NCBI GenBank assembly: GCA_048571215.1
Contig: CP182352.1
Location: 1,536,001-1,600,000 of the forward strand
Direction: 5' to 3'
Length of the DNA stretch: 64,000 nt
Source of the DNA: Halarcobacter sp.
GTDB taxonomy: Bacteria > Campylobacterota > Campylobacteria > Campylobacterales > Arcobacteraceae
Position numbers and translations under genes: made by a program
In this document: positions 1 through 64,000 of the stretch, in pieces
How the letters are laid out: the number at the start of each line of letters is the position of its first letter
Position numbering within the stretch: position 1 is the stretch's first letter
The notes under the pieces: generated by a model
Seen by the model: the letters and a program-made list of their open reading frames with translations, nothing else
Told to the model about the DNA's origin: nothing
Databases searched by the model: none

Positions 1-4
1 GTTA

Positions 5-430
5 ATGACTCCTGATAAAGCAAACTTTTCAGGTAAAAATGTACATGGTGGGGAAATCTTAAAAATGTTAGACCATGTAGCTTACGCTTGTGCGGCAAGA
101 TATACAGGCATGTATGCAGTTACTTTATCTGTTGATATGGTATTATTTAAAAATCCAATAAAAATTGGTTCACTAGTAACTTTTCATGCTTCAGTGAACT
201 ATACGGGTAGAACTTCAATGGAGATAGGGATTAAAGTAATCTCAGAAGATATAAAAGACCATACATTAAAAAATACAAATGTATGTTACTTTACAATGAT
301 TGCTATGGATGAAAATGGTAAAACAACTCCTGTTCCAAAACTAGAACCTAAAACTGAAGATGAGAAAAGAAGATATAATGATGCAATTTTAAGAAGAGAA
401 TCTAGAATGGCATCAAGACACTCTAAATAA
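5..430 (+). CDS. Acyl-CoA thioesterase (hotdog fold, YciA-like); true start may lie upstream of the window
   Basis: N-x-x-G-x-x-HGG-x-x-L-x-x-x-D motif (NFSGKNVHGGEILKMLD) and GRTSMEI. Confidence 0.85.
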   Translation: MTPDKANFSGKNVHGGEILKMLDHVAYACAARYTGMYAVTLSVDMVLFKNPIKIGSLVTFHASVNYTGRTSMEIGIKVISEDIKDHTLKNTNVCYFTMIAMDENGKTTPVPKLEPKTEDEKRRYNDAILRRESRMASRHSK

Positions 431-448
431 TAAACCATTTTAATAATT

Positions 449-482
449 AAAAAAGGTAGAAGTCTTTACTTCTACCTTTTTT
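449..482. terminator. Bidirectional intrinsic terminator
   Basis: AAAAAAGGTAGAAGT-cttt-ACTTCTACCTTTTTT between convergent genes. Confidence 0.8.
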
Positions 483-1861
483 TATCTATATTGATGTGCT
501 ATTCTATGTTTTTTCCATTTATCAAACATCATTTCATTTGAATTTTTTGTATTATCTTGACCAGCTAAATAGTTCATTAAAACAGCTTCAAGAAAAGTAC
601 TATAATCTAAAGCAATAGCACCTTTTTCTTTACTTTGTGGAATATCTCCTTTTCTATTTTGAAACCAATCATTCCATTGTTTAGAACCTGGAGTATACAT
701 CTGCCAAGGGGTTTTAGAAAAATCTTTCGCTGGATAAAAAAATGTTAAATCTCCAGGGAAGACTGAAGTACCATGACAACTCAAACATGAAGAACTTCTA
801 AGAGCAGGAACTATTTTACCATCCACTTCAACATTATACTTAACAGCAATATCAAATGGACCAGATAATCTTTTCCCATATCCTAATGTGACTTTTGAAT
901 ATGCAGGTGCAGAAGGATTGATATATGTTTCTTCAAGTGGCATTAGAGGATTTTTGGCTGAATTAACATCTGGATCATTCCCCCACATTGCACCTAAAGG
1001 AACCATTTTATCCCAAGCATTATCACCTTTTGCATCTTTATCATATACAAGTGTTGAAAATACCCAACCTGTTTGTGGAGAAGCAATACTATCTTTTACA
1101 ATAATATCAAAAATACCAACTCTTATATCTGTAACTTCTGGTTTTGCATCTTTTATAGTACCATTTAAATCAAATGGTTTTCTAAAGATTTTCCATTTTG
1201 CGGCACCTTCTAAAACAGGCCACTGTTCTGGGGTTGCAGTAACACCTGCTGATTTTATAATAATTGAACCCTCTTTAAATTGAGCTTCATTATTATCTAT
1301 ACTAGGGATACAAGAATTTGTTTTTTTATCACATTTACTCCATACTTTATGTAAAGTATAAGCTGCAGTCTCATTATAATAAATCGATGCATGATTACGA
1401 ATATTTACCTTTAAACCAGAATTGGCATAAATCTCTTTTTTCATAATCTGACCAGTATAAGTTCCATATATAGAATCACGACCTTCCCAACCAGTTTTTT
1501 CAACCTCTTCTCCAGCCCAAAGCATACTATACCAACCCTTTTGTGGACTTTTGTTCCATTTTTCAGGATTTAAGACAAAATCTTTAATTGAAGGTGTTAT
1601 ATATTTTTTAAGAATCATAATATAATCATACGCTCTATCTTTAGTTAAATAACCATCTTTTAATACACTTCTCCAAGGCATACTTGGTTGTTCATAACTA
1701 GTTGGATAATTATATTTAAATTTCCATAGAGGTCCATTATATTGGGACTTAGTTGGTATCTCACCATTATTTACAGCAAAGGGGTCAATGCTACTAGCAT
1801 TAAGAAAAGGGATTGTAGTAAACAAACATATTGCACTTAGTAGTTTTAATTTTTTATTCAT
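482..1861 (-). CDS. Secreted hypothetical protein with one CxxCH motif (putative c-type cytochrome)
   Basis: N-terminal signal peptide (MNKKLKLLSAICLF...NA); SCLSCHG near the C-terminus. Confidence 0.6.
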   Translation of the reverse strand: MNKKLKLLSAICLFTTIPFLNASSIDPFAVNNGEIPTKSQYNGPLWKFKYNYPTSYEQPSMPWRSVLKDGYLTKDRAYDYIMILKKYITPSIKDFVLNPEKWNKSPQKGWYSMLWAGEEVEKTGWEGRDSIYGTYTGQIMKKEIYANSGLKVNIRNHASIYYNETAAYTLHKVWSKCDKKTNSCIPSIDNNEAQFKEGSIIIKSAGVTATPEQWPVLEGAAKWKIFRKPFDLNGTIKDAKPEVTDIRVGIFDIIVKDSIASPQTGWVFSTLVYDKDAKGDNAWDKMVPLGAMWGNDPDVNSAKNPLMPLEETYINPSAPAYSKVTLGYGKRLSGPFDIAVKYNVEVDGKIVPALRSSSCLSCHGTSVFPGDLTFFYPAKDFSKTPWQMYTPGSKQWNDWFQNRKGDIPQSKEKGAIALDYSTFLEAVLMNYLAGQDNTKNSNEMMFDKWKKHRIAHQYR

Positions 1862-1938
1862 ATATACTCCTTTAAGTATTATAAACTTTAGCGCTATTTA
1901 TCTTAATATTTTATAATATTATTTATATTTTATATATT

Positions 1939-4900
1939 TTATATGGTTTGATTACGTCCTAATTCTTTAGCTTTATATAAAGCTTTATCAGCAGTATTTA
2001 TCAGTAGTTCAACATCACAATTATCAATTTGATTAGATACAGAAACTCCTATACTAATTGTAATATATTCAGATACACTTGATTTTTCATGTATTATTTT
2101 ACATTTACTTAAATTATAATGAATCTCATTTGCAACCTTTAATGCACCCATCTTATCTGTATCGGGCAAAATAATTGCAAACTCCTCTCCCCCATAACGC
2201 GCCACAAAGTCACTTGCCCTATTTATTGATTTCATTAAGATTTCTGCCACTTTCATCAAACAAGTATCACCTTTTTGATGTCCATAAAAATCATTATAAT
2301 TTTTAAAAAAATCAACATCACAAATCAGCAAACTTAAAGGTTTTTTATCCCTTTGTGCTTGGAAAAAAGCCCTTTGTAAATATTCATCAAAACTTCTTCT
2401 ATTTTTTAAAGATGTTAAAGAATCAGTTGTAGCAAGTAGATCAAGTTTTTCTATTGCTTTTTGTAATTTAAGTTCTACTTTTTTTCTCTCCTCATTCTCA
2501 TTTAATACCTCTTTATTTAATTGAGAAATCTTATTGTTTTGATCTAGTAAAATCTCATTTTGATCTGCAAGTTCTTCATTCTTGAAATCTAAATCACGGG
2601 TTCTCTCTTTTACTTTTTCTTCTAGTTTATAATATATTTGGGCATTTTCAATAGAGATTGCAATTTGTCCACTTAAATGTTTTAACAATTCTACTTTTTC
2701 ATATGTAAATACACTTGAAATCAAATTATTCTCTAAATATATAATTCCTTTTAATTCCCCTGATAGTTTAATAGGTGCACATAATACTGATTTTACACCT
2801 CTATTTAAAACATCATCATCTTCATTAAAAATTGTATTATCTTGAAGATTATCTAAAACTAAAGTCTCTCCTGAATTTATTACATAATTAATAACTGACT
2901 TTACTATAGATTTTGCATCATCAATTTTTTCTGCTTGAAGAACATATATCTCTTCTTTATCTACAAAAGATTGTGCTTGAATTAAAAATTCATTATCATT
3001 TTTCAATAAAAGAGCTCCACTTTGAGCACTTGCGTTTTCTATTATTAATTGAATAAGCTTTTTTAAAAGTTCAGATAAATGACGTTCTTGCACAATTATT
3101 TCTGCAGATTTTGTTAAAGTTTGAATATTAAAACTATCATTATTTTTCTTATCAAAACAATCGTTTATTTGGGCATTTTTATTATAAATCCACTTTTCTA
3201 AACTAATTTTTGCATCATTAGCATATAATATTGTAACTTTTCTCTGTAATTTATTTTTATACATCTCGCTAATTATATTATTAATAATTATTTCTAAGTT
3301 TTTTTGTCCATATATATTAACTATTTCTAAAGCATCTTCAAAAACCTTAATCGACAAATCAAATTTATTTTTGATTCTATATATCTCACCTAATAAGATT
3401 TTTTCTCTTGCTAAAAAATTTTCAGGAGAACTTTTTGCCCAAGCTTTAAACTTTTTTTGAATTGATTCTATTTTTTTTAGATTTATTATATTTGAAAAAG
3501 TCTTCTTATTATTAATCAACTTAGCGTAGATTAAAGCTTCATAAAATTTATATTCTGTATGATGTAACATCCCTTTTGCAGAAGAGATGAATCTTTCACC
3601 TTCTACTGAGATATCTAGTGCTTCCTTATACTTTTTATGAAAATAAAGAGTAATCATTTTATTAAGATAATAAAAAAGTGCAAAATGGGGAGACTTATAC
3701 TCTTTTAAATCGTTTACATAAAGTTCTTCATCAAAAAGCTTATCAGAAAAGGAATTTTCAGAATTAGTTTGATTTTTCAAATTTAAAATTGCTTGTTTAA
3801 CACTTAATATGGCACCTAATTGTTCAACTGTACCAAGACTTTTAAGCATCACTTCAAAATATTCAATCTTCTCTAAAATAAAATCTAAGTTTACACCTCG
3901 CATAAACATACTTTGTATAATACCTGCTGCTGCACACGCAGAATGAAACCAATCCCCTACTTCTATACCATTATTATATGCATCTTCCCAAAGCGATTCT
4001 GTATATGAAGAGGGGTGTTTCCATGATATTGCAAAATATCCACACACAAATTGTACTTCTGCATGTTGGGTAGTATTGTTAAATTTATCTACCATCTTAA
4101 AACATAATTGTGCATATTCATTTCCAATAGTATGATTTGATAATACAGCACCTTGAAAAATAACACCAAAAACCATAAAGCCAACTACAGATTCTGATGT
4201 AATCCCCTCTTTTAGACATAAATCAACTAATTTCATTGAGATTTCAACACTCAATTCAGGCTTTATTTGATAAGAAACTTTTAATAATGCAGATAATATA
4301 CGAATAAGAAGTTTTATCTTTTCATCACTTGCTTCTTTGATTTCTAAAAGTTGTTCAACTTTGTATGATTTTAGTTTATACTTTAATACAAGAAAATTTT
4401 TTATCAATGAAAACTTATTAAACTCTTTTGGCAACTCCATATCAAATAAAAGCACTGCTTTACGACCAATTTCATAAGCTTCTTTGAACTTTGTACAATC
4501 TGTATAAAAATTGATTATCAATTCATATATCAAGCCTTTTTCTTCGATTGTATTAGCTTTTTCTAATGCAAAATTATAATAATATAATGCCTCTTTATTA
4601 TTATGACATAGATGTTCACACTCTGCACGAAGTTTCAAAATATTGATATAATTACTAGGTTGTTCAATAATTTCCATTGCATTTTTAATATAATTTAGTG
4701 CATTTGCAAAATCTCCATTTCTTTTAGAATATAAACAAGCTTCAATATTTAAATCGAATACATCATTTTTTTGAATATCTGATAATTTTGATAATGCTAA
4801 ATTAAAATTATTTATACATAATATCAAATTGTCTTTATTTTCCATTAGATATAAGGTTTGTGCAATTTTTAAATGAATCTTCTGTTTTTCTTCATCTTCC

Positions 4901-6903
4901 ATTGATGTATAAACAACCTCTTTCATCCTATCATGAGAAAAACAACATAATGGGTCAATAGTATTCTTTAGCTGACTAAATACAAGCCACTCTTTTTCTA
5001 CTGCTTCATCTAAGAGAGTTTCAAAAATTACTTTATTATCATAAATTCTTTCTAATAAAATTTTTGAAAATTCATTACCTATACACGAAGCAATTTTCAA
5101 TAAATATTGAAGCTCATTAGAAAATAGTTTTATTTGCTTAAACAATATATCAAATACATTATCACTTATTTGCATATTTTCTATTCTTTCTAAATTACAA
5201 AACCATTTTAATCTATCAAAATCAAAGTAAACTGCATTTTCAACTTGTAATTCTTTTAGATATTGTTTTACAAAAAGAGCATTCCCTCGAGTTTTATTAA
5301 AAATAATTCTACTTACTTCATCAATCTCTTCTATTTCCATAGAGTTTGAAATAAACTTTTTAATAGAATCTTTAGTCATAGCCTCGATTTTTAAAAAATT
5401 AACATTTATATCAATTGAATTTAATTTCTTTAATAAAATATTAAAAGGATGGGTAAGTGTTACCTCATTTTCTCTATGTGTTGTAATTATCAATACATTT
5501 TTTAAATTTATTATTAATTTTTCTATTAATTTTAAAGTAACAAAATCTATCCATTGCACATCATCAAAATATATGCAAAGAGGTTTATCATCTTTGGAAA
5601 ATAGTTGTAAAAAACGGATTAATACAGAATCAAATTGGGCTTTATAGTCACTATCTAAACTAATATTATAACTATCTTTTGCTCCAACTATATACTCTAA
5701 TTCAGGAATAATTGAAAAAAGAAGAACAACTTTTTCTTTTAATTCATCTTCAATCTTTTTTTTCCAAAGTGTTATACTTGTTTTATCTTTAGTAATAATC
5801 TGTTTTGTTAAATTTCGTAATGCCAAATATAAAATCTCATAGGAACTATTTTGTTTAAACTCATCAAGTTTAACTTTAACTATATAACTAAAAGTGTTTT
5901 TATTTTTATCTAACATAAAATTAGTAAATGTGGATTTACCAATCCCTGAATCTCCATAAATAGAGATGAAAGATGATTTATTGTCTTTCAATTGCATCAA
6001 ATAATCATCAAATATCTTAAACTCTTCCTCTCTTCCAAAAAGTTCATTTAAATGATTTAATTCCAAAATATTACGCATACTATCTAATTCAAACTCATTC
6101 AAACAATTATTATCAAAAACTCTTATTAAATCCATAACAACTGATACTATGTTACTATAACGATTTTTTTGATCTTTTGCTATCATCTTATCAATAATAA
6201 AAGAGACACTCTTAGGGATATTTTTATTTATTAAACATACACTTGGCAACTCTTTTGTGACAACAGCATAAGGGATTGAAGATTCATTTATTATTTCATA
6301 TAAGGCTTTACCTGTCAATAGATAATAAAATACCATCCCCAAACTATATATATCACTAGTAAAATTTATACCATCACTAACACGCCCTGTCTGTTCTGGA
6401 GATTGATATATATTATGAACATCTAATTCATAAGAAAAATCACTATATTCTGATTTAAATGAAGCAGCTCCAAATCCTGCTAATTTGACATTGTAATTAT
6501 CGTTTATGAGGATTGTTTCTGGGCTAATAGTAGTATGTAAAATATTATTACTATGCAAAGTATATATTGCTTTAGATAAAGAGATTGCAAGGTGAAAAAA
6601 TCTTTCAAAAGGTAATAAATCATTTTTATTAACAAACTCTTCTAAAGTTGAACCTTCAAAATATTTTCTAATCAAATATATCTTATCATCAATTTTAGAT
6701 AATGATTCAACTTCAACTATATTTTCATGTTTGCATTGATTTAAGATAGAATATTCATTTTGAAGTTTTTTTTCACTTCTTAAAAGATTATTTTTTTCAC
6801 TTTTGAGAATTATCTTTTGATTATTTTTATCATATGCAATATATAAGTTAGAATTCGTTGTACTATTAAACTTTGGAAGTTTGTTAAATCTCTTTATTTG
6901 CAT
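1939..6903 (-). CDS. Multidomain signalling protein: degenerate Ser/Thr kinase + STAND-type AAA ATPase + helical repeats + GAF + GGDEF diguanylate cyclase
   Basis: Kinase-like YQSPEQTGR and SDIYSLG; Walker A GDSGIGKS; Walker B IYFDDVQW; GAF (SVLCAPI...IYLEN); DVDFFKNYND, RASD I-site, RYGGEEF. Confidence 0.85.
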   Translation of the reverse strand: MQIKRFNKLPKFNSTTNSNLYIAYDKNNQKIILKSEKNNLLRSEKKLQNEYSILNQCKHENIVEVESLSKIDDKIYLIRKYFEGSTLEEFVNKNDLLPFERFFHLAISLSKAIYTLHSNNILHTTISPETILINDNYNVKLAGFGAASFKSEYSDFSYELDVHNIYQSPEQTGRVSDGINFTSDIYSLGMVFYYLLTGKALYEIINESSIPYAVVTKELPSVCLINKNIPKSVSFIIDKMIAKDQKNRYSNIVSVVMDLIRVFDNNCLNEFELDSMRNILELNHLNELFGREEEFKIFDDYLMQLKDNKSSFISIYGDSGIGKSTFTNFMLDKNKNTFSYIVKVKLDEFKQNSSYEILYLALRNLTKQIITKDKTSITLWKKKIEDELKEKVVLLFSIIPELEYIVGAKDSYNISLDSDYKAQFDSVLIRFLQLFSKDDKPLCIYFDDVQWIDFVTLKLIEKLIINLKNVLIITTHRENEVTLTHPFNILLKKLNSIDINVNFLKIEAMTKDSIKKFISNSMEIEEIDEVSRIIFNKTRGNALFVKQYLKELQVENAVYFDFDRLKWFCNLERIENMQISDNVFDILFKQIKLFSNELQYLLKIASCIGNEFSKILLERIYDNKVIFETLLDEAVEKEWLVFSQLKNTIDPLCCFSHDRMKEVVYTSMEDEEKQKIHLKIAQTLYLMENKDNLILCINNFNLALSKLSDIQKNDVFDLNIEACLYSKRNGDFANALNYIKNAMEIIEQPSNYINILKLRAECEHLCHNNKEALYYYNFALEKANTIEEKGLIYELIINFYTDCTKFKEAYEIGRKAVLLFDMELPKEFNKFSLIKNFLVLKYKLKSYKVEQLLEIKEASDEKIKLLIRILSALLKVSYQIKPELSVEISMKLVDLCLKEGITSESVVGFMVFGVIFQGAVLSNHTIGNEYAQLCFKMVDKFNNTTQHAEVQFVCGYFAISWKHPSSYTESLWEDAYNNGIEVGDWFHSACAAAGIIQSMFMRGVNLDFILEKIEYFEVMLKSLGTVEQLGAILSVKQAILNLKNQTNSENSFSDKLFDEELYVNDLKEYKSPHFALFYYLNKMITLYFHKKYKEALDISVEGERFISSAKGMLHHTEYKFYEALIYAKLINNKKTFSNIINLKKIESIQKKFKAWAKSSPENFLAREKILLGEIYRIKNKFDLSIKVFEDALEIVNIYGQKNLEIIINNIISEMYKNKLQRKVTILYANDAKISLEKWIYNKNAQINDCFDKKNNDSFNIQTLTKSAEIIVQERHLSELLKKLIQLIIENASAQSGALLLKNDNEFLIQAQSFVDKEEIYVLQAEKIDDAKSIVKSVINYVINSGETLVLDNLQDNTIFNEDDDVLNRGVKSVLCAPIKLSGELKGIIYLENNLISSVFTYEKVELLKHLSGQIAISIENAQIYYKLEEKVKERTRDLDFKNEELADQNEILLDQNNKISQLNKEVLNENEERKKVELKLQKAIEKLDLLATTDSLTSLKNRRSFDEYLQRAFFQAQRDKKPLSLLICDVDFFKNYNDFYGHQKGDTCLMKVAEILMKSINRASDFVARYGGEEFAIILPDTDKMGALKVANEIHYNLSKCKIIHEKSSVSEYITISIGVSVSNQIDNCDVELLINTADKALYKAKELGRNQTI

Positions 6904-7016
6904 AGATATCCCTGAATTATTAATAATTATATTGTTTTGTAATTTAAATTAACTTTAAGAAATAAATAGCATAAGATTAATTCATCATTTTTTTATAGTT
7001 GAAAGATACCTACATA

Positions 7017-7052
7017 ATAAGATATTTTATTTTTAAAAATAAAATATCTTAT
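7017..7052. repeat. Perfect 36-bp palindrome, probable terminator of the ABC-F gene
   Basis: ATAAGATATTTTATTTTT|AAAAATAAAATATCTTAT immediately downstream of the 7066 stop. Confidence 0.6.
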
Positions 7053-7065
7053 AAATGAAAAATTA

Positions 7066-8658
7066 TTATTGTGCTTTTGATTCTAAAAACTCTTCGTAAG
7101 AACCTTTAAAATCTATGATTGTTCCATCACTTTGAATCTCAATAATTCTGTTTGCATAAGCGTCAAGTAGTTCCCTATCGTGTGATACACAAATAACAGA
7201 ACCTGGATATTCCAATAATCCCTCACCAAGTGCAATAATAGCTTCAAGATCTAGGTGATTTGTAGGTTCATCTAATATCATGAAGTTTGGTTGTTCAAGC
7301 ATGATTTTAGAAAGCATCATTCTATGCTTTTCTCCCCCACTACAAGATTTAACTTTTTTCTCTTGTTCTTGTCCGTTAAATAACATTCTTCCTAAACAGT
7401 TTCTAATCTCTGCAATATCAGCATCTCTATCAAAAGATCTTAACCAATCATATAAAGTCATATCCCCATCAATAATATCTGTAGCATTTTGTGGAAAATA
7501 ACCATTTTGAATAGTTGCACCCCAATGTATATCTCCTGAATCAGCTTCAACATTACCAACTAAAATTTCACATAAAGTTGTTTTACCAATACCATTTGGT
7601 CCAATAAGTGCTATTTTATCACCCTTTTCTAATGAAAATGAGATATCATTTAAAACCATCTCTCCATCATAAGATTTAGTGATATTGTTTACAAATAAAA
7701 TCTCTTTACCAACTTCTCTTTTTTGTCTAAAGATAATAGATGGATCTCTTCTACTAGAGATTTGAATACTACCAACATCAAGTTTATCAAGTTGTTTTTG
7801 TCTTGAAGTAGCTTGTTTTGCCTTAGATGCATTTGCACTAAATCTAGCGATAAATTTTTCTAATTCTTCTTTCTCTTTTTGTTTTTTATTCATATCAGCT
7901 TGTTGTTGTTTAGCCATAACTGTTGATGCAATATACCAATCATCATAGTTACCTGTAAACTCCCTAATTTGTTTATAATCAACATCTAAAATATGAGTAC
8001 ATACTGCATTTAAAAAGTGTCTATCGTGAGAGATAACAACCATAGTACCATCATGGTGTTGAAGTTGATTTTCTAACCAACCAATTGTTTCTATATCAAG
8101 GTTATTTGTAGGCTCATCTAGAAATAATACATCTGGTTTAGGATATAAAACCTGCGCCAATAAAACTTTGAATTTATCTCCACCTGTATAAGAGCTCATT
8201 AACTCTTGATGTTCACTTGCAGGGAAACCTAAATCCTCTAGTATTTTTGTAATCTTTACATCATATTCATAAGTTGGGTCTTCCTCAACACAAACAATCT
8301 CTAGCTCTGCTAATCTATTGTTTATCTCATCAGTAAACTCTTCACTCATGTAAAGTTTTTCTTTCTCTTTTATTGCATCGTATAATCTTTTATTTCCAAG
8401 TAATACTGTATCAAAAATTGTATGTTTTTCATAAGCAAATTGATTTTGACTTAAAGTTCCAACTTTTTTACCATTTTGAACTTGTACTTCACCCTCAGTA
8501 GCTTCCTCTTCACCGCTTAAGATTTTTAAGAAAGTTGACTTACCTGCACCATTGGCACCAATAAGACCATATCTTTTCCCTGTATCTAATTTTAAGTTTA
8601 TATCTTGGAATAAAACTCTAGGACCGTAAGCTTTTTTCAGTTTAATAGTTTGAACCAT
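7066..8658 (-). CDS. ABC-F family ATPase (YbiT/YkpA-like)
   Basis: Two ABC domains (GANGAGKS, GPNGIGKT; LDEPTN twice; SHDR), no TM segments. Confidence 0.9.
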   Translation of the reverse strand: MVQTIKLKKAYGPRVLFQDINLKLDTGKRYGLIGANGAGKSTFLKILSGEEEATEGEVQVQNGKKVGTLSQNQFAYEKHTIFDTVLLGNKRLYDAIKEKEKLYMSEEFTDEINNRLAELEIVCVEEDPTYEYDVKITKILEDLGFPASEHQELMSSYTGGDKFKVLLAQVLYPKPDVLFLDEPTNNLDIETIGWLENQLQHHDGTMVVISHDRHFLNAVCTHILDVDYKQIREFTGNYDDWYIASTVMAKQQQADMNKKQKEKEELEKFIARFSANASKAKQATSRQKQLDKLDVGSIQISSRRDPSIIFRQKREVGKEILFVNNITKSYDGEMVLNDISFSLEKGDKIALIGPNGIGKTTLCEILVGNVEADSGDIHWGATIQNGYFPQNATDIIDGDMTLYDWLRSFDRDADIAEIRNCLGRMLFNGQEQEKKVKSCSGGEKHRMMLSKIMLEQPNFMILDEPTNHLDLEAIIALGEGLLEYPGSVICVSHDRELLDAYANRIIEIQSDGTIIDFKGSYEEFLESKAQ

Positions 8659-8841
8659 AATATCTAATCTCCATAACTTATCTTGATTTTTGGGGATTAT
8701 ATCTAAATGTAACTATAATCTATGTTATATAAAAATAACTATTCTAAAAATTCTAATTTTTCTTTAATAAACTACCAACTAACAAATTTTTCATACAAAA
8801 AATACTCAAAACTATTACAATTAAATAAAAAAGGCTTTATC

Positions 8842-9606
8842 ATGGAAGCTAATAAAAAAATTTGGATAGTAGGTGGAAGTTCTGGTATTGGTTTAGAGCT
8901 TGTAAAACAATGTTTAGAAAAAGACTACTTAGTTATTGCAAGTTCTAGAAATGCAACAAAAACAAAAGAGCTTTTGGATTTAAAAAATGATTATCCCAAA
9001 ACCATCTCTTTTGTTGATATGGATGTAAATAATGAAAGTTCAATTTTAAATGGTATTTCTGATGCTTGGAATTGTTATGATGGGATTGATATCTGGTTTT
9101 ACAATGCGGGAGCTTATGAGATAATGTCCTTAGATGAATGGGATTATGATAAGTTTGAACAAATGAATAGCGTTAACTACTTGGGTGTTGTTAAGATTAT
9201 GACAAAACTCTTACCCCTTTATAAAAACAACAATATTCACACAAGATGGATTTGGAATTGTAGTATATCAAGCTATTTTGGACTACCGCAAGGTGGTGGT
9301 TATTCTGCTCCAAAAGCTGCCCTTGTAAATCTTGCTGAATCAATTCAGCCAGAACTTGATAAAAACAATATCAAACTTCAAATTATTAATCATGGCTTTG
9401 TGAAAACTAGATTAACTGAAAAAAATAAATTTGAGATGCCTCAAATTATGAGTCCAGAATTTACTGCAAAAAAGATTTTGGAAGGTATAGAAACCTCATC
9501 ATCTTTTGAGATACGATTTCCCTACAAATTATCTTTATTTCTTAGAATTTTAAAATTTTTACCATATAAGTTTTCATTAAAACTTACTAAAAAGTTAGTT
9601 CAATGA
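8842..9606 (+). CDS. SDR family oxidoreductase
   Basis: GGSSGIG, NAG, YSAPK; ATG at 8842 follows an AAGG RBS (the ORF-track start at 8722 is probably too early). Confidence 0.85.
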   Translation: MEANKKIWIVGGSSGIGLELVKQCLEKDYLVIASSRNATKTKELLDLKNDYPKTISFVDMDVNNESSILNGISDAWNCYDGIDIWFYNAGAYEIMSLDEWDYDKFEQMNSVNYLGVVKIMTKLLPLYKNNNIHTRWIWNCSISSYFGLPQGGGYSAPKAALVNLAESIQPELDKNNIKLQIINHGFVKTRLTEKNKFEMPQIMSPEFTAKKILEGIETSSSFEIRFPYKLSLFLRILKFLPYKFSLKLTKKLVQ

Positions 9607-10021
9607 ATACACAAGAATATAAAGATTTTTTTGAAAACTTATCAAAAGATACTCCAATTGAAGAGTATGAAAATATTTTTTCAATAAAAGCAAAATTTGA
9701 AGACCCTTTTCACAAAGTAGAAGGGGTTCAAGAGATTTATAATGTATTTAAAATGATGTATAAGAAGTTGGATTCACCAATTTTTAAAGTTAAAGAGATA
9801 GTTGAAAATTCAAATATCGCATATTTTAAGTGGGATTTTTACTTTTACTTTAAAAACAAAACTAAAAAACAAAGTTTTGAAGGAGTTAGTAGAATAGAAT
9901 TTGATAAAGAGGGAAAAGTTGTTTCCCATGTGGACTATTGGGATAGCGCCAAAACCTATATGAGAAAATTCCATTTTTATCAACACTATTTAGTTTTTTG
10001 AAAAATAGAATTAAAGAGTAA
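9603..10021 (+). CDS. SnoaL/NTF2-like protein with a 1-nt frameshift near the 3' end
   Basis: FEDPF and SHVDYWD motifs; adding one A at 9951-9954 gives the tail NLYEKIPFLSTLFSFLKNRIKE* ending at 10021. Confidence 0.75.
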
Positions 10022-10023
10022 AT

Positions 10024-11295
10024 ATGAGAAGTGATATCTTAGATAAAAAACTTGTAGTTTACTACAGTTTATTAGCAGTCCCTTTAGCAATCATAGGATT
10101 ACCTTTATACATATATCTACCAACATTTTATACATCAACTGTGGGTATAGATATCACTACTGTAGGTATTTTAATTTTTATTGCAAGATTAACAGATGTT
10201 ATAAGTGATCCAATCTTTGGCTATTTAAGTGATGAAAGTGTTAGAAGATACAACTCTAGAAAACCTCTAATAATCTTAGGCTCATTTATTTTAGTATTTA
10301 GTTTTTATTTAATTATAAATCCAAATGAATCATTTTCAAAAAGTTGGCTTTTGGTATTTTCTATACTCATATATATGGCTTGGAGTATGATTAATATACC
10401 CTATCTAACTTGGAGTTCAGAGATAAGTAAAAACTACAATCATAAAACAGTATTAAATAGTTCTAGGGAACTTTTTACTATATTAGGTGTTATTATAGCT
10501 TTAATAGTTCCTACCCTTTTAGAAGTCTCTAATGAACCGCAAAATACACTAAATGTTTTATTTATCTTATTTTTACTTATCTTTGTACCCTCTGTTTTTA
10601 TAATACTAAAAAAAATAAAAATACAGAAACCAAAAATCAATCAAACTTTCAATATAGGTGGATTAAGGAAGATATATAAAAATATGCCTGATATAATATA
10701 TTTGGATTTATCCTATTTTATTAATAACTTAGCTAATGCTCTTCCTGCTACTTTATTTTTATTGTTTATTGAGCATGTAATTGAAAAAAAAGAATATAGT
10801 GGAGTTATTTTAATTATCTATTTTTTTTCAGGGCTTATAGCACTACCTTTTTGGAACTACCTTTCATCTAAAATAGGAAAAAAAACCACTTGGGTAATAT
10901 CTATATTATTAGCTTCAAGTGCTTTTATATTTGTTTTAATGCTAAAAGCTAATGATATAGAGCTATTTATTGTTATAAGTATAATCTCTGGCTTATCTTT
11001 GGGTGCGGATATGGCTTTACCAACTTCAATGAAAGCTGATTTAGTACAAAAAAGTGAAAAGATTCAAAATAATAGTTCTGGGCTTCTATTTGGTATTTGG
11101 ACAATGATAACAAAATTTTCTTTGGCATTTGCAATTGCCCTTGGTTTTATAATACTTGGTTTCTTTGATTTTGATTCTAATGAACCAAATACCCAATCAC
11201 TATTTGTACTAACACTACTTTATGGTTTAGCACCAGTTATTTTAAAATTTCTAAGTCTGTTGTTATTATATAGATACCAAGATCATAATAGATAA
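10024..11295 (+). CDS. MFS transporter (GPH/MelB-like)
   Basis: About 12 TM segments; ARLTDVISDPIFGYLSD. Confidence 0.85.
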   Translation: MRSDILDKKLVVYYSLLAVPLAIIGLPLYIYLPTFYTSTVGIDITTVGILIFIARLTDVISDPIFGYLSDESVRRYNSRKPLIILGSFILVFSFYLIINPNESFSKSWLLVFSILIYMAWSMINIPYLTWSSEISKNYNHKTVLNSSRELFTILGVIIALIVPTLLEVSNEPQNTLNVLFILFLLIFVPSVFIILKKIKIQKPKINQTFNIGGLRKIYKNMPDIIYLDLSYFINNLANALPATLFLLFIEHVIEKKEYSGVILIIYFFSGLIALPFWNYLSSKIGKKTTWVISILLASSAFIFVLMLKANDIELFIVISIISGLSLGADMALPTSMKADLVQKSEKIQNNSSGLLFGIWTMITKFSLAFAIALGFIILGFFDFDSNEPNTQSLFVLTLLYGLAPVILKFLSLLLLYRYQDHNR

Positions 11296-11364
11296 TCTAT
11301 CAATTAACAAAATATAACTACAAGATTTCTTTATATACATATAAAATGTCATATAAAGGAGTCA

Positions 11365-11907
11365 ATGATGAAACACTATATTCAAACCATTTTATTTTTT
11401 GTTATTGTACAAACTTTTGCTTATGCAAATGCACCCAAACCAGTTGATTTCGTTGACCCAAAAAAATTTAGTGGTTTATGGTATGAACTTGCTAGAACCT
11501 ATAATAGCTTTGAAAAAGACTGTGTAGGTTCAACTGTTGAGTATACCCCAACTAGTAAATTAGTATATAGTGTAAAAAACAGATGTTTTGAAAAAGATTT
11601 TTCTTCAAAAACAATTGAATACAATGGTACTGCTGTTCCCCTAGATGGTAATAATTTTTCACAAATAAAAAAAACATATTTTTGGATTTTTTCTTCTACT
11701 TATAGACTTATCTATTTAAATGACAACTATACATTAGCAATTATGACAGATGAAGAGATGGAACATGTATGGATAATGAGTAGAAAAGCAATTATAAAAA
11801 AAGAAAAATTAGAAAAACTAACTATATGGTTATCAAATTATATGAATATAAATAGATTAATCTATACTCCCCAAAAACCACAAGGAGATACAAATGAATC
11901 AAGATAA
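11365..11907 (+). CDS. Lipocalin family protein
   Basis: GLWYELAR, FEKDC, WIMSR; signal peptide. Confidence 0.85.
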   Translation: MMKHYIQTILFFVIVQTFAYANAPKPVDFVDPKKFSGLWYELARTYNSFEKDCVGSTVEYTPTSKLVYSVKNRCFEKDFSSKTIEYNGTAVPLDGNNFSQIKKTYFWIFSSTYRLIYLNDNYTLAIMTDEEMEHVWIMSRKAIIKKEKLEKLTIWLSNYMNINRLIYTPQKPQGDTNESR

Positions 11908-13147
11908 AAAATACAAAATAGCAGTTCTTGGAGCTGGAATTAGTGGTTTAGGAGCTGCATATTTATTGAGTAAAAGACATGAAGTGGATCTTTATGAAAA
12001 AGAGTCTAGATTAGGTGGACATGCTAGAACTACTATGGTAAAAGAAACCCATAAGAGTTTTGGAGTTGATACAGGGTTTTTAGTATTTAATCACGAAACA
12101 TATCCACTTTTAACAAAACTATTTGAACAATTAGATGTAAAAATAGAAAACTCTGATATGAGTTTTGCTTTTTGGGATCAAAAGACTAATATAGCTTACA
12201 ATGGAGAATCTTTAAAGGGAATGTATTTTCAAAAAAGAAATATATTTTCATACTCACACAATAAAATGATTTTTGACATTTTAAAATTCAATAAAAAAGC
12301 AAATAAAGACCTTGAAGAGAATAATACAAATTTGGATTTGAATTTAGGTGAATATTTAGAACCCTATTCCAAATACTTTAAAGATAGATATATAATCCCT
12401 ATGGGAGCATCTATTTGGTCAACACCAACGGATAAAATGAATGATTTTCCTGCAAGAACCTTTATAAATTTTTTTAAAAATCATGGTCTATTAGGAGTTG
12501 ATACCCATCATCAATGGCTAACAGTTAGTGGAGGATCAATAAACTATGTAAATAAAATATCCCAACACATCTCTGGAAAAATCATAAAAAATAGCGATGT
12601 AACATCAGTAATAAGAGAAGAAAAACAAGTTATTTTAGTCCATAAAGATGGCAAAAAATCTTTTTATGACAAAGTTGTTTTTGCAATGCATGCACCTGAA
12701 GTATTAAAACTTTTAAAAAATCCTAGTGAAGATGAATTAAAAATTCTATCTGCTTTTAAATTTAAACAAAATGATGCAGTATTACATAATGATAAAAAAG
12801 CACTTTATCCTGACAAAAATATATATGCTGCATGGAACTATAAAACAAATGGTGAAGAAAAAAGTGTAACCCTATCATATTGGATTAATAGGTTACAAAA
12901 TCTAAATTCAACTAAAGAGTATTTTGTTTCTCTAAATGAAACAGAACAATTAAATGAAGTTATTGAAAGAATAAGTTACGAACACCCACAGTTTGATAAA
13001 GAAGCTATCCAAGCCCAATCAAAAAAAGAGTTAATCAGTGGTAAAAACAACACCTATTATGCTGGGGCATATTGGCGTTATGGTTTTCACGAAGATGGTT
13101 TATATAGTGCAAACTGTATTGCAAAAGAGTTTGGATGTGAATTATGA
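11894..13147 (+). CDS. FAD-dependent oxidoreductase (amine-oxidase fold; UfaD-like fatty-acid desaturase)
   Basis: GAGISG, RLGGHA, VDTGFLVFN, GFHEDG; adjacent to DUF1365 and CFA synthase. Confidence 0.85.
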   Translation: MNQDKKYKIAVLGAGISGLGAAYLLSKRHEVDLYEKESRLGGHARTTMVKETHKSFGVDTGFLVFNHETYPLLTKLFEQLDVKIENSDMSFAFWDQKTNIAYNGESLKGMYFQKRNIFSYSHNKMIFDILKFNKKANKDLEENNTNLDLNLGEYLEPYSKYFKDRYIIPMGASIWSTPTDKMNDFPARTFINFFKNHGLLGVDTHHQWLTVSGGSINYVNKISQHISGKIIKNSDVTSVIREEKQVILVHKDGKKSFYDKVVFAMHAPEVLKLLKNPSEDELKILSAFKFKQNDAVLHNDKKALYPDKNIYAAWNYKTNGEEKSVTLSYWINRLQNLNSTKEYFVSLNETEQLNEVIERISYEHPQFDKEAIQAQSKKELISGKNNTYYAGAYWRYGFHEDGLYSANCIAKEFGCEL

Positions 13148-13884
13148 ATCATAAATTTATAGATGGGAAAATATATCATAAAAGATATCTACCTAAAAAA
13201 CACGATTTTGAATACAAGTTTTTTATGCTTGATATTGATATATCAAGTTTCCAAGAGTTAAAAAATAGATACTTTTCTATAAATAGTTTTAATCTTTTTT
13301 CATTTTATACAAAAGACCATTTTGGCAAAAAAAATGAGTTTAAACAAAATATAAAAGATCTACTAAATAAATATTCTATTAAAGAAACAAAAGAAATGAG
13401 ATTTATAACCTTACCTTCTATTTTAGGATATGTATTCAACCCAATAAGTGTTTTAATACTATTTGAAAATGACAAACCTAAAAGTATGATAGCAGAAGTT
13501 CATAATTACAACGGTGGTAGAGTTATTTATCCTGTAGATTTAATAAGTGAAGATGAAAGATTTTATAAAGGAAAAGTTAAAAAAGATATGTATGTCTCCC
13601 CATTTTTTGAACGAGATGGAAAATATGAGTTTGACTTAATATATACAAAAGAAGAGCTTGTTTTAACTGTTAAATTATTTGAAAAAGATAAAAAGATGTT
13701 GATATCAACCTTTACGGGTAAAAGTAAAGAGTTTAATGAGAAAAATATCATCTCATTGTTTTTTAAACATACACTTTTAACCGTATGGGTTGTGACTAGA
13801 ACTATATGGCAAAGTATAAAACTAAAACTAAAAGGTTTATCCTGGAATAAACCAACACCCCAAGATCAATTTAGGAGGTTCTGA
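13144..13884 (+). CDS. DUF1365 family protein (UfaO-like)
   Basis: HKRY-x-PKKH, GYVFNPIS, AEVHN, YVSPF. Confidence 0.85.
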   Translation: MNHKFIDGKIYHKRYLPKKHDFEYKFFMLDIDISSFQELKNRYFSINSFNLFSFYTKDHFGKKNEFKQNIKDLLNKYSIKETKEMRFITLPSILGYVFNPISVLILFENDKPKSMIAEVHNYNGGRVIYPVDLISEDERFYKGKVKKDMYVSPFFERDGKYEFDLIYTKEELVLTVKLFEKDKKMLISTFTGKSKEFNEKNIISLFFKHTLLTVWVVTRTIWQSIKLKLKGLSWNKPTPQDQFRRF

Positions 13885-13886
13885 TT

Positions 13887-15113
13887 ATGGAAACTTTTTG
13901 GAATAAAGTAGGAGATAAATTTTTATCTAAAATAAAAGAGGGAACCTTAGAAGTTACCTTTTCAAATGGAAAAACTAGAATATATGGCAATAATAAAAAA
14001 CCAAAAGCTAAACTTTTATTAAACAATGCAAATATTTTTAAAAGACTAACTTTATATGGTGACATAGGCTTTGCAGAGAGTTATATGGACAAAGACTTTG
14101 AATGTGATAATTTAAGTTCTTTAATAGAGATTGCTTTAATAAATTCAGATTCTCTTGAAACAAAAAGTGAAGATGAAAAAAGATTGAGTTTTTATAATCT
14201 ATTTCCAGTATTAAATAAAATAAAACACTATATGAGAAGAAACTCAAAAACCAGATCTCAAAAAAACATATCACAACATTACGATTTATCAAATCAATTT
14301 TTTAAGCTTATGTTAGATGATACAATGATGTATTCATCAGCTGTTTTTGAAAACCCAAATGAATCTTTATATGAAGCTCAAAAAAGAAAAATCGACATTT
14401 TGGCAAAAAAACTAAATCTAAAAAAAGGCTCAAAAGTTTTAGAAATAGGCTCAGGATGGGGAGCAATGGCTATGCATTTGGTAAAAGAGTATGAGTGTGA
14501 AGTTACTACACTAACTCTATCAAAGGAGCAAAAAAAACTTTGTGAAGATAGGTTTAAAGAGCATAATATTGAAGAGTCAATTAATATCATGCTAAAAGAT
14601 TATAGGGATATGAAAGGTGAGTTTGATGCAATTATAGCAGTTGAGATGTTTGAGGCTGTAGGGCGCGAATATTTTGATGTGTTCTTTAAAAAATGTGAAT
14701 CTTTATTAAATCCTACTGGTATTTTAGTGATGCAGATTATTACAATGCCAGATCAAAGATATTCTTCATATTGCAATGGGACAGATTTTATTCAAAAATA
14801 TATTTTCCCTGGTGGTCATCTTCCAAGTGTAGGTAAGATATTAGATGTAACAACAAATCATACAAAACTAAACCTATTGCATATGGAAGAGTTTACAGAA
14901 CACTATGCAAAAACATTAAATATCTGGCATAAAAACTTTAATACAAAGATTGATGAAATAAAAGATTTAGGCTTTGATGAGTATTTCATAAGAATGTGGA
15001 GAATGTATCTATGTTATTGTGAAGCAGCTTTTTTAACTAGAAATATAAATTTAGTTCAAGTAGCTTTTACTAGATATCAAAATATTGCCTTAAACAAAGG
15101 ATTAGTAGCATGA
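13887..15113 (+). CDS. Cyclopropane-fatty-acyl-phospholipid synthase family SAM methyltransferase
   Basis: HYDLSN, MMYSSA, LEIGSGWG, EMFEAVG, YIFPGG. Confidence 0.9.
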   Translation: METFWNKVGDKFLSKIKEGTLEVTFSNGKTRIYGNNKKPKAKLLLNNANIFKRLTLYGDIGFAESYMDKDFECDNLSSLIEIALINSDSLETKSEDEKRLSFYNLFPVLNKIKHYMRRNSKTRSQKNISQHYDLSNQFFKLMLDDTMMYSSAVFENPNESLYEAQKRKIDILAKKLNLKKGSKVLEIGSGWGAMAMHLVKEYECEVTTLTLSKEQKKLCEDRFKEHNIEESINIMLKDYRDMKGEFDAIIAVEMFEAVGREYFDVFFKKCESLLNPTGILVMQIITMPDQRYSSYCNGTDFIQKYIFPGGHLPSVGKILDVTTNHTKLNLLHMEEFTEHYAKTLNIWHKNFNTKIDEIKDLGFDEYFIRMWRMYLCYCEAAFLTRNINLVQVAFTRYQNIALNKGLVA

Positions 15114-15643
15114 GATTAAAATATATATTTTTTACTATGATTTTAGTAATTTTTACAGGATGTACAAGCATGAAAATAGAAGATTTTACAAACAAAAAAC
15201 CAGAGTTTATCCCACAAGAGTATTTCAATGGAAAACTAACAGCTTATGGGATGGTTAAAGATAGAGGTGGTAAGATAATTAAAACCTTTAAAGGGGACCT
15301 AATAGGAAGTTGGGATAAGGATGGTGTTGGAACATTAGATGAAAGTTTTGTATATGACAATGGCGAGGTACAAAAAAGAGTTTGGACTTTAAAGCCAACT
15401 GGAGAAAAAACTTTTATAGCAACAGCTGGTGATATAGTTGGTGATGCACATATGATAGCAAATGGAAATACAGTTATGATTGATTATACTATGAGAGTTC
15501 CTTATAATGATACAACTATTGATTTAAATGTAAAAGACTGGTTACATCTACAAAGTGACGGAGTGATATTAAACCACTCAAAAATGAAAAAATTTGGCTT
15601 TGTAGTTGGAGAACTTGTAATTACAATAATAAAAGAGAACTAA
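15110..15643 (+). CDS. DUF3833 family lipoprotein
   Basis: Lipobox FTGC; LDESFVY, ATAGDIVG, KFGF; usual position in this cluster. Confidence 0.75.
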   Translation: MRLKYIFFTMILVIFTGCTSMKIEDFTNKKPEFIPQEYFNGKLTAYGMVKDRGGKIIKTFKGDLIGSWDKDGVGTLDESFVYDNGEVQKRVWTLKPTGEKTFIATAGDIVGDAHMIANGNTVMIDYTMRVPYNDTTIDLNVKDWLHLQSDGVILNHSKMKKFGFVVGELVITIIKEN

Positions 15644-16005
15644 TGAAAAGTCTAATTATGATAGCCCATGGAAGCAAAAAAGAAAAATCTAACAATGAAT
15701 TTTCTTTTTTAGTTAAACAAATAAAAGAATCAAGTCAATCTTATATGAAAGTTGAAGAGGCTTTTTTGGAGTTTGCAACTCCAAGTTTAGAAGACTCAAT
15801 AAAAAAATGTTTACAAGATGATGTGCAAGAAATAGATATTTATCCATTTTTTCTAAATTCTGGTAAACATGTAACAATTGATATACCTAATATTATAAAA
15901 GATTTCCAAATTAAATATCCTTTAATTGATTTTGTTATTTTGAATCATTTTGGTAAATCAGATAAAATAAAGGATATAGTTTTATCAGATTTAGCTAAAA
16001 AGTAA
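15643..16005 (+). CDS. CbiX/SirB-type sirohydrochlorin chelatase (short form)
   Basis: AHGS, AFLE, PFFL-x-x-G-x-HV-x-x-DIP. Confidence 0.85.
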   Translation: MKSLIMIAHGSKKEKSNNEFSFLVKQIKESSQSYMKVEEAFLEFATPSLEDSIKKCLQDDVQEIDIYPFFLNSGKHVTIDIPNIIKDFQIKYPLIDFVILNHFGKSDKIKDIVLSDLAKK

Positions 16006-16012
16006 GGTTTAT

Positions 16013-16792
16013 ATGAAAGTAGTATTAACAATAGCAGGAAGTGATAGTAGCGGTGGTGCAGGTATTCAAGCTGACTTGAAAACCTTTGAAGCTTTTGGGG
16101 TATTTGGATGTAGTGCACTTACAGTACTAACAGCACAAAATACAAAAGGTGTAACAGATATATATGAAATAAGTCCAGAGTTTGTTAAAAAACAAATAAA
16201 AGCAGTATTAGAAGATTTTGATGTAGCAGCAATAAAAATTGGAATGCTTTTCTCAAATGATATTATAAATACAGTAAGAGAAATGATTAAAGATTTAGAT
16301 ATACCAATCATTTTTGACCCTGTATTTATCTCAAAAGCTGGATCAAAACTTTTAAATGATGATGCAATAGAAAACCTAAAAACCCTATTTGAGTATTCAA
16401 GTTTAATTACCCCTAATCTATTTGAGGCTAAGGCTTTATTTGATTATGATATATTAAATGAAGAATCTATTAAAAAAATAGAAAAGTTACCCTGTAGAGT
16501 TGTTATAAAAAATGACAAAATCATAAAAGATGAAGACTCAATAAGTTTGGATACTCTTTTTGAGAATAAAGAAAAAAGAGTTTTTTATACAAAACTAATT
16601 GATACTACAAATACCCATGGAACTGGTTGTAGTTTCTCTAGTGCTATTGCTGCAAATATAGCCTTAGGTAAAAGTTTTGAAGATGCCATAAAAATATCAA
16701 AAGACTTTATCTACAATGCAGTAATAAATGCTCCAAACTTAGGAAATGGTATGGGACCAATAGCACATAAAAAAGGTTATGAAAGCTTATAA
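16013..16792 (+). CDS. thiD: Hydroxymethylpyrimidine/phosphomethylpyrimidine kinase
   Basis: TIAGSDSSGGAGIQADLKT, HGTGC. Confidence 0.92.
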   Translation: MKVVLTIAGSDSSGGAGIQADLKTFEAFGVFGCSALTVLTAQNTKGVTDIYEISPEFVKKQIKAVLEDFDVAAIKIGMLFSNDIINTVREMIKDLDIPIIFDPVFISKAGSKLLNDDAIENLKTLFEYSSLITPNLFEAKALFDYDILNEESIKKIEKLPCRVVIKNDKIIKDEDSISLDTLFENKEKRVFYTKLIDTTNTHGTGCSFSSAIAANIALGKSFEDAIKISKDFIYNAVINAPNLGNGMGPIAHKKGYESL

Positions 16793-16903
16793 ATAATAAA
16801 ATATTTTTAAAATATATCTATTAAATTATGAACTAACATTTTTTTAGTACTAAAAGTATATATTTAGATGTAAAATCATTAATATAATCAAAAAGGAGTA
16901 TAT

Positions 16904-17170
16904 ATGCTTAGAGAATTGATTTTTACAGGTCTTGGAGCAAGTTCTTTATTAAAAGATAAATTTGAAGAGGAACTAAAAGTTCTTGAAAAAAAAGGTAAAA
17001 TAAAAAAACAAGATGCCAAAGATCTTCTAAAAAGACTAGAAAAAAAAGGTAAAATAGAAGATAAAAAACTAAAAAAAGAGCTTAGAGCTCATCTAAAAGA
17101 GCTTATAAATGAGTTAGGTTTAGTTACAAAAAAAGATTTAAAAAAATTTAAAGATGAACTAAATAAATAG
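16904..17170 (+). CDS. Small helical protein (phasin-like; often linked to AarF/UbiB kinases)
   Basis: GLGA...ELGLVTKKDL pattern; strong AAGGAG RBS. Confidence 0.6.
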   Translation: MLRELIFTGLGASSLLKDKFEEELKVLEKKGKIKKQDAKDLLKRLEKKGKIEDKKLKKELRAHLKELINELGLVTKKDLKKFKDELNK

Positions 17171-17182
17171 TTTGGAGAATAA

Positions 17183-17821
17183 ATGGCTGATTTGTCAAAA
17201 ATGAGACAAGAGTATGCTATAAAGGGTTTAGAAAAAGAGGATTTACTTCAAGACCCATTTGAACAGTTTGAAAAATGGTTTAATGAAGCCCTTGAAGCAA
17301 AACTACTTGAACCAAATGCTTTTACACTAAGTACAGTAGGAAAAGATTTAAAACCTACACAAAGAACTGTTTTACTTAAAATGTATGACAAAAAAGGTTT
17401 TACTTTTTTTTCAAATTATAATAGTAAAAAATCAAAACATATTGATGAAAATCCATATGTATCAGCTCATTTTGCTTGGTTGGGATTAGAAAGACAAGTA
17501 AGAATAGAAGGTATTGTAAAAAAGATTCCTAAAGGTGAGTCTTTAAAATATTTTCTTTCAAGACCTAAGGGTAGTCAAATTGGTGCTTGGGTATCTCACC
17601 AAAGCCAAATTATAAACTCTAGGTCTATTTTAGAAACAAAATTTGATGAGATGAGAAAAAAATTTGCAAAGGGAGAGATACCCTTTCCATCATTTTGGGG
17701 TGGATATCAAATTGTTCCAAACTATTTTGAGTTTTGGCAAGGTGGATTAAACAGATTACACGATAGATTTGTTTACCAATTAATAGATAAACAATGGGAG
17801 ATATATAGACTAGAACCCTAA
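17183..17821 (+). CDS. pdxH: Pyridoxamine 5'-phosphate oxidase
   Basis: RTVLLK, YFLSRP, EFWQG-x-x-NRLHDR, RLEP. Confidence 0.92.
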   Translation: MADLSKMRQEYAIKGLEKEDLLQDPFEQFEKWFNEALEAKLLEPNAFTLSTVGKDLKPTQRTVLLKMYDKKGFTFFSNYNSKKSKHIDENPYVSAHFAWLGLERQVRIEGIVKKIPKGESLKYFLSRPKGSQIGAWVSHQSQIINSRSILETKFDEMRKKFAKGEIPFPSFWGGYQIVPNYFEFWQGGLNRLHDRFVYQLIDKQWEIYRLEP

Positions 17822-17830
17822 GGAGATATT

Positions 17831-18898
17831 ATGGAATGTGATAAATGTAATGAAAACTTTAGTTTTCAAGAGTTAACATCGAAAATCTATTTTATAAGTG
17901 AATATGATAGTCTAATGGCAAAAAGTAGAATCTTTCTTATGAAGTTAGGATTTGATATACATAAAATTCATGACCTACACTATATAAAAGTTGAAAATAC
18001 GAAAATATTTTTTCATTCAAATATAGATGCCATCAAAACCTACTTCAATACCCTTGAAGCAGAAAAAATCCAACTTTATATAGAGTATGAAAACCTTGGT
18101 TTTTCATATAAAACTATTCTAAATGCAAAACCATTACAAAGGTATATAAACCTTATTGATGACAAAGATTTTTTTGATGTTATAAATAATCAATCTCTAA
18201 CTTCACATTTTCAACCAATCATTAAAGCAAAAGATACTTCAATATATGGATATGAGTGTTTAATTAGAGGAGTAAACCCTGATGGTTCTTTAATGTATCC
18301 AGATGTTCTTTTTAAAAAATCTTCTAGAAATGATATGAACTTCAATCTAGATAGACTTTGTAGAGAAAATGCTTTAAAAACAGCAGCCACAAAAAAGATA
18401 AATAAAAAAATCTTCGTTAACTTTATTCCAACAAGTATCTATGACCCTGAGTATTGTCTAAAATCAACAGTAAAATGGGCAAAACAATTAGAGTTTGATC
18501 TAAGTAATATTATATTTGAAGTTGTAGAAACAGAACAGGTACAAGATCAAAAACATCTAAAAAATATATTAGAGTTCTACAGAAATAAAGGGTTTAAAAT
18601 AGCCTTAGATGATGTGGGAGAGGGTTATTCTGGGTTAAATCGTATTATAAGCCTAAAACCAGATATTATAAAAGTAGATAGAAATATCATACAAGATATT
18701 GATACAAATGAGCTAAAACAATCTGTATATAAAGCTTTATACAATCTATCAAAAGAGAACAATATAGAAATATTAGCAGAAGGTGTTGAAACAGCTTATG
18801 AATTAGAGATTATAAAAAATATTGGTGTTGATTATATACAGGGATACTATTTCGCTAAACCAATAAGTGAACCAATAAGAAAAATCGCCAAAGGATAA
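17831..18898 (+). CDS. EAL-domain c-di-GMP phosphodiesterase
   Basis: FQPI, YECLIR, EVVETE, LDDVGEGYSG, KVDR, AEGVE, QGYYF. Confidence 0.88.
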   Translation: MECDKCNENFSFQELTSKIYFISEYDSLMAKSRIFLMKLGFDIHKIHDLHYIKVENTKIFFHSNIDAIKTYFNTLEAEKIQLYIEYENLGFSYKTILNAKPLQRYINLIDDKDFFDVINNQSLTSHFQPIIKAKDTSIYGYECLIRGVNPDGSLMYPDVLFKKSSRNDMNFNLDRLCRENALKTAATKKINKKIFVNFIPTSIYDPEYCLKSTVKWAKQLEFDLSNIIFEVVETEQVQDQKHLKNILEFYRNKGFKIALDDVGEGYSGLNRIISLKPDIIKVDRNIIQDIDTNELKQSVYKALYNLSKENNIEILAEGVETAYELEIIKNIGVDYIQGYYFAKPISEPIRKIAKG

Positions 18899-18901
18899 AT
18901 T

Positions 18902-20440
18902 ATAAAAAATTATTCTCCACTTAGAATATATAAGGTATTTTTATTTTTATTAACAATATATTTAGTTATAAAGAAAAAAGATAGATTTCTTATTTTTAAA
19001 CCTTTATCTGCAAAAAAACTAAAAAAATATATTATTGATTTAGGAGCTAGTTTTATAAAATTAGCACAAGTATTAGCAACTAGAGCTGATTTTTTTACAT
19101 ATGAATATTTAGATGAATTAAAAACCTTACATGATCAAATTACACCAATGAAAGAAAAAGAGTTTCATGAAGTTTTTAATAAAGCTTTTAAGGATAAAAC
19201 TATCTTTAAAGAGTTTTCAGATACTCCCATAGCATCAGCTTCAATAGGTCAAGTCCATGTTGCATATTTACAAAATGATAAAAAAGTAGCAGTAAAACTA
19301 AGAAGAGCTGGGATAAAAAAACAAGTCTTGGCAGATATAAAAATAATTAACTTTTTTAATAATATCTTTAAACCCCTATTCTCCTCTTATACAAAAAACT
19401 CTATAGATGCTGTAATCTCTGAATTTTCTAAAATGATTGTTCAAGAGGTATCATTAAACCAAGAGTTACAAAATCTAAAAAACTTTAAAAAAGTATACAA
19501 ACAACAAAAAATAAGATTTCCAAAGGCTTATAGAAAATATTCAAGTGATGATGCACTTGTAATGAGTTTTGAAGAGGGTTTTAGATTTGATGATAAGGAA
19601 AATATATTAAAACACAATATTAATTTCAAAAAAATTATATCTAATCTTGTAAACTTCTATACAACTCAAATGTTAATAAATGGATATTTTCATGCTGATC
19701 CACATCCAGGGAATCTATTAGTTAATACAAAAGGTGAACTTATACTTCTTGATTTTGGGATGGTAAAAACAGTACCAAACGATAAAAGAGTTGCTATAAT
19801 CGAGTTAATAAAAGCAGCAAATGAGCAAGATTATGAAACTTATATTAGTGCAAGTAAAAGACTAGGAACAATCGCATATGAAGCTCCAAGTAATGAGTTA
19901 GCAGAATTTACCTCTAAAATGTTTGATATATTTTCAAATGATAATTTAGATAGCCAATCTATGCAAACCTTGGCTTTTGAGGTTTTAGAACAAACTAGAG
20001 ACTTACCTTTTAAACTCCCAAGTGATGCCATATATATACTAAGAGTAAGTGCAATAATAGAAGGTCTTGGAACAACTTACATTGAAAACTTCAATGGGGT
20101 AAAAGATATTTTGCCAATCTTAATTAAAAATATCCCAAAAGCGATTGGAGCAAAAGAGTCTATAACTGAAACCTTAATCCAAGAGATAAAAGAGCTACCT
20201 TTTATAACAAAAGATTTTAAAACAATGATAAGAAAGGCTAGTGAAGGTAGCCTAGAAGTTGAAGTATCAAAAGCACAATTAGAGTATTTAGGAAAAAGCT
20301 CAAAAGAGTATCTAAAAAGTTCATTTATCTCTTTTTCTATAATATTTGCTTCTATTTTTTATACTTTGTATGGCATTGAACCAAAAGAGTTATCGATAGT
20401 TTTATTTTTGATTGGCTTTTTAAGATTAATTTATAAATAA
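18902..20440 (+). CDS. AarF/ABC1/UbiB atypical kinase, probable ATA/ATT start
   Basis: ASASIGQVH, FHADPHPGN, LDFG; frame is open upstream of the 19148 ATG and encodes LGASFIKLAQVLATRADFF. Confidence 0.85.
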   Translation: MKNYSPLRIYKVFLFLLTIYLVIKKKDRFLIFKPLSAKKLKKYIIDLGASFIKLAQVLATRADFFTYEYLDELKTLHDQITPMKEKEFHEVFNKAFKDKTIFKEFSDTPIASASIGQVHVAYLQNDKKVAVKLRRAGIKKQVLADIKIINFFNNIFKPLFSSYTKNSIDAVISEFSKMIVQEVSLNQELQNLKNFKKVYKQQKIRFPKAYRKYSSDDALVMSFEEGFRFDDKENILKHNINFKKIISNLVNFYTTQMLINGYFHADPHPGNLLVNTKGELILLDFGMVKTVPNDKRVAIIELIKAANEQDYETYISASKRLGTIAYEAPSNELAEFTSKMFDIFSNDNLDSQSMQTLAFEVLEQTRDLPFKLPSDAIYILRVSAIIEGLGTTYIENFNGVKDILPILIKNIPKAIGAKESITETLIQEIKELPFITKDFKTMIRKASEGSLEVEVSKAQLEYLGKSSKEYLKSSFISFSIIFASIFYTLYGIEPKELSIVLFLIGFLRLIYK

Positions 20441-20452
20441 AAAGGATGAAAA

Positions 20453-20965
20453 ATGAAAAATCTAATAATGATAGTATTGAGTATTTTATTCTTCGTAGGA
20501 TGTGCTCCAAAAGATCCAAATATAAAAAGCGTAACTTATGTAAACCTAGATAAATACCTTGGAACTTGGTATGAAATAGCAAGATATGAACACTTTTTTG
20601 AAAAAGATTGCAAAAATGTTACTGCCACATACGAAGTACTAAAAGATGACAAAATTAAAGTTATCAATAGATGTCAATTAATCACTACAAATGAGAAAAA
20701 AGAAGCAATTGGTAAAGCATATACAGTTGATGACACAAATTCAAAATTAAAAGTTAGTTTCTTTTGGCCTTTTTATGGTGACTATTGGGTTATTATGTTA
20801 GCAGATGATTACTCATATGCGGTTGTTAGTGAACCAACAAAAGAGTATTTATGGATTTTATCAAGGGAAAAAAATCTGCATAAAAATATAAAAAATAATA
20901 TTTTAAATAAATTAAAAGAATTAGACTATGATACTTCAAAACTTATCTGGACTATTCAAGAATAA
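20453..20965 (+). CDS. blc: Outer-membrane lipocalin lipoprotein (Blc-like)
   Basis: Lipobox FVGC; GTWYEIAR, KLKVSFFWPFYGDYWV, LWILSR. Confidence 0.8.
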   Translation: MKNLIMIVLSILFFVGCAPKDPNIKSVTYVNLDKYLGTWYEIARYEHFFEKDCKNVTATYEVLKDDKIKVINRCQLITTNEKKEAIGKAYTVDDTNSKLKVSFFWPFYGDYWVIMLADDYSYAVVSEPTKEYLWILSREKNLHKNIKNNILNKLKELDYDTSKLIWTIQE

Positions 20966-21031
20966 AAATATCCTGTAATCAAATTGTCATAATTCTTTTA
21001 TAAAATAACTTCTTGCAACCAAGGAGTTATT

Positions 21032-22832
21032 TTGAGTAAAAATATCAATAATTATAAGAGTAGCACCTATAAACTCAGACTTCTATATATTGACAAAGAT
21101 AATATTACCACTTATCATTCTACAAAAAAATTAAGCAAATATTTCAAAAATGTATTTTTTATAAGTTGTGAAAATGAATTTATAGACAAAATAAAAAAAA
21201 TTGAATTTGATATAATCCTAGTAAATATTGACCTAGAAAATAAAAACATTTTTAAAAAATAAAAAAATAAAAAGTTTTTATCCTAAGGTTCCAATTATTG
21301 TATGTTCAGAAGAGGATGATTCCAAAACTTTAATAAAAGCTATTCAATTAGGTGTTTATGACTATATAAAAAAGCCTTTTAAAAATGATCAAATTAAACA
21401 ACTTACTACTAAACTTGAAAACGAATTTAAAAATTCACAAAAAGAAAATATTCTAAAAGAGTTTGAAAAATTAGTTTTAAAAAGTTCTATTGTTACAAAA
21501 GTAGATTTAAAAGGTGAAATTAAATATGTAAATGATAATTTTTGCCAACTATCTGGTTTCAAAAAAGATGAACTAATTGGCAAACCTTTTACCTCAATTG
21601 TAGATAAAAAAGAAAATATTAAATCTTTGAAATCTATAATAAAAAATCTAAACAACAATAAATTCACTTGGAAGGGTAAGGTAAAAAGTATAAATAAAGA
21701 TGGCAAAAAAGTCTCACTATTTACCACAATGAACCCATTATTTGATAGAAACAAAAATATAATTGGACTTCTTGCAGTTCATATTGATATAACCTTTGAA
21801 GAGAATTTAAAAGAGCATTTTAAAAATCAACTATGTCTTAAAACCTTTAATCTAAACGATGCACTAAAACTTAACAACCAATATGAAATGGCAATCAATA
21901 AAAGCAATATTTTATCAAAAGCAGATACAAATGGAAAAATCACCTATGTAAACGACAAGTTTTGTGAGATATCAGGATATAAAAGAAGTGAACTAATAGG
22001 TAAAGCACACAATATTATAAGACATAAAGATAATAGAAAAGAACTATTTACTGAACTTTGGGCAACTATAAAATCAGGAAAAACTTGGAAAGGTATTATA
22101 AAAAATAAAAAAAAAGATGGAACAGCATATTGGGTTTCAACAACAATCATACCCATAAAAGATAGAAATAACAATATAAAAGAGTTTATTGGTATAAAAC
22201 ATGATTTAACAGAGCTTTTCAGCCTACACAATGAGATAGAAGAGACCCAAAGAGAGATGTTATATAAGATGGGCGAAGTAGGTGAGAGAAGGAGTAAAGA
22301 AACAGGAAACCATGTAAAAAGAGTTGCCCAATACTCAAAAGACTTGGCTTTGCTTTATGGCTTGGATATAAAAGAGTCAAACCTTATATTTTCAGCTTCA
22401 CCCATGCATGATATTGGAAAAGTTGGTATCCCTGATGATATATTAAAAAAACCAGATAAACTCAGTAGTAAAGAGTTTGAAATCATGAAAACCCATGCAG
22501 ATATAGGTTATAAAATATTAAAAAACTCAAAACGTCCCATACTAAAAGTTGCTTCAATCATAGCAAGAGAGCACCATGAGAAATACAATGGTAAAGGTTA
22601 TCCTAGAGGCTTAAAAGGTGAGGATATACATATTTATGGTCGTATAACTGCTATAGCAGATGTGTTTGATGCCTTAGGTTCAAGAAGATATTATAAAGAA
22701 GCATGGCCAGATAAAAAAATATTTGACTTTTTTATCAAACAAAGAGGAGAACATTTTGATCCCCACTTAGTTGATATTTTTATGGATAATATTGAAATAT
22801 TTTTAAAAACTAGAGATAAATTTCAAGACTAA
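21032..22832 (+). pseudogene. REC-PAS-PAS-HD-GYP c-di-GMP phosphodiesterase split by a frameshift at about 21254-21267
   Basis: REC N-half in 21032-21262; the downstream frame is open from about 21260 (PIIVCS...AIQLGVYDYIKKPF), then two PAS domains, HDIGK and HHEKYNGKGYP. Confidence 0.75.
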
Positions 22833-22857
22833 ATTAAAAGTCTTAAAATATAAATAG

Positions 22858-24054
22858 CTATTTTAAAATATTTGCAATCTCTTTTATGGCATCTTCATTT
22901 TTAATATTTAGTTTTATTTCAATTCTTCTTGATGCTTCTTTATCTTCATTTAATTTATCATCATAGATTGGGTCAAGATAAGACCTACCACTAGCAACAA
23001 CTAGTTTTCTTAATTTTTCTTTATTCTTAAAATCTAAAGATAATAAAAAATCCATTACCGAAAAAGCTCTTTTTTGAGATAATTCAAGATTATATAAAAA
23101 ACCTCCAACTGAGTTTGTATGACCTTCTATTACAATAGTATCTATATACTTATTTATCTCTTTATTTTCTAAAATTGTTTGAAAATAATCGTATACTGCA
23201 TTTTTTAGAAATATTTTAGAATTTGGTTTTAATTCCGACTTTCCTTCGTCAAATAAGATATTAGAAGATAAAGATAAATTTCCATTTTTAGGGTTTATTT
23301 TTATTTTGTTTCCAAGTTTTTCTTTTAAAAGTGTAATTACTTTTATTTTAATACCTGTTAAGTTTTTGATTTTTGATTTTGTTGATTCTAATTCTTCTAC
23401 TAAGGTATCATGATCTTTTTGAGTATTATTTAGTTTGACTTCAATCACTTTCATCTCATCTTCAAGCTCTTGATTTTTCTTTTTAAATAATTCAATCAAT
23501 TTCTCTTTTTCTAAGCTTTGTTCCACTAATAACTCTAACTCTTTTTTACTCTTAGATGATAGTTTATTGTACTCTTCATCTTTTTGTTTTACAAGCTGAT
23601 TTAAGGAACTAAGTTGTGAGAGTAGTTGTTTTTTTTCTTTGTCTAAATCTTTTAACTTCTCTTCCATTTGTTCTTTTGAAAGGATAAAAAGCTCTAGTTT
23701 ATTTTCTTTTTTCTCTAAAAGATTTTCTTTTTCATCAAGACTTAATTTTAATTGTTCATTTTCTATAATCCTATCTTGAAGCTTTTTTTTGATTTGATTC
23801 AAAGAGTTATTGCTATTATTAAGCTCTGAAATAATATTTTTAAGTTTTTCCTCTTTTTTAAGCAATTCACTTTTATTTTTTTCTAAAGCTAATTTTTCTT
23901 TTTGTAAGGATTTTTCTAATAAAGAACTCTCACTTTGAAGAAGTGAATATTTTACAATTATAGCTCCAATTAAGAGTATAAAAACAAAAAGCAAACCTGC
24001 CATCAAATCTGCATAAGATATCCAAAAATTGGTATTATTATCTCTATTTTCCAT
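22858..24054 (-). CDS. MotB/ZorB-like protein: TM + coiled coil + OmpA peptidoglycan-binding domain
   Basis: FWISYADLMAGLLFVF TM with Asp; EGHTN, NLELSQKRA, SRRIEI. Confidence 0.85.
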   Translation of the reverse strand: MENRDNNTNFWISYADLMAGLLFVFILLIGAIIVKYSLLQSESSLLEKSLQKEKLALEKNKSELLKKEEKLKNIISELNNSNNSLNQIKKKLQDRIIENEQLKLSLDEKENLLEKKENKLELFILSKEQMEEKLKDLDKEKKQLLSQLSSLNQLVKQKDEEYNKLSSKSKKELELLVEQSLEKEKLIELFKKKNQELEDEMKVIEVKLNNTQKDHDTLVEELESTKSKIKNLTGIKIKVITLLKEKLGNKIKINPKNGNLSLSSNILFDEGKSELKPNSKIFLKNAVYDYFQTILENKEINKYIDTIVIEGHTNSVGGFLYNLELSQKRAFSVMDFLLSLDFKNKEKLRKLVVASGRSYLDPIYDDKLNEDKEASRRIEIKLNIKNEDAIKEIANILK

Positions 24055-25096
24055 TTAATAATTCTTTTCCAAGCTCTTTTAAATCACTAGATACCAGTTC
24101 TAAAGATGATAAAACAGAATATGTTTCTGCTTTTATAGCCTTTTGATTATGATTTTGATTTTCTAAACTTTTCTCAAAACTATTATTTATTTCATCAATA
24201 TTTTTTTTGATTTTATCTAAACTATCTACTATTTTTTTATGTTTTTCTGCACTTTTTTCAAGTATATTATAATAATTTATATAACTATCAGAAATTTTAT
24301 TCTCAAAAGTACTAAAAGATTTATTTATATCTTCTAAATGTTCTAATTTATTTTTTACCAGATCATCCATTTTAAAAATAAAATCCGGTGTTAATAGTGA
24401 TTCTAATTTTTTTGAAAAACTTTCTTTTTGTGATTCTAAGATTTTTGCTATTTCTATCTCATCTTTGGTCCAAATAAACTCTTTATAAGAATCTTTTAAA
24501 AAATTTATTTCACTATCAACTTTGGTTAAACCCCTTTTTTCAAAAAATACCCACCAAATAGATAAAAATATCCCATAAATTGAAGCATAAAATGCTGTGC
24601 CAACTCCACTTAGTAAAAGAGTTATCTCATTTTCTAAAGCTTGTTTTGAATCAACAGTAAAATCAGGCATAGATATTGCAATAGCAGTAAAAGTACCTAA
24701 TATCCCTAAGGTTGGGAAGATAGATGAGGCTATATTTGCAAAATTATCATTTCTTAAATCCCTTAAAAAACTTTTAAAATACTCATCTAAAGAAGCGTAA
24801 GATTTTTTTGTATTATTTAAAGTAAGCTCTTTTGAGTTTAGATAAATATCAATATCGTCTTTTGACTCAAATATTTTATTTTTTAAAATAGAAAAAGTAT
24901 ACCAAGCATTATGTGGTATAAAAAAAAGAAAAATTATAAGAATTAAAAAGATAATTATAAGTGAATGTATCTCAACTTTTAGTGGTATATACTTTATATA
25001 TCCCAATAAAACAAAAATAAAAAGTATAATTGGAACCGAAGCTATAACTAAAAACCGGGGAAAGCTGTTAACTCTCCTACTATTAAATTCAGACAT
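24044..25096 (-). CDS. MotA/TolQ/ExbB (ZorA-like) proton channel with helical C-terminal tail
   Basis: PTLGILGTF and GTAFYASIYG helices; overlaps the MotB-like gene. Confidence 0.8.
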   Translation of the reverse strand: MSEFNSRRVNSFPRFLVIASVPIILFIFVLLGYIKYIPLKVEIHSLIIIFLILIIFLFFIPHNAWYTFSILKNKIFESKDDIDIYLNSKELTLNNTKKSYASLDEYFKSFLRDLRNDNFANIASSIFPTLGILGTFTAIAISMPDFTVDSKQALENEITLLLSGVGTAFYASIYGIFLSIWWVFFEKRGLTKVDSEINFLKDSYKEFIWTKDEIEIAKILESQKESFSKKLESLLTPDFIFKMDDLVKNKLEHLEDINKSFSTFENKISDSYINYYNILEKSAEKHKKIVDSLDKIKKNIDEINNSFEKSLENQNHNQKAIKAETYSVLSSLELVSSDLKELGKELLNGK

Positions 25097-25168
25097 AATT
25101 TTCTCCTTAAGTGATTCTTTATTATATATAAATTTTTAACTAAAGAGTAATTATATTGAATAAAAAAT

Positions 25169-26629
25169 TTACGGTCTATAAACTTTTATATTTTTATACC
25201 CCTTAGAATCTATTAAATACTGAGCATGTAATTGACTTAGAATCCCTTTTTCACAATAAAAAAGATACTCTTTATCTTTAGGCAATTTATCAAACTCAGA
25301 TTTTAGTTTAAAAAATGGTATCTTAAGTGTTTCACAACAAGTTTCTATGCAATCATCATTTTGCCTAATATCTATTACAGTATAGTTTCCACTTGAAATA
25401 TCACTTACAACTTCAATTTCCCCTATTTCACTTACATTTGTATCAATCTCATCAACATTGATTGTAATTGCATTTTCAACTGCCTTGTCAAGAACACTAT
25501 AGTCAAACTTTACAGCCTCTTTTTCCATTCTTTCATATGAACCATGGGTTACTGGATTTTTTGAGATAACTCCACAATACTCAGGCATATTTTCAGCAAA
25601 TTTTCTTGTACCAATCTCATTTGCTATATCGATAATTTGAGGTTTATTAAATGTAGCTAGTGGTCTTATAACAAGTTTTCTAGTTACTTGGTCAATTAAT
25701 GCTAAGTTTCTTAAAGTTTGACTTGATACTTGGGCTACACTCTCTCCTGTTAGAAGGGCATCAATTCCCATACTATCAGCTACTTTTTCAGAAGCCATTA
25801 GCATAAGTCTTTTTAAAGTTACTCCCATATAGGATTCATGGGTTGATTTAAAAATCTCAGTTACAACATCATCAAAAGGAACAGAGGTAAAACTTACCCT
25901 ATGTGAAGAACCAAATTTATTCCATAGGTAATAAGCTACTTGTTTAACACCTATTTCGTGAGCTATTCCACCAAGGTTAAAAAATATAAAGTGAGTTTTT
26001 ATTCCCCTTTTCATAGTAAGATAACTTGCAACTGTCGAGTCAAAACCACCAGACATTAGTGATAAAATATCACCTTGAGTTCCCAAAGGAAAACCAGATA
26101 AGCCCCTGTATCTATCTGTAATAATATTTAATTGATTGTTAATTAGCTCAATATTTATAGTAACCTCAGGAGTCCTTAAATCTACCCCCTTAGATTCATT
26201 ATTTGCAAGCATATATCCACCAACAGTTTGCTCTATATTTGTAGATTTAAACTCATGGGTTCCTGTTCTTTTAGCCCTAACTACAAAAGTTTTATCTTTT
26301 ATAATTTTTCCCATATATTCATTTACTTTTACTTTTATTTCATCTAAAGTTTTCATATTATCTATTTGAATAGCTTCTAAAATAAGTTCAATCCCTGGAG
26401 TTTCAACAAGTTTTAGTCTAAGTTCAATCACAAACTCAATAGGAGTTACTATCTCTATCTTGTCAAAAAACTTTTTAAGCTTCATATCTGGTGAGATTTT
26501 TCTAGTAAGTTTCTGCAAATTTCCAAAAAGTTGGTCAACCATTTGTCTTTTTGCTTTTGAACCTTTTATCATTATCTCTGGGAAAAATTTAACTATAAAT
26601 TTTTGGGTTTTTACTTCTGTCATTTTCAT
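25169..26629 (-). CDS. thiI: tRNA 4-thiouridine synthase with C-terminal rhodanese-like domain
   Basis: THUMP domain, PP-loop SGGFDS, GESVAQVSSQTL, MPEYC, FYCEKG. Confidence 0.92.
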   Translation of the reverse strand: MKMTEVKTQKFIVKFFPEIMIKGSKAKRQMVDQLFGNLQKLTRKISPDMKLKKFFDKIEIVTPIEFVIELRLKLVETPGIELILEAIQIDNMKTLDEIKVKVNEYMGKIIKDKTFVVRAKRTGTHEFKSTNIEQTVGGYMLANNESKGVDLRTPEVTINIELINNQLNIITDRYRGLSGFPLGTQGDILSLMSGGFDSTVASYLTMKRGIKTHFIFFNLGGIAHEIGVKQVAYYLWNKFGSSHRVSFTSVPFDDVVTEIFKSTHESYMGVTLKRLMLMASEKVADSMGIDALLTGESVAQVSSQTLRNLALIDQVTRKLVIRPLATFNKPQIIDIANEIGTRKFAENMPEYCGVISKNPVTHGSYERMEKEAVKFDYSVLDKAVENAITINVDEIDTNVSEIGEIEVVSDISSGNYTVIDIRQNDDCIETCCETLKIPFFKLKSEFDKLPKDKEYLFYCEKGILSQLHAQYLIDSKGYKNIKVYRP

Positions 26630-26788
26630 TCTTTTTTTGTATCATTTTTTGTGGGCGCAATTATAGCATAAGTGGATTAAATGACAAAAAAATATTCAAA
26701 AAACTTCCAACTTCAATAAAATCAACATTAAAATACAATAACTTTAAAATATCATAAGATTGTTATACGAAAATGATAAAATAGAAAA

Positions 26789-27001
26789 ATGAATAATTTA
26801 GTTAAAATCAAAAACATCTTAAATCACCATAAATGTAAATGTTATGAAATAGATCAATTAAATAAAAAACTTATATACCTAAAAGACAACAACTGCTATA
26901 CTCTAAACCCAGTTATTGCTGAGATTACAGGCTATTTAGTTTGCAATAACATAGAATATACCATGACAAAAAAATTAGATATTATTTTAGAAGAATTATA
27001 A
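26789..27001 (+). CDS. Hypothetical protein
   Basis: 70-aa ORF collinear with the downstream MFS gene. Confidence 0.5.
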   Translation: MNNLVKIKNILNHHKCKCYEIDQLNKKLIYLKDNNCYTLNPVIAEITGYLVCNNIEYTMTKKLDIILEEL

Positions 27002-27011
27002 AGGTTTTATT

Positions 27012-28148
27012 ATTAAAAAGAGTGCTATTTTTACGCTTTTACTAATTTCAATGACAACAATGATGTCAAATGTTGCAATAGTTACAACCCTTCCTAGACT
27101 TAAAGAATACTTTTCAACAATAGAAAACATTGAATTTTATTCAAGACTTATGTTAACCCTACCCTCATTGGTTATTGCTTTATTATCTCCATTTATTGGT
27201 CATGCTGTTTATAGATTTGGTAAAAAAAATTCAGCAATATTAGCCTTATTTATTTTTTCATTGACAGGTAGTGCTGGTTTATATCTAGATAAGATAGAGT
27301 ATCTGCTAATTTCACGAGCTTTATTTGGTATCTCTGTTGCAACCCTAATGATAGTTGTGACTTCACTGGTTGGGGACTATTTCAAACAAGAAAAAAGACA
27401 TAAATTTATGGGCTATCAAAGTGCTTTTATGGCTATAGGTGGTGTTGGTTTTGTATTTGGAGGGGGATTTTTATCTGATATAAATTGGCGTTTACCTTTT
27501 GGTATCTATCTAGTTGGGATATTGCTTTTACCTATGGTAATATTTTTTTTAATAGAAAAAAGCAAAGATGATCCTAGTTTAATAGAAGAACAAACCATAC
27601 AAAAAAAGCTTATAGGTATATATGGTTTAGCATTTTTTTATATGCTTATATTTTTTATTTTACCAACACAAATACCATTTTTGATTATAGATACTTTTGG
27701 AGCAAGTGGTAAAATGGCTGGTTCTATTATAGCCCTAGCCTTTTTATCAAATGCCTTTGGAGCAATCACCTTTTCGAAGTTGAAACAAAAATATAGATTT
27801 TCAACCATATATATAATAGCATTAAGTATTATCTCTATGGGATTTATAGGTATTGGTAGTGTAAATAATGTACATCTATTTTACATTACAAGTCCTATTT
27901 TAGGCTTTGGTGGTGGAATTATGATGACAAATGTAACCGCTTGGATGTTAAGTAGAACAAGCTTTGAAAGAAGAGTTAAATCGTCTGGTTACCTAACAAG
28001 TTTCTTATTTATGGGACAGTTCTTTTCACCTATTGTTTTTCATCCTTTTGTTTCTTATCTTGGTGTTCAACACTTTTTTACCTTTATTGGGTGTTGTTTA
28101 GTTATAATTGTTTTACTAATTACCTGTTTTTTATATTTTAGAAAATAA
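27012..28148 (+). CDS. MFS transporter, probable ATT start upstream of the 27051 ATG
   Basis: About 12 TM segments; in-frame IKKSAIFTLLLIS completes TM1; AAGG at 27001. Confidence 0.8.
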   Translation: MKKSAIFTLLLISMTTMMSNVAIVTTLPRLKEYFSTIENIEFYSRLMLTLPSLVIALLSPFIGHAVYRFGKKNSAILALFIFSLTGSAGLYLDKIEYLLISRALFGISVATLMIVVTSLVGDYFKQEKRHKFMGYQSAFMAIGGVGFVFGGGFLSDINWRLPFGIYLVGILLLPMVIFFLIEKSKDDPSLIEEQTIQKKLIGIYGLAFFYMLIFFILPTQIPFLIIDTFGASGKMAGSIIALAFLSNAFGAITFSKLKQKYRFSTIYIIALSIISMGFIGIGSVNNVHLFYITSPILGFGGGIMMTNVTAWMLSRTSFERRVKSSGYLTSFLFMGQFFSPIVFHPFVSYLGVQHFFTFIGCCLVIIVLLITCFLYFRK

Positions 28149-28200
28149 TTTACATTAATTCTACATAATAGTTTTATATAATCCATAATAAGGATTTATT

Positions 28201-29121
28201 ATGACAGTTTTTTTAACTCTGCTTGGAAAAATCATCCCTTTATATTTTAGTATTATTTTAGGTGTATTTAGTACTGCTATACTTAAATGCGATAAAGAAA
28301 CTGTTGCAAAAATATTACTGTTTTTATTGGCACCTTTGATTATATTTAATGCTACAGTTAATGTAAAACTAAATTTATCTGTTATCTTTTTACCAACTTA
28401 TTTTTTTATTCTAAGCACAATCTTGGCCTTTGTAATTTTATTTTTTGCAAGAAAAATTTATAGTGATAACACTGCAAATCTATTGGCCTTTAGTACTGCA
28501 ACAGGGAACACTGGAAACCTTGGTATTCCTTTAGCTATTATCTTTTTAGAGCCCAAATTAGTAGATGTATTTATCTTCACTGTTTTAGCTTCAATGTTAT
28601 ATCAAAACTCTGTGGGATACTATATAACAGCTAAGGGAAATTTTTCAAGTTTAGAAAGTATAAAAAAAGTTCTAAAACTTCCTGTTATACATGCTTTTCT
28701 CTTAGGTTTAATAGTAAATCTAAATGGTATTGAAATACCTAGTATGTTTCATGATTATTCAGCTTACTTAAAAGGAGCCTACGCAATTTTGGGTATGATG
28801 CTTTTAGGTATGGGTTTAGAAAAAGTAAGAAGTGACAATAGTATAGATATAAAATTTATCTCACTTGCACTATTTATCAAGTTTATTATCTGGCCACTTA
28901 CTACAATAATTTTTATGATTTTAGATAAAAACTTTTTTCATCTTCTAAATGAAAATCTTTATTTAGTTATGTTTATCTTTTCAATTGTTCCACTAGCAGG
29001 AAACACAGTCACAGTTGCAACTATTTTAAATGTAAAACCTCAAAAGATGTCTATAACAGTATTTATCTCTACTGTGGTGTCTTTATTTTATATACCTTAT
29101 ATGTTGTATCTTTTTAACTAA
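28201..29121 (+). CDS. AEC (auxin efflux carrier) family transporter
   Basis: GNTGNLGIP motif; about 10 TM segments. Confidence 0.8.
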   Translation: MTVFLTLLGKIIPLYFSIILGVFSTAILKCDKETVAKILLFLLAPLIIFNATVNVKLNLSVIFLPTYFFILSTILAFVILFFARKIYSDNTANLLAFSTATGNTGNLGIPLAIIFLEPKLVDVFIFTVLASMLYQNSVGYYITAKGNFSSLESIKKVLKLPVIHAFLLGLIVNLNGIEIPSMFHDYSAYLKGAYAILGMMLLGMGLEKVRSDNSIDIKFISLALFIKFIIWPLTTIIFMILDKNFFHLLNENLYLVMFIFSIVPLAGNTVTVATILNVKPQKMSITVFISTVVSLFYIPYMLYLFN

Positions 29122-29174
29122 AATTTTTTATTTTATTTTAGAGACATAAAAAATAAGTATTTTATTATATTTAA

Positions 29175-30056
29175 TTAGACATATTTAACAGGAACATGAT
29201 AGATACCTTTTATTATATGGTTTTCATCCCAAGTATTATTATTTTTAAAAATTATATATGAAGGTATTGTAATTTTTTCATATCCACTACTAGGAAGCCA
29301 ATCATGATATACCCATTGTATAAGTTTTAATAACTCATTATGTGTAAGTTCAATTTCAAATGTGATACATAAACACTCTTGAATTTCCAACATTGGCAAA
29401 TTAGTATCAGCTAAATCTAATCTATTATCATGTGGGACAACACAGGCAACATAATCACAATCTTCCAATGGTGTTATTGTAGGATTGTCATGATAAATTG
29501 CAATTTGTTCATATTCTTCTATTTTATTAGTATAAATCCATGCAATCATTTTTTCCCAAATCTCTTTATATTCTCCTAAATAACCCTTTTGCCTAAGATA
29601 ATATGCCATTCTAGGTTTAACTTTTACTAAACCTCTTTTTAGAGTAAAAAAATCAATACTACAACTTTCAATAATATTTTTATTTAAAATTGCATCTGAA
29701 TATTCTTTATAGCCACCTCTTCTCCAATATTTTGGAGTTTGATTAAATCTTTGTTTAAAAGCTCTAATAAAAGAAGTTTGACAACTATATCCACACATAT
29801 TAGATATTTCTGTTATGGTTGATTGTTTATTTGTAATTAAAATATTAGCAGCTTTTTGTAAACGAACTGATTTTATAGTATTGTATATGGAATTACCCAT
29901 TTGTTCTTTAAATACCCTATGTAGATGAAATTTACTTACTTTTAATTCCTTAGATAAATGATCTAAATTAATATCTGTTTCAATATTATCAAAAATATAA
30001 CACATCAAGTCATTGGCTATTTTACTATGGATTAAATTTGTACTTTTCTTTATCAT
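29175..30056 (-). CDS. AraC family regulator with GyrI-like effector domain
   Basis: SKFHLHRVFK and CGY...FIRAFK HTHs; YHDNPTITP. Confidence 0.88.
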   Translation of the reverse strand: MIKKSTNLIHSKIANDLMCYIFDNIETDINLDHLSKELKVSKFHLHRVFKEQMGNSIYNTIKSVRLQKAANILITNKQSTITEISNMCGYSCQTSFIRAFKQRFNQTPKYWRRGGYKEYSDAILNKNIIESCSIDFFTLKRGLVKVKPRMAYYLRQKGYLGEYKEIWEKMIAWIYTNKIEEYEQIAIYHDNPTITPLEDCDYVACVVPHDNRLDLADTNLPMLEIQECLCITFEIELTHNELLKLIQWVYHDWLPSSGYEKITIPSYIIFKNNNTWDENHIIKGIYHVPVKYV

Positions 30057-30115
30057 AATAGTATTTTAACAGATAAAAGAATATTTTGAGCAAGAAAAGA
30101 GAATTTTTTAAGCAG
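30057..30115. promoter_or_regulatory. Extended -10 of a leaderless regulator gene plus tandem AGCA operator
   Basis: Minus strand TGtTAAAAT-actatt-ATG; AGCA at 30089 and 30111 (22-bp spacing), same layout as 53713-53771. Confidence 0.55.
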
Positions 30116-30171
30116 AATAAGTATAGAAATATTTATTTTTAACTGTTAAAATAAAATCAAAAAGAGAAAAT

Positions 30172-30555
30172 ATGAAAAAGCAAATTCAATACTATGAAGA
30201 TAAATTAAAATACGAAATAGATTCTTGGGATTTAAGTGAAGCATTAAAAAATAAAGAAAAAATAATAGTTATAGATACACGTTCAAATGAAGCATATAAG
30301 TATGAACATATTCCAAGTGCTATAAATATTCCCCATCGAACAATGAGTGAAGAAAGTACAATCTCACTTGATAAAGAATACTTGTATATATGTTATTGTG
30401 ATGGTATTGGATGCAATGCTTCAACTAAAGGTGCATTGAAAATGACAAAATTAGGCTTTAAAACAAAAGAACTATTAGGTGGTATTGATTGGTGGAAAAG
30501 AGATAAACATGAAACTTCAAAAACTGGAATAAAAAATACATCTTGTGGATGTTAA
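30172..30555 (+). CDS. Rhodanese-like protein
   Basis: IDTR, HIPSAINIP, YCDGIGCNAS, GGIDWW. Confidence 0.85.
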   Translation: MKKQIQYYEDKLKYEIDSWDLSEALKNKEKIIVIDTRSNEAYKYEHIPSAINIPHRTMSEESTISLDKEYLYICYCDGIGCNASTKGALKMTKLGFKTKELLGGIDWWKRDKHETSKTGIKNTSCGC

Positions 30556-30556
30556 A

Positions 30557-31012
30557 ATGAAAAATGAATATATTATTAGAAAAGCTAAAATAAATGATAT
30601 AGAAAGTTTATTGATTTTATTTCAAAAACATGCTGCATTTGAAAAAAGTGATTTTATTTTAGAAAATAAAAAAGAGAAATTAGAAAAATATCTATTTAAT
30701 ACTGATATTCTCAATTGCCTAGTAATTGAAATAAATAATACAATAATAGCTTATGCCACTTATTTTAAACAATTTTCAACCTGGGATGTGGATTTTTATT
30801 TATATTTAGACTGCCTTTTTATAGAGAAAGATTTTAGAAATCTAGGCTTGGGCAAAAAAATTATTGATGTATTAAAAGAAGTAGCAAAAAAACTAAACTG
30901 TAGTTTTATACAATGGCAAACACCTAGTTTTAATGAAAAAGCGATAAAATTTTATAATAAAGTAGGTGCAAAATCTAAAAATAAAGAGAGATTTTTCTTA
31001 GGAGTACTATAA
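30557..31012 (+). CDS. GNAT N-acetyltransferase (SSAT-like)
   Basis: FSTW, YLDCLFI, FRNLGLG, NEKAIKFY. Confidence 0.85.
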   Translation: MKNEYIIRKAKINDIESLLILFQKHAAFEKSDFILENKKEKLEKYLFNTDILNCLVIEINNTIIAYATYFKQFSTWDVDFYLYLDCLFIEKDFRNLGLGKKIIDVLKEVAKKLNCSFIQWQTPSFNEKAIKFYNKVGAKSKNKERFFLGVL

Positions 31013-31143
31013 ATTTCTCTTCTATAATTTAAATATTAATCTTACTAGAAAATGTAATTAAATCTATAAAAAGACATTATTTGTATACAAAAAAACCAAA
31101 ATCTAATATACACTGATAACAAGATAAAAAATAAAGAGTTAAA

Positions 31144-31593
31144 ATGAAAACTATAGAAAAAAGTACAATGATAAAATGTACCCAAGAAGAACTTTTTAAT
31201 TTTCACCTTGATTCAAACAATATTACAAAAATAACTCCACAAAATATAAAAGTAGAATTATTAAATAGTGATACTAAAACCTTTGAGGGTAAAATAGTAA
31301 GAATAAAAACTACAAAATTTTTTATTCCAACATATTGGGAAGTAAAAATCGAAAAACTAGTTATGCCAAATATTCTTGTAGATTTAGCTATTAAATCCCC
31401 GTTTAAATACTGGAAACATCATCATATATTTATAAAAAAAGGCAATATGTGTGAACTTATAGATAATATAGAGTATGAACTTCCTTTTGGTATATTTGGG
31501 AAGATTTTTCAACCATTTATTGAATACGATATAAAAAATATGTTTGAGTATAGACATAAAATAACTAAACAATTATTAGAAGATAAAACTTAA
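31144..31593 (+). CDS. SRPBCC/START-like protein
   Basis: FNFH...ITP, SPFKYWKHHH, ELPFG, MFEYRH. Confidence 0.8.
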   Translation: MKTIEKSTMIKCTQEELFNFHLDSNNITKITPQNIKVELLNSDTKTFEGKIVRIKTTKFFIPTYWEVKIEKLVMPNILVDLAIKSPFKYWKHHHIFIKKGNMCELIDNIEYELPFGIFGKIFQPFIEYDIKNMFEYRHKITKQLLEDKT

Positions 31594-31601
31594 GACAAAT
31601 T

Positions 31602-31853
31602 ATGAAAACTATTTATGACATAAAAGAGGCAACAAAGGCTTGCGCAAAAGGAGAAGAGATAACTTTTGCAATAAACAAAGAGAATAAATACTCCTTGTTT
31701 TTATTTACCTATTATCAATATAAATACAAAACAAACAAAGAGTTTAAACACATCTCTTATGAAAAACCAAAAGATTTGCTTTACTACTTTTTGCTTTTTA
31801 TTTCAAAAATATCTTTTTCTTACTATAAACTAAGTTATAACTATAAAAAATGA
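31602..31853 (+). CDS. Hypothetical protein
   Basis: 83-aa ORF directly after the SRPBCC gene. Confidence 0.4.
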   Translation: MKTIYDIKEATKACAKGEEITFAINKENKYSLFLFTYYQYKYKTNKEFKHISYEKPKDLLYYFLLFISKISFSYYKLSYNYKK

Positions 31854-31858
31854 TACCT

Positions 31859-32887
31859 TTAATAAGCTCTTAAATACGACGGATTATCATATCCATTATA
31901 TTTAAACTGCTTTGCAGCTTTAAACATAAAGTTTGGTTCTCTTAAAAGCTCTCTTCCTAATGCCACAAAATCAGCTGTTTTATTGTTTAAAATCTCTTCA
32001 CCTTCACTTGGTGTTGTGATTAATCCTACAGCTATTACAGGGATATTTATTTGCTCTTTTATTTTTTTGGCATAAGTGCATTGATAAAGGGGTTCAAGTT
32101 TTGGCATATTGTCAACTTTTTCTTGGTTTCCACCTGCTGATACATGAATAGCATCAACCCCTATTTTTTCAAGCTCTTTTGATAAGTAGATAGAATCTTC
32201 TATATTCCATCCCTTGTCCATCCACTCCTCTGCACTAATTCGTACAATTAGTGGCAAATCAAGCTCTTTTTTAATCTCTTTTGCAGTTTCTAAAACAATT
32301 CTACATCTATTTTTTAAACTGCCACCATATTTGTCATCCCTTTGATTTGAAATAGGAGATAAAAATTCACAAAATAAATATCCATGTGCTGCATGAAGTT
32401 CTATGGCATCATATCCAACTTTTTTTGCATTAAGTGCTGTTTTTACAAACTTCTTTTTTATCTTTTCAATATCTTTTTTACTCATTGCTTTTGGGGTTTT
32501 AAAAGGTTCATTTGGGCTAAAAGCTATATTAGATGGTGCGATAGGTGTTGTTTCTTTTACTGTTGCTTTTCTTCCTGCATGGGCTATTTGAACTGCAATC
32601 TTAGAACCAAACTTATGACTAAGCTCTACAAGTTTTTTATGACCTTTTATTTGAGATTTTTCCCAAAGACCTAAGTCTTTATTTGAGATTCTACCTCTTG
32701 GTTCTATTGCCGTTGCTTCTACTATTATTAAGCCAACTTTCCCTAAAGCCCTAGCAGTATAGTGATATTTATGAAACTTTTTAACCTTTCCACTATCATC
32801 ACTTTGATACATACACATAGGTGCCATGATAATTTTATTGTCTAGTTCTAGACTTCCTATTTTAGCTTTTTGAAAAATTTGATTCAT
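31859..32887 (-). CDS. NADH:flavin oxidoreductase, old yellow enzyme (NamA/YqjM type)
   Basis: MAPMCMY, AHAGRK, HAAHGYL, RDDKYGGS, GRELLR. Confidence 0.9.
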   Translation of the reverse strand: MNQIFQKAKIGSLELDNKIIMAPMCMYQSDDSGKVKKFHKYHYTARALGKVGLIIVEATAIEPRGRISNKDLGLWEKSQIKGHKKLVELSHKFGSKIAVQIAHAGRKATVKETTPIAPSNIAFSPNEPFKTPKAMSKKDIEKIKKKFVKTALNAKKVGYDAIELHAAHGYLFCEFLSPISNQRDDKYGGSLKNRCRIVLETAKEIKKELDLPLIVRISAEEWMDKGWNIEDSIYLSKELEKIGVDAIHVSAGGNQEKVDNMPKLEPLYQCTYAKKIKEQINIPVIAVGLITTPSEGEEILNNKTADFVALGRELLREPNFMFKAAKQFKYNGYDNPSYLRAY

Positions 32888-32902
32888 GAAATATATCCTT
32901 TA

Positions 32903-33250
32903 AAATGTCCCATTTTAAAGGGACCTATCATTTTTGTCTTCTTTTTATCATAGGAAATAAATTCCTATTAAAAGAAGCAAAACCCTAAAGAAAGTAACGA
33001 GTTACTTTTATAAATGTCCCATTTTAAAGGGACCTATCATTTTTGTCTTCTTTTTATCATAGAAGATGAACTCCTATTAAAAGAAGCAAAATCCTAAAGA
33101 AAGCAACGAGTTACTTTTATAAATGTCCCATTTTAAAGGGACCTATCTTTTTTCTCTTCTTTTTATCATAGGAAATAAATTCCTATTAAAAGAAGTTTTG
33201 TACTTGTACTCTCTTTGAGAAAACCCTAAAGAAAGCAACAAGTTACTTTT
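32903..33250 (-). repeat. Three tandem copies of a 109-bp multi-hairpin intergenic element
   Basis: Units start at 32903, 33012 and 33121; stems GTCCC/GGGAC, CTTCTTTT/AAAAGAAG enclosing ATAGGAA/TTCCTAT, and AAAGTAAC/GTTACTTT. Confidence 0.9.
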
Positions 33251-33251
33251 T

Positions 33252-33881
33252 TTATTTGATAAACTCAACTACCTCTTCAAAAGGCAATCTAGCTTGTTTA
33301 GATTGAGGATTGATTCTATAGCCAAAAGGTAATACTAATGACAATCTATATTTACTTTTATCAATCTCTAAAACCTCTTCAACTTTTTCTCTATCAAAGC
33401 CTTCGATTGGACAAGAATCTATCCCTTTAACAGCTCCTGCTGTCATCATATTTCCAGCTGCTATAAATGTTTGTTTTGCAGTCCATGCAAAAATATTTTC
33501 ATCAGTGCTTAATGTTTCTTTTAAATGCCCTGCATATAAACCTAAATAAAAATCCAACTTCTCTTTTGGCATCTCTCTTCTAGCAAATCTTTTTTCTGGA
33601 ATACCTGATTCTGGTTTAACATTTTCAATTCCAGTTAAAATAATCACAAGGTGAGAACAAGTGGTAATTTGTGGCTGATCCCAACAAAAAGGTTTAAGTT
33701 TTGCTTTTAACTCTTCATTTGTTATAACTAAAAACTTCCATGCTTCCATACCAAATGAACTAGGTGATTTTCTTCCAGCCTCCAATATAAAGTGCATATC
33801 CTCATCACTTACTTTTTTAGTCTCATCAAAAATCTTACACGCATGTCTAAAATCCATTGCTTCCATAAATGTTTTTTCCAT
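33252..33881 (-). CDS. NAD(P)H nitroreductase (NfsB/FrxA-like)
   Basis: RHACKIFD, SPSSFGMEAWKF, GIDSCPIEGF. Confidence 0.88.
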   Translation of the reverse strand: MEKTFMEAMDFRHACKIFDETKKVSDEDMHFILEAGRKSPSSFGMEAWKFLVITNEELKAKLKPFCWDQPQITTCSHLVIILTGIENVKPESGIPEKRFARREMPKEKLDFYLGLYAGHLKETLSTDENIFAWTAKQTFIAAGNMMTAGAVKGIDSCPIEGFDREKVEEVLEIDKSKYRLSLVLPFGYRINPQSKQARLPFEEVVEFIK

Positions 33882-33909
33882 AATCTACTCCTAATATTTA
33901 TATTGATTA

Positions 33910-33991
33910 TTTAAAGTTCTTTCTAATTTACTATCTACACTTTAAATGCATCTTTAACTTTAACCATTGCCACTACTACTATATTATCCAT
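33910..33991 (-). pseudogene. Probable internally deleted antibiotic-biosynthesis-monooxygenase (quinol monooxygenase) remnant
   Basis: AAGGA RBS then ATG at 33991: MDNIVVVAMVKVKDAFKV*, followed out of frame by VDSKLE. Confidence 0.45.
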
Positions 33992-34003
33992 AATATTTCC
34001 TTT

Positions 34004-34753
34004 TTAATCTTTAAACACAAAACCCTGTTTTGTATAGTTTTCTTCAATTTTTCTAAAATAGATATTTTTATAATAGTTTGCAGTTTGCTCACAATATGAT
34101 TGTAAATAGTTCATATTATTATCAACTCTGAACTTTTTCATCTGCTTTTCATATAATAACACACCATCTTTTACTTTTTTGTCATCATACTTATCTTCAA
34201 AAGCAAAGCTTTCTATTGGAATTCTAGGTTTCAAAGGAGCATTTTTGGCTTCTTTTGTAGGTACTCCAATAGTAGTTCCAACAATTGGAAATGTTTTTGG
34301 TGGAAGTTTTAATAACTCAATCATTTTAGCTGGTTCGTTTCTAACAGCACCAATGGCAGTTGTACCATATCCCAATGATTCTGCACTTATTTGTATCGCA
34401 TTTAACATAATTCCAGCATCAACTGCACCCACAAGTACACCCTCAGCTGATTTATCAATTTGGTGTTCTTCTCCTGCTTGTTCTACTGCAAATATAGTTC
34501 TATTGAAATCTACACAAATAGCTATAAATACTTCAGCAGTTGCAACTTGTTGTTGTCCACCACAAAGTTCAGCTATTTGTTTTATCTTATCTTTATCTCT
34601 TATATATACTAAAGATATTTGTTGTCCATTTATAGAAGTTGGACATCTTTGTGCTGTTTTTATAATGAGTTCAAGGTCTTCTTGGCTGACACTTTCACCT
34701 GTAAATTGTCTTATAGACTTTCTACTACTTAATTGTTTTATAATCTCATTCAT
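34004..34753 (-). CDS. NADPH nitroreductase (NfsA/NfrA1-like)
   Basis: RKSIRQF, PTSINGQ, VDAGI, AESLGYG-x-x-x-IGAVRN, KPRIP. Confidence 0.88.
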   Translation of the reverse strand: MNEIIKQLSSRKSIRQFTGESVSQEDLELIIKTAQRCPTSINGQQISLVYIRDKDKIKQIAELCGGQQQVATAEVFIAICVDFNRTIFAVEQAGEEHQIDKSAEGVLVGAVDAGIMLNAIQISAESLGYGTTAIGAVRNEPAKMIELLKLPPKTFPIVGTTIGVPTKEAKNAPLKPRIPIESFAFEDKYDDKKVKDGVLLYEKQMKKFRVDNNMNYLQSYCEQTANYYKNIYFRKIEENYTKQGFVFKD

Positions 34754-34765
34754 AAATTATCCTTT

Positions 34766-35944
34766 TTAATTTGTTTGTGATACTACAACTTTATTATTTA
34801 TCTTATATCCAATAAAAATCAAAAATAAAGATAAAAATACAACCCCTGATGAAAATAAAATAGTTTGAACTAATCCCATATTTGTAACTATTGCTCCACC
34901 TAAAAAAGAAAATAAGGAAATACCAATATTAAAAGCAGAGATATTAAATCCTGATGCTACATCAACTGCATGGGGTTCATTTATTTTAGCTAATTTTACA
35001 ACATTAGCTTGTAATGCAGGAGTACTTCCAAAAGCAAAAATTCCCCATAAGATTATAACAACTATTGTTAAATATTTATTCTCTACAAAGAAATTAAAAA
35101 ATAATAAAACTATACTCAAAGAAAGATATGCTACAAACAATACCTTATTTACTCCAAATATGTCAGCAACTTTGCCACCAACAAAGTTTCCAACTACTGT
35201 TGAGAGACCAAATATCAATAGTATTATAGAGATAAGACTAGGTGAAAATTTTGTAATATCTTGCAAGATAGGTACAAGAAAAGTAAAAGCAATAAAAGCT
35301 CCACCAAAACCAAATATTGTGATTAGATATGCAACAAGAAGTTTAGGATTTCCTAATATTTTTAATTGTTTAAAAAAGTTTGAAGGGCTTATTACTCTTA
35401 CTTCTTTTGGTATAAGAAAAGCAATACCTATAAATGCTAAAGTACCTAAGATTGATATCAACATAAAAGTATCTCTCCAACCAAAATTTTGTCCAATATA
35501 AGTTCCTAGTGGAACTCCTGTCACCATAGCAATTGTTAAGCCTCCAAACATCATAGAAATTGCACTTGCTTCTTTCTCTTTTGGAACTAAACTTGTTGCT
35601 ATTGTTGCACCAATTGAAAAAAACAAACCATGGGTTAATCCTGTAACAATTCTTGCAAATATTAGAGTTAAAAAATTTGGAGCAAAAGTAGCAACAACAT
35701 GACCTAAAGAAAATATAACCATAGCACAAATCAATATATATTTTTTATTATATTTACTTGTAAGTGCTGTTAAAATAGGAGCACCTATGGCAACTCCTAA
35801 AGCATACATTGTTACTAAAAGACCAGTTGAAGGAACAGAGATATTTAAATCACTAGAAATTGTTGGAACTAATCCTACTGTAACAAACTCTGTAGTTCCT
35901 ATAGCAAAGGCACTTAAAGTTAAAGCAAATAAAGCTATTGGCAT
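34766..35944 (-). CDS. MFS transporter (DHA1, YtbD/NepI-like)
   Basis: FAIGTTEF, GVPLGT, FGWR. Confidence 0.88.
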   Translation of the reverse strand: MPIALFALTLSAFAIGTTEFVTVGLVPTISSDLNISVPSTGLLVTMYALGVAIGAPILTALTSKYNKKYILICAMVIFSLGHVVATFAPNFLTLIFARIVTGLTHGLFFSIGATIATSLVPKEKEASAISMMFGGLTIAMVTGVPLGTYIGQNFGWRDTFMLISILGTLAFIGIAFLIPKEVRVISPSNFFKQLKILGNPKLLVAYLITIFGFGGAFIAFTFLVPILQDITKFSPSLISIILLIFGLSTVVGNFVGGKVADIFGVNKVLFVAYLSLSIVLLFFNFFVENKYLTIVVIILWGIFAFGSTPALQANVVKLAKINEPHAVDVASGFNISAFNIGISLFSFLGGAIVTNMGLVQTILFSSGVVFLSLFLIFIGYKINNKVVVSQTN

Positions 35945-35959
35945 ATTTTCCCTTTTATT

Positions 35960-36541
35960 TTATAAAAAATTCTTAGCTAAAACTTTTTCAAATTTATCTA
36001 ACTCTTCTTTTAAATTTAAATCACCTTTGAAGATATCATGCATTGCATAAGTCTCAAGGGGTTCTAAGCCACAAAATTGGAAGGTTTTATGAACTGCAAC
36101 ATGAGCTTGGTCTAAAGACATTCCATCAAATAGGCTGTTTTTATTATTAAAAGCAGACTCAGGACAATTATATGTTAAAGATAACATATATTTTTTGCCT
36201 TTCATTAAGCCACCACTTCCATATAATTTTGAAGCATCATCTCTACTTCTTCCATCACTTGCAAAGTGTCGTCCTTGTGTAAATGTTTCATCTATATATT
36301 TTTTTGCTATCCAAGGAAGACCCATCCAATAAACTGGATATTGAAATAAAATATAATCAGCCCATTCAAACTTTTCTATCTCTTCTTCTTTCTCATAACC
36401 TTTTTCAATATGTGTTTGTTTTACTTCAAATCCATTTTTAGTAAAAAACTCATTTGCTTTATCTATAATATTTTGTGTTAACTCACCCTTTGCAACCACA
36501 TCATAATATTGATGACCATTTAAAATCAGAACTTTTTTCAT
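35960..36541 (-). CDS. mdaB: NAD(P)H:quinone oxidoreductase (MdaB-like)
   Basis: QYPVYWMGLPW, DGRSR...YGSGG, KYMLSLTYN. Confidence 0.8.
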   Translation of the reverse strand: MKKVLILNGHQYYDVVAKGELTQNIIDKANEFFTKNGFEVKQTHIEKGYEKEEEIEKFEWADYILFQYPVYWMGLPWIAKKYIDETFTQGRHFASDGRSRDDASKLYGSGGLMKGKKYMLSLTYNCPESAFNNKNSLFDGMSLDQAHVAVHKTFQFCGLEPLETYAMHDIFKGDLNLKEELDKFEKVLAKNFL

Positions 36542-37455
36542 AAAATCTCCTTTTGATTTAATTTAACTCTTTGAAATGAATACTTTGTATTAAACAATAC
36601 TACAGCTACAAAAGCTAACAAACATCCAATTACAGTTGATAACATAATATTTTCACCATATACAAAATAACTTGAAACAATAGCACCTATAGGAACTATA
36701 AACATAAAGACACCTGTTTGATGAGCTCCAATTTTGCTAGCAGAAATAAAAAATATAGTCATACTAAAGGTACCTGAAAATAAACCTATAAAAAGGATAT
36801 TCCACCAAAATACTGTATCTAAACTACTAACTTCAAAAGGATGATAAGGCATTGCAAGAAATAGATTTACTATACTTGTTACACCAAATACAACCAAAGT
36901 ATACAACATAGGGTTTGCTCTTTTTGAAGATTTTTGTGCAAAAATTGTAACTACAGACCAAACTAATGCACACTCTAAAAAATATGAACTATTTAGGTTA
37001 AGAAAAGATAATCCATCCATTGGAACCCTTAATAATATCAAAGCACCAAAGATCCCTACACCTAAAGCTATAACTTGTTTTTTATTAACTTTTGTTCCTA
37101 AAACAGCAATAGATAATAAATAAGTCAAAATTGGTACAATTGCAGTAACCATAGTACCACCATATCCCGCATCACCATGAGATAAGCCTAAAAAAAATAA
37201 AAGATTAAATAAAGCACTTAATAATCCAGCTAAAACCATATAAAGCAAACCAATTTTATCTGTTTTTAATGGAATTTTCATGTAAATTATTACTGGAATA
37301 ATAGATATAAAAGATATAGCATATCGCCAAAATGCTGCCACTTCGGCACTTGAATGTTCCATTACTATTTTTCCTGAAGTCCAAGCAATACCCCAAAAAA
37401 TCATAGCAACAATCATCCCTATAAAATATTTTGTTTTATTTTCTGTTCTAGTCAT
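36538..37455 (-). CDS. DMT/EamA transporter
   Basis: 10 TM segments, duplicated EamA-like halves. Confidence 0.82.
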   Translation of the reverse strand: MTRTENKTKYFIGMIVAMIFWGIAWTSGKIVMEHSSAEVAAFWRYAISFISIIPVIIYMKIPLKTDKIGLLYMVLAGLLSALFNLLFFLGLSHGDAGYGGTMVTAIVPILTYLLSIAVLGTKVNKKQVIALGVGIFGALILLRVPMDGLSFLNLNSSYFLECALVWSVVTIFAQKSSKRANPMLYTLVVFGVTSIVNLFLAMPYHPFEVSSLDTVFWWNILFIGLFSGTFSMTIFFISASKIGAHQTGVFMFIVPIGAIVSSYFVYGENIMLSTVIGCLLAFVAVVLFNTKYSFQRVKLNQKEIL

Positions 37456-37522
37456 ATAATTCCTTAATCTTGACGAAATGCTAATAGAATTATAAACTAA
37501 TAAACTTAATTTTCCCTTACTT

Positions 37523-37537
37523 TACTTTAGGTAAGTA
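37523..37537. promoter_or_regulatory. Putative HxlR/YodB-type operator TACT-N7-AGTA
   Basis: TACTTTAGGTAAGTA between the regulator and the divergent detox operon. Confidence 0.55.
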
Positions 37538-37587
37538 TAGGAAATTTATCTTTATTATGATATAATTCGATTATTAAAGGATTTATT

Positions 37588-37962
37588 ATGTATTATATAA
37601 ATGATAAAGAGTATAAATGTTCCGTATCTGTAACCTTAGATGTATTCAATGATAGATGGAAATTAGCAATTATTTGGCATCTACTAGATGGTAATAAAAG
37701 ATTTGGTGAACTACACGATACTATAAGTGAAATCACTCAAAAAACCTTAACAGTAAAATTAAAAGAGTTAGAAGAAAAAAATATTATAAACAGAGAAGTA
37801 TTTCCAGAAGTTCCTCCCAAAGTTGTTTATTCCCTAACTCCTGTAGGAGAAAAACTTAAAGCTGTTCTTGAAGAGATGTACAAATGGGGTATCTTATATA
37901 CTACAAGCCATGGTAAAGTTACCAAAGAAAATTCTTGTGATGTAAATATTAGCGAGAATTAA
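37588..37962 (+). CDS. HxlR/DUF24 winged-helix regulator
   Basis: N-terminal Cys (YKCSV), RWK, RFGEL, ITQKTL, EVPPKVVYSLT. Confidence 0.9.
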   Translation: MYYINDKEYKCSVSVTLDVFNDRWKLAIIWHLLDGNKRFGELHDTISEITQKTLTVKLKELEEKNIINREVFPEVPPKVVYSLTPVGEKLKAVLEEMYKWGILYTTSHGKVTKENSCDVNISEN

Positions 37963-38858
37963 TGGAAAACTTTATTCTTATACTTTTAGCCATCGCTTTA
38001 GGTTATGGGGTAAATAGATTAAAAATTTTTTCAAAAGATGCTGCAACTACCCTAAACCAGTTTGTAATTTATATCTCACTTCCTGCAATGATTTTATTGC
38101 AAATACCAAAGTTATCCTTTTCTATGGATATGTTAATTCCTATAATCATAGCTTGGAGTGTTATGGCTATAACTGCCATACTTACATTTTATATATCAAA
38201 ACTTTTAGATTTTTCAAAAGAGGTTACAGGATGTTTGATGTTGGTTACTATTTTAACCAACTCTTCATTTTTAGGTATTCCTATACTAAATGCATATATG
38301 GGAGAAGAGGCTTTACCCTATGTTATTGTATATGACCAATTAGGAACTTTTATAGCCTTGGCTACTTATGGTACATTTATAGCTTCATATTATTCAAGTA
38401 AAAGTGAACTAAGTTTTAAAATTATTGTTTATAAAGTTCTTACTTTTCCACCTTTTCTTTCTCTAGTGGTAGCACTATTTTTAATGGGTGTTGAATTTAA
38501 TGAAGTTATCACAAAAGTACTAGCATCTTTAGCAAGTACCATTGTACCTGTTGCTTTAGTAGCAGTTGGTTTACAACTAAAATTAAAACTTGCAAAAGAG
38601 GAGATAAAACCCTTTGCTGTATCTTTAGGTATAAAACTTATACTTGCTCCAGCGATTGCATTTTTAATATGCTTTTTATTCTCTTGGGATAATAAAGTTG
38701 CAACTATATCTATAATGGAAGCGGGAATGGCACCAATGATAACAGCAGGTGCAATTGCATCTATGGCGGGACTTGCACCAAGACTTAGCTCTGCAATTGT
38801 TGGATATGGAATATTGATTTCATTTTTTACAACTTTTGTATTGTTTAATCTTTTATAA
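37962..38858 (+). CDS. AEC family transporter
   Basis: ISLPA, NSSFLGIP, MEAGMAP. Confidence 0.82.
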   Translation: MENFILILLAIALGYGVNRLKIFSKDAATTLNQFVIYISLPAMILLQIPKLSFSMDMLIPIIIAWSVMAITAILTFYISKLLDFSKEVTGCLMLVTILTNSSFLGIPILNAYMGEEALPYVIVYDQLGTFIALATYGTFIASYYSSKSELSFKIIVYKVLTFPPFLSLVVALFLMGVEFNEVITKVLASLASTIVPVALVAVGLQLKLKLAKEEIKPFAVSLGIKLILAPAIAFLICFLFSWDNKVATISIMEAGMAPMITAGAIASMAGLAPRLSSAIVGYGILISFFTTFVLFNLL

Positions 38859-40006
38859 TGAAAAATACTAAAGAGTTTTATAAAAATCTTAATACTATAA
38901 AAGATTTTTCCCAAATCACACAAGAAAATCTTTATAAAAAACTCCCTAGTGATTGGTATATTTTAGTTAGTGACATAAAAAACTCAACAGTAGCAATTGA
39001 AAATGGGATGTACAAACAAATAAATTTTGTAGCCTCACTTGTAATAATAGGTATAGTAAACTTGGAAAAAAACTTGGAGTTGCCTTTTATCTTTGGTGGT
39101 GATGGAGCTAGTGTTTTAATACCCAAATATCTACTTGAAAAATCAAAACAAGTCCTACTAGAAGCTAAAGAAAAAGCAAAAGAGAACTTTGGATTAGAAC
39201 TTAGAGTTGGAATAGTTCCCCTTAATGAAATAGAACAAAAAGGCAAATCAATATATGTAGCTAAATACTCTATCTCAAAAGATCACAGCCAAGCTATAGT
39301 AAGAGGTGAAGGTCTAAGCTTAGCTGAAGAGTTACTAAAAAATGAAGAAGAAAAATATAGTATAAAAGAGAGCTTGATAAACAATAATTTTGCTAATTTT
39401 AGTGGACTTGAATGTAGATGGCAAGATATACCCTCACCAAAAGATGAAACCTTATCTTTATTGGTAAAGGTTATAAATAAAGAGAATAGTTCACAAATAT
39501 ATAAAGAGTTAATATCAAAAATAGAACAAATAGCAGGAGCTTCAACACAAAGACATCCAATCAAATCTATTGATAACCTAAACCTATCTTTTAATCCTAT
39601 GTATCTAAATGCAGAAGCTTCTACTTTCTCATCAAATATATTTTCAAAGAGTTTTGTATTTTTAAAAATATTTGTAGAAAATATTTTAGGTTTATTTCTT
39701 ATGAATAAAAAAACATCCCAATGGGCTGATTACAAAAATAGAATTTTAAGAACAACAGATACAGAAAAATTTGATGATATGCTTAGGATGATTATAAGTA
39801 CTAATAAAACTCAAACAAAAGAGTTATTAGAGTATTTTGAAACAAAATTTAAAAACAAAGAGATAATTTATGGAGTTCATATCTCAAACTCTGCACTTAT
39901 GACTTGTTTGATATTTGAACGACATGGAAAACATATCCACTTTGTAGATGGTTCAAATGGTGGTTATGCATATGCTTCAAAGCATATGAAATCAAAAACA
40001 ATATAA
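38858..40006 (+). CDS. DUF3095 family protein
   Basis: SDIKNST, FGGDGA, GLECRW, HIHFVDG-x-x-GGYA. Confidence 0.75.
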   Translation: MKNTKEFYKNLNTIKDFSQITQENLYKKLPSDWYILVSDIKNSTVAIENGMYKQINFVASLVIIGIVNLEKNLELPFIFGGDGASVLIPKYLLEKSKQVLLEAKEKAKENFGLELRVGIVPLNEIEQKGKSIYVAKYSISKDHSQAIVRGEGLSLAEELLKNEEEKYSIKESLINNNFANFSGLECRWQDIPSPKDETLSLLVKVINKENSSQIYKELISKIEQIAGASTQRHPIKSIDNLNLSFNPMYLNAEASTFSSNIFSKSFVFLKIFVENILGLFLMNKKTSQWADYKNRILRTTDTEKFDDMLRMIISTNKTQTKELLEYFETKFKNKEIIYGVHISNSALMTCLIFERHGKHIHFVDGSNGGYAYASKHMKSKTI

Positions 40007-40067
40007 TTGGTTTATTTTCCATTAATCTATTTAAAGTAAAATTACAAAAAAATTATTAGGAACAATT

Positions 40068-40793
40068 ATGATGAAACTATTAAAAACTTCACTTTTAGGG
40101 CTTGCTTTAGTATCAACTTTAAGTGCAAATGAAAATCTATCAACTAAACAAATTGATGAAATTCAAAATTTACAACTATTTAAAATGGCACATGTAAAAG
40201 TAAATAAAGGTGTAGATGTAGGTTCTGTTTATATGTTAAGTGTGACAGTAAAAGGTAAAGGTGATCAAATATACTTAACAAAAGATAAAAAATATCTAAT
40301 CCCAGGTGATATAATAAATACAAAGACTGGTCAACCACTTATCCTACCAGTTGATTTAAAACCAACACTAGGAAAAGAAACTTTCACTTATGGTACAGGG
40401 AAAGATGAATATGTACTTTTTACAGATCCTGAATGTCCATATTGTAAAAAATTTGAATCTTTTTTACCACAAATTAAAGATAAAGTAAAAATTAGAGTTT
40501 TCTATTTCCCTTTAAGTTTTCATAAAAATGCAGAAGATATCGCTATATATATCTTAAGTCAAAAAACAAATAAAGCTAAAGTAGCAGCTATGGAGACCAC
40601 AAAAGATACTCCTGCATTTAAAAATAGAAAATATGAAAAAACTGAACTAGAGAAGTTAGAAAAACAATTAAATGAACAAATTGCTTTAGGAACTTCACTA
40701 GGTGTTAGTGGAACACCTACAATCTTTGATAAAGATGGGAATAAAGTACAATGGCCAAAAATGCTTCAAAAATATGGAGTAATTCTAAAATAG
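40068..40793 (+). CDS. DsbC-like thiol:disulfide isomerase
   Basis: Signal peptide, FTDPECPYC, GTPT. Confidence 0.85.
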   Translation: MMKLLKTSLLGLALVSTLSANENLSTKQIDEIQNLQLFKMAHVKVNKGVDVGSVYMLSVTVKGKGDQIYLTKDKKYLIPGDIINTKTGQPLILPVDLKPTLGKETFTYGTGKDEYVLFTDPECPYCKKFESFLPQIKDKVKIRVFYFPLSFHKNAEDIAIYILSQKTNKAKVAAMETTKDTPAFKNRKYEKTELEKLEKQLNEQIALGTSLGVSGTPTIFDKDGNKVQWPKMLQKYGVILK

Positions 40794-40807
40794 ATTGTGT
40801 AAACAAT

Positions 40808-41647
40808 CTATTTTAATAAGCTTGAAATCTCTTCAATCTCTTTAATACTTAATTCAAAACTATCTAATAGTAAGTCCTCATTCATATGAGTTTTAGAAGT
40901 GGTACCATTCAATGGTACTACTCCTATTTGATTTAAAAACTTATAAAAAACAACCGCTACACTTTTATCATATTTTGATGCTAAGTAGTTTACAAATTTA
41001 TTTGATAATATATGTGGGTTTGCAGTGAGAGACCAAAAACTCTCATATATTATCCCTTTATCTTTACACCAAGCTCTAATCTCTTTGTCATAAGAGCTTT
41101 GGGCATAAAATCTATTTTGTACAATAGATGGCTTAGTATCTACATTTTTATATAAATATTCTAAAACATCCAAATCATAACAATTACTAATACCCAACTG
41201 TCCCACTTCTTTGTTTTTATAAAAACTACTCATAACTTCCCAAGCTTTTAAAAGTTTAGCTCCTGGAAATATTGGTGAGTGTAAAATATAAGAATCTATA
41301 TAATCAAGTTTTAGATTCTTTTTAGAAGTTTCAAAAGACTTTTTTATCTGAACCTCTAAAGAGTCTTCTGCAAGATAGGGCATGTTATTTATATCTTGTC
41401 CATCTATAGGAGTAAATTTTGTTTGAATATATATCTCCTCCCTTTTAAGTCCTTCATTAAAAGCTTTTGCTATCCCCTCACCCACTAAATCCTCTTGATA
41501 ATGTTTTGGTTGACAAGCTGTATCTATCCCTTTAAAGCCAGTTTTTAAAGCCTCATAAACAAAATCTGCTGTTTGCTGTTTTTTCCAAGCAGTTCCATAA
41601 ATCATATTTGGTATTTTAATATTTTGATTTGATAAAAAATAGTTCAT
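40808..41647 (-). CDS. Aldo/keto reductase
   Basis: YGTAW, IDTA...Y, YIDSYILHSP, LGISN. Confidence 0.85.
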   Translation of the reverse strand: MNYFLSNQNIKIPNMIYGTAWKKQQTADFVYEALKTGFKGIDTACQPKHYQEDLVGEGIAKAFNEGLKREEIYIQTKFTPIDGQDINNMPYLAEDSLEVQIKKSFETSKKNLKLDYIDSYILHSPIFPGAKLLKAWEVMSSFYKNKEVGQLGISNCYDLDVLEYLYKNVDTKPSIVQNRFYAQSSYDKEIRAWCKDKGIIYESFWSLTANPHILSNKFVNYLASKYDKSVAVVFYKFLNQIGVVPLNGTTSKTHMNEDLLLDSFELSIKEIEEISSLLK

Positions 41648-41780
41648 AAATAAATCCTTCGTATTTTTTATTATACTAAAGCAAAAATTCTAATTCTAGC
41701 TTATAAATGTCTATTATATAAACATCCTTTTGTAAGATTAAATTTTAAAACACTATATAATTTCAATAAAAAGAGCAAAA

Positions 41781-41999
41781 ATGGCAAAAGAGTTCAACCC
41801 AGATGATTTTTTTAGTGTAAAAACAGTAGAAGAAATCGTACCAAAATTTAAGCACCTATATAATCAAAACTACCAAGAACTAAGTTTAAATGAAGAACTA
41901 GTAAAACTAAACTACGAAATCACTTCACCTGAGTACAAAGACAAAAGCTTTGCAAAGTTAGAAGAGTATTTTAAATATGAAGTTGATACGATAGTCTAA
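41781..41999 (+). CDS. Hypothetical protein
   Basis: 72-aa ORF with upstream TATAAT and a purine-rich RBS. Confidence 0.55.
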   Translation: MAKEFNPDDFFSVKTVEEIVPKFKHLYNQNYQELSLNEELVKLNYEITSPEYKDKSFAKLEEYFKYEVDTIV

Positions 42000-42203
42000 A
42001 ATGTTAAAAATTTTAATCCTATTGATTCTTTTGTAGATATAAATTAATCTGTTTGAAAACATACTGTTTTCCTACATAATAATTATAAAAATATTATATC
42101 ACATAAGTTGGTTTTGTTAAAATTTAATTTTTACTTATAAAATTCGGCTCAATGCAAATAAAAAACCATCAAAAATTGCTTATAATTGAATAATAACGAT
42201 AAT

Positions 42204-42770
42204 TTAAGTATCTAATACCTTCTTTATCAAATATGCACTATGTAATCTTTCAATCAATGTAAATTGATTATTAATAGGAGAATGTATTTTATTTTCGAAC
42301 AGTTTTATCTTTTCTAAGCCTACATTTCCATTTGTATAAATTAAAATAGGTATATTTTCATCAACACTTTTCAATAACTTAAACCATTCTTCTAATGTTT
42401 TATCATCTTCTGCAAATAAAATAATTATAGAAAAGTTATTTAATTTAATTTTTTCATTACAATTATTTATGTTCTTCATATTTCTAAATTTAGAAAATAT
42501 AGCCATATTATTAATTTTATTTTTATTATCATTACAAATTAAAATCTTACTTTCTCTAAAATCTTTAATATTTTTTATATCATTTAAATGCTCTAAAATT
42601 TCATTTCTATATCCATCAAACATTGAAGATAATTTATCTTTAATATTAGCATTAAAATAATCAGAAGTTTTTTTATCACATATAGTCTTAATAAGAAAAT
42701 ATATTAATACACCTAAGAATCCAATAATCAAGGCTAAAACTACTTTTGATATCAAACTTTCAAATTCCAT
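42204..42770 (-). CDS. CRISPR-associated membrane protein: N-terminal TM helix + C-terminal Rossmannoid/REC-like domain (Cam2/NARF-like candidate)
   Basis: TM VVLALIIGFLGVLIYFLI; beta-strand pattern KILIC / IIILF / ILIYT; starts 2 nt after the HEPN ORF. Confidence 0.55.
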   Translation of the reverse strand: MEFESLISKVVLALIIGFLGVLIYFLIKTICDKKTSDYFNANIKDKLSSMFDGYRNEILEHLNDIKNIKDFRESKILICNDNKNKINNMAIFSKFRNMKNINNCNEKIKLNNFSIIILFAEDDKTLEEWFKLLKSVDENIPILIYTNGNVGLEKIKLFENKIHSPINNQFTLIERLHSAYLIKKVLDT

Positions 42771-42772
42771 TT

Positions 42773-43832
42773 TTATTTTCCTCTTTTTCCATTAGATTTT
42801 TTTCTCTCAATAAAATAACTTGAATAATCATAAGACTCAATTGAATTATCAATTTTATGAAGGATAGAATTTATCTGAGTATAAATACTTTCTAAATCTT
42901 TTATTTCATCCTTCACAATAACTCTATTATGAGCTATTGCATTTCTTATCTTGGATAGTTTTTTCCACTTCACATCAAATAAATTTTGTTTATTTTCTAA
43001 TAAATTGCAAAAATATAATTCCCAATTTGTTTTAGGTAAAAACTTTTCTAAATCATCTATACAAGTTAATTTTCTCTCTAAGTATCTATTAATCAACTCT
43101 TTTTTTTCTTCTTTCGTTAATCTCTCATATGGTATAAACAAAAAATCCCTTATTTCTTTAAAGTCTACATAATACAAAATATCTCCACACTTGTAATCTA
43201 AATTATTATTTTTTCTTTTAACTCCATTTTTAATTTCTGTGGGAATAGTTTTGTCATACCAATTTGCACCCATAAAACGATACATTACCTTTGTTAAAAC
43301 TTTTCGCATCATAAAGCTTTGGATAATATTCATTACATATATATGCCTCATATGAATTAGATAGAACTAAGGGCTTATTTTTAGTTTCATCCATAATTAC
43401 TTTTTCTAGATACTCTTTTATATTTTCAAATAAACTAATTTTTTTTATACTATAAGGTGTATTCTTATAAGATATTTCCGAATCATCAACTTTTGGTTCA
43501 TTTTCATTTGTGCCAGTAATGTCCATTTCTTCTTCATAGAATAAATCACATTTTTTTTCAATATTATCAAATGTAATGGAAAAAATGAATATTCCTTCTT
43601 TTAGCATTTTAAATTGATAATTAAACTTTATTTCTTCATCATCATTAATAAAAAAATATTTACCATCTTTATTTATTTCTATAGATATATCTATTTCTTT
43701 TCCATCAATTTCAAATCTACTAATACTTTCCAAATTTCCTAAAATAATATGATTAAGAAAAAAATCTTCTTCTTTTTTGATTTTTGAAATAGCATTAACA
43801 TCAATTAAATATTCTAATTCGTAATTATTCAT
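42773..43832 (-). pseudogene. HEPN (Swt1/ApeA-like) ribonuclease gene split into two overlapping ORFs (43254-43832, 42773-43351)
   Basis: RxxxxH motif RNAIAH; YPKLY in ORF1 joins MRKVL...GANW in ORF2 near 43310; starts 2 nt after csm5. Confidence 0.65.
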
Positions 43833-43834
43833 AA

Positions 43835-44935
43835 CTATTCTTCTATCTCACACAATACCCATCCAAAAGGTAGTAAGGTATCAATACTATCTTCATTCTC
43901 TCCAAAAAGCCATGTAGTTGTTTCTTCTTCTAAGTTTTCCCAAATATTTTTCTTTCGTTTAGGACCGCCACCACTAACTTTTACTTTTATATTTCTTAAA
44001 CCATCTATTGTTACAGTTCTTGCTCCACTATGTTTTCCAATCCGTAATAAAAATTGATTTTTATTTTTAAACTCAAAGTTTAAATACTTTTCATAAAAAT
44101 CTTCTCTAAAATAATCAATTATAAAATCATATTCTAAAGAATCTTTATATAAATTTTTTTGTCTAAACATAGAATCAAATAATTCATAATAATGATCATT
44201 GCATGATTTTATTATCTTTTCAATTGTTATTTGCTCTTTAGAATTATAATCTTTAATTTGTAAAGATGTTTCAAATTCAGATTTTTCACATATAACTTCA
44301 ATTTTTGTTGATGGTCCTTGATTGTCATCTTCAAATCTCTCTTTATTTAAAGAAAAACCTATAAGAGAGGAACTATTTAGTATTTTTGTATCAGATATAG
44401 AAATATTTTTAAAAATACTTTCACTTGGCATTTGAAAAGTTTCTTTCAATTTTGAGTAGTTACTATTTTTGTAAATATATTCTTGATATGCAGTTGAGAT
44501 TGAGCCTTTGATACTACTTCCTGTAATATATGGATTACCAGTTATTTCATCTTTTATTGTTTTTTGAATTTGAAATTGGTTTATTACAGGTTTTTTTATT
44601 CCTGAGCCTTCAAATTTAGATATTATACCTATTCTCCTATTATACTCTTTTTCGATACCCTGGGTAACTTTCACTTTTAAGGTAAAAATATTTTTTACTA
44701 TATCTTTTCGTTTTTTTATAAATTTATTTATAGAAGATAATGCTAAGTTATCTTCTCTTGTTACTAATTCTTCAAATTTTGTTTTATCTTCTTTTGATAA
44801 ACTTTCAAAAAAACTAAATTCATCAAATTCATAAAGGAAACCATTATCTATAACGAAGTTTGTAGGTTCATATGATTCTCCTATGCCAATATGCATAGGA
44901 GTTAAAAGAGTCATTTTTAATTTATAAGTCTTCAT
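43835..44935 (-). CDS. csm5: Type III-A RAMP protein Csm5
   Basis: LTPMHIG, PYITGSSIKG, LRIGKHSG, PFGW. Confidence 0.85.
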   Translation of the reverse strand: MKTYKLKMTLLTPMHIGIGESYEPTNFVIDNGFLYEFDEFSFFESLSKEDKTKFEELVTREDNLALSSINKFIKKRKDIVKNIFTLKVKVTQGIEKEYNRRIGIISKFEGSGIKKPVINQFQIQKTIKDEITGNPYITGSSIKGSISTAYQEYIYKNSNYSKLKETFQMPSESIFKNISISDTKILNSSSLIGFSLNKERFEDDNQGPSTKIEVICEKSEFETSLQIKDYNSKEQITIEKIIKSCNDHYYELFDSMFRQKNLYKDSLEYDFIIDYFREDFYEKYLNFEFKNKNQFLLRIGKHSGARTVTIDGLRNIKVKVSGGGPKRKKNIWENLEEETTTWLFGENEDSIDTLLPFGWVLCEIEE

Positions 44936-45831
44936 TTTATTTCCTTTAAAGGAAAGAGTATAGAATACCCTTGATGTATAGCTTTTTCAAATGATGATAT
45001 ACCTTTAATAGCTTTACCATCATAAAATCTCTCTTTAGTGAATTTATATTTAATCACTGTTGAGTTTTTTGCTAAAAGTATAGGTTTTTTAAATGGATTA
45101 TCATTATCTACTTGGCTGGAGTTTTTACCAAATTTTGTTAAAGGAGAATAATATAATTCTTCACACTCTAAATTTTCCAATGAAATAGAAGATAATGTCA
45201 TATACGTTGTTGTTTCATTTTTTAAACTTATTTCTTCAAAATCTTCTTTTTGAAATATAAACCTACCTTTTCCTATAGAAGTTTTTTTGCCATAACCAAA
45301 CTCTGATATAAACTCCATACACTCTAATAATTTTTCTTTTTTAAATTGTTTTGATAATAAAAAATATATATCAAATTCAAAATCTTTTATTGGATATTCT
45401 TCTATACCAAAAGGTGAGAATCTATCTTTTTCGGTCCTAAAAGCAAGATAATTTAATGAGTTTTTCATAACATTTATTTTTTTATTTAAATCAACTCTTC
45501 CCTCTATATTATTGATATTTTTAGCATTTATATAATTTCCATTTTCTAAATCTTTTATTTTCAGCCACAATTTTTTTGAATTATTTTTCTTTTCTTTACT
45601 ATTTTCTTTTAAAAATTTCATAGGCATATTTGGCTTTGGAAGATAACCTTTAGGGAAGCCATCTGAAACAATCAAAAAGGGATTTTTATCATATTCTAAA
45701 AGTAATTCTTCTAACTTATCTTCACCATACTTATTTTTAATTGCCCAACATATTTGACCAAATAGAGTATCTCCTTGCAAAGATGTTGCAAAATTAGAAA
45801 TAGGCTTTATAGTAAGTTTATAAAGTTTCAT
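44932..45831 (-). CDS. csm4: Type III-A Cas5-group protein Csm4
   Basis: GDTLFGQICW, VSDGFP, GYGKKTSIGKG; likely start MKLYKL at 45831. Confidence 0.85.
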   Translation of the reverse strand: MKLYKLTIKPISNFATSLQGDTLFGQICWAIKNKYGEDKLEELLLEYDKNPFLIVSDGFPKGYLPKPNMPMKFLKENSKEKKNNSKKLWLKIKDLENGNYINAKNINNIEGRVDLNKKINVMKNSLNYLAFRTEKDRFSPFGIEEYPIKDFEFDIYFLLSKQFKKEKLLECMEFISEFGYGKKTSIGKGRFIFQKEDFEEISLKNETTTYMTLSSISLENLECEELYYSPLTKFGKNSSQVDNDNPFKKPILLAKNSTVIKYKFTKERFYDGKAIKGISSFEKAIHQGYSILFPLKEIK

Positions 45832-45833
45832 CA

Positions 45834-46511
45834 CTATTCCCATTTATCTTTATTACTAAAACTCACTCTTCCATAACCTCTTGTACCGTTTCCACCTAAA
45901 TAATCATCTTCAATAAGTTCTAAACCTTTTTTCACTATATCTTTTAATTTATCTTGTTCATCGTCAAATGGTTTATCTTCAATAATTTTTAAAGAAATAA
46001 TATAATTAAACTTTACCCCCCTACATACTCTTTCAGTTTGTCTTGGATGTTTTGCTGTTCCATTTGTTCTATCTATTACATTTTCATATTTTGATTCGGT
46101 AAGATTTTTTATATCTTTTTGTTCAATAAGACTACAATCAGAAAAGCTAAGTCTTGTAACACCATAATTTTCTCTTTTTTCTTCAGAATTCGCATCTCCA
46201 AAAAGTTTTATTAGATTTACTGCTTTCTCTTTTTTTCCCTCTTTTTCAAAAACTACATCAGAAAAATATTTTGAAGAAAAAGGTTTCCCTTTTTCCTTAT
46301 CATCTCTTCCAACATTAACCAATCCAAAATGCCATTCTAGTAAACTTCTCATCTTACCTTTTATACTACTTCCAGGGACATAAGGTTTATCAGTATTTAT
46401 ATCTTTTATAACACTATTACTAACACCTCCAATTTTCATAACATCATCACCAGCACCAATATGTAAACCTGTTAATACTTCTAACTCTCCAACTAATTTT
46501 AATATTTTCAT
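45834..46511 (-). CDS. csm3: Type III-A Cas7 backbone protein Csm3 (catalytic Asp apparently replaced by Ser)
   Basis: TGLHIG, PYVPGSSIKGKMRSLLE, ENVIDR, YLGGNGTRGYG; IGGVSNSVIKD; likely start at 46511. Confidence 0.9.
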   Translation of the reverse strand: MKILKLVGELEVLTGLHIGAGDDVMKIGGVSNSVIKDINTDKPYVPGSSIKGKMRSLLEWHFGLVNVGRDDKEKGKPFSSKYFSDVVFEKEGKKEKAVNLIKLFGDANSEEKRENYGVTRLSFSDCSLIEQKDIKNLTESKYENVIDRTNGTAKHPRQTERVCRGVKFNYIISLKIIEDKPFDDEQDKLKDIVKKGLELIEDDYLGGNGTRGYGRVSFSNKDKWE

Positions 46512-46512
46512 T

Positions 46513-46875
46513 TTAATCTCTCCCCTCAAAAAAACCTAGCACAGCTTCAAAAAAAAGTTTAAAACAAAGCAAAGTATCTTTTATATTTTCTTTTGTAATT
46601 AAACTTACACATTGACTCATCATATCCTGAAATTCTTTTGATACAACACCCCTACTTCTTGCATATGATACTTTTGAATTTAACATTTTTACAAAAGGAA
46701 TAATATTTTCAACATCTTCATTATTTTTATTCAACTTATTTTCTAAATCCATTATATATTCATAAAAATTTCTAAGTTGTGTTTTTTTAGTTTTACCTAT
46801 AGCTAAAGCCCATTCTTGCGCAACTTTATTAAAAAGTTCTTCATTTTTTGTATAATCTAATACTATATTTTGCAT
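46513..46875 (-). CDS. csm2: Type III-A small subunit Csm2 (Cas11)
   Basis: TQLRNFY, KVSYARSR, FFEAVLGF; 120 aa between cas10 and csm3. Confidence 0.88.
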   Translation of the reverse strand: MQNIVLDYTKNEELFNKVAQEWALAIGKTKKTQLRNFYEYIMDLENKLNKNNEDVENIIPFVKMLNSKVSYARSRGVVSKEFQDMMSQCVSLITKENIKDTLLCFKLFFEAVLGFFEGRD

Positions 46876-48444
46876 CTAGTCTCTCCCTTTATAAATAAAT
46901 TCACTTATTACCATCTTTGAAGCTTTTGGATTTTTCTCTATTTGTGTATCTAAGACTTTATATAAATCCTCATAACTTTCTTTTTTCATATTTCTTCTAA
47001 AACTATAATTTAGTTTTGATTTCCACATAGTAGATAAAACATCACCCTCTTTAACTTTTATTGACATTTCTATTAATTCTAAAAGAGAATAAAAAAATGC
47101 ACTTTTTTTATCTTCTTCTTCGATTTTACTAAGCTCATTTTCTAATACTTTTTTTACATCAATATACTCTTGCCACTTTACAGTTTCATCAAAAAGTGTA
47201 ATAGAGTCTTTATCTTGGTTTTCTTTTGATTTTTCAAGTAACTCTTCAATCTTAGAAGACATATAAGATATTGGTACATTTTCTTTACTTAGCATAATTG
47301 CTACACTTAATGTAAGGTTTTCGTTTGAAAAATTTCTAAATTCTTTATATATTTTTTCTGAAAAATCTATTATTTCATTCCATGCACCTATAATAAAAAA
47401 GTCATCTCCACCTGTAAAAACTACATAAGTATTTTTATAGTTTTCTTCTAAAAATTCTGGTACTTTTTGAGTGAAAAAGTTGTTTAAAGTATAAGAAAAA
47501 TAAATATAGTTTTCATAACTATCAAAAGCATTACTCTTATCTTTAATAAATTCTCCTAAACTATCAACATCACCTTTTATTACAGCTAAGTTTTCTGCAC
47601 CTTCTGTATTTTTTGCTAAATCATCAAAACTATAAGCCACACCTTTTTCGTTTGATTTTACATAAGATTTAATTTTCCAAAATTCTTTTAGGCTTTTAAA
47701 TTCATCATTTTCATTTTCTGAAAATGAAACATGGTAGTTATTGAAAATCTTTATACCACTATCATCATTTGAAATTTTCATATAATTTTTACTTGCTAAA
47801 TTTTCACCTAACTTTATAAAATCGTCACAAATTTTACAAACTTCTTTTTCCTCTTGTATTCTTCTTATTCCACAGGTTTTACATAGTGTTTGATTAGTTG
47901 GAACATCAACATAATCCAAAACTGTATTTTGATTTTGTAAATTAAACTTATTAAACTTTGCAAACTCCATCTTTTCGTTTAGTTTTTCTCTGATTTCTCT
48001 AAATTCTTTAGGATTAATTAGATATGATTTTAAAATATCCATGGATACAAGCTTTACCCCTGCTAGGGCAAAAAAGTTTTCTATAAAGTAATTATCTACT
48101 TCTTTTTGAATCTCTTCAATTTTATTTTTGTCAACTCTTGGAGATAGTATTTCTATTTTTCCAGCCTCACTAAAAATAATATTTTCTTCCTCTAGTCCTA
48201 AAACTTTTAGTATATATAGGGATAATACTTTTGTAAATATTTGTACATAAGCTGATTTTGCTCTTAATACTTTATAAGCTTTTGATGATGGTACATTTTC
48301 AAAAATAAAGTTTTGTATTCCATAAAAATCTGCACAAATGATAGTCAACTCATTGTCTTTTAAAATATCATCTATTTTTAAAATATCTTTTTTAAATAAT
48401 TCACTATATTTTTTATTAAATACATTTTTAACTTCTATCATCAA
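46876..48444 (-). CDS. cas10: Cas10/Csm1 without HD domain; Palm cyclase motifs intact
   Basis: Begins almost at DFYGIQNFIF; zinc finger CKTC/CKIC; KGDVDSLG; VFTGGDDFF; only 522 aa. Confidence 0.9.
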   Translation of the reverse strand: MMIEVKNVFNKKYSELFKKDILKIDDILKDNELTIICADFYGIQNFIFENVPSSKAYKVLRAKSAYVQIFTKVLSLYILKVLGLEEENIIFSEAGKIEILSPRVDKNKIEEIQKEVDNYFIENFFALAGVKLVSMDILKSYLINPKEFREIREKLNEKMEFAKFNKFNLQNQNTVLDYVDVPTNQTLCKTCGIRRIQEEKEVCKICDDFIKLGENLASKNYMKISNDDSGIKIFNNYHVSFSENENDEFKSLKEFWKIKSYVKSNEKGVAYSFDDLAKNTEGAENLAVIKGDVDSLGEFIKDKSNAFDSYENYIYFSYTLNNFFTQKVPEFLEENYKNTYVVFTGGDDFFIIGAWNEIIDFSEKIYKEFRNFSNENLTLSVAIMLSKENVPISYMSSKIEELLEKSKENQDKDSITLFDETVKWQEYIDVKKVLENELSKIEEEDKKSAFFYSLLELIEMSIKVKEGDVLSTMWKSKLNYSFRRNMKKESYEDLYKVLDTQIEKNPKASKMVISEFIYKGRD

Positions 48445-49262
48445 ATCTCCTTAACCTCTATTTTCCCAAGTCCAAAAACTGTTTGTTTTCCTACATTTAA
48501 TAGTTCTGCTATTTTTAGTATTTTATAGTTTTGTTCACTTAAATCTTTTACAACTAAACTTCCCATTACACCATCAAATTTCATTTTTGTTTTTTGGGGA
48601 CTACTATATCTTGTAAGATTTTTTTTATAGAGGTTTTTATTTACTACTTTATACTCTTTTGTTACTTCTAGTTTTGGCGCATTTGGATAGATGTATTCAT
48701 ATCTTTTTCTACTTGAAAGCAAGATATCAAAAAGGTCTAAACTATCATCATATATAAGTTTATTTTCTTTTTTTATTCTTATGGGTGTTAGTATATTTAT
48801 AGCTACGTCTTTTTTTGTTTCACTCTCTTTATACTCTTTTTGTGTAATATTTTTTAAATCAAAGGTTTCGTTTTCATAAACCAAAATATCATTTACATAT
48901 ATTTTAAACTCATTAAAATACTTATTCTCTTTTCCAAGACCAATAGAAGTTAATAACTTATGAAAACTTGAAAGTATAAAAGGAAGTTGTTCACATACCT
49001 CATCAAAAAGATAAAAAGAAAAATCATAAGATTTGTTGCCAAGAGATATATCAAATCTATATTTATGATAATTATCTTCCAAATAAAATGTGTAAAAAAG
49101 ACAATTATCTTTTGCAAAACAATTTTCACATTCGTATGTTGGATTTATGCAAACCACTTTTTTAAGAGCATACCCCAAAGCCCCACGAAGCTGACTTCCA
49201 GTAAAATAAGGAGGCATATACTCTTCATATATTTTTATATCTATTTTGTAATATTTCATCAA
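48441..49262 (-). CDS. cas6: Cas6 pre-crRNA endoribonuclease (Cys-cluster type)
   Basis: GSQLRGALG, C-x5-C-x2-C-x5-C cluster, C-terminal G-loop VGKQTVFGLG. Confidence 0.88.
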   Translation of the reverse strand: MMKYYKIDIKIYEEYMPPYFTGSQLRGALGYALKKVVCINPTYECENCFAKDNCLFYTFYLEDNYHKYRFDISLGNKSYDFSFYLFDEVCEQLPFILSSFHKLLTSIGLGKENKYFNEFKIYVNDILVYENETFDLKNITQKEYKESETKKDVAINILTPIRIKKENKLIYDDSLDLFDILLSSRKRYEYIYPNAPKLEVTKEYKVVNKNLYKKNLTRYSSPQKTKMKFDGVMGSLVVKDLSEQNYKILKIAELLNVGKQTVFGLGKIEVKEI

Positions 49263-49478
49263 ATAACTTTTAAATATTGTATTTTCTTTTATTATATTAT
49301 AAATTATATTAATCTTTTAAAATAACTTTTTCCAACTAAATTTAAAAAAATCTATGATAAACTACCATAATATCAAAGTTCTTTAAAAACCTATTGTTTT
49401 TAATAAAATGCTTGGAAAAATCCAATCAAATCCCATAAAAAGGGGAAATTAAGATTTTAAAAGCACCTATTTACTTTG
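49263..49478 (+). promoter_or_regulatory. AT-rich CRISPR leader and divergent cas promoter region
   Basis: Non-coding, between cas6 and the first perfect repeat; contains the inverted pair TTTTTCCAA...TTGGAAAAA. Confidence 0.65.
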
Positions 49479-51343
49479 GTAGAGACCTGACATATAAGGG
49501 ATTAAAACGACTATCAAGTGCTTTTATATTTTTATTATCTACTGTAGAGACCTGACATATAAGGGATTAAAACTTAAAAACAGACATCTATATTCTCCTT
49601 ATTGTTTGTGTAGAGACCTGACATATAAGGGATTAAAACTTACTAGAGCTGTAAATTTTACAGAGTTACCAGAGTGTAGAGACCTGACATATAAGGGATT
49701 AAAACGAGTTATTATGAATTTTTATTGATTTTGTTAAAAAGTAGAGACCTGACATATAAGGGATTAAAACTATTATTACTTAATATTTTATTTTATAACA
49801 ATTTTTCTGTAGAGACCTGACATATAAGGGATTAAAACTACTATTTAAAGCCATGATATCCCCCTTACTTTTCTGTAGAGACCTGACATATAAGGGATTA
49901 AAACGTAGATAACTAAACATTCTATTATTTTATCAACTTGTAGAGACCTGACATATAAGGGATTAAAACCTGGGTGAAAAACTTGGAGTGGTGGGAAGAA
50001 ATATGTAGAGACCTGACATATAAGGGATTAAAACAAATAAGATAATCCCTCTGCAATAGTATTAAATCCGTAGAGACCTGACATATAAGGGATTAAAACT
50101 GAAAAAGAGAAACACTAGCAGAATGAATATAATTACGTAGAGACCTGACATATAAGGGATTAAAACATTTGTAATTAATCCATATCTTGTAATGCTCCTT
50201 GTAGAGACCTGACATATAAGGGATTAAAACGCATCTTTGTATATGTCTTTCCATATCCAAAAAGCTAGTAGAGACCTGACATATAAGGGATTAAAACATA
50301 ATCACCAATTAGCTTTAAATCTTCTTTTTTATAGGTAGAGACCTGACATATAAGGGATTAAAACCAATTTTACTTAGTTCAAAAAGACTGTAATCTTCAT
50401 TGTAGAGACCTGACATATAAGGGATTAAAACTCCACTAAGTCTTTTTTGGAAGTCTTTAAGTTAAGAGTAGAGACCTGACATATAAGGGATTAAAACATG
50501 ACACTTGAAACTTTTTTTAACACAAACGAAACAGTAGAGACCTGACATATAAGGGATTAAAACTTAAAAGCGTGAAGTTGATCTATTAGTTCTGTACCGT
50601 AGAGACCTGACATATAAGGGATTAAAACTATAGTTCCACATCTTTTGTCTAATACTTATTTTGTAGAGACCTGACATATAAGGGATTAAAACATTAAAGG
50701 TTGAGCTGTATCATAGTTTACTCCTAGTGTAGAGACCTGACATATAAGGGATTAAAACTAGCATATGCTATTTTGTTTTCGACACTAGATAAGTAGAGAC
50801 CTGACATATAAGGGATTAAAACTTTACATAAGTTTCATTTAGTGTTAAATATGCTTCTGTAGAGACCTGACATATAAGGGATTAAAACTTTGAAAATGCA
50901 AAAGGTCTTTTATGTTCCGCATCATTGTAGAGACCTGACATATAAGGGATTAAAATTGAAATAAAATTTATCAAACCAAATAATAAACCTAGTAGAGACC
51001 TGACATATAAGGGATTAAAATGCAGATACAACACAAAAACCATTATCTTTGAATGCTGTAGAGACCTGACATATAAGGGATTTAAAATACCTATGCCTAA
51101 TTGTTGTCTACCTTGTACTTGTAGTAGAGACCTGACATATAAGGGATTAAAATTTCCAAATATGGTGAACAGTAGGTGCAATATCATGTAGAGACCTGAC
51201 ATATAAGGGATTAAAATAATTTTACTGTTGCACTTACACTAGTTGCAGCCATTGTAGAGACCTGACATATAAGGGATTAAAATAATGATGTAAATACTCG
51301 TAATCAGGACAATCAAACTGTAGAGACCTGACATATAAGGGAT
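49479..51343 (+). CRISPR. CRISPR array: 29 repeats (GTAGAGACCTGACATATAAGGGATTAAAAC, 30 bp) and 28 spacers of about 34-38 bp
   Basis: Repeats counted directly; the 3' ATTAAAAC handle and degeneration at the right end set the + orientation. Confidence 0.97.
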
Positions 51344-51673
51344 GTTTTTAATAAATAAGGAATAACGAATAATGAATAATCTTCTTCAACTTTTCATTTT
51401 TCACTTTTCATTATTCATTTATATTGACCTGACATATAAGGAATGTTTTTAATGAATAATGAATAATCTTCTTTAATTTTTCATTTTTCACTTTTCATTA
51501 TTCATTTATATTGACCTGCCATATAAGGGATTAAAACGATACACACATATCAAATTGTTTCTCTTCAAAGCTAGTAGAGACCTGACATATAAGGGATGTT
51601 TTTAATGAATAAGGAATAACGAATAATGAATAATCTTCTTCAATTTTTCATTTTTCACTTTTCATTATTCATT
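51344..51673 (+). repeat. Degenerate CRISPR trailer: partial repeats, one extra spacer and three heptamer-based inverted-repeat blocks
   Basis: Partial repeats at 51426, 51513 and 51574; spacer 51538-51573; AATGAAT-type and TTTTCAT-type heptamer arms in three blocks. Confidence 0.85.
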
Positions 51674-51678
51674 ACTAT

Positions 51679-52512
51679 CTAATAATCCCTTCCATAAAGC
51701 TCTGAGGCTTCTTGTATTACTAAAAAAGCATCGGGATCGTATATATTTACTATCTCTTTTAGTTTTTGTAGCTTTGGAAAATCAACTATAACCAAGATTA
51801 GGGTTTTAGAACCATTTTGATTTAGATTTACTCCATGTAAGATTGTTCCATGTTCCCCTAAACTATCAAATATATGCGTTGATAATTCATCTACATTATT
51901 TGTTACTATGCTAACAGCTTTTTGTGAAGGATTTCCAGAAAGAAGCATATCAACTATTTTAGATGTAATATATACACCTATAACACTATATAAAGCTTGT
52001 TCAACATCTCCATATACCAAAGCAGCAGCTACCATTGTGGCTCCATCTATTATTAAAATAATTTGTGAAGTTTTAAACTTGGTTTTTGCAGATATGATCT
52101 CTGCAACTATTGTTGTACCACCTGTTGAAGCTCTACCCAATATAATAAGCCCAACCCCTAATCCAATTAATAATCCACCAAATAAAGATGCAAGTATAGT
52201 TTCATGTGTTGCTGCTGGTAGGGATAAGAATTCTTTTAAAAAATCAGTAAATACAGAAATCAGACCTATACTTATCAATGTTTTGATTAAAAAAAATTTT
52301 CCAAAATATTTAAATCCTATAATAATTAAAGGAGTACTAACAATAACAATCCAAGTTCCCAGTGTAAAAATAGGAAATAAAACATGCAAAAGTTGTGCAG
52401 GACCTATTCCACCACCTGTAATAAGATTATTAGGATTTAAAAAAGCTATTGTAGAAAATGCAATACAAAAACATCCAACAACTATAAAAACTAAACTTTT
52501 CATCTCTTTCAT
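51679..52512 (-). CDS. YitT family membrane protein
   Basis: TGGG-x-G, ASTGGT, DPDAFL. Confidence 0.85.
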   Translation of the reverse strand: MKEMKSLVFIVVGCFCIAFSTIAFLNPNNLITGGGIGPAQLLHVLFPIFTLGTWIVIVSTPLIIIGFKYFGKFFLIKTLISIGLISVFTDFLKEFLSLPAATHETILASLFGGLLIGLGVGLIILGRASTGGTTIVAEIISAKTKFKTSQIILIIDGATMVAAALVYGDVEQALYSVIGVYITSKIVDMLLSGNPSQKAVSIVTNNVDELSTHIFDSLGEHGTILHGVNLNQNGSKTLILVIVDFPKLQKLKEIVNIYDPDAFLVIQEASELYGRDY

Positions 52513-53651
52513 TTTTCTCCTTCGATTAACTCTTTAAGCCTTTGTATACCTATTTTTACCTCTTCTTTTGAAGAGTGGGTAAAATTAAATCTTATCTCAT
52601 CACAAATTTCTCTTGTGATATAAAACTCACTTCCAGGTACATAAACAACTTTTTTCTTTAAAGCTTCATAAACTAATTTATATGTATCTATGTTTGGTAA
52701 TTTTCCATAAATAAACATCCCACCTTTTGGTTTCTCGTATTCAAATTGTGGCAATAATTCATCTAAAGCAGAAGCAAAAGTGTGCATTTTGTTTTTGTAC
52801 TCTACCCTTAAGTTTTTTAAATGTTCTTTATACCTTGAACTATCTTTTAAATACTCATCTAAAATGTATTGAGAGATACCACTTGAGTGTAAATCCACTG
52901 TCTCTTTTATAAGTATAAGTTCATTTATAACCTCTTCATTTGCTCTAATCCAACCAATTCTAAGAGCTGGTGATAGAGTTTTTGAGAAAGAACCCAGATG
53001 AAAACTATTGTTAGGCAATCTACTAGTTATACTTCTTGATTTTTCCCCATAAAATAGTTCACTATAAGGTGCATCTTCTATAATATATCCACCATATTTT
53101 TTAACTGTTTTTGCTATTTCAATCCTTTTTTCTTCACTATATAAAGAACCCTTTGGGTTTTGAAAATCTGGAATTAGATATGCCAATTTTACTTTTTCAT
53201 ATTCTTCTTCAAACTCCTTTGTATCTATACCATCATACTCTAAAGTGATTGGTTTCATATTTAGCTTATTCATCCTAAAAATATTTACTGCACCTAAATA
53301 AGATGGTTTTTCCACAAGGATATCTTTTGATTCAAAATATTTTGCAATAATAAAAAGTGCTTGTTGACTCCCTGTTGTTATCAAAATATTATTTGGATTT
53401 GTTTCAATCCCCTCTTCATTGTAAAAAGTTGCTATCTTTTCTCTTAAACTTGATATTCCATTACTTATTGCATATTGGAAATTTTTTTTATTTTTAAATA
53501 TTTTTTCACTTGCCTTTGCTAAATCTTCTATTGGAAATAGATTCTCATCAGGCAAGCCACCTGCAAAAGAGATTGTCTCTTCATCTATTGATTCTAAAAT
53601 TTGTCTTATAAATGATCGTTTAGTATCAAAACTACTATTTTCCTGTTTCAT
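52509..53651 (-). CDS. PLP-dependent aminotransferase class I/II (LysN/MocR-like)
   Basis: ISFAGGLP, GSQQAL, PDFQNP, EDAPY, GSFSK...RIGW. Confidence 0.88.
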   Translation of the reverse strand: MKQENSSFDTKRSFIRQILESIDEETISFAGGLPDENLFPIEDLAKASEKIFKNKKNFQYAISNGISSLREKIATFYNEEGIETNPNNILITTGSQQALFIIAKYFESKDILVEKPSYLGAVNIFRMNKLNMKPITLEYDGIDTKEFEEEYEKVKLAYLIPDFQNPKGSLYSEEKRIEIAKTVKKYGGYIIEDAPYSELFYGEKSRSITSRLPNNSFHLGSFSKTLSPALRIGWIRANEEVINELILIKETVDLHSSGISQYILDEYLKDSSRYKEHLKNLRVEYKNKMHTFASALDELLPQFEYEKPKGGMFIYGKLPNIDTYKLVYEALKKKVVYVPGSEFYITREICDEIRFNFTHSSKEEVKIGIQRLKELIEGEK

Positions 53652-53712
53652 TGTACTTTCCTTTGATTTTGTGAATTATAGAACAATAAAAAATTTTATT
53701 CTTTAATGTTTT

Positions 53713-53771
53713 TGCTAAAAAAGTTAACTATTTTTGCTCAAAAGTATCATAAATATTGCTATAATACTATT
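53713..53771. promoter_or_regulatory. Tandem TGCT (AGCA) operator plus extended -10 of a leaderless regulator gene
   Basis: TGCT at 53713 and 53735; TGcTATAAT-actatt-ATG at 53772. Confidence 0.55.
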
Positions 53772-54641
53772 ATGAAAAAAAATACTCTGGAAAAACATAC
53801 AAAACTTGCAAATAATATTATGTACTACATATATAAATATATAGATACAGATATAAACCTAGATGAACTTTGCATTGAACTAGATGTTAGTAGATTTCAT
53901 ATGCATAGAATATTCAAAGAGGAGTTTGGACAAAATATTTATGAAACCATAAAATCAATCAGACTTCAAAAAGCTTCCTTACTTCTTCTTACAAATAAAA
54001 ACTCAACCATAACAGATATAGCAAAGATGTGTGGATATGGATCACAAGCAGCTTTCATGAGAGTATTTAAACAAAAATTTGAAATGACACCAAAACAGTG
54101 GAGAAAGGGTGAATATAAAAAATTTACCAATGATATCTTAATAAAATCAGAAAGCGCCTCAAATGCATTGGTTGATTTCTCAAATCTTATGCCAAGCATA
54201 CTTAAAATGTCTCCAATGAAAGCTTATTATATAAGACATAAGGGATATGGAAAAAGCATAAGAAATACTTGGCAGAAACTCCATACTTGGCTTTTATGCA
54301 ATAATATTGAAAACTATACACAACTAGGCTTACACCATGACAATCCAACTATAACACCTCTTGATGAGTGTAGATACAATGCTTGTATTGTTGTAGATGA
54401 TGAATTAAAAAATGAAACTCTTCCTAGCTTTATAATCCCTGGAGGAGTATATGCAAGATTCGATTTTGAAGGGAAATATGGAGATATTTTAAAATTTATG
54501 CATTGGGTATATTTTGAGTGGTTAATAAACAGTGGATATGAAACCACAACAAACCCCTCATATGCCATATATAAAAAAAATCATTTTTTAGATAGTGATG
54601 AAAAGTTTATAGTAAGTTATTATATCCCTATTAGGCTATAA
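53772..54641 (+). CDS. AraC family regulator with GyrI-like domain (paralog of 29175-30056)
   Basis: SRFHMHRIFK, IKSIRLQKA, HHDNPTITP; start at 53772 aligns with the paralog. Confidence 0.88.
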   Translation: MKKNTLEKHTKLANNIMYYIYKYIDTDINLDELCIELDVSRFHMHRIFKEEFGQNIYETIKSIRLQKASLLLLTNKNSTITDIAKMCGYGSQAAFMRVFKQKFEMTPKQWRKGEYKKFTNDILIKSESASNALVDFSNLMPSILKMSPMKAYYIRHKGYGKSIRNTWQKLHTWLLCNNIENYTQLGLHHDNPTITPLDECRYNACIVVDDELKNETLPSFIIPGGVYARFDFEGKYGDILKFMHWVYFEWLINSGYETTTNPSYAIYKKNHFLDSDEKFIVSYYIPIRL

Positions 54642-54721
54642 AGTAGGCTTTGTCATAAAAATGTCGTAACCGACATCTTATAAAAATTTGTATAATATTA
54701 AAAAATTTTTGGAGAATTACT

Positions 54722-55096
54722 ATGATAATAAAAAACTTAAGAATAGAAAATGGTTGGTCACAAGAAAAATTAGCTGAAATCACTGGATTGAGTTTAAGAA
54801 CTATACAAAGAGTAGAAAAAGAGGACAAAGCTAGCTTGGAATCTCTAAATCTTTTAGCTAATGCTTTTAGCTTAGATATTAAACAACTACAAGATAAATT
54901 AAAAAATAAACCTTTTAAAACTGAAACTGAAACTAAAAATAATCATAAGAAAATAATCACAATTTTTATTGCTGTAAACTTACTACTTATTACTATAAAT
55001 CTTTTAACAAACTCTAGTCACTTATGGTTTATCTATCCATTATTAGGATGGGGAATTCCACTTTTTTATAAAATATATATAAAAGAAAAGCTTTAA
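54722..55096 (+). CDS. XRE HTH protein with C-terminal 2TM domain
   Basis: WSQEKLAEITGLSLRTIQRVE; WFIYPLLGWG. Confidence 0.8.
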   Translation: MIIKNLRIENGWSQEKLAEITGLSLRTIQRVEKEDKASLESLNLLANAFSLDIKQLQDKLKNKPFKTETETKNNHKKIITIFIAVNLLLITINLLTNSSHLWFIYPLLGWGIPLFYKIYIKEKL

Positions 55097-56337
55097 AATC
55101 TACTATTTTTTATCACTTTTTCTATCTTTTTTTTATCCACTTTAAGATTTTTTGCTTCTTGTTTAAATCTACTTATAAAATACTCTTTTATGTTTTTTAC
55201 TAACTCCTCTATCTCTTTGTCACTTCCTATTGAAAACATCTTTGAAACAGCTTTTATATCCTCTATACTAAAATCATCTCTTTTTCCATTTATACTCATT
55301 TGGTGTTTTGCTGTATAGTCATTGCCTTTATTATATGTGATATCATATAAAGGTGCAGTTTTCCAAACTCCTTTTTCATCCATCAAAAAAGAGAAGTTTT
55401 TTGTATGATCATCTTGATTACAAGTAATTACATTGTATAACATATGGATAAATGCACTCTCCAATTGCTGTCTATCTTTAGTAAGGTATTCAACTACTCT
55501 TAAATACTCTTCGTAAGAGTAAGAACCTGGTATATTAAAATTTGTATGAGTAAGCCCGCATAAAGAGTGCATATGTATTTTTTTATCTTCTATAATATCA
55601 AATCTTTTTACTAAAAGATGACTAAAATCTCTTTCGTGAAAAATCTCTACATCTGCTACGTTTAAATCAAGCTCTTTTGCTATTTTCATATAGATATACT
55701 CAACTTTTCCATAATCTGCTGGAACATAATCTTTTCCAACACCATCAAATTTTATAAGATAGTTCTCAAAACCTTTTTTAAAAGGTAGTCTTCCTGATAC
55801 TATTTCATTTGTAGTTTTATTCCATTGAATAACCGCTTTTGCTCTAGCTCCCCCTGCACTTCCTCCTGATGATATTAGTTCAGGAATTGCAACTGTAATA
55901 TCCCCTTTTATAATCTTTCTAGCATCATCAACCAAAGATTTTATCTCTAAAGATTCTTTTAAAATCTCTGTTGGTTCATTTGGAATATACTCCAAAGCTC
56001 CCATACCAGTTTTTCCTATATATGCTAACTTTTGTATTGATGATAATTCATACTCATTTATCCCTTTTTTTGCATAAAATCTTTTTATAACCTCATTTCC
56101 AAATTTATCAGGTAAAGAATCAAAAAATACTCCAGCTAAACCTTCAAAAAATCTATCATCACTATTGTTATAAACAGCAGTTGTCTCTAAAGGCAATTTT
56201 ATAGGGGATATCTCTAAACCACTATTTTTAAACTCATCTTCATATTCAAAATATATATTATCTTTCTCATCTAAAGATAAAAACCCAACTATTTGCCCAT
56301 AAAGTTGTACAATCAAAGAATCATTATTCGTTTTCAT
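55093..56337 (-). CDS. hipA: HipA family kinase toxin
   Basis: DSLPD-x-FG, GMGALEY, SAGGARAKA, KRFD, NQDDHTKNFSF, PLYD. Confidence 0.85.
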   Translation of the reverse strand: MKTNNDSLIVQLYGQIVGFLSLDEKDNIYFEYEDEFKNSGLEISPIKLPLETTAVYNNSDDRFFEGLAGVFFDSLPDKFGNEVIKRFYAKKGINEYELSSIQKLAYIGKTGMGALEYIPNEPTEILKESLEIKSLVDDARKIIKGDITVAIPELISSGGSAGGARAKAVIQWNKTTNEIVSGRLPFKKGFENYLIKFDGVGKDYVPADYGKVEYIYMKIAKELDLNVADVEIFHERDFSHLLVKRFDIIEDKKIHMHSLCGLTHTNFNIPGSYSYEEYLRVVEYLTKDRQQLESAFIHMLYNVITCNQDDHTKNFSFLMDEKGVWKTAPLYDITYNKGNDYTAKHQMSINGKRDDFSIEDIKAVSKMFSIGSDKEIEELVKNIKEYFISRFKQEAKNLKVDKKKIEKVIKNSRF

Positions 56338-56722
56338 TTTTTGCCTTTAACTTATCTAACAAAATTCCTATTCTTGTGGGTTTTGATTCATTTTTTGATT
56401 TAGAAGAATCTATTTTTTCTTTTTTGCTTGCTCTTTTTCTTTCAGGTTTTTTTATATTTTTGTTTAATACTTTTTCTTTTGGTGAAAAACTGTTTTTAAT
56501 AAATAGATTGTTTAACTCCATAGTTTTACCCAATGCTTTTGTTATATTAATAAAGTTTTCAAAACTTCCTTTGCCATTTTTTTCAAATATCTTATATGTA
56601 GATAAAGATAAACCTGATTTTAAAGCCATATCCTCTTGAGTAATATTTTGCCTTAATCTTTCATCTTTTATTTTATGTGCAAACTCTTTTGATATCTCTT
56701 GTGTAGTACTAAACTCATTCAT
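56324..56722 (-). CDS. HTH antitoxin (HipB-like)
   Basis: RQNITQEDMALKSGLSLSTY-x-x-FE; overlaps the hipA start. Confidence 0.8.
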   Translation of the reverse strand: MNEFSTTQEISKEFAHKIKDERLRQNITQEDMALKSGLSLSTYKIFEKNGKGSFENFINITKALGKTMELNNLFIKNSFSPKEKVLNKNIKKPERKRASKKEKIDSSKSKNESKPTRIGILLDKLKAKNENE

Positions 56723-57003
56723 AATATAAGCCTTTATAGTTTAAATTTAAGCTTTTAATTTATATATCTTAATATAATAGATTAAATTTAGACTATTATA
56801 TATAAAATTTTAGATTTTGTCAACTAATAGTTTATATTTAATACTTTAAGTTCTTATTTTTAATTTAACAGCTTATATATAAATCTTTATTATATAAATA
56901 TATCGTAAAACAAAAATAACTATAAATAATATATAATACAATATTTTATTAACTATCAATATTTTATGTGATAGAATTTATCAAACCAATATAAAGGTAA
57001 GCT

Positions 57004-58002
57004 ATGAAAAAGATTAAAAATGTAATTATTGATTCTGATATGGGTTGGGATGATGTATTATCAATTTGTTATTTGATGAAAAACCCATCTATAAATATAC
57101 TAGCTATTACTGTAACTGGATGTGGAGAAACAGATCTTAAATGGGGTTCAATCATAGCAAAAACACTTATGGAACTAGGAGAACAAGTAGATGCAAAAGT
57201 ATCTATTGGAGCAGATAAACCTCTAAAATTTAATCATAAATTTCCCCAATCATTTAAAAATGACATGAATGATATTATGGGTTTAATGGGAAGCTTAAAT
57301 CCAAAAAACACTATTGAATTTGATAAAAGAGATGCTTGGGATTTATTATATGATAGCTTAGAAAATTGTTCTGAAAAAATCACTATACTATCTCTTGGAG
57401 GATTTACAAATATTGCAAAAATGTTAGAAAAATATCCTACTGCAAAAATAGAAAATATAGAACAAATCTATGCAATGGCAGGTGCAGTTTATGTTGATGG
57501 AAATGTGGCTCTTTTGAATAATGCAAAAAAACAGTGGAATCAAGGAGCTATTTATAGTACAAATTATAGTGCCGAATGGAATGTTTTTGTTGACCCCGTT
57601 GCAACAAAAAAAGTTTTTGATTCAACTATTCCTATTACTTTAATTCCTCTTGATGCTTGCAATTATGTTGTATTAAATGCCCAGTATGTAGATACTATAA
57701 CAACAATTGACCCAATAGCTACCCTTGTAAAAAATATTTTTATACAAAAAACAGGAAGCCATGATGAAGGTATTCCAGTACCAATATTTGACCCACTAGC
57801 TACTATGATCATGGCTGGTGATTTGCAATATTATCAATTCCATGAGCAGTATTTAGATGTAAATACAAGCGATACAGAAGTAAATAATCATTGTGGTAAA
57901 ACATATATAACACCAAAAGGAAAAAGAAAAATCACAATTGTTCAAGGTGTATCTCAATTGGAATTTTCAATACAATTTGCAAAAATAATAAACAAAGGAT
58001 AA
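57004..58002 (+). CDS. Nucleoside hydrolase (IU-NH family)
   Basis: DSDMGWDD (DxDxxxDD), AEWNVFVDP, IPLD, FDPL. Confidence 0.85.
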   Translation: MKKIKNVIIDSDMGWDDVLSICYLMKNPSINILAITVTGCGETDLKWGSIIAKTLMELGEQVDAKVSIGADKPLKFNHKFPQSFKNDMNDIMGLMGSLNPKNTIEFDKRDAWDLLYDSLENCSEKITILSLGGFTNIAKMLEKYPTAKIENIEQIYAMAGAVYVDGNVALLNNAKKQWNQGAIYSTNYSAEWNVFVDPVATKKVFDSTIPITLIPLDACNYVVLNAQYVDTITTIDPIATLVKNIFIQKTGSHDEGIPVPIFDPLATMIMAGDLQYYQFHEQYLDVNTSDTEVNNHCGKTYITPKGKRKITIVQGVSQLEFSIQFAKIINKG

Positions 58003-58004
58003 TT

Positions 58005-58955
58005 ATGAAAAGGATTTTAGTACTTCTAATATTTAGTTTAATATTTTCAAACTATATATATGCAAAAGCAAATAAGTCTGAAGTTTCAAGCTTCTTAGAA
58101 CTTGATAAAATTGTCAACGATTTAAATAAACATTCAACAACTCTTATTGTTATGGATGATGATGATACTTTAACTATGATGCAGTGTGATAAAACAAAAG
58201 AGGATAAATACTGCCAATATTTAGGTGGTCCTGCATGGTATTCATGGCAAGATCAATTATTGAAAGATTATCAACAAAAGAAAATAGATTCAAAATACAG
58301 GGTAGCTTCAAATGAAGATGAACTACTAAAGATATCTACTTTACTATTTAGTTTAAACAATATGCCTTATACAGATAAAAATATTCCAAATATCCTTTCA
58401 AAACTATCACAAAAAGGGGTTAGACTTATGGTTGAAACAGCTAGAGGAAGTGATAATTTAAGTGCAACAAGCGCACAGTTTTCAAATCTTCAGGCACCAA
58501 ATGGTACATTTTTACAACTTATAAAAGAAAATTCTCTAAAGTTTGGGAAAAATAAAACATCAAGTTTGGCAAGTCCTTTTTTACCTTGTGATATTAAATC
58601 ATCACGAGCAATCTCTTATCAAAATGGAGTGATGTATCTTGCAGGACAAGATAAGGGTAAAATGTTGCAATGCATCTTATCATTATACGAAAATACCCCT
58701 ACTTCAAATAAAATAGATACTATTGTATTTATAGATGATACCTTAGAAAATGTAATCAATATTTATAATGCTTTTAAAACAAATAAAAAATATGATGTTC
58801 ATGCTTTTCATTATACAGCTTTTGAACAACATAAAAACGCTTTAACAAAAGGGAAGAAAAAAGATATTTATCAAGAACAAACATATAAAAGATGGATAGA
58901 AATAAAAAAAGTGATTGAAACAAATCTTCTAGACCCAGCACTAGAAGATAATTGA
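58005..58955 (+). CDS. Secreted HAD-like protein (DUF2608-like)
   Basis: Signal peptide; VMDDDDTL, ETAR, DKG, VFIDD. Confidence 0.65.
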   Translation: MKRILVLLIFSLIFSNYIYAKANKSEVSSFLELDKIVNDLNKHSTTLIVMDDDDTLTMMQCDKTKEDKYCQYLGGPAWYSWQDQLLKDYQQKKIDSKYRVASNEDELLKISTLLFSLNNMPYTDKNIPNILSKLSQKGVRLMVETARGSDNLSATSAQFSNLQAPNGTFLQLIKENSLKFGKNKTSSLASPFLPCDIKSSRAISYQNGVMYLAGQDKGKMLQCILSLYENTPTSNKIDTIVFIDDTLENVINIYNAFKTNKKYDVHAFHYTAFEQHKNALTKGKKKDIYQEQTYKRWIEIKKVIETNLLDPALEDN

Positions 58956-58965
58956 TTTAGATAAC

Positions 58966-58992
58966 TGAGTAAAGGATTATCCCCTTTACTCA
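58966..58992. terminator. Hairpin terminator between convergent genes
   Basis: TGAGTAAAGG-attatcc-CCTTTACTCA. Confidence 0.7.
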
Positions 58993-58999
58993 TAAAATA

Positions 59000-59347
59000 T
59001 TATGCTTTTTTTACAAACTCTTGTTTTAGTTTAATTGCACCAACACCTGGAACTTTACAGTCTATATTGTGACCATCATTTCCTTCAACAAGTCTAATAC
59101 CTTTGATTTTAGTACCAACTTTAATACCTGATGAGCTACCTTTAACTTTTAAGTCTTTTATAACTGTTACTTCATCCCCATCACTTAAAATTGTACCATT
59201 TGCATCTTTTACTACTAACGTATCTTCATCTTCTGTTGCAACAGCATCTGCTGACCATTCGTGTGCACATTCTGGACAGATAAGAAGAGTTCCATCTTCA
59301 TAAGTATATTCACTATTACATTTAGGACAATTTGGTAATTGACTCAT
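59000..59347 (-). CDS. yjdM: Zinc-ribbon protein YjdM/PhnA
   Basis: CPKC...[25 protein letters not shown]. Confidence 0.88.
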
Positions 59348-59506
59348 TGTTTTCCTTTAAAATTTTTTTGCAATTGTAAGATATTAATTAAATATTGTCA
59401 AATTTTGAAGCTTTTAGAAAAAACTCAATATAAATTTCAAACCATTATATCCACCAAAAATCAAGCAAATAAATAAGATAACAATTGGTATATTAATTAA
59501 GATTAA

Positions 59507-60322
59507 TTATTTAATTATAAAATTATTTGGACTGTTTGCAAAGAGTTTTTTAAAATTTCTTATAAAATGACTCTGATCATAAAAGCCTGATTTAGAAGCT
59601 ACATAAGATATAGTATTGGTATTGTCTAAGAGTAAGTTTTTAGATCTATTAATTTTTTCATTAACCATAAAGGCATGAGGAGTTAATCCAAATTCTTTTT
59701 TAAAGATTCTACTTATATAAGTACTATTATATCCTGTATATCTAGACAAATCTTCTAAAGATATATTTTCATCTAAATTATCTAATATATACTCTTTCGT
59801 TAAAGATATTAAACTTTTATCAATTTTATTAAATAATTGTTTGCTTTCTTTAGTAATATTTGTTCTAAATAAACTTGAAATAAATTTGGCTATCTCTTTT
59901 TCAAAATTATAAAAGTTGGTACTCTTCTGTATTTTTTCACATATTTTTATAAGAGTTTCATATTTAGATTGATTATTAATCATATTTTTATCAAATAACA
60001 TAAATTGATTGTCTTGGGTTATATTTAACTCTTTTTGCAAATTAATACACCATTTGATATCTAAATAAAGAGTATAGTAACCTACAGTTTTTATCTCACT
60101 CTCTTTTGACCAATGAACCTGATAAGGGTTAAATATTGCAATCTTATTTTTTAGAAGAATCTCTTTAGTGTTTTCTTTTATAAACTCAATATTAACTTTT
60201 CCATTCTCAAGACAAGATATACTTAACATATCATGAAAATGTTTTGAATAATTAGAAAAAAATTTTTTACTATAATTTAATTGAGCAAACGATTTACCGC
60301 TATTTGTAAATAAATGTTTTAT
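59507..60322 (-). CDS. AraC family regulator with cupin domain, probable ATA start
   Basis: FKKEFGLTPH, GFYDQSHF; 31 in-frame codons upstream of the 60229 ATG include HFH and follow AAGGA. Confidence 0.82.
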   Translation of the reverse strand: MKHLFTNSGKSFAQLNYSKKFFSNYSKHFHDMLSISCLENGKVNIEFIKENTKEILLKNKIAIFNPYQVHWSKESEIKTVGYYTLYLDIKWCINLQKELNITQDNQFMLFDKNMINNQSKYETLIKICEKIQKSTNFYNFEKEIAKFISSLFRTNITKESKQLFNKIDKSLISLTKEYILDNLDENISLEDLSRYTGYNSTYISRIFKKEFGLTPHAFMVNEKINRSKNLLLDNTNTISYVASKSGFYDQSHFIRNFKKLFANSPNNFIIK

Positions 60323-60418
60323 TCTTTATCCTTTATTTCGTCAAAAGTTTAACTATTTTTTTATAAAAAGTTGATTTTATACAAGACAAGTTTTTTTATT
60401 TTGTGTAAAATTGTACTT

Positions 60419-61321
60419 ATGAATTATAAAGAAACATTAAATAAATCGCTTCAAAGTGCTTGGATTATTTTAAAGCTTGTAATACCTATATATATCCTTG
60501 CTGATATTTTATACTTTTACAATACTTTATCATATGTATCATTTTTAGTAGAACCATTTACAAGTGTGATTGGACTACCAGCTGAAACTTCACTAGCAAT
60601 CATTAGTGGAATATTTTTAAACCTTTACGCAGCAGTTGCCTTTGCCGCTCCACTAGAGCTTACGCCTTACCAGTGGAGTATTCTAGCAGTATTTCTTGGA
60701 GTTTGTCACTCCTTAGTTGTAGAGAGTGTGATTATGAAAAAAATTGGTATATCAAATATATACTCCTATTTACTTAGATTTATTGGTGGATTGTTTTTAG
60801 CATATATTACATACTTGTTGCCATCTTCTTGGTTTGATGCAACAATTAGCGAAGCAGTATTTGAAAAAACAACTTATGATAATTTTCAAAGTCTGATATA
60901 CGGGTCATTTACAAGTTCTATAGGCTTAAGTATTAAAATTATCATACTTATAACTATTTTGATTTTTATAATGGATTTTATAAAAACAAGAAAATTTATA
61001 CTTGAATCTCAAAAAAATGTAAGTAAAGGTTTTTCACTTACAGTTGGCATATTTTTAGGTATAACTTATGGGGCAGGAATACTTATAAATGAAGCAAAAT
61101 CTGGAAGCATAAGTAAAGAAGATCTTTTTTATATAGGTACATTTTTAATGATATGCCATGCAATTATTGAAGATACACTTCTATTTGTAATATTTGGTGC
61201 AGATTTTACTATGGTTATAGTTATACGAACTATTGGAGCTATAGCTTTATCCTATCTATTACTAAAAATATATCAAAAAAGAACAATAGCAATTAAGTAT
61301 GATGATTCTAGCAAAAAATAA
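60419..61321 (+). CDS. Nucleoside-recognition (Gate) domain membrane protein
   Basis: Two hydrophobic repeats (CHSLVVE, CHAIIED); ATG 7 nt after TAAAAT. Confidence 0.7.
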   Translation: MNYKETLNKSLQSAWIILKLVIPIYILADILYFYNTLSYVSFLVEPFTSVIGLPAETSLAIISGIFLNLYAAVAFAAPLELTPYQWSILAVFLGVCHSLVVESVIMKKIGISNIYSYLLRFIGGLFLAYITYLLPSSWFDATISEAVFEKTTYDNFQSLIYGSFTSSIGLSIKIIILITILIFIMDFIKTRKFILESQKNVSKGFSLTVGIFLGITYGAGILINEAKSGSISKEDLFYIGTFLMICHAIIEDTLLFVIFGADFTMVIVIRTIGAIALSYLLLKIYQKRTIAIKYDDSSKK

Positions 61322-61520
61322 AGATATTAATATACAACAATAACTCTTCTAGGCTTAGAAAAAGTGAAAAAAGAAGCTTATATTATCAATGTAGGAAGAA
61401 GAAAACATCCTTGCTTTCTTCTTAGCTTTTGTCAAATTTAGATTTGTAGCTTTTCTTACATTGATTACTTGTTCAGTATTATTTTGAAAAAACTTTTTTC
61501 ACCTGTTTTAATAGTTTCTT

Positions 61521-62537
61521 TTATTTACTAAATACTAATATAAACTCCAATCCCTTATATCCCCCAATAATAAGCCAAAAAAACAAAATAGTAGCTAGAT
61601 AAAATGGTTTTGCTCCTACACTTTTAAACTTTGAAATATGGGTTTGTAAACCCAAAGCTAACATAGCCATAGTTAATAATAAAGTATCAAAATCATTTAT
61701 TATAAGCAAGCCCTCTTTTGGTATAAAACCAAATGAATTAAATATAATTACAACTATAAATAAAACAGCAAACCAAGGGATTACTACTTTACCTTTTTCC
61801 CCTTGAATCTTATTTTTAAAACCCACAAAAGTTAAAACTAATAAAAAAGGAGCAAGTAAGATTACACGAATCATTTTTTCAATAACTGCACTATTTGCAA
61901 CCTCGCCATTTATAGCATTTCCACCTGCAACCACATGGGCAACTTCATGTAGAGTTCCACCTAAATATATCCCAAAATTGTGTGCACTAATATCAAAAGT
62001 TCCCAAATGATATAAAAATGGATATAACAACATAGAAATAGTTCCAAATATTACAACAGTAGAAACAGCAACAGTACTTTTATAAGCTGGTGATTTCAAA
62101 ACAGATTCTGTAGCTAAAACAGCAGCTGCTCCACAAATTGAACTTCCAATACTAGTAAGTATTGTTATCTCTTTATCCATTTTAAGTATTTTTGTACCTA
62201 TGAAATAACCTATTACAAATGTACTTATAACTATAAATAAAGCAAATATCAACCCTTGGGCACCTACTTCTAAAAGATTTTGTAGAGTTAATCTAAACCC
62301 ATAAAGGATAATACCAAAACGTAAAACTCTTTTTGTACTAAAAGATATAGACTCATGTAAAAATTCCATATAACTATTTTTTAAAACATGGGTCAAAAAT
62401 GTACCCAAAAATATTGCAATAATCAAAGGACTAATACTTAAGTGTTTAACAACTTGAATATTAGCAATTACAATTGCAATTAAACTCAGTATAGTAATAA
62501 AACCAAGTCCAATTAGTAGTTTTTTATCTAATTTCAT
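61521..62537 (-). CDS. yeiH: YeiH/PSE family membrane protein
   Basis: GIILYGF, SICGAAAV, HEVAHVVA, KMIRV. Confidence 0.85.
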   Translation of the reverse strand: MKLDKKLLIGLGFITILSLIAIVIANIQVVKHLSISPLIIAIFLGTFLTHVLKNSYMEFLHESISFSTKRVLRFGIILYGFRLTLQNLLEVGAQGLIFALFIVISTFVIGYFIGTKILKMDKEITILTSIGSSICGAAAVLATESVLKSPAYKSTVAVSTVVIFGTISMLLYPFLYHLGTFDISAHNFGIYLGGTLHEVAHVVAGGNAINGEVANSAVIEKMIRVILLAPFLLVLTFVGFKNKIQGEKGKVVIPWFAVLFIVVIIFNSFGFIPKEGLLIINDFDTLLLTMAMLALGLQTHISKFKSVGAKPFYLATILFFWLIIGGYKGLEFILVFSK

Positions 62538-62637
62538 CTTAATCCTTATTGTTTTTGTTAAGTATAAACTTTTTTGTTTAATTTGTAAAATATATTAAAT
62601 TTAATATAATGATTAATATTTTAAATAAGGAACAAAT

Positions 62638-63531
62638 ATGACACTCAAAGAACTTCACTTTTTTTATAGTTTATGCGATAATCCTCAAGTAACTCAAGTA
62701 GCACAACAGTTAAATATTAGTCAATCAGCTATCTCTTTAGCAATTAAATCTTTAGAAGAAAAGTTAGGAGAATCACTATTTGACCGTTTAGGTAAAAAAC
62801 TTATTCTAAATGAGAGGGGAAGATATTTTAAGGAACAAACATACAAACACTATATAGCTATAAAAGATGCACAAACTATTTTCCAAACCAATAAACTAGC
62901 AGGAAGACTAAAAATAGCAGCAAGTAAAACCGTATCAAACTTTATAATGCCTGATATATATTTTGATTTTTTAAACCTTTATCCTGAAGTTTCTTTTGAT
63001 ATAGATTCTATAAATTCAACACATATTATAGATAAAGTTGTAAATGGAAATCTTGATATTGGGCTTATAGAAACCAATTCAAGTCATTCAAATATCATTA
63101 AAAAACATCTATGTGAAGATGAATTAATAGTTGTAACAAGTGATAAAAACTGCCCTAAAAAAGCCTATATAGATACTATAAATAAACAATGGATTCTAAG
63201 GGAAACAGGATCAGGAACAAGAGAAATATTTATAGATAGATTAGGAACACTAGCAAATGAAATAGATATTTTTATGGAATTACATAGTTTTCAAGAGATA
63301 AAAACAATAGTTTTAAATAATCCAAATACAATAACAGCCATATCCAAAGTGGCAGTAGAAAATGAGCTTAAAAACAAACAACTTTTTGAAATAAAACTTA
63401 TCAATATAGATTTTAAACGAGATTTTTCTTTGATTTATCATAAAAACAAATCACATAATTTATTGTTTGACACCTTTGTTAAATTTATACTAAATAAATT
63501 AAATAATAAAAAGATAAGTTTTCTATGCTAA
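62638..63531 (+). CDS. LysR family regulator (YeiE/CysL-like)
   Basis: SQSAIS...LFDR-x-GK, RETGSGTR; divergent from yeiH. Confidence 0.88.
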   Translation: MTLKELHFFYSLCDNPQVTQVAQQLNISQSAISLAIKSLEEKLGESLFDRLGKKLILNERGRYFKEQTYKHYIAIKDAQTIFQTNKLAGRLKIAASKTVSNFIMPDIYFDFLNLYPEVSFDIDSINSTHIIDKVVNGNLDIGLIETNSSHSNIIKKHLCEDELIVVTSDKNCPKKAYIDTINKQWILRETGSGTREIFIDRLGTLANEIDIFMELHSFQEIKTIVLNNPNTITAISKVAVENELKNKQLFEIKLINIDFKRDFSLIYHKNKSHNLLFDTFVKFILNKLNNKKISFLC

Positions 63532-63558
63532 AATAAATGGAGAAAAAAGGAATACATA

Positions 63559-64000
63559 ATGAAAATAAAAATATTACTTATAACTTTATTATTATCTTAT
63601 ATCTCTTTAAATGCTGATGATTTAAGATTACAGATTGACCAGCTTTCAAATAATACAAATCACAAAATTATAGATGTTAGAAAAAAAGAGCTTTATCTTG
63701 AAGGTCATATTAAAAATGCTTTAAACTTTCCCATAGATCTAAGCTATGATAATAAAAAAACAAGTGGTAAATTAGTTGAACTAAATAAAATGCAAAAAAT
63801 TTTAAGAGATCTTGGACTTGATACAAATGATAAAATTGTGATTTATGATGATGGCAATTTTTTTGATGCTGCTAGACTTTTTTGGGCTTTAGAAGTATAT
63901 GGCTTCAAGGATGTAAAACTTCTAAATGGTGGCTTTGATGAATGGGAAACCCTAGGTTTACCCGTATCAAAAGATGTAGTAACTCCCTCAAAGAGTAAAT
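63559..64000 (+). CDS. Secreted rhodanese/sulfurtransferase (partial, runs off the window)
   Basis: Manual translation: signal peptide, IIDVR, GHIKNA, IVIYDD, AARLFW, LNGG. Confidence 0.8.
   Translation, partial: MKIKILLITLLLSYISLNADDLRLQIDQLSNNTNHKIIDVRKKELYLEGHIKNALNFPIDLSYDNKKTSGKLVELNKMQKILRDLGLDTNDKIVIYDDGNFFDAARLFWALEVYGFKDVKLLNGGFDEWETLGLPVSKDVVTPSKSK

Follow-up and report, generated by a model that had tools for sequence, protein, structure and literature searches.

Results

The window, that is, the whole 64,000-nucleotide stretch of Halarcobacter sp. DNA that was analyzed, contains a CRISPR-cas region (positions 42204 to 51673) composed of nine minus-strand open reading frames (ORFs), running from 49262 to 42204, and an adjoining CRISPR array. 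All nine ORFs are open and tightly packed, with overlaps of 4 to 17 nt or gaps of 0 to 2 nt. The operon starts with cas6 (48441 to 49262; 273 amino acids [aa]; PF10040, 3.8e-10; PADLOC Cas6, 1.9e-42), followed by cas10/csm1 (46876 to 48444; 522 aa), csm2 (46513 to 46875; 120 aa; PF03750, 1.5e-15; TIGR01870, 1.2e-15), csm3 (45834 to 46529; 231 aa; TIGR02582, 1.4e-57), csm4 (44932 to 45843; 303 aa; TIGR01903, 2.7e-29; PADLOC Csm4, 1.2e-81), and csm5 (43835 to 44935; 366 aa; TIGR01899, 1.6e-10; PADLOC Csm5, 1.3e-28). All six products match NCBIfam type III-A equivalog models, and the PADLOC assignments concur, so that searches with Pfam, NCBIfam, and PADLOC upheld the six identities proposed in the initial annotation. 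The same annotation had described a tight operon of eight genes; the packing and the cas6-cas10-csm2-csm3-csm4-csm5 order stand, but there are nine ORFs, the missed one being ORF7 (43254 to 43832; 192 aa; pI 4.6), which is followed by ORF8 (42773 to 43351; 192 aa; pI 9.5) and the terminal ORF9 (42204 to 42770; 188 aa). No cas1 or cas2 gene was found at the locus. The locus is best read as a type III-A (Csm) CRISPR system without an HD domain that belongs to a small lineage of Campylobacterota.

The array occupies positions 49479 to 51603 on the plus strand. Its 31 repeats (GTAGAGACCTGACATATAAGGGATTAAAAC; 30 nt each) are separated by spacers of 34 to 38 nt. Repeats 1 to 22 are identical, and the 51.6-kb end has variant and degenerate copies and one 158-nt interval. 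Because the repeat ends in ATTAAAAC on the plus strand and the decay sits at the far end, we infer that the array is transcribed from the plus strand, i.e., away from cas6. The AT-rich region separating the start of cas6 from the array (49263 to 49478) likely represents the array leader together with the cas operon promoter region; the promoter-like site identified there on the minus strand (49320 to 49291) is a weak consensus match within AT-rich DNA. None of the spacers matched phage records. A type I-B adaptation module is encoded elsewhere in the genome, and its repeat shares 20 of 30 bases with that of the array; this Cas1-Cas2-Cas4 locus is the probable source of new spacers.

The match of Cas10 to TIGR02578 (E value of 2e-110) is confined to profile positions 225 to 750 of 753, and the alignment with Lactococcus lactis Cas10 (6xn3_A) starts at residue 243 (residues 243 to 700), so the HD domain is missing altogether and not just mutated. 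The segments vikGDVDslG and ftGGDDffiigaw align with the motifs of the solved protein, and thus the Palm2 GDVD and GGDD motifs are kept, as are the Zn-finger cysteines; both the missing HD domain and the retained motifs had been read correctly from the sequence beforehand. HD-less type III-A systems are common; an HD domain is reported for 65% of III-A Cas10 proteins (Hoikkala et al. 2024, PMC11229360).

The proposed replacement of the catalytic Asp in Csm3 was borne out as well, since Ser37 (GGVSNSVIKD) is aligned to residue 32, the catalytic Asp32, of Staphylococcus epidermidis Csm3 (7uzw_A). Among 17 Campylobacterota relatives, this position is occupied by Asp in 15 and by Asn in 1. The Ser residue is also present in the closest locus (L083 of genome G544), the two Csm3 proteins being 76 to 78% identical. 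Both intrinsic nucleases appear to be missing from the complex. We consider it rather doubtful that Csm3 still cleaves target RNA through Ser37 or a neighboring acidic residue, in which case the complex would combine RNA cutting with signaling, like ordinary HD-less type III systems. Such residual activity would be in line with the loop GLHIGAGDDVMKIGG, which is otherwise conserved with the Asp-bearing relatives and differs in one residue, and with purifying selection on Csm3 (dN/dS of 0.21 between this locus and G544). However, the neighboring DD pair is found in all Asp-bearing relatives, except for one with DE, and therefore is not a compensating change, and the D32A substitution of the aligned residue in S. 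epidermidis is described to abolish target RNA cleavage and raise the cOA output (PMC6633199).

The last 98 nt of ORF7 overlap ORF8 in another (+1) frame. ORF7 is an orphan between csm5 and the HEPN gene ORF8: no family or relative was found in Pfam, NCBIfam, PADLOC, or 61 related genomes, a word-index search in which ORF7 and ORF8 were joined gave no match, and the Atlas model (pLDDT of 0.35) shows no confident fold. ORF8, whose start in public gene callers is Met27 (166 aa), encodes a divergent HEPN protein with an R-x4-H motif (RNAIAH), a below-cut-off match to PF18731 HEPN_Swt1 (0.0026), and PADLOC matches to PDC-M34B (9.5e-8) and, weakly, to the HEPN part of Csx1/Csm6 (1.4e-3). It matched neither the profile of the relatives' Csm6 proteins nor, in the genome scan, Pfam Csx1_HEPN or Cas_Csm6_HEPN. 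As indicated by blastn colinearity and gene order, the segment carrying both ORFs (42708 to 43847, minus strand) has no counterpart in the closest locus, where only 68 nt are present. Since the pair is missing there, ORF7 and ORF8 are best described, at the sequence level, as a later insertion of approximately 1.1 kb, and the earlier view of the HEPN gene as a messenger reader is not supported.

Of 17 related loci, 7 have CARF-HEPN genes at exactly the site of this pair. This position, together with the R-x4-H motif and the weak Csx1/Csm6 matches of ORF8, would suit a second effector under messenger control, a functional Csm6 analogue in which ORF7 is a new type of sensor once fused to or partnered with an HEPN RNase, and the long overlap could be left over from an earlier fusion. 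Nevertheless, we regard this as unlikely, given that ORF7 has neither relatives nor a confident fold, that the joined-reading and local Csm6 profile searches were empty, and that the closest locus does without the pair. The acidic-basic combination also fits a toxin-antitoxin module, and at a related locus (L046) an HEPN-MNT pair follows csm5. ORF7 and ORF8, an acidic orphan and a basic HEPN protein, would thus most likely constitute a toxin-antitoxin-like or add-on RNase module.

In ORF9, one N-terminal transmembrane (TM) helix (hydropathy peak at residues 9 to 27) is followed by a long helix and then by a (beta-alpha)5 receiver-like domain at the C terminus. An AF2 model based on 15 members of the family reached a pLDDT of 85.8, and in a structure search against 48,161 chains the best 50 were almost all receiver or other flavodoxin-like proteins (Z of 10 to 12.2). 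No solved chain matched ORF9 in sequence, and a family search among 1.84 billion proteins yielded 14 representatives in all. The structural matches include the REC domain 3lua, the one used in the overlay of the paper that describes Cam2, a TM-REC protein of 26 type III loci and predicted cA3 sensor (Hoikkala et al. 2024, PMC11229360). The terminal gene had been annotated as a TM/Rossmannoid protein devoid of CARF; the TM helix and the Rossmann-like (REC) fold were confirmed, but a protein of this kind has already been published as Cam2. By architecture and context alone, ORF9 fits a Cam2-like candidate membrane effector. We know of no solved precedent for a REC fold that binds a cyclic oligonucleotide.

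Modeled as a trimer, ORF9 gave an ipSAE of 0.64 (median of 3 runs), whereas the best of 3 controls scored 0.00; at least 90% of contacts agreed between runs, and the partner pLDDT was at least 75. When the tool was calibrated, 20 of 30 one-chain pairs with solved structures and 1 of 23 proteins solved singly reached the mark, counts that hold only roughly for ORF9, for which three copies and a custom alignment were used. The trimer model is thus plausible, and other stoichiometries remain compatible. The conserved N-x2-F-T-L-I-E-R-L motif is placed at the subunit interface of the model.

ORF9-type genes are a conserved partner of HD-less Csm operons. They begin 0 to 5 nt past csm5 at four further loci (G544, G317, L057, and L058), whose Cas10 proteins are all HD-less and 66 to 69% identical to the one described here. 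The five loci, this one included, fall into two lineages, and identity between the ORF9 proteins of the two is only about 30%. The G544 locus has no ancillary gene other than the ORF9-like one. Elsewhere, an ORF9 relative (37% identical) shares an operon of overlapping genes with a CD-NTase (PADLOC Cyclase, 1.4e-73) and an E2 protein (5.3e-53), a CBASS link that consists of a single contig (L055). The nearest solved relative of this cyclase is E. coli MS115-1 CdnC (E value of 1.4e-11), which reportedly makes cA3. One more ORF9-type gene (L056) is flanked by ribD and purB on a 3.9-kb contig that contains no defense gene.

As the initial annotation had stated, no Csm6/Csx1, SAVED, NucC, or ring-nuclease gene is visible at the locus: ORF7, ORF8, and ORF9 matched none of the CARF, SAVED, NucC, or ring-nuclease models of Pfam, NCBIfam, and PADLOC at an E value of ≤0.1. 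For ORF9, this and the relative in a CBASS operon fit a reader of a nucleotide signal. Elsewhere, the genome encodes a SAVED effector in a CBASS island (G000:C1:2212338-2213378; E value of 1.7e-25; 2TM SAVED effector according to PADLOC). Two overlapping ORFs (245 and 292 aa) make up the split CD-NTase of this island. The SAVED-2TM protein could also read the Cas10 product, and signaling in trans for effector-less loci is discussed by Hoikkala et al. (PMC11229360). It is nonetheless improbable that ORF9 is a mere accessory, such as a membrane anchor or regulator, with the Cas10 product read in trans. The SAVED gene lies about 630 kb from the Csm locus, next to its own cyclase and adjoining an integrase; no SAVED domain and no Csm6 (profile A1) turned up in three genomes that share the Csm and ORF9-like operon (G544, G317, and G486), and ORF9-like genes are kept directly after csm5 in two divergent lineages.

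Some copies of the locus do decay: in that of G317, cas10 is interrupted by an in-frame TAG and cas6 is broken. Together with the missing cas1/cas2 and the unmatched spacers, this might suggest that the present locus is a relic devoid of defense function, in which the losses of HD and of the Csm3 Asp and the ORF7/ORF8 overlap mark stages of erosion. We find this very improbable: the reading frames are open, most repeats are identical, and the genome contains a type I-B adaptation module whose repeat is related. Moreover, G544 has an intact operon, at least 46 repeats, and Ser at the same Csm3 position, and each of the seven genes common to both loci has a dN/dS of 0.19 to 0.36. The Ser variant is therefore maintained and does not represent fresh damage.

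Discussion

We consider it reasonably probable that the locus is an HD-less type III-A system whose conserved ancillary gene encodes a Cam2-like membrane protein and which acts by the signaling mechanism proposed here. Going by family membership alone, Cas6 would cut the array transcript, and Csm2 to Csm5 and Cas10 would assemble on the crRNA. Binding of a complementary transcript would switch on the Palm/cyclase (GGDD) of Cas10 to produce a cyclic oligoadenylate, most likely cA3, and the messenger would bind the cytoplasmic receiver-like domains of oligomeric ORF9. By analogy with Cam1 and Csx23, the single TM helices of ORF9 may then disturb the membrane, so that growth of the infected cell stops. 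With the HD domain missing from Cas10 and Ser in place of the catalytic Asp in Csm3, the complex is unlikely to cleave either DNA or target RNA and would lack the usual off switch that depends on cleavage. The initial idea of a signal-only sensor thus holds as regards the lost HD domain, the replaced Asp, and the intact cyclase motifs; a reader role for the HEPN gene, which is not a conserved part of the system, is not supported. The predicted signal-only design with a non-CARF, Cam2-like candidate reader is well supported by comparison. Because this type of membrane effector has already been proposed in print, the locus serves well as a test case and does not represent a new kind of system.

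Cam2, as described in PMC11229360, has the N-terminal TM helix and C-terminal REC domain of ORF9, no histidine kinase partner, a plausible trimer model, and 3lua as a common structural neighbor, and it likewise occurs in type III loci whose Cas10 is a cyclase without HD. The ORF9 family, likened to Cam2 by architecture and context, differs in being small (the 14 representatives), in being linked here to a Csm3 Ser variant, and in having one member in a CBASS operon. Cam1 (TM and CARF, cA4; PMC10808066) and Csx23 (TM and a new cA4-binding fold; PMC11014256) are, like ORF9, small proteins with an N-terminal TM part and a cytoplasmic sensor; according to these reports, their genes adjoin type III genes and they are proposed to act on the membrane. 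In contrast, the soluble domain of ORF9 is receiver-like and matches neither a CARF model nor the sequence of a solved chain.

ORF8 shares the R-x4-H motif and, in relatives, the genomic site of Csm6/Csx1 CARF-HEPN ribonucleases but has no CARF domain and falls outside the relatives' Csm6 profile. HEPN-MNT toxin modules likewise combine a basic HEPN protein with an acidic upstream partner encoded by overlapping genes; however, ORF7 is not an MNT, matches nothing, and overlaps its neighbor over an unusually long 98 nt.

The Cmr complex of the type III-B system of Vibrio metoecus reportedly does cleave target RNA. That system (PMC8682760) resembles the present one in its HD-less Cas10, cA3, and immunity that is described to run via the messenger and one CBASS-shared effector, NucC; there, Cmr (III-B) is paired with a soluble DNA nuclease, whereas here Csm (III-A) with a Csm3 lacking the Asp is paired with a membrane protein. 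The laboratory mutant Csm3 D32A of S. epidermidis Cas10-Csm (PMC6633199) is affected at the same residue as Csm3 here and is reported to make more cOA without cutting RNA. In comparison, the change at this locus is natural, common to two genera, and joined with the absence of HD, and its effect is predicted.

A type III-A operon and its CRISPR array

Nine tightly packed ORFs occupy the minus strand from 49262 to 42204. The first six were identified as cas6, cas10/csm1, csm2, csm3, csm4 and csm5 by Pfam, NCBIfam and PADLOC type III-A models, and the last three encode an acidic orphan (ORF7), a putative HEPN protein (ORF8) and a protein with a predicted transmembrane (TM) segment and receiver-like domain (ORF9). 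The genes listed in the initial annotation were all present, tightly packed and in the order given, but ORF7 had been overlooked. Cas10 matched the NCBIfam equivalog TIGR02578 at 2e-110 and PF22335 at 2e-30, and the equivalog scores of Csm3 and Csm4 were 1.4e-57 and 2.7e-29. Csm2, Csm3, Csm4 and Csm5, encoded in one operon, all exceeded the NCBIfam III-A equivalog cut-offs (4/4), with concordant PADLOC assignments. As expected of a type III-A locus, Cas6 is accompanied by an adjoining CRISPR array, which lies beyond an AT-rich gap of 216 nt upstream of cas6 and comprises 31 repeats of 30 nt with spacers of 34-38 nt. Transcription of the array probably runs on the plus strand, away from cas6, because the repeat ends in ATTAAAAC on that strand and degenerate copies are found at the far end. 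At this far end (51320-51678), a stretch of 105 nt is directly duplicated (51320-51424 and 51574-51678, 96% identical), and there is AATGAATAA-rich DNA of low complexity that is also present in copies at other places in the genome. A scan for promoters and terminators was uninformative in AT-rich DNA.

The III-A spacers did not match any phage record, and the best self-match of at least 24 nt was 27 nt long with 3 mismatches, a low-complexity interval of 158 nt aside. No cas1 or cas2 gene adjoins the III-A locus, which is flanked by housekeeping genes. The genome, a single contig of 3.61 Mb (G000), encodes cas1, cas2 and cas4 in a type I-B locus, the repeat of which is identical to the III-A repeat at 20 of 30 bases, and new spacers of the III-A array probably come from this locus. 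The I-B locus (G000:C1:3244975-3253963, L054) is complete, with the order cas6b-cas8b-cas7-cas5-cas3-cas4-cas1-cas2; a gene for a 270-aa Bro-N/PDC-S13 protein separates cas3 from cas4 as an insertion, and the locus is followed by an array with 53 or more repeats.

Cas10 and Csm3 appear to lack both intrinsic nucleases

An N-terminal HD nuclease domain is usual, though not obligatory, in Cas10 of type III-A systems. The Cas10 protein of the window is 522 aa long; its match to the Csm1 profile starts at position 225 of 753, and it aligns to Cas10 of Lactococcus lactis (6xn3_A) only from residue 243. Given these late starts and the overlap of cas6 with the beginning of cas10, which leaves no space for a separate HD ORF, the HD domain is absent rather than mutated. 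Both Palm2 motifs, GDVD and GGDD, have aligned counterparts in 6xn3_A, in keeping with a Palm/cyclase domain. The proposal of a Cas10 without HD domain but with cyclase motifs was therefore borne out, both by the alignment to 6xn3_A and by a TIGR02578 match that begins at position 225. A search of genome contigs with Cas10 as a single protein gave no match.

In Csm3, Ser37 is aligned with residue 32 of Staphylococcus epidermidis Csm3 (7uzw_A), and the catalytic Asp is missing. The D32A variant of S. epidermidis Csm3 leaves target RNA uncleaved and raises cOA output (PMC6633199). Among 17 Campylobacterota relatives, taken from loci fetched around Cas10 matches, this position is Asp in 15 and Asn in one. 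A serine is also found in Csm3 of G544, a related genome, and the predicted Ser at the catalytic Asp position thus held in the alignment to 7uzw_A as well as in a second genome.

An ORF9-like gene follows csm5 in related loci

An exhaustive profile search of 1.84 billion proteins returned 14 representatives of the ORF9 family, and a word-index search returned nine proteins, all of them unnamed or 'hypothetical'. Gene contexts were judged in the related genomes G544 and G317 and in four further loci (L055 to L058). An ORF9-like gene starts 0-5 nt 3' of csm5 in G544 (L083), G317 (L032), L057 and L058 (L058 and the related genome G486 are one record, counted once). The Cas10 proteins of these four loci are HD-less, contain GGDD and are 66-69% identical to that of the window. 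The DNA of L032, L057 and L058 is 86-91% identical and their Csm3 proteins keep the Asp; these loci form one lineage, with G544 and the window as a second. Within the latter, two segments, cas6 to csm5 and ORF9, are colinear in DNA at 75% identity, and the Csm3 proteins are 76-78% identical, with Ser in both. For all seven genes shared by G544 and the window, dN/dS was 0.19-0.36 (Nei-Gojobori), a rough estimate as dS is high. Between the two lineages, the ORF9 proteins are approximately 30% identical.

The ORF9-like gene is the sole ancillary gene in G544, and neither a SAVED model nor a Csm6 profile built from eight local proteins found a match in G544, G317 or G486; the same SAVED model does match in G000. 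By comparison, of the 17 related III-A loci, seven have CARF-HEPN genes in the place after csm5 (eight genes, as L041 has two). Searches of plasmids with ORF9 and of viral contigs with the ORF9 family gave no match.

Two relatives of ORF9 lie outside type III loci. In L055, a relative with 37% identity over 166 aa is encoded in an operon of overlapping genes, where its neighbours are a CD-NTase gene (PADLOC Cyclase, 1.4e-73) and a gene for an E2 protein (5.3e-53). This operon is a short type II CBASS system in which the ORF9 relative is the sole candidate effector, and it lends independent comparative support to the view that the family reads a nucleotide. The closest solved relative of the L055 cyclase is CdnC of Escherichia coli MS115-1 (E value of 1.4e-11). 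This CdnC makes cA3, and the implied link to cA3 is a lead only. In L056, the ORF9 relative stands alone between ribD and purB.

The genomes G317 and G544 are congeneric. Flanks, cas6 and cas10 are shared at 83% DNA identity (L032 and L083), whereas the csm2-csm5-ORF9 modules differ, Csm3 having Asp in L032 and Ser in L083; modules have thus been swapped at a single site in the chromosome, bordered by genes for a di-haem peroxidase and an SDR protein. In L032 (G317:C1:680000-699000; 4604-7000), codon 110 of cas10 is an in-frame TAG and cas6 is read as two fragments; further downstream, the reading frames of the csm genes and of the ORF9-like gene are open.

ORF9 is predicted to be a single-pass membrane protein with a receiver fold

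ORF9 is 188 aa long, with a single hydrophobic segment at residues 9-27 (hydropathy peak of 2.68). An AlphaFold model based on 15 family members (pLDDT of 85.8) has a long helix at the N terminus and, spanning residues 73-188, a (beta-alpha)5 domain; it was used in place of a poor AF2 model made from the single sequence (pLDDT of 50.5). Compared with 48,161 solved chains by VIA-align, the model retrieved almost only receiver (REC) and other flavodoxin-like domains among the matches listed (Z of 10-12.2), the REC matches, which include AmiR, NtrX and CheY-like proteins, having an rmsd of 2.5-3.1 Å across 103-120 residues. Foldseek against the PDB gave weak matches in the same direction (E values of at least 1.4e-3), and the Atlas structure rows agreed. 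No CARF or SAVED chain was among the matches listed by either Foldseek or VIA-align. The profile searches concurred with the initial reading of the terminal genes as non-CARF: at E values up to 0.1, Pfam, NCBIfam and PADLOC gave no CARF or SAVED match in ORF7, ORF8 or ORF9, the only exception being that ORF8 matched CARF-HEPN models in their HEPN part.

The REC domain is the commonest bacterial signalling fold. The 15-member ORF9 alignment contains no invariant column, the residues following strand 3 being variable and without an invariant Asp; Pfam Response_reg did not match ORF9, and no kinase gene was found in the operon. Phosphorylation is therefore an unlikely signal for ORF9. When modeled in three copies, ORF9 yielded an ipSAE of 0.64, whereas the highest-scoring of three controls reached 0.00; it passed the tool's mark, with at least 90% of contacts shared between runs and a partner pLDDT of at least 75. 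In the tool's calibration, 20 of 30 proteins with a structure solved as a pair of one chain reached this mark, as did 1 of 23 solved as single chains; for ORF9, these counts apply only roughly. The most conserved motif of the family, N-x2-F-T-L-I-E-R-L at residues 167-176, lies within the modeled trimer interface.

The ORF7-ORF8 pair

ORF7 (192 aa, pI of 4.6) had no match in Pfam, NCBIfam, PADLOC or 61 related genomes, nor in a word index when joined to ORF8, and its Atlas model was poor (pLDDT of 0.35). ORF8 (192 aa, pI of 9.5) contains the motif RNAIAH. It matched HEPN_Swt1 only weakly (18.4 bits, below the cut-off of 27.5) and PADLOC PDC-M34B at 9.5e-8 over residues 3-67, including the part that overlaps ORF7. 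Its Csx1/Csm6 matches (4e-4 to 1.4e-3) covered the HEPN part only, and joined ORF7-ORF8 did not match the local eight-protein Csm6 profile. When PDC-M34B proteins, a family present in 19 of 401 genomes of the phylum, were compared with ORF7 and ORF8 by tblastn, no alignment was obtained.

ORF7 and ORF8 share 98 nt, read in different frames. Treating them as one frameshifted gene, with a four-letter step at GGGT, produced no homologue and lost the PDC-M34B match seen from the first residues of ORF8, so the join is not there; it may lie further upstream. An assembly error was rejected, as contigs of three of four runs were identical to the window over 42204-44000 and that of the fourth had three small indels outside the overlap; all four runs come from one study, which is possibly the source of the window DNA.

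In G544, 68 nt take the place of the 1,140 nt found here. The pair is missing there, and no relative of ORF8 was found in G544, G317 or G486; the pair is therefore a lineage-specific insertion. The HEPN gene had been proposed as one of two readers of the signal; with the pair absent from G544, it does not belong to the conserved design. We rank first a toxin-antitoxin-like or add-on RNase module and second a new sensor-HEPN effector. That a HEPN-MNT pair can follow csm5 is seen in L046 (G430, 9471-10446), a type III-A locus in which csm5 is succeeded by an 80-aa ORF, a 157-aa HEPN protein (RNRIAH), a 103-aa PDC-S09 minimal nucleotidyltransferase and a 257-aa protein; the second and third of these make up the pair. 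In two III-A loci of another genus, an AAA_14 + DUF4143 ATPase comes directly after csm5 (L047, 9631-10845; L048, 9954-11168); it is a PADLOC PDC-S01 protein (E value of about 1e-132), with a homologue in G000 (L053, 3165-4415), where the CBASS cyclase lies 2.4 kb further downstream.

Other candidate readers in the genome

In the initial annotation, a CARF or SAVED effector elsewhere in the genome was named as a possible alternative explanation of the output. Scans of G000 with PF09651, PF09455, PF09659 and PF09670 gave nothing above cut-offs, nor did the local Csm6 profile; two of these four are HEPN rather than CARF models, and the absence of CARF therefore rests on few models. A SAVED effector, in contrast, is present. 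It belongs to a CBASS island adjoining a phage-type integrase (G000:C1:2210798-2213378; L053, 6798-9378), in which a CD-NTase in two overlapping ORFs of 245 and 292 aa, halves of one PADLOC cyclase model and perhaps split by a frameshift, precedes the 2TM-SAVED effector. This protein is the one candidate for reading the Cas10 product in trans; however, it does not account for the sister loci, which are without a SAVED domain and in which an ORF9-like gene follows csm5. Two further loci were noted within the window, both on the minus strand: a gene for a 1654-aa protein with Ser/Thr kinase, AAA_16 ATPase, TPR repeats, GAF and a C-terminal GGDEF (1939-6903), and a HipBA-type toxin-antitoxin pair of a HipA-like kinase (414 aa) and an upstream HTH protein (132 aa; 55093-56722).

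Discussion

All the comparative evidence fits a complex that would act as a nuclease-free RNA sensor, with its output read by a non-CARF membrane protein. A fuller reading, which we regard as tentative and rather improbable as a whole, holds that the REC domain came to sense cyclic oligonucleotides as part of a membrane effector with one TM pass that is common to CBASS and type III systems, that Csm of one lineage became a pure RNA sensor by lacking HD and exchanging the Csm3 Asp for Ser, and that this lineage also acquired a second module, in which the orphan ORF7 controls the HEPN RNase. HD-less type III systems and a TM-REC candidate effector are already in print. What is new is the conserved natural Asp-to-Ser variant of Csm3, as judged from alignment, the CBASS context of one member of the ORF9 family, the insertion of ORF7 with the HEPN gene, and a minimal test case that spans two genomes.

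The window locus and G544 constitute this natural test case, with six Csm genes, one candidate effector of 183-188 aa and no HD domain. The queries used gave no CARF match; G544 is without a SAVED match, and G000 has one in its CBASS island. Because Csm3 is without the catalytic Asp, signalling would be observable without competing nuclease activities. A predicted cleavage-dead Csm3 under purifying selection also bears on how type III signals are shut off without target cleavage or a ring nuclease, and such a Csm complex could serve as an RNA-detection scaffold.

The proposed 'TM/Rossmannoid' terminal gene is predicted to encode a single TM helix and a (beta-alpha)5 REC fold, a kind already published as Cam2. 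Hoikkala et al. (2024) describe Cam2 as a TM helix plus REC domain found in 26 type III loci and predicted to bind cA3 and disturb the membrane (PMC11229360). A later study of Cam2 was not found in the literature searched. From its architecture and context, we call ORF9 a Cam2-like candidate effector, which by analogy would bind cA3 and act on the membrane. ORF9 resembles Cam2 in its N-terminal TM segment and C-terminal REC fold as well as in its location, inside type III loci with a cyclase-positive Cas10 (five loci, two lineages). Cam2-type proteins were marked as a priority in 2024, as they would place the receiver fold among the cyclic-nucleotide sensors.

Follow-up and report, generated by a model that had tools for sequence, protein, structure and literature searches.

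A candidate Cam2-like membrane protein with a receiver fold at the end of a Halarcobacter type III-A CRISPR operon

The 64,000-nucleotide stretch of the Halarcobacter sp. genome analysed here (the window; contig CP182352.1 of assembly GCA_048571215.1, positions 1,536,001 to 1,600,000) carries a type III-A CRISPR operon that ends with a 188-aa ORF in the same orientation, raising the question of what a small membrane-anchored protein does at the end of a cas operon. The original prediction likened this protein to the TM-REC (Cam2) family, and such a family exists as described: Cam2, CRISPR-associated membrane protein 2, is the TM-REC family published by Hoikkala, Graham and White (NAR 2024; the passages of PMC11229360 concerned with it). 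The "NARF-type" type III-associated proteins named alongside it were not found in the type III CRISPR literature searched. The evidence set out below makes it reasonably likely that the product of this ORF is a Cam2-like protein serving the CRISPR system as an ancillary effector.

The 188-aa gene and its locus

The gene (42204..42770, negative strand) begins with an ATG, preceded at about 10 nt by an AGAGGA run resembling a Shine-Dalgarno sequence, and encodes a single TM helix, a stalk and a REC-fold domain. The 188-aa ORF with one N-terminal TM helix, a linker and an alpha/beta domain that had been predicted was borne out by a Kyte-Doolittle scan and by an AF2 model (mean pLDDT 78.5), in which one long helix (residues 2-64) is followed by a five-strand alpha/beta domain (residues 70-188). 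The TM helix (approximately aa 10-28; 42687..42743, negative strand) has a mean Kyte-Doolittle value of 2.68 across 19 residues, the scan identified no second hydrophobic segment, and one segment above 1.6 on this scale was found in each family row scored (21/21). A short acidic N-terminal tail precedes the helix and K/R residues follow it, flanking charges that suggest a topology with the N-terminus outside and the C-terminus inside. The helical stalk (approximately aa 32-68; 42567..42677, negative strand) was delimited by the AF2 helix and by hydrophobic residues in heptad spacing (I43, L47, F51, Y54, I58, L62, and I65), and the REC-fold pseudo-receiver domain (approximately aa 70-188; 42207..42563, negative strand) by structure searches, conservation and the hhalign register. 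The strings KILIC, IIILF, ILIYT and INNQFTLIERL each occur in the protein, the last of them not as its end, as had been stated, but followed by 12 further residues (HSAYLIKKVLDT).

Searches of Pfam and NCBIfam (E ≤ 0.01), PADLOC (E ≤ 1) and PHROGs (E ≤ 0.01) gave no CARF, SAVED or other family match, in agreement with the lack of an obvious CARF signature in the original prediction; the sole library row was a sub-threshold NCBIfam match on the TM helix. Because the protein has homologs at 44-60% identity and conserved columns, the ORF is more than a chance frame and, judged from sequence, is real and conserved.

The operon comprises cas6 (48441..49262; PF10040, E 3.8e-10, and TIGR01877, E 4.6e-11, under the NCBIfam cut-off), cas10/csm1 (46876..48444; 522 aa; TIGR02578, E 2e-110, model positions 225-750 of 753), csm2 (46513..46875; PF03750, E 1.5e-15, and TIGR01870, E 1.2e-15), csm3 (45834..46529; TIGR02582, E 1.4e-57), csm4 (44932..45843; TIGR01903, E 2.7e-29) and csm5 (43835..44935; TIGR01899, E 1.6e-10), all on the negative strand. 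The window Cas10 carries a GGDD cyclase motif at aa 345; no HD domain was found in it, nor the residues "HD" within its first 120 aa. The CRISPR array (49479..51615, positive strand) is built on a 30-nt repeat (GTAGAGACCTGACATATAAGGGATTAAAAC) with 28 copies at three or fewer mismatches, all of them within this array and none elsewhere in the genome, while 30 copies can be counted in register, with some degenerate repeats at its distal end. In this AT-rich DNA, no site resembling a terminator was detected between 41600 and 49600. The 188-aa ORF is flanked by cas genes, HEPN-like ORFs, a 72-aa ORF and an aldo-keto reductase, with no histidine kinase gene adjoining it. A scan of genome contigs gave one locus only. 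Elsewhere, the same genome encodes a separate 2TM-SAVED protein.

The 2-nt coupling to the cas operon that had been predicted holds for the gap itself, however the neighbour across it is a HEPN-like ORF and not a core cas gene. This 192-aa ORF (42773..43351, negative strand) encodes a Swt1-like HEPN domain with an RNAIAH motif (PF18731, E 0.0026, under the cut-off) and matches PDC-M34B (9.5e-8) and the HEPN part of Csx1/Csm6 (1.4e-3) in PADLOC. It shares 31% identity over 158 aa with a 386-aa HEPN protein of genome G039, and its sole clear relative is a stand-alone gene with no cas locus around it. A second 192-aa ORF (43254..43832, negative strand), with no family assigned, shares 98 nt with the HEPN ORF in a different frame and is likewise separated by 2 nt from csm5. 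The HEPN-like ORF probably represents the C-terminal portion of a gene broken by a frameshift. No intact fused homolog of the two ORFs was found, and neither of them showed a CARF or other sensor domain; the ORF next to csm5 gave no family match in Pfam, NCBIfam, PADLOC or PHROGs, no longer homolog and no similarity to the N-terminus of the G039 protein, and its single-sequence AF2 model was unusable (pLDDT 36.5). The sequence of the overlap is identical to the window in contigs of three of four DNA runs, which may be the source samples and are not independent, and one contig, of depth 12, carries small deletions at other places (43100, 43439 and 43773). With this neighbour split, no fused homolog and no CARF, the description of the 188-aa protein as the only intact effector candidate is plausible, though short of proof.

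A receiver fold and the phospho-acceptor position

The REC-like fold that had been predicted for the C-terminal domain is one on which VIA-align, Foldseek and the ESM Atlas model agree. VIA-align, searched against 48,161 chains, returned the REC/CheY fold at Z 11-12, rmsd 2.6-3.0 A and 110-119 aligned residues, the best score belonging to AmiR (PDB 1qo0; Z 11.9, rmsd 3.0 A over 119 residues). The top rows are receiver or flavodoxin-like domains throughout, and the titles of 31 of the 50 rows listed contain "receiver", "REC", "response regulator" or "two-component"; CARF and SAVED chains are absent from these 50 rows, an absence that does not rule such a fold out. PDB 3lua, the entry overlaid on Cam2 in the relevant passage of PMC11229360, scored Z 10.6. 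The best Foldseek matches are also REC domains (TM-score up to 0.64 by target), as is the ESM Atlas model of the protein. Feature matches from the ESM Atlas scored 0.80-0.81, under the reliability level, and serve as leads only.

Pfam Response_reg (PF00072) did not match the 188-aa protein at E ≤ 0.01, and hhalign against 12 REC domains from the same genome reached a probability of 25.6% (E 7.4e-4, 73 columns). In this alignment the REC phospho-acceptor Asp falls on F119, in a column with Asp in one of 20 members, the register being uncertain by 1-2 residues with still no conserved column in that stretch. The conserved REC Lys-Pro lies outside the aligned part, and the family residue N167 is near that place. 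Since the phospho-acceptor aspartate has been lost, the domain is a pseudo-receiver. The alignment of 20 members has four invariant and seven nearly invariant columns, with N80, D81, Y145, N167, T171, L172, L176 and Y180 conserved family-wide; D81 is the sole invariant acidic residue of the family, and the window protein retains every family-invariant residue. The domain shares with PF00072 receivers and AmiR the five-strand flavodoxin-like fold and an acidic residue after beta1 (D81); T146 aligns with the REC Thr after beta4, in a column with Thr in only 11 of the 20 members. It differs from PF00072 receivers in having no conserved phospho-acceptor Asp, no Pfam match and no kinase partner, and in being membrane-anchored. 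AmiR, too, combines a receiver that is not phosphorylated with a coiled coil. The T171-x3-R175 spacing is reminiscent of the CARF motif. A search of PDB sequences with the family profile gave a designed Rossmann protein as best match (E 0.0026), which is not meaningful, and no match to solved CRISPR or CBASS effector sequences at E ≤ 10.

Relatives in type III-A and CBASS loci

A search of 1.84 billion proteins gave 14 representatives of the family, whose distant members (P0008 and P0010-P0019) are at 23-32% identity. An alignment profile search recovered real homologs in four of 184 Arcobacteraceae genomes; rows in G015, G041, G116 and G123 (E 2e-6 to 6e-4, inside 950-1466-aa frames) were judged non-members. 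In a 401-genome sample of the phylum, homologs occur in G000 and G151 only, with none outside the family Arcobacteraceae among the genomes searched, and searches of viral contigs, plasmids and phage records yielded none. An 820-aa member with nine short repetitive stretches (P0014) was left out of all alignments, the fragments P0007, P0009 and P0012 were left out of one, and P0017, a duplicate of L010, was left out of the tree.

The original prediction named cas10 linkage as a check, and its outcome favours that prediction: all four genomic homologs lie downstream of a type III-A operon whose Cas10 is HD-less. The M. canalis, G151 and G060 copies are located immediately after csm5 and immediately before the CRISPR array, each as the sole non-core gene there, and the HEPN gene is missing from these three related loci, where the TM-REC gene is retained. 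Csm1 was detected in 11 of the 184 Arcobacteraceae genomes, including all four homolog carriers, an association (Fisher one-sided p = 7e-6) that this value overstates because kin are not independent. The Cas10 of the four carriers begins at model position 218-225 and is therefore without HD; GGDD is retained in all three Cas10 proteins checked, and the G151 cas10 contains an in-frame TAG.

A second genomic setting was observed in both metagenome loci recovered (L012 and L013), in which a 45%-identical homolog is found directly upstream of a CD-NTase gene, ending 2 nt before it in L012 and overlapping it by 8 nt in L013. The CD-NTases match PDLC00803 of PADLOC (E 6e-74 and 7.5e-74) and are followed in both loci by an E2 gene (PDLC00865, E 8e-54 in L012). 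L012 also has a WYL/WCX regulator just upstream and, two genes upstream, a 304-aa multi-TM protein that could conceivably be the effector of that operon. None of the PADLOC CBASS effector models matches the window protein (E ≤ 1) or the L012 homolog (E ≤ 0.01), the L012 protein giving a single weak PADLOC row, "C3a55" (2.8e-4). A cyclic-oligonucleotide synthase is thus present in six of six readable contexts, the four genomic ones coming from one bacterial family and two sequence groups. This link of the family to CBASS is apparently new, none having been found in the literature searched; for CBASS TM effectors with a REC domain, only the Cam2 paper looked relevant among the matches listed, by titles and abstract starts.

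The cyclases of L012 and L013 are 287-289 aa in length. CdnC of E. coli MS115-1, a cA3 synthase, is the sole solved relative found for them at E ≤ 0.01 (E 1.1e-9), by a weak and partial match over residues 13-191; no solved CdnG matched at the same threshold. Clade G cyclases make cyclic dinucleotides, products that Cas10 is not known to produce. E2-type CBASS cyclases are mostly of clade G (73.65%) and longer, according to the passage of PMC12948482 on them. In the tree, the CBASS-linked rows fall between two CRISPR-linked groups, and no direction of CRISPR/CBASS transfer can be claimed because the well-supported branches alone force only one context change.

Predicted effector role and its alternatives

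By architecture, fold and locus type the window protein matches Cam2 as characterized in the relevant passages of PMC11229360: both combine an N-terminal TM helical part with a C-terminal REC-like domain, both come from type III loci in which Cas10 keeps the cyclase but not HD, neither has a partner histidine kinase, 3lua is among the structural matches of both, and a trimer model scores well for both. The same passages place Cam2 in 26 loci, once beside NucC and twice beside SAVED-CHAT, whereas the neighbour in the window is a split HEPN-like gene, and CBASS-linked relatives are absent from those passages of the paper that hold the word CBASS. There, cA3, which NucC uses, is predicted for Cam2 from its co-occurrence with NucC and SAVED-CHAT, binding of a cyclic oligonucleotide by a REC fold is stated never to have been shown, and Cam2 is marked as a priority by the authors who discovered it. 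The literature searched yielded no experiments on Cam2 or the window protein and nothing on receiver domains as membrane cyclic oligoadenylate sensors in type III CRISPR. If true, Cam2 would be the first case in which the ubiquitous receiver fold detects a defence nucleotide, a proposal based so far on type III gene neighbourhood; the relatives in the CBASS effector slot constitute an independent line of evidence for signal sensing, and the window contributes a compact example of 188 aa that has just one TM helix.

A three-copy model of the protein reached an ipSAE of 0.62 (runs 0.62, 0.66 and 0.48) against 0.00 for the best of three controls. In a calibration made with two copies and other alignments, 20 of 30 solved homo-pairs and 1 of 23 single chains attained this mark. 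At least 81% of contacts agree between runs, with a partner pLDDT of at least 73. The contacts between copies include residues 35, 43, 47, 51, 54, 58, 62 and 65, and the modelled interface is formed by the heptad positions of the stalk and by a conserved segment, residues 168-177, with the beta5-alpha5 face between subunits and the TM residues not among the confident contacts. The trimer is the single stoichiometry modelled, other stoichiometries not being discriminated, and its being the functional unit is a possibility of somewhat less than even chances.

Signal sensing coupled to membrane damage is the most likely role because relatives of the protein also adjoin CBASS signal synthases. The window protein is probably a nucleotide-gated effector; the membrane is mildly favoured as its target, and cA3 can be named as its ligand only tentatively. 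Target RNA bound by the Csm complex would cause Cas10 to make cyclic oligoadenylate, which the pseudo-receiver would bind, probably at the beta5-alpha5 face (N167, T171, L172, and R175) together with the N80-D81 pocket. The resulting change would be relayed via the coiled-coil stalk to the TM helices, with the loss of membrane integrity or potential arresting or killing the infected cell. Signal binding, signal-dependent oligomerisation, damage to the membrane and abortive infection are inferred here, as in the original prediction. A trimer of single TM helices would form a small membrane element, and a lethal lesion probably needs further assembly. On a wider and still tentative view, the degenerate REC domain may represent a third kind of cyclic-oligonucleotide receptor beside CARF and SAVED, carried by a single-pass effector that has been exchanged between CBASS and type III systems and answers the same alarm, most simply cA3, at an inter-subunit N-x3-T-L-x-E/D-R/K-L site; the 45%-identical CBASS-linked homolog may bind a different nucleotide. 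If the CBASS link holds, the likely ligand is narrowed, two separate systems are at hand for the same sensor, and a membrane effector joins the short list of parts that CBASS has in common with CRISPR. Mutagenesis can be aimed directly at the conserved residues and at the modelled interface.

The same effector role could be served by another ligand, cA4, cA6 or another Cas10 product in the CRISPR clade and a non-cA3 di- or trinucleotide in the CBASS clade, or by a dimer or tetramer, a reading that is unlikely but carries some weight. REC domains classically pair via the alpha4-beta5-alpha5 face, which is the most conserved part here, and the trimer is the sole assembly modelled, although that model passes its controls. 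Csx1/Csm6 enzymes use cA4 or cA6, and the HEPN-like ORF in the window is weakly similar to their HEPN part. The prevalence of clade G among E2-CBASS cyclases (passage of PMC12948482) and the use of cA4 by the TM effectors Cam1 and Csx23 (passages of PMC11229360) also speak for a different nucleotide, however the L012 and L013 cyclases are short and match CdnC with no solved CdnG at E ≤ 0.01, and Cam2 co-occurs with the cA3 effectors NucC and SAVED-CHAT (same passages). An accessory or regulatory membrane protein that tethers or modulates the Csm complex or cyclase, buffers the signal, or relays it to a partner is improbable. REC domains are usually switches controlling a partner, one TM helix per chain makes for a modest membrane-damaging element, the genome has its separate 2TM-SAVED protein, and Cam3 is itself suspected to be an accessory and not an effector (PMC11229360, where Cam3 is treated); against such a role, the gene is the sole non-core gene from csm5 to the array in three HD-less type III-A loci that otherwise have no effector in cis, and it holds the effector slot beside the CBASS cyclase, where PADLOC finds no other effector among the genes scanned.

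It is very improbable that the effector function in this genome lies or lay with the HEPN-like gene, the TM-REC gene being a remnant or passenger. The position of the HEPN-like gene, flanked by csm5 and the TM-REC gene across 2-nt gaps, the R-x4-H motif and the weak matches to the Csx1/Csm6 HEPN part would suit such a role, but its frame is split into two overlapping ORFs with no sensor detected on either, its clear relative lies outside cas loci, and it is missing from three related loci that retain the TM-REC gene; the TM-REC ORF is moreover intact with all family-invariant residues. The chance that the protein acts in conventional two-component signalling, as a receiver that a histidine kinase phosphorylates and with no relation to CRISPR signalling, is slighter still. 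The REC fold and a genome with 69 canonical REC domains and many kinases speak for it, yet Response_reg gives no match at E ≤ 0.01 and hhalign a probability of only 25.6%, the phospho-acceptor position is F119 with Asp in one of 20 members, no kinase adjoins the gene, and a nucleotide cyclase does so in six of six readable contexts.

As a putative nucleotide-gated membrane effector, the window protein resembles Cam1 and Csx23, which in the passages of PMC11229360 on them are cA4-gated, in having an N-terminal TM part fused to a cytoplasmic nucleotide-sensing domain, predicted as such here, and in the proposed output of membrane depolarisation or disruption; the sensor of Cam1 is a CARF domain and that of Csx23 its own tetrameric fold, whereas the window protein has a REC fold. 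The small TM protein beside a CD-NTase in L012 and L013 recalls the "1TM/2TM/4TM" classes of CBASS effectors (Millman et al. 2020, as cited in passages of PMC12480259 and bioRxiv 10.1101/2022.04.27.489752), Cap15 and the Cap14-like 2TM-SAVED proteins, the REC sensor fold setting the present family apart from Cap15 (2TM with a beta-barrel) and from the Cap14-like proteins (2TM-SAVED). NucC and TIR-SAVED offer a parallel in that one effector family is common to CBASS and type III CRISPR, but these are soluble enzymes, a nuclease and an NADase respectively, with other sensor folds.

Architecture and locus context of the TM-REC protein

The observation of a 188-aa ORF joining a membrane helix to an alpha/beta domain (the TM-REC protein; 42204..42770, negative strand, ATG start) is confirmed, and its translation holds every sequence string cited in the original prediction. 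A 19-residue hydropathy scan detected a single membrane segment, at aa 10-28, with no second one. The AlphaFold2 model, built on five relatives (mean pLDDT 78.5, pTM 0.63), consists of an unbroken helix spanning residues 2-64 followed by a five-strand alpha/beta domain that extends to the C-terminus.

This C-terminal domain, described beforehand as REC-like, is clearly predicted by its modelled structure to be a receiver fold. VIA-align comparison with 48,161 chains gave Z-scores of 10.2-11.9 and rmsd values of 2.5-3.6 Å among the 50 matches listed, 31 of which have titles with receiver, REC, response regulator or two-component; the REC-titled matches listed align over ~106-119 residues. Most of the remaining listed matches also contain a receiver-type domain. 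Foldseek agrees with the REC fold, weakly by E-value, as does the ESM Atlas's own model of the protein, an independent agreement. The protein is not recognized by any profile library searched, and profile-profile comparison with 12 receiver domains of the same genome was marginal (probability 25.6%), in a sensible register that pairs KILICND with KILIVED and PILIYT with IPIIxIT. The phospho-acceptor Asp of receivers falls on F119 in this marginal alignment, a column with Asp in one of 20 members; because a conserved Asp is lacking there and Pfam Response_reg is not matched, the domain does not appear from its sequence to be a working receiver. Across 20 family members, down to 23% identity, D81, Y145, T171 and L172 are invariant and F71, K72, L77, N80, N167, L176 and Y180 nearly so. 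Judging from the fold, these residues would lie where strands 1, 4 and 5 end C-terminally and where helix 5 begins, positions that in the REC topology probably make up the alpha4-beta5-alpha5 face and the face of the classic pocket.

Reading downstream, the type III-A locus begins with cas6 (48441-49262, negative strand), followed by cas10/csm1 (46876-48444, negative strand; 522 aa) and by csm2, csm3, csm4 and csm5 down to 43835 on the same strand as the TM-REC gene. The match of Cas10 to the 753-position Csm1 model is confined to positions 225-750, so that the HD nuclease domain is missing; GGDD is kept at residue 345. A CRISPR array of ~30 repeats is divergent from cas6, and its repeat has no other occurrence in the genome. 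The locus is flanked by genes for a YitT-family membrane protein and an aminotransferase-like ORF on one side and an aldo-keto reductase on the other. A 106-aa 'ORF' at 50882-51202 (negative strand), in which the peptide NPLYVRSL recurs, is an artefact read through CRISPR repeats. The sole Cas1 match in the genome (G000:C1:3252664-3253500) lies outside the window, 1.7 Mb from the locus.

The TM-REC ORF starts 2 nt past the stop of the ORF above, with an AGAGGA run ~10 nt 5′ of its ATG; the predicted 2-nt gap is thus present, but the gene directly upstream is not a core cas gene. Two 192-aa ORFs (42773-43832, negative strand) lie between csm5 and the TM-REC gene, overlapping by 98 nt in different frames. 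The second carries an R-x4-H HEPN motif, has sub-threshold matches to Swt1-like HEPN, PADLOC PDC-M34B and the HEPN part of Csx1/Csm6, and shares 31% identity over 158 residues with a 386-aa stand-alone protein of another genome in the family. Since this similarity starts at the very first residues of the ORF, the sequence suggests one frameshifted gene rather than two. A search for an intact fused relative found none, no family or usable fold model was obtained for the first ORF, and in three of the four DNA runs the contigs have the identical sequence at the overlap, though these runs may be the source samples. The HEPN gene is absent from three related type III-A loci, so the frameshifted gene was likely inserted into the window's locus only. 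With this neighbour split in two, it is reasonable, though short of proven, to regard the TM-REC protein as the only intact effector candidate.

Linkage of the family to Cas10 and CBASS cyclases

The TM-REC family is small, 1.84 billion proteins having yielded 14 representatives (50% identity level). Apart from fragments and a repetitive 820-aa protein, which was dropped, all are ~180-213 aa long. An alignment profile search of 184 Arcobacteraceae species genomes identified true members in four, namely the window's genome, the M. canalis-like G148, G151 and G060, and none in the other 24 genomes searched from the window's genus. The M. canalis record, G151 and G060 have the TM-REC gene as the sole non-core gene of the locus, next in line after csm5 and with the CRISPR array immediately following. 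Csm1 occurs in 11 of the 184 genomes, and the expected linkage to cas10 is borne out, with all four carriers among the 11, all with the HD-less form, and the contrary outcome not seen. The TM-REC gene is missing from the three genomes whose match to Csm1 begins at position 2 or 108 of the model, and the profile search did not match it in G006, another genome with HD-less Cas10. The association (Fisher p = 7e-6) is overstated because the genomes are kin and fall into just two sequence groups.

The type III-A system of G151 may be decaying; its HD-less cas10 is interrupted by one in-frame TAG into ORFs of 109 aa and 344 aa (L010, the G151 locus, 7417-9000), and the Cam2-like gene is still there, as is a short array of ~4 repeats. 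A same-strand ORF run precedes the loci of three relatives (L001 103-4380, L010 763-6496 and L011 188-5957), with ORFs of 422/312/301/389 aa in L001 and five ORFs each in L010 (453-483/315/300/385 aa) and L011 (461-466/313/310/389 aa). These similar ORF sizes suggest a shared insertion site; the neighbourhood of the window's locus is unlike that of all three.

The relatives linked to CBASS are the part of this analysis that is new and useful to a specialist. Metagenome contigs, scanned with a narrower alignment, yielded two loci (L012 and L013), each with a 45%-identical homolog abutted by a CD-NTase of 287-289 aa (2-nt gap or 8-nt overlap) that scores with PADLOC PDLC00803 (E 6e-74), NCBIfam CBASS cyclase (2e-19 to 2e-20) and Pfam SMODS. 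An E2 gene comes next (E 8e-54 in L012), and L012 further encodes a WYL/WCX HTH regulator immediately upstream, with a type I R-M system on the downstream side. Both loci are E2-type CBASS operons in which the TM-REC protein takes the effector gene's place, and PADLOC recognized no other effector among the genes scanned. A caveat is a 304-aa protein in L012 (6049-6963) with ~three hydrophobic segments and no family match; its gene is the second one upstream from the homolog, preceding that of the WYL regulator. With Cas10 at four genomic loci and a CD-NTase at two CBASS loci, the family adjoins a cyclic-oligonucleotide-making enzyme in six of six readable contexts. The CBASS-linked rows share an 11-row clade (support 85/96) with the window's group in the ML tree, outside which the CRISPR-linked G151/G060 pair falls; well-supported branches force one context switch only, in a direction that is not readable.

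A separate CBASS locus is present in the window's own genome, outside the window (G000:C1:2210799-2213379; L018 4799-7379). Its CD-NTase consists of two overlapping ORFs of 245 and 292 aa, which match a single PADLOC cyclase model of 509 positions at 2-221 and 220-508, respectively, and a 346-aa 2TM-SAVED effector (PDLC00713, E 6e-49) follows.

Candidate ligand and predicted self-association

Cas10 enzymes produce cA3-cA6, and CD-NTases produce cyclic di- and trinucleotides, which makes cA3 the simplest shared molecule; as the ligand of the TM-REC protein it is a tentative candidate, with a chance somewhat short of even. In support of cA3, the L012 cyclase has a single solved relative at E<=0.01, E. 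coli MS115-1 CdnC (E 1.1e-9), the cA3 synthase driving NucC. Against it, E2-type CBASS cyclases are mostly of clade G and longer, according to passages of PMC12948482, and a sensor at 45% identity can change ligand.

Three co-folded copies of the TM-REC protein gave an ipSAE of 0.62 (runs 0.62, 0.66 and 0.48), compared with 0.00 for three controls with unrelated proteins; 20 of 30 solved homo-pairs reach the ipSAE mark, as does one of 23 single chains, in a calibration made on two copies and other alignments. The runs have at least 81% of contacts in common, with partner pLDDT of at least 73. Confident contacts involve stalk heptad positions 35, 43, 47, 51, 54, 58, 62 and 65, and a head-to-tail REC contact sets residues 168-177, the most conserved stretch of the protein, against residues 141-143, 161-165 and 175-186 of the next copy; none of the confident contacts involves a TM residue. 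As three copies are the sole stoichiometry modelled, co-folding supports predicted self-association and not a trimer specifically.

Comparison with Cam2 and other genes in the window

Passages of the paper describing Cam2 (Hoikkala, Graham & White, NAR 2024, PMC11229360) report an N-terminal TM part joined to a REC-like domain, found in 26 type III loci and discovered among those whose Cas10 is cyclase-positive and HD-less and for which no effector was known; they present it as a cA3 binder with a trimer model, by prediction only. The identification as TM-REC (Cam2) was right in substance, the window's protein sharing all the architectural and contextual features of Cam2; the term 'NARF', offered alongside it, was not found in the literature in a type III context. 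On architecture and context, the TM-REC protein fits best among Cam2-type proteins, as a new and compact TM pseudo-receiver associated with type III CRISPR, and we infer a nucleotide-gated membrane effector, perhaps responding to cA3 and perhaps trimeric. The passages of PMC11229360 that name 'CBASS' draw no link to Cam2, and literature searches turned up no further paper that describes a TM effector of the REC type for CBASS or type III systems. CBASS surveys list a generic '1TM' effector class, which might include the TM-REC family.

Elsewhere in the window, a HipA-like kinase gene (54722-56337; PF07804 1.9e-43, PF13657) converges on a gene for a 124-aa HTH_3 protein with a 2TM domain (PF13239), which may be an unusual membrane-bound partner of a HipA-type toxin. 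At 38858-40006 on the positive strand, the gene for a full-length DUF3095 protein (E 3e-128) apparently shares its operon with genes for an HxlR-type regulator and a Mem_trans permease.

Follow-up and report, generated by a model that had tools for sequence, protein, structure and literature searches.

A type III-A CRISPR module of Halarcobacter sp. with serine at the catalytic position of Csm3 and a Cas10 without an HD domain

Introduction

When Csm3 or Cmr4 cleaves the target RNA, this is held to act as the built-in off-switch for type III signalling, and engineered RNase-dead mutants of these complexes are hyperactive, even lethal. RNA-detection assays currently employ D-to-A mutants.

The activity depends on an aspartate that, in the III-Dv complex, coordinates the catalytic Mg2+; the authors of that study propose that target cleavage returns Cas10 to its inactive state (PMC11026444). 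In the paper describing the structures 9zs2 and 9zs4, the Serratia marcescens Csm3 is a D34A mutant that has no RNase activity, and D34 is named as the catalytic residue (PMC13060164). In the Pfu Cmr4 mutant D26N, the asparagine, though isosteric, still blocks cleavage (PMC7192623). The III-G, III-H and type VII systems are reported to have lost the catalytic aspartates of Cas7 in nature (Makarova et al. 2025, PMC12669027). The literature that we searched, supplements aside, contained no account of a naturally occurring III-A Csm3 in which Ser or Asn stands at the catalytic site, and Hoikkala et al. 2024 never mention Csm3 or Cas7 (0 occurrences).

Here we describe a type III-A module from the marine-type Arcobacteraceae genome of Halarcobacter sp., in which the catalytic aspartate of Csm3 is a serine and Cas10 has no HD domain, while its GGDD cyclase motif is intact. 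In what follows, the window is the entire stretch of DNA analysed, 64,000 nucleotides of contig CP182352.1 (positions 1,536,001 to 1,600,000), and all coordinates are positions in it.

Results

Organization of the locus and its CRISPR array

The gene order of the module is cas6 – cas10 – csm2 – csm3 – csm4 – csm5, followed by orfA, orfB and orfC, all on the minus strand (Table 1). All of the RAMP genes of the genome are in this locus and there are no others elsewhere. The Cas6 protein exceeds the cut-off of its Pfam family (Table 1) and remains below that of TIGR01877 (43.5 bits, cut-off 58.65). With respect to membership in type III-A, the locus has the Palm with its GGDD motif and Csm2; the N-terminal HD nuclease domain is absent.

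Table 1. Features of the type III-A locus in the window.
Feature	Position	Strand	Description
orfC	42204..42770	-	188 aa; N-terminal membrane helix and stalk, then predicted CheY-like receiver-fold domain
orfB	42773..43351	-	HEPN-like motif RNAIAH
orfA	43254..43832	-	no family match above threshold
csm5	43835..44935	-	366 aa; TIGR01899 41 bits (cut-off 38.3)
csm4 (Cas5)	44932..45843	-	303 aa; TIGR01903 102.5 bits (cut-off 55)
csm3 (Cas7 backbone subunit)	45834..46511	-	225 aa; ATG at 46511-46509
Ser31 codon (AGT) of csm3	46419..46421	-	position of the catalytic Asp
csm2 (Cas11 small subunit)	46513..46875	-	120 aa; TIGR01870 58.2 bits (cut-off 30.6)
cas10/csm1	46876..48444	-	522 aa; lacks an HD domain, retains the GGDD motif of the cyclase intact
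cas6	48441..49262	-	273 aa; PF10040 40.8 bits (cut-off 25)
AT-rich putative leader	49263..49478	+	216 nt between cas6 and the array
CRISPR array	49479..51603	+	30-nt repeat (GTAGAGACCTGACATATAAGGGATTAAAAC) in 31 copies; spacers 34-38 nt

The AT-rich gap beyond cas6 would be the leader of the array. Perfect copies make up 22 of the 31 repeats and adjoin the cas6 end, the degenerate ones are at the far end, and the spacers are all unique. The repeat occurs nowhere else in the genome, all 29 of its 29 matches being within the array. It ends in ATTAAAAC, which resembles the usual 8-nt tag of type III systems, and for this reason the plus strand is the probable reading direction of the crRNAs. A megablast search of the phage and plasmid collections gave no match to any spacer, and against the host genome there were just chance matches of 17-18 nt. 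Neither cas1 nor cas2 is present in the locus; the sole cas1 of the genome lies at a distance of 1.67 Mb, in a locus that by its gene sizes resembles type I-B and whose repeat, aligned by hand, is identical to that of the window array at about 20 of 30 nt.

Serine at the catalytic position of Csm3

The csm3 product is unmistakably a Csm3. It matches TIGR02582 at 195 bits (cut-off 90) over the full length of the profile (positions 4-203 of 203), it retrieved 23 Csm3/Cas7 sequences from the PDB at E<=0.01, and its gene is situated between csm2 and csm4 within the cas10 operon; a search of its own genome gave no second match at E<=0.001. The minus strand from 46463 to 46401 translates as HIGAGDDVMKIGGVSNSVIKD. 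The range 46401-46460 that a first-pass annotation had assigned to this peptide holds for I18 to D37 and falls one codon short of H17, which is at 46461-46463.

That annotation had proposed that the catalytic Asp of Csm3 is replaced by Ser, and both the reading frame and the alignments to solved Csm3 proteins agree with it. In HMMER, residues 4-65 align without a gap to the S. epidermidis Csm3 (7uzw, IGAIDSPV), with S31 opposite D32, and S31 likewise faces the alanine that was engineered into the dead-Csm3 entries 9g9a (IGAIASPV) and 9zs2 (IGGIASAV). Ser31 therefore occupies the column that in the IG(G/A)xD motif of Csm3 holds the catalytic Asp. The further claim that loss of this carboxylate abolishes cleavage is borne out by the mutants Pfu Cmr4 D26N (PMC7192623) and S. 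marcescens Csm3 D34A (PMC13060164), the latter from the solved homolog nearest to the window protein.

How rare such a replacement is can be seen in an alignment of 151 rows, consisting of 150 representatives of Csm3 clusters (50% identity) and the window protein. The catalytic column has 135 Asp, 5 Ser (the window protein included), 4 Glu, 2 Asn, one each of Leu, Gln and Ala, and 2 gaps, so that 16 of the 151 rows are without Asp: 14 by substitution, the window protein among them, and 2 by a gap. To judge by these sequences, the Asp has been lost repeatedly, in a minority of Csm3 proteins.

An AGT codon is two base changes from either GAT or GAC; the first-pass annotation, counting from GAT, had considered a sequencing error unlikely, and here it was correct. 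An independent complete genome (designated G148), whose Csm3 is 76% identical to that of the window, has the very same AGT, and the same peptide is found in three further database proteins. A sequencing or assembly error at this one codon is refuted by these findings, and we give it practically no weight.

A lineage-fixed substitution under purifying selection

In a search of 5.8 billion proteins, the best 120 homologs of the window Csm3 include four with the sequence IGGVSNSV, namely the protein of the window itself and the three relatives nearest to it, at 70-75% identity. The other 116 read IGG[IV]DN, are at most 64% identical to it and, where named, are mostly from Campylobacterota. A search of the 184 genomes of the family turned up the module in G148 (locus L013), a complete genome from another genus, with the identical codon in its csm3; within the genus of the window, the 24 further species that were searched gave no match. 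One of the G148 proteins carries the source name Malaciobacter canalis. In a search of metagenomes for more Ser-type loci, the 306 stretches that matched the motifs IGA[GS]DD[VI]M and VSNSVIKD included no relative of Csm3.

In the columns where conservation among the 116 Asp-type relatives reaches 90% or more, the Ser clade has just six fixed differences (G20A, I30V, D31S, L50I, S138T and S210T), and the sole radical change among these is D31S. Pairwise dN/dS values between the window and G148 (NG86 method) are in the range 0.19-0.36 for all seven shared genes; with a value of 0.21, csm3 is the second most constrained gene of the module. D31S is a lineage-fixed trait under purifying selection, not an error, and it looks like the targeted loss of a side chain in a protein that is otherwise maintained, rather than decay. 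The codons (Asp GAC, Asn AAT, Ser AGT) lay out a two-step path, and Ser could thus have been reached via Asn, a state that is present in the sister lineage described below.

These data bear directly on the possibility that the module is simply a decaying or silent remnant, out of use in immunity, with the Ser as just one neutral lesion among several. There are observations that would suit such a reading: the locus is without its own cas1 and cas2, the spacers match nothing in the collections, the search for known CARF effectors came up empty (see below) and the module is missing from all the further species covered by the search of the genus. It is nevertheless improbable in the face of seven genes that are intact and constrained in two genomes, a Csm3 with one radical change only at its conserved columns, an intact GGDD, and an array that has kept its perfect repeats and unique spacers.

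Can other residues of Csm3 compensate?

A more serious alternative is that the Ser-type Csm3 still cleaves, the metal being positioned by D22/D23, by the insertion at residues 69-75, or by Ser31 itself via a water molecule; the system would then act as an ordinary HD-less type III-A. The first-pass annotation had pointed to a nearby GDD in this sense. This motif comprises residues 21-23, so that D22 and D23 sit 8-9 residues upstream of S31. The Ser clade also has a charged insertion of its own, 4-5 residues in length, after helix 1 (about residues 69-75, RDDKEKG), and the constraint on csm3 is compatible with retained catalysis as well.

The suggestion that the GDD compensates was not, however, supported by comparison. 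All 120 of the best homologs have the motif, among them the 116 in which the Asp is retained, and hence it did not arise alongside the loss of the Asp. Positions 22 and 23 are moreover variable in the family at large, with D in 42 of the 151 rows at each. In S. marcescens, Csm3 D34A is RNase-dead (PMC13060164) although that protein has an Asp at the equivalent of D22, and in Pfu Cmr4 the change to Asn suffices to kill the activity (PMC7192623). Apart from E9 and the charged insertion, there is no new acidic position fixed in the Ser clade. We consequently regard retained cleavage as unlikely.

Loss of the HD domain and of the Csm3 aspartate

The Cas10 of the locus scored 370.6 bits against TIGR02578, in a match confined to model positions 225-750, and its Pfam domains are Csm1_B and a second palm domain (PF22335), with no HD. 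The motif FTGGDDFF is present, and the GGDD is conserved in both of the Ser-type Cas10 proteins, those of the window and of G148. Because the cas10 start lies 4 nt inside the end of cas6, there is no room for an N-terminal domain, and neither an HD motif nor an upstream ORF was found at the cas10 of this locus. The difference is apparent from protein length as well, the HD-bearing relatives in loci L014 and L015 having 750-781 aa versus the 522 aa of the window Cas10.

It had been suggested in the first-pass annotation that one should look for the substitution in company with an HD-less Cas10, and both Ser-type loci are indeed HD-less. For a broader view, we assembled 164 loci: the window, 4 from the search of the family, 79 genome contigs (one duplicate dropped) and 80 metagenome contigs. 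In 116 of these the Csm3 residue and the whole Cas10 ORF were both readable, and a Cas10 was classed as HD-less if its N-terminal extension was shorter than 60 aa. The HDxGK motif is present in 87 loci, with 86 Asp and 1 Glu in the Csm3 column; an N-terminal extension without this motif is found in 15 loci, all with Asp; and the 14 loci with HD-less Cas10 have 11 Asp, 2 Ser (the window and G148) and 1 Asn (L019, from a Sulfurimonas endosymbiont). The contig of one more Asn-type csm3 (L105) has no cas10. Non-acidic replacements thus occur in 3 of the 14 HD-less loci versus 0 of the 102 loci with a Cas10 N-terminal domain, an association that amounts to two independent events only. With the Asp intact as the commoner HD-less state (11/14), it is clear that loss of the HD does not force loss of the Asp.

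A Cas10 tree of 19 rows, hand-chosen from 85 loci (12 Campylobacterota and 7 outgroups), places the five HD-less Campylobacterota proteins in one clade with support of 100/99. The Csm3 residues of the corresponding loci are S, S, D, D and N, and on this basis the HD was probably lost once, the Csm3 Asp being then lost twice within the HD-less clade, to Ser in one lineage and to Asn in another. Such a pattern suggests an order of events in which the DNase (HD) went first and the RNase second. There is an experimental parallel in Pfu, where a Cmr4 D26N strain was unobtainable unless the HD and Csx1 were also inactive (PMC7192623); by analogy, this viability pattern fits a scenario in which loss of the Asp is tolerated only after loss of the HD.

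The accessory genes and the search for an effector

What, then, might respond to a signal from this Cas10? The only accessory gene common to both Ser-type loci is orfC, whose ortholog in G148 (L013) directly follows csm5. The two proteins are 60% identical (tblastn), with a dN/dS of 0.35, and just five members of the family were found in the search of 5.8 billion proteins. An AF2 model built from these five sequences (pLDDT 78.5) has a long N-terminal helix with a hydrophobic start and then a five-stranded alpha/beta domain. In this model, residues 69-188 superimpose on receiver domains with VIA-align Z scores of 10.2-11.9 (about 11-12) and rmsd of 2.5-3.6 A, and the best Foldseek E value is 5.5e-3; the domain as modelled would have the (beta-alpha)5 fold of CheY-like receivers. 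By eye, from the alignment and the strands of the model, A120 at the end of strand 3 is invariant and is followed by E/D/N, there is no Lys after strand 5, and D81 and T146 are invariant; on this view neither the phospho-acceptor Asp expected at the end of strand 3 nor the Lys of strand 5 seems to be conserved. Pfam Response_reg gave no match to the protein.

Identification of orfC as a CARF protein was not upheld: the best PDB sequence match has E 0.22, and NCBIfam, Pfam and PADLOC gave no match. Nor did it fare better as a CARF/SAVED domain in the fold searches, which list receiver domains only, with no CARF chain among the matches listed. Its Atlas feature matches, at most 0.81, were at the level of noise. 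In size and layout orfC is reminiscent of Cam1, a membrane-anchored cOA effector that is small and in which an alpha/beta sensor-like domain comes after the N-terminal transmembrane helix; it differs in that its own domain matches CheY-like receivers, with no CARF chain among the matches listed. From its gene neighbourhood we propose that orfC is a candidate signal receiver or effector.

The other two genes, orfA and orfB, form an insert (42773..43832) between csm5 and orfC that has no tblastn match in L013. The product of orfB matches PADLOC PDC-M34B (E 9.5e-8) and, below the cut-off, Pfam HEPN_Swt1 (E 0.0026). The pair was considered as a split csx1 and rejected, since with the Csx1-like proteins of L022 and L019 only the HEPN motif IRNxIAH is in common (BLASTP E 0.05-0.5).

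Searches for Csx1/Csm6, for CARF2 (PADLOC) and for Pfam Card1_endonuc were negative in both genomes (0/2; that of the window, G000, and G148), although divergent sensors are possible. PF09651 matched nothing at all, the controls included, so this particular search is uninformative. There is a SAVED protein in G000 only, 0.63 Mb from the locus, and none in G148. With no known CARF effector found, the signalling output would be without a recognised receiver. The other HD-less loci are different in this respect: the Asn-type L019 has a classical Csx1 (CARF-HEPN, PADLOC E 1e-117) directly after csm5, and the Asp-type L022 has a Csx1-like gene upstream.

In view of the loss of both nucleases, the failure to find CARF effectors and the conservation of a membrane protein with a pseudo-receiver-like domain, one might imagine that the complex now serves as an RNA-guided binder that does not cleave, acting for example in gene regulation or recruited to the membrane via orfC, in place of immunity by a messenger. 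We consider this very improbable, given that the GGDD is conserved in both Ser-type Cas10 proteins, that the spacers have only chance-length matches in the host, and that the Asn-type sister lineage keeps its classical Csx1 beside csm5.

Discussion

The interpretation that we favour, and think probable, is that this type III-A module has been reduced to an RNase-dead RNA sensor coupled to a signal generator. A backbone of Csm3(S31) would still bind crRNA and target RNA and build the complex, but as each 6-nt site has lost the carboxylate by which the Asp keeps the catalytic Mg2+ in place, the target RNA would be left uncut or very poorly cut. The HD-less Cas10 has kept its GGDD, and binding of a matching transcript should hence start the synthesis of its nucleotide messenger. 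Lacking cleavage by Csm3, the timer that turns Cas10 off would be missing, and signalling would go on until the RNA dissociates or is destroyed by other RNases. The messenger would then act on the membrane protein orfC, or on some unrecognised effector, to arrest the infected cell. By analogy with the engineered mutants, we infer both the RNase deadness and the prolonged signalling of the wild-type complex. A wider scheme, which we put forward as no better than tentative, is that in the type III-A systems of Campylobacterota the loss of the HD was followed by at least two RNase switch-offs (Ser and Asn) that yielded timer-less sensors, with Csx1 replaced in the Ser lineage by a new family of membrane-anchored pseudo-receivers (orfC), which would then be a new sensor fold in type III signalling.

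If the favoured interpretation is correct, a natural and conserved Csm3 without the catalytic Asp would show that evolution can dispense with the timer. As neither a ring nuclease nor a known effector is visible, the module would also be a test case for how self-harm is avoided. It would point to orfC as the candidate receiver, and it would furnish a naturally optimised RNase-dead Csm (dCsm) scaffold for RNA-detection assays.

Comparison with known systems

The closest relatives of the locus in architecture are the canonical III-A Csm systems of S. epidermidis, S. thermophilus and S. marcescens (7uzw, 6ifn and 9zs2), which have the same gene set and order. The window Csm3 matches their structures with E values from 1e-39 to 1e-29 and, like them, has the G-rich loop, the helix PGSS[IL]KGK and, at its C-terminus, the motif GGxGxRGYG. 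Unlike them, it has Ser for the catalytic Asp (D32, D33 or D34, depending on the protein), its Cas10 is without the HD, and the locus has neither a Csm6, Csx1 or NucC effector nor cas1/cas2.

With respect to the missing carboxylate, the better comparison is with the engineered dead complexes, S. marcescens Csm3 D34A and Pfu Cmr4 D26N. As in those, the target would be expected to be bound uncut and Cas10 to be kept active (PMC13060164, PMC7192623). These are laboratory mutants, however, whereas the state in the window is natural, is present in at least two genomes and arose in a Cas10 lineage that appears to have been already HD-less.

The natural cases of Asp loss are of another kind. In III-G and III-H, the Palm is inactivated and the HD apparently active, with DNA cleavage predicted (PMC12669027); the window Cas10 is the reverse, with the GGDD intact and the HD absent, and it therefore does not have the inactive Palm/GGDD and active HD that define these two subtypes. 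Type VII employs Cas14 (PMC12669027), whereas the window has the III-A architecture with Csm2.

Finally, the locus resembles the III-Dv system of Synechocystis and the III-A system of S. marcescens, with its degenerate HD and NucC, in that immunity would be expected from the cyclase product alone (PMC11026444, PMC13060164). Both of these systems keep their catalytic Cas7 aspartates and cleave the target RNA, where the window Csm3 has Ser, and both carry recognised effectors (Csx1 and NucC), of which none was found in the window locus. What is known from these sources is the natural loss of the Cas7 Asp (III-G, III-H and type VII) on the one hand and HD-less signalling on the other; the window locus combines the loss of the Asp, the loss of the HD and an intact GGDD.

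Natural variation at the catalytic position of Csm3

The Ser31 of the window protein is not the only departure from the catalytic Asp among natural Csm3 proteins. A Sulfurimonas endosymbiont of Alviniconcha (type III-A comparison locus L019) has Asn at this position (codon AAT, motif IGGINNGV), and here too the residue was lost naturally, in a second and independent event; the Cas10 of this locus (507 aa) is HD-less and a Csx1 gene (CARF-HEPN) adjoins its csm5. The same IGGINNGV motif occurs in a metagenome contig (L105), and further 50%-identity Csm3 clusters are also without the Asp: P0148 (motif IGGTSNSV), P0216, P0248, P0253, P0237, P0259, P0197 and P0208. In these eight clusters the replacing residue is Ser four times, Asn twice, and Gln and Ala once each.

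The Ser-type Csm3 proteins (the window protein, 45834-46511, and its three closest homologs) have in common a charged insertion of 4-5 residues after helix 1, at about residues 69-75, with the variants RDDKEKG, RDDEDEG, RNEEDKG and RTKDEEG; 105 of the 116 Asp-type relatives have a gap there.

Location of the features discussed
Feature	Location	Strand	Remark
Asn-type locus, Sulfurimonas endosymbiont of Alviniconcha	L019:9962-10678 and 12900-14120
Two-ORF insert, csm5 to orfC	window 42773-43832	-	neither ORF in the sister locus
124-aa and 414-aa ORFs	window 54722-56337	opposite	judged by appearance
SAVED-domain ORF (L102)	G000:C1:2212752-2213357		PF18145, E 1.7e-25
HD-less type III-A module, Campylobacter concisus	L022:215-6198		compact defence island
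Duplicated far end of array	window 51320-51678
Second CRISPR-Cas locus (L183, G000:C1:3243000-3262000)	about 1976-10964 and 11850-14770 of L183		includes cas1

Accessory and neighbouring genes

Within the two-ORF insert, orfB carries a HEPN-like motif (RNAIAH) and hits PDC-M34B, a candidate defence gene of PADLOC (E 9.5e-8); orfA gave no family match. Since 98 nt are shared by the two ORFs, orfB may instead begin at an in-frame ATG at position 43273. Elsewhere in the window, a 414-aa ORF that by eye resembles a HipA-type kinase toxin is overlapped at its end by an ORF of 124 aa on the opposite strand, apparently a helix-turn-helix protein. The SAVED-domain ORF of the host genome lies 0.63 Mb from its type III locus. 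In Campylobacter concisus, the module's neighbours in the defence island are a Csx1-like gene, a DarT/Macro (DarTG-like) pair, a WYL regulator and a cas1 gene.

CRISPR arrays and the second CRISPR-Cas locus

The window array has a duplication at its far end: a degenerate repeat with GTTTTT as its last letters is found at both 51320 and 51574, with a 158-nt stretch between the copies, and the 105-nt segments 51320-51424 and 51574-51678 are 96% identical.

The only cas1 of the host genome is that of its second CRISPR-Cas locus, which, judged by its ORF sizes (245, 602, 307, 239, 733, 270, 164, 341 and 104 aa), looks like type I-B. Since about 20 of the 30 nt of its repeat, CTTGAACCAAGACATATAATGTATTGAAAT, agree with the type III repeat of the window in a hand alignment, this locus may be the source of spacer acquisition in trans for the type III array.
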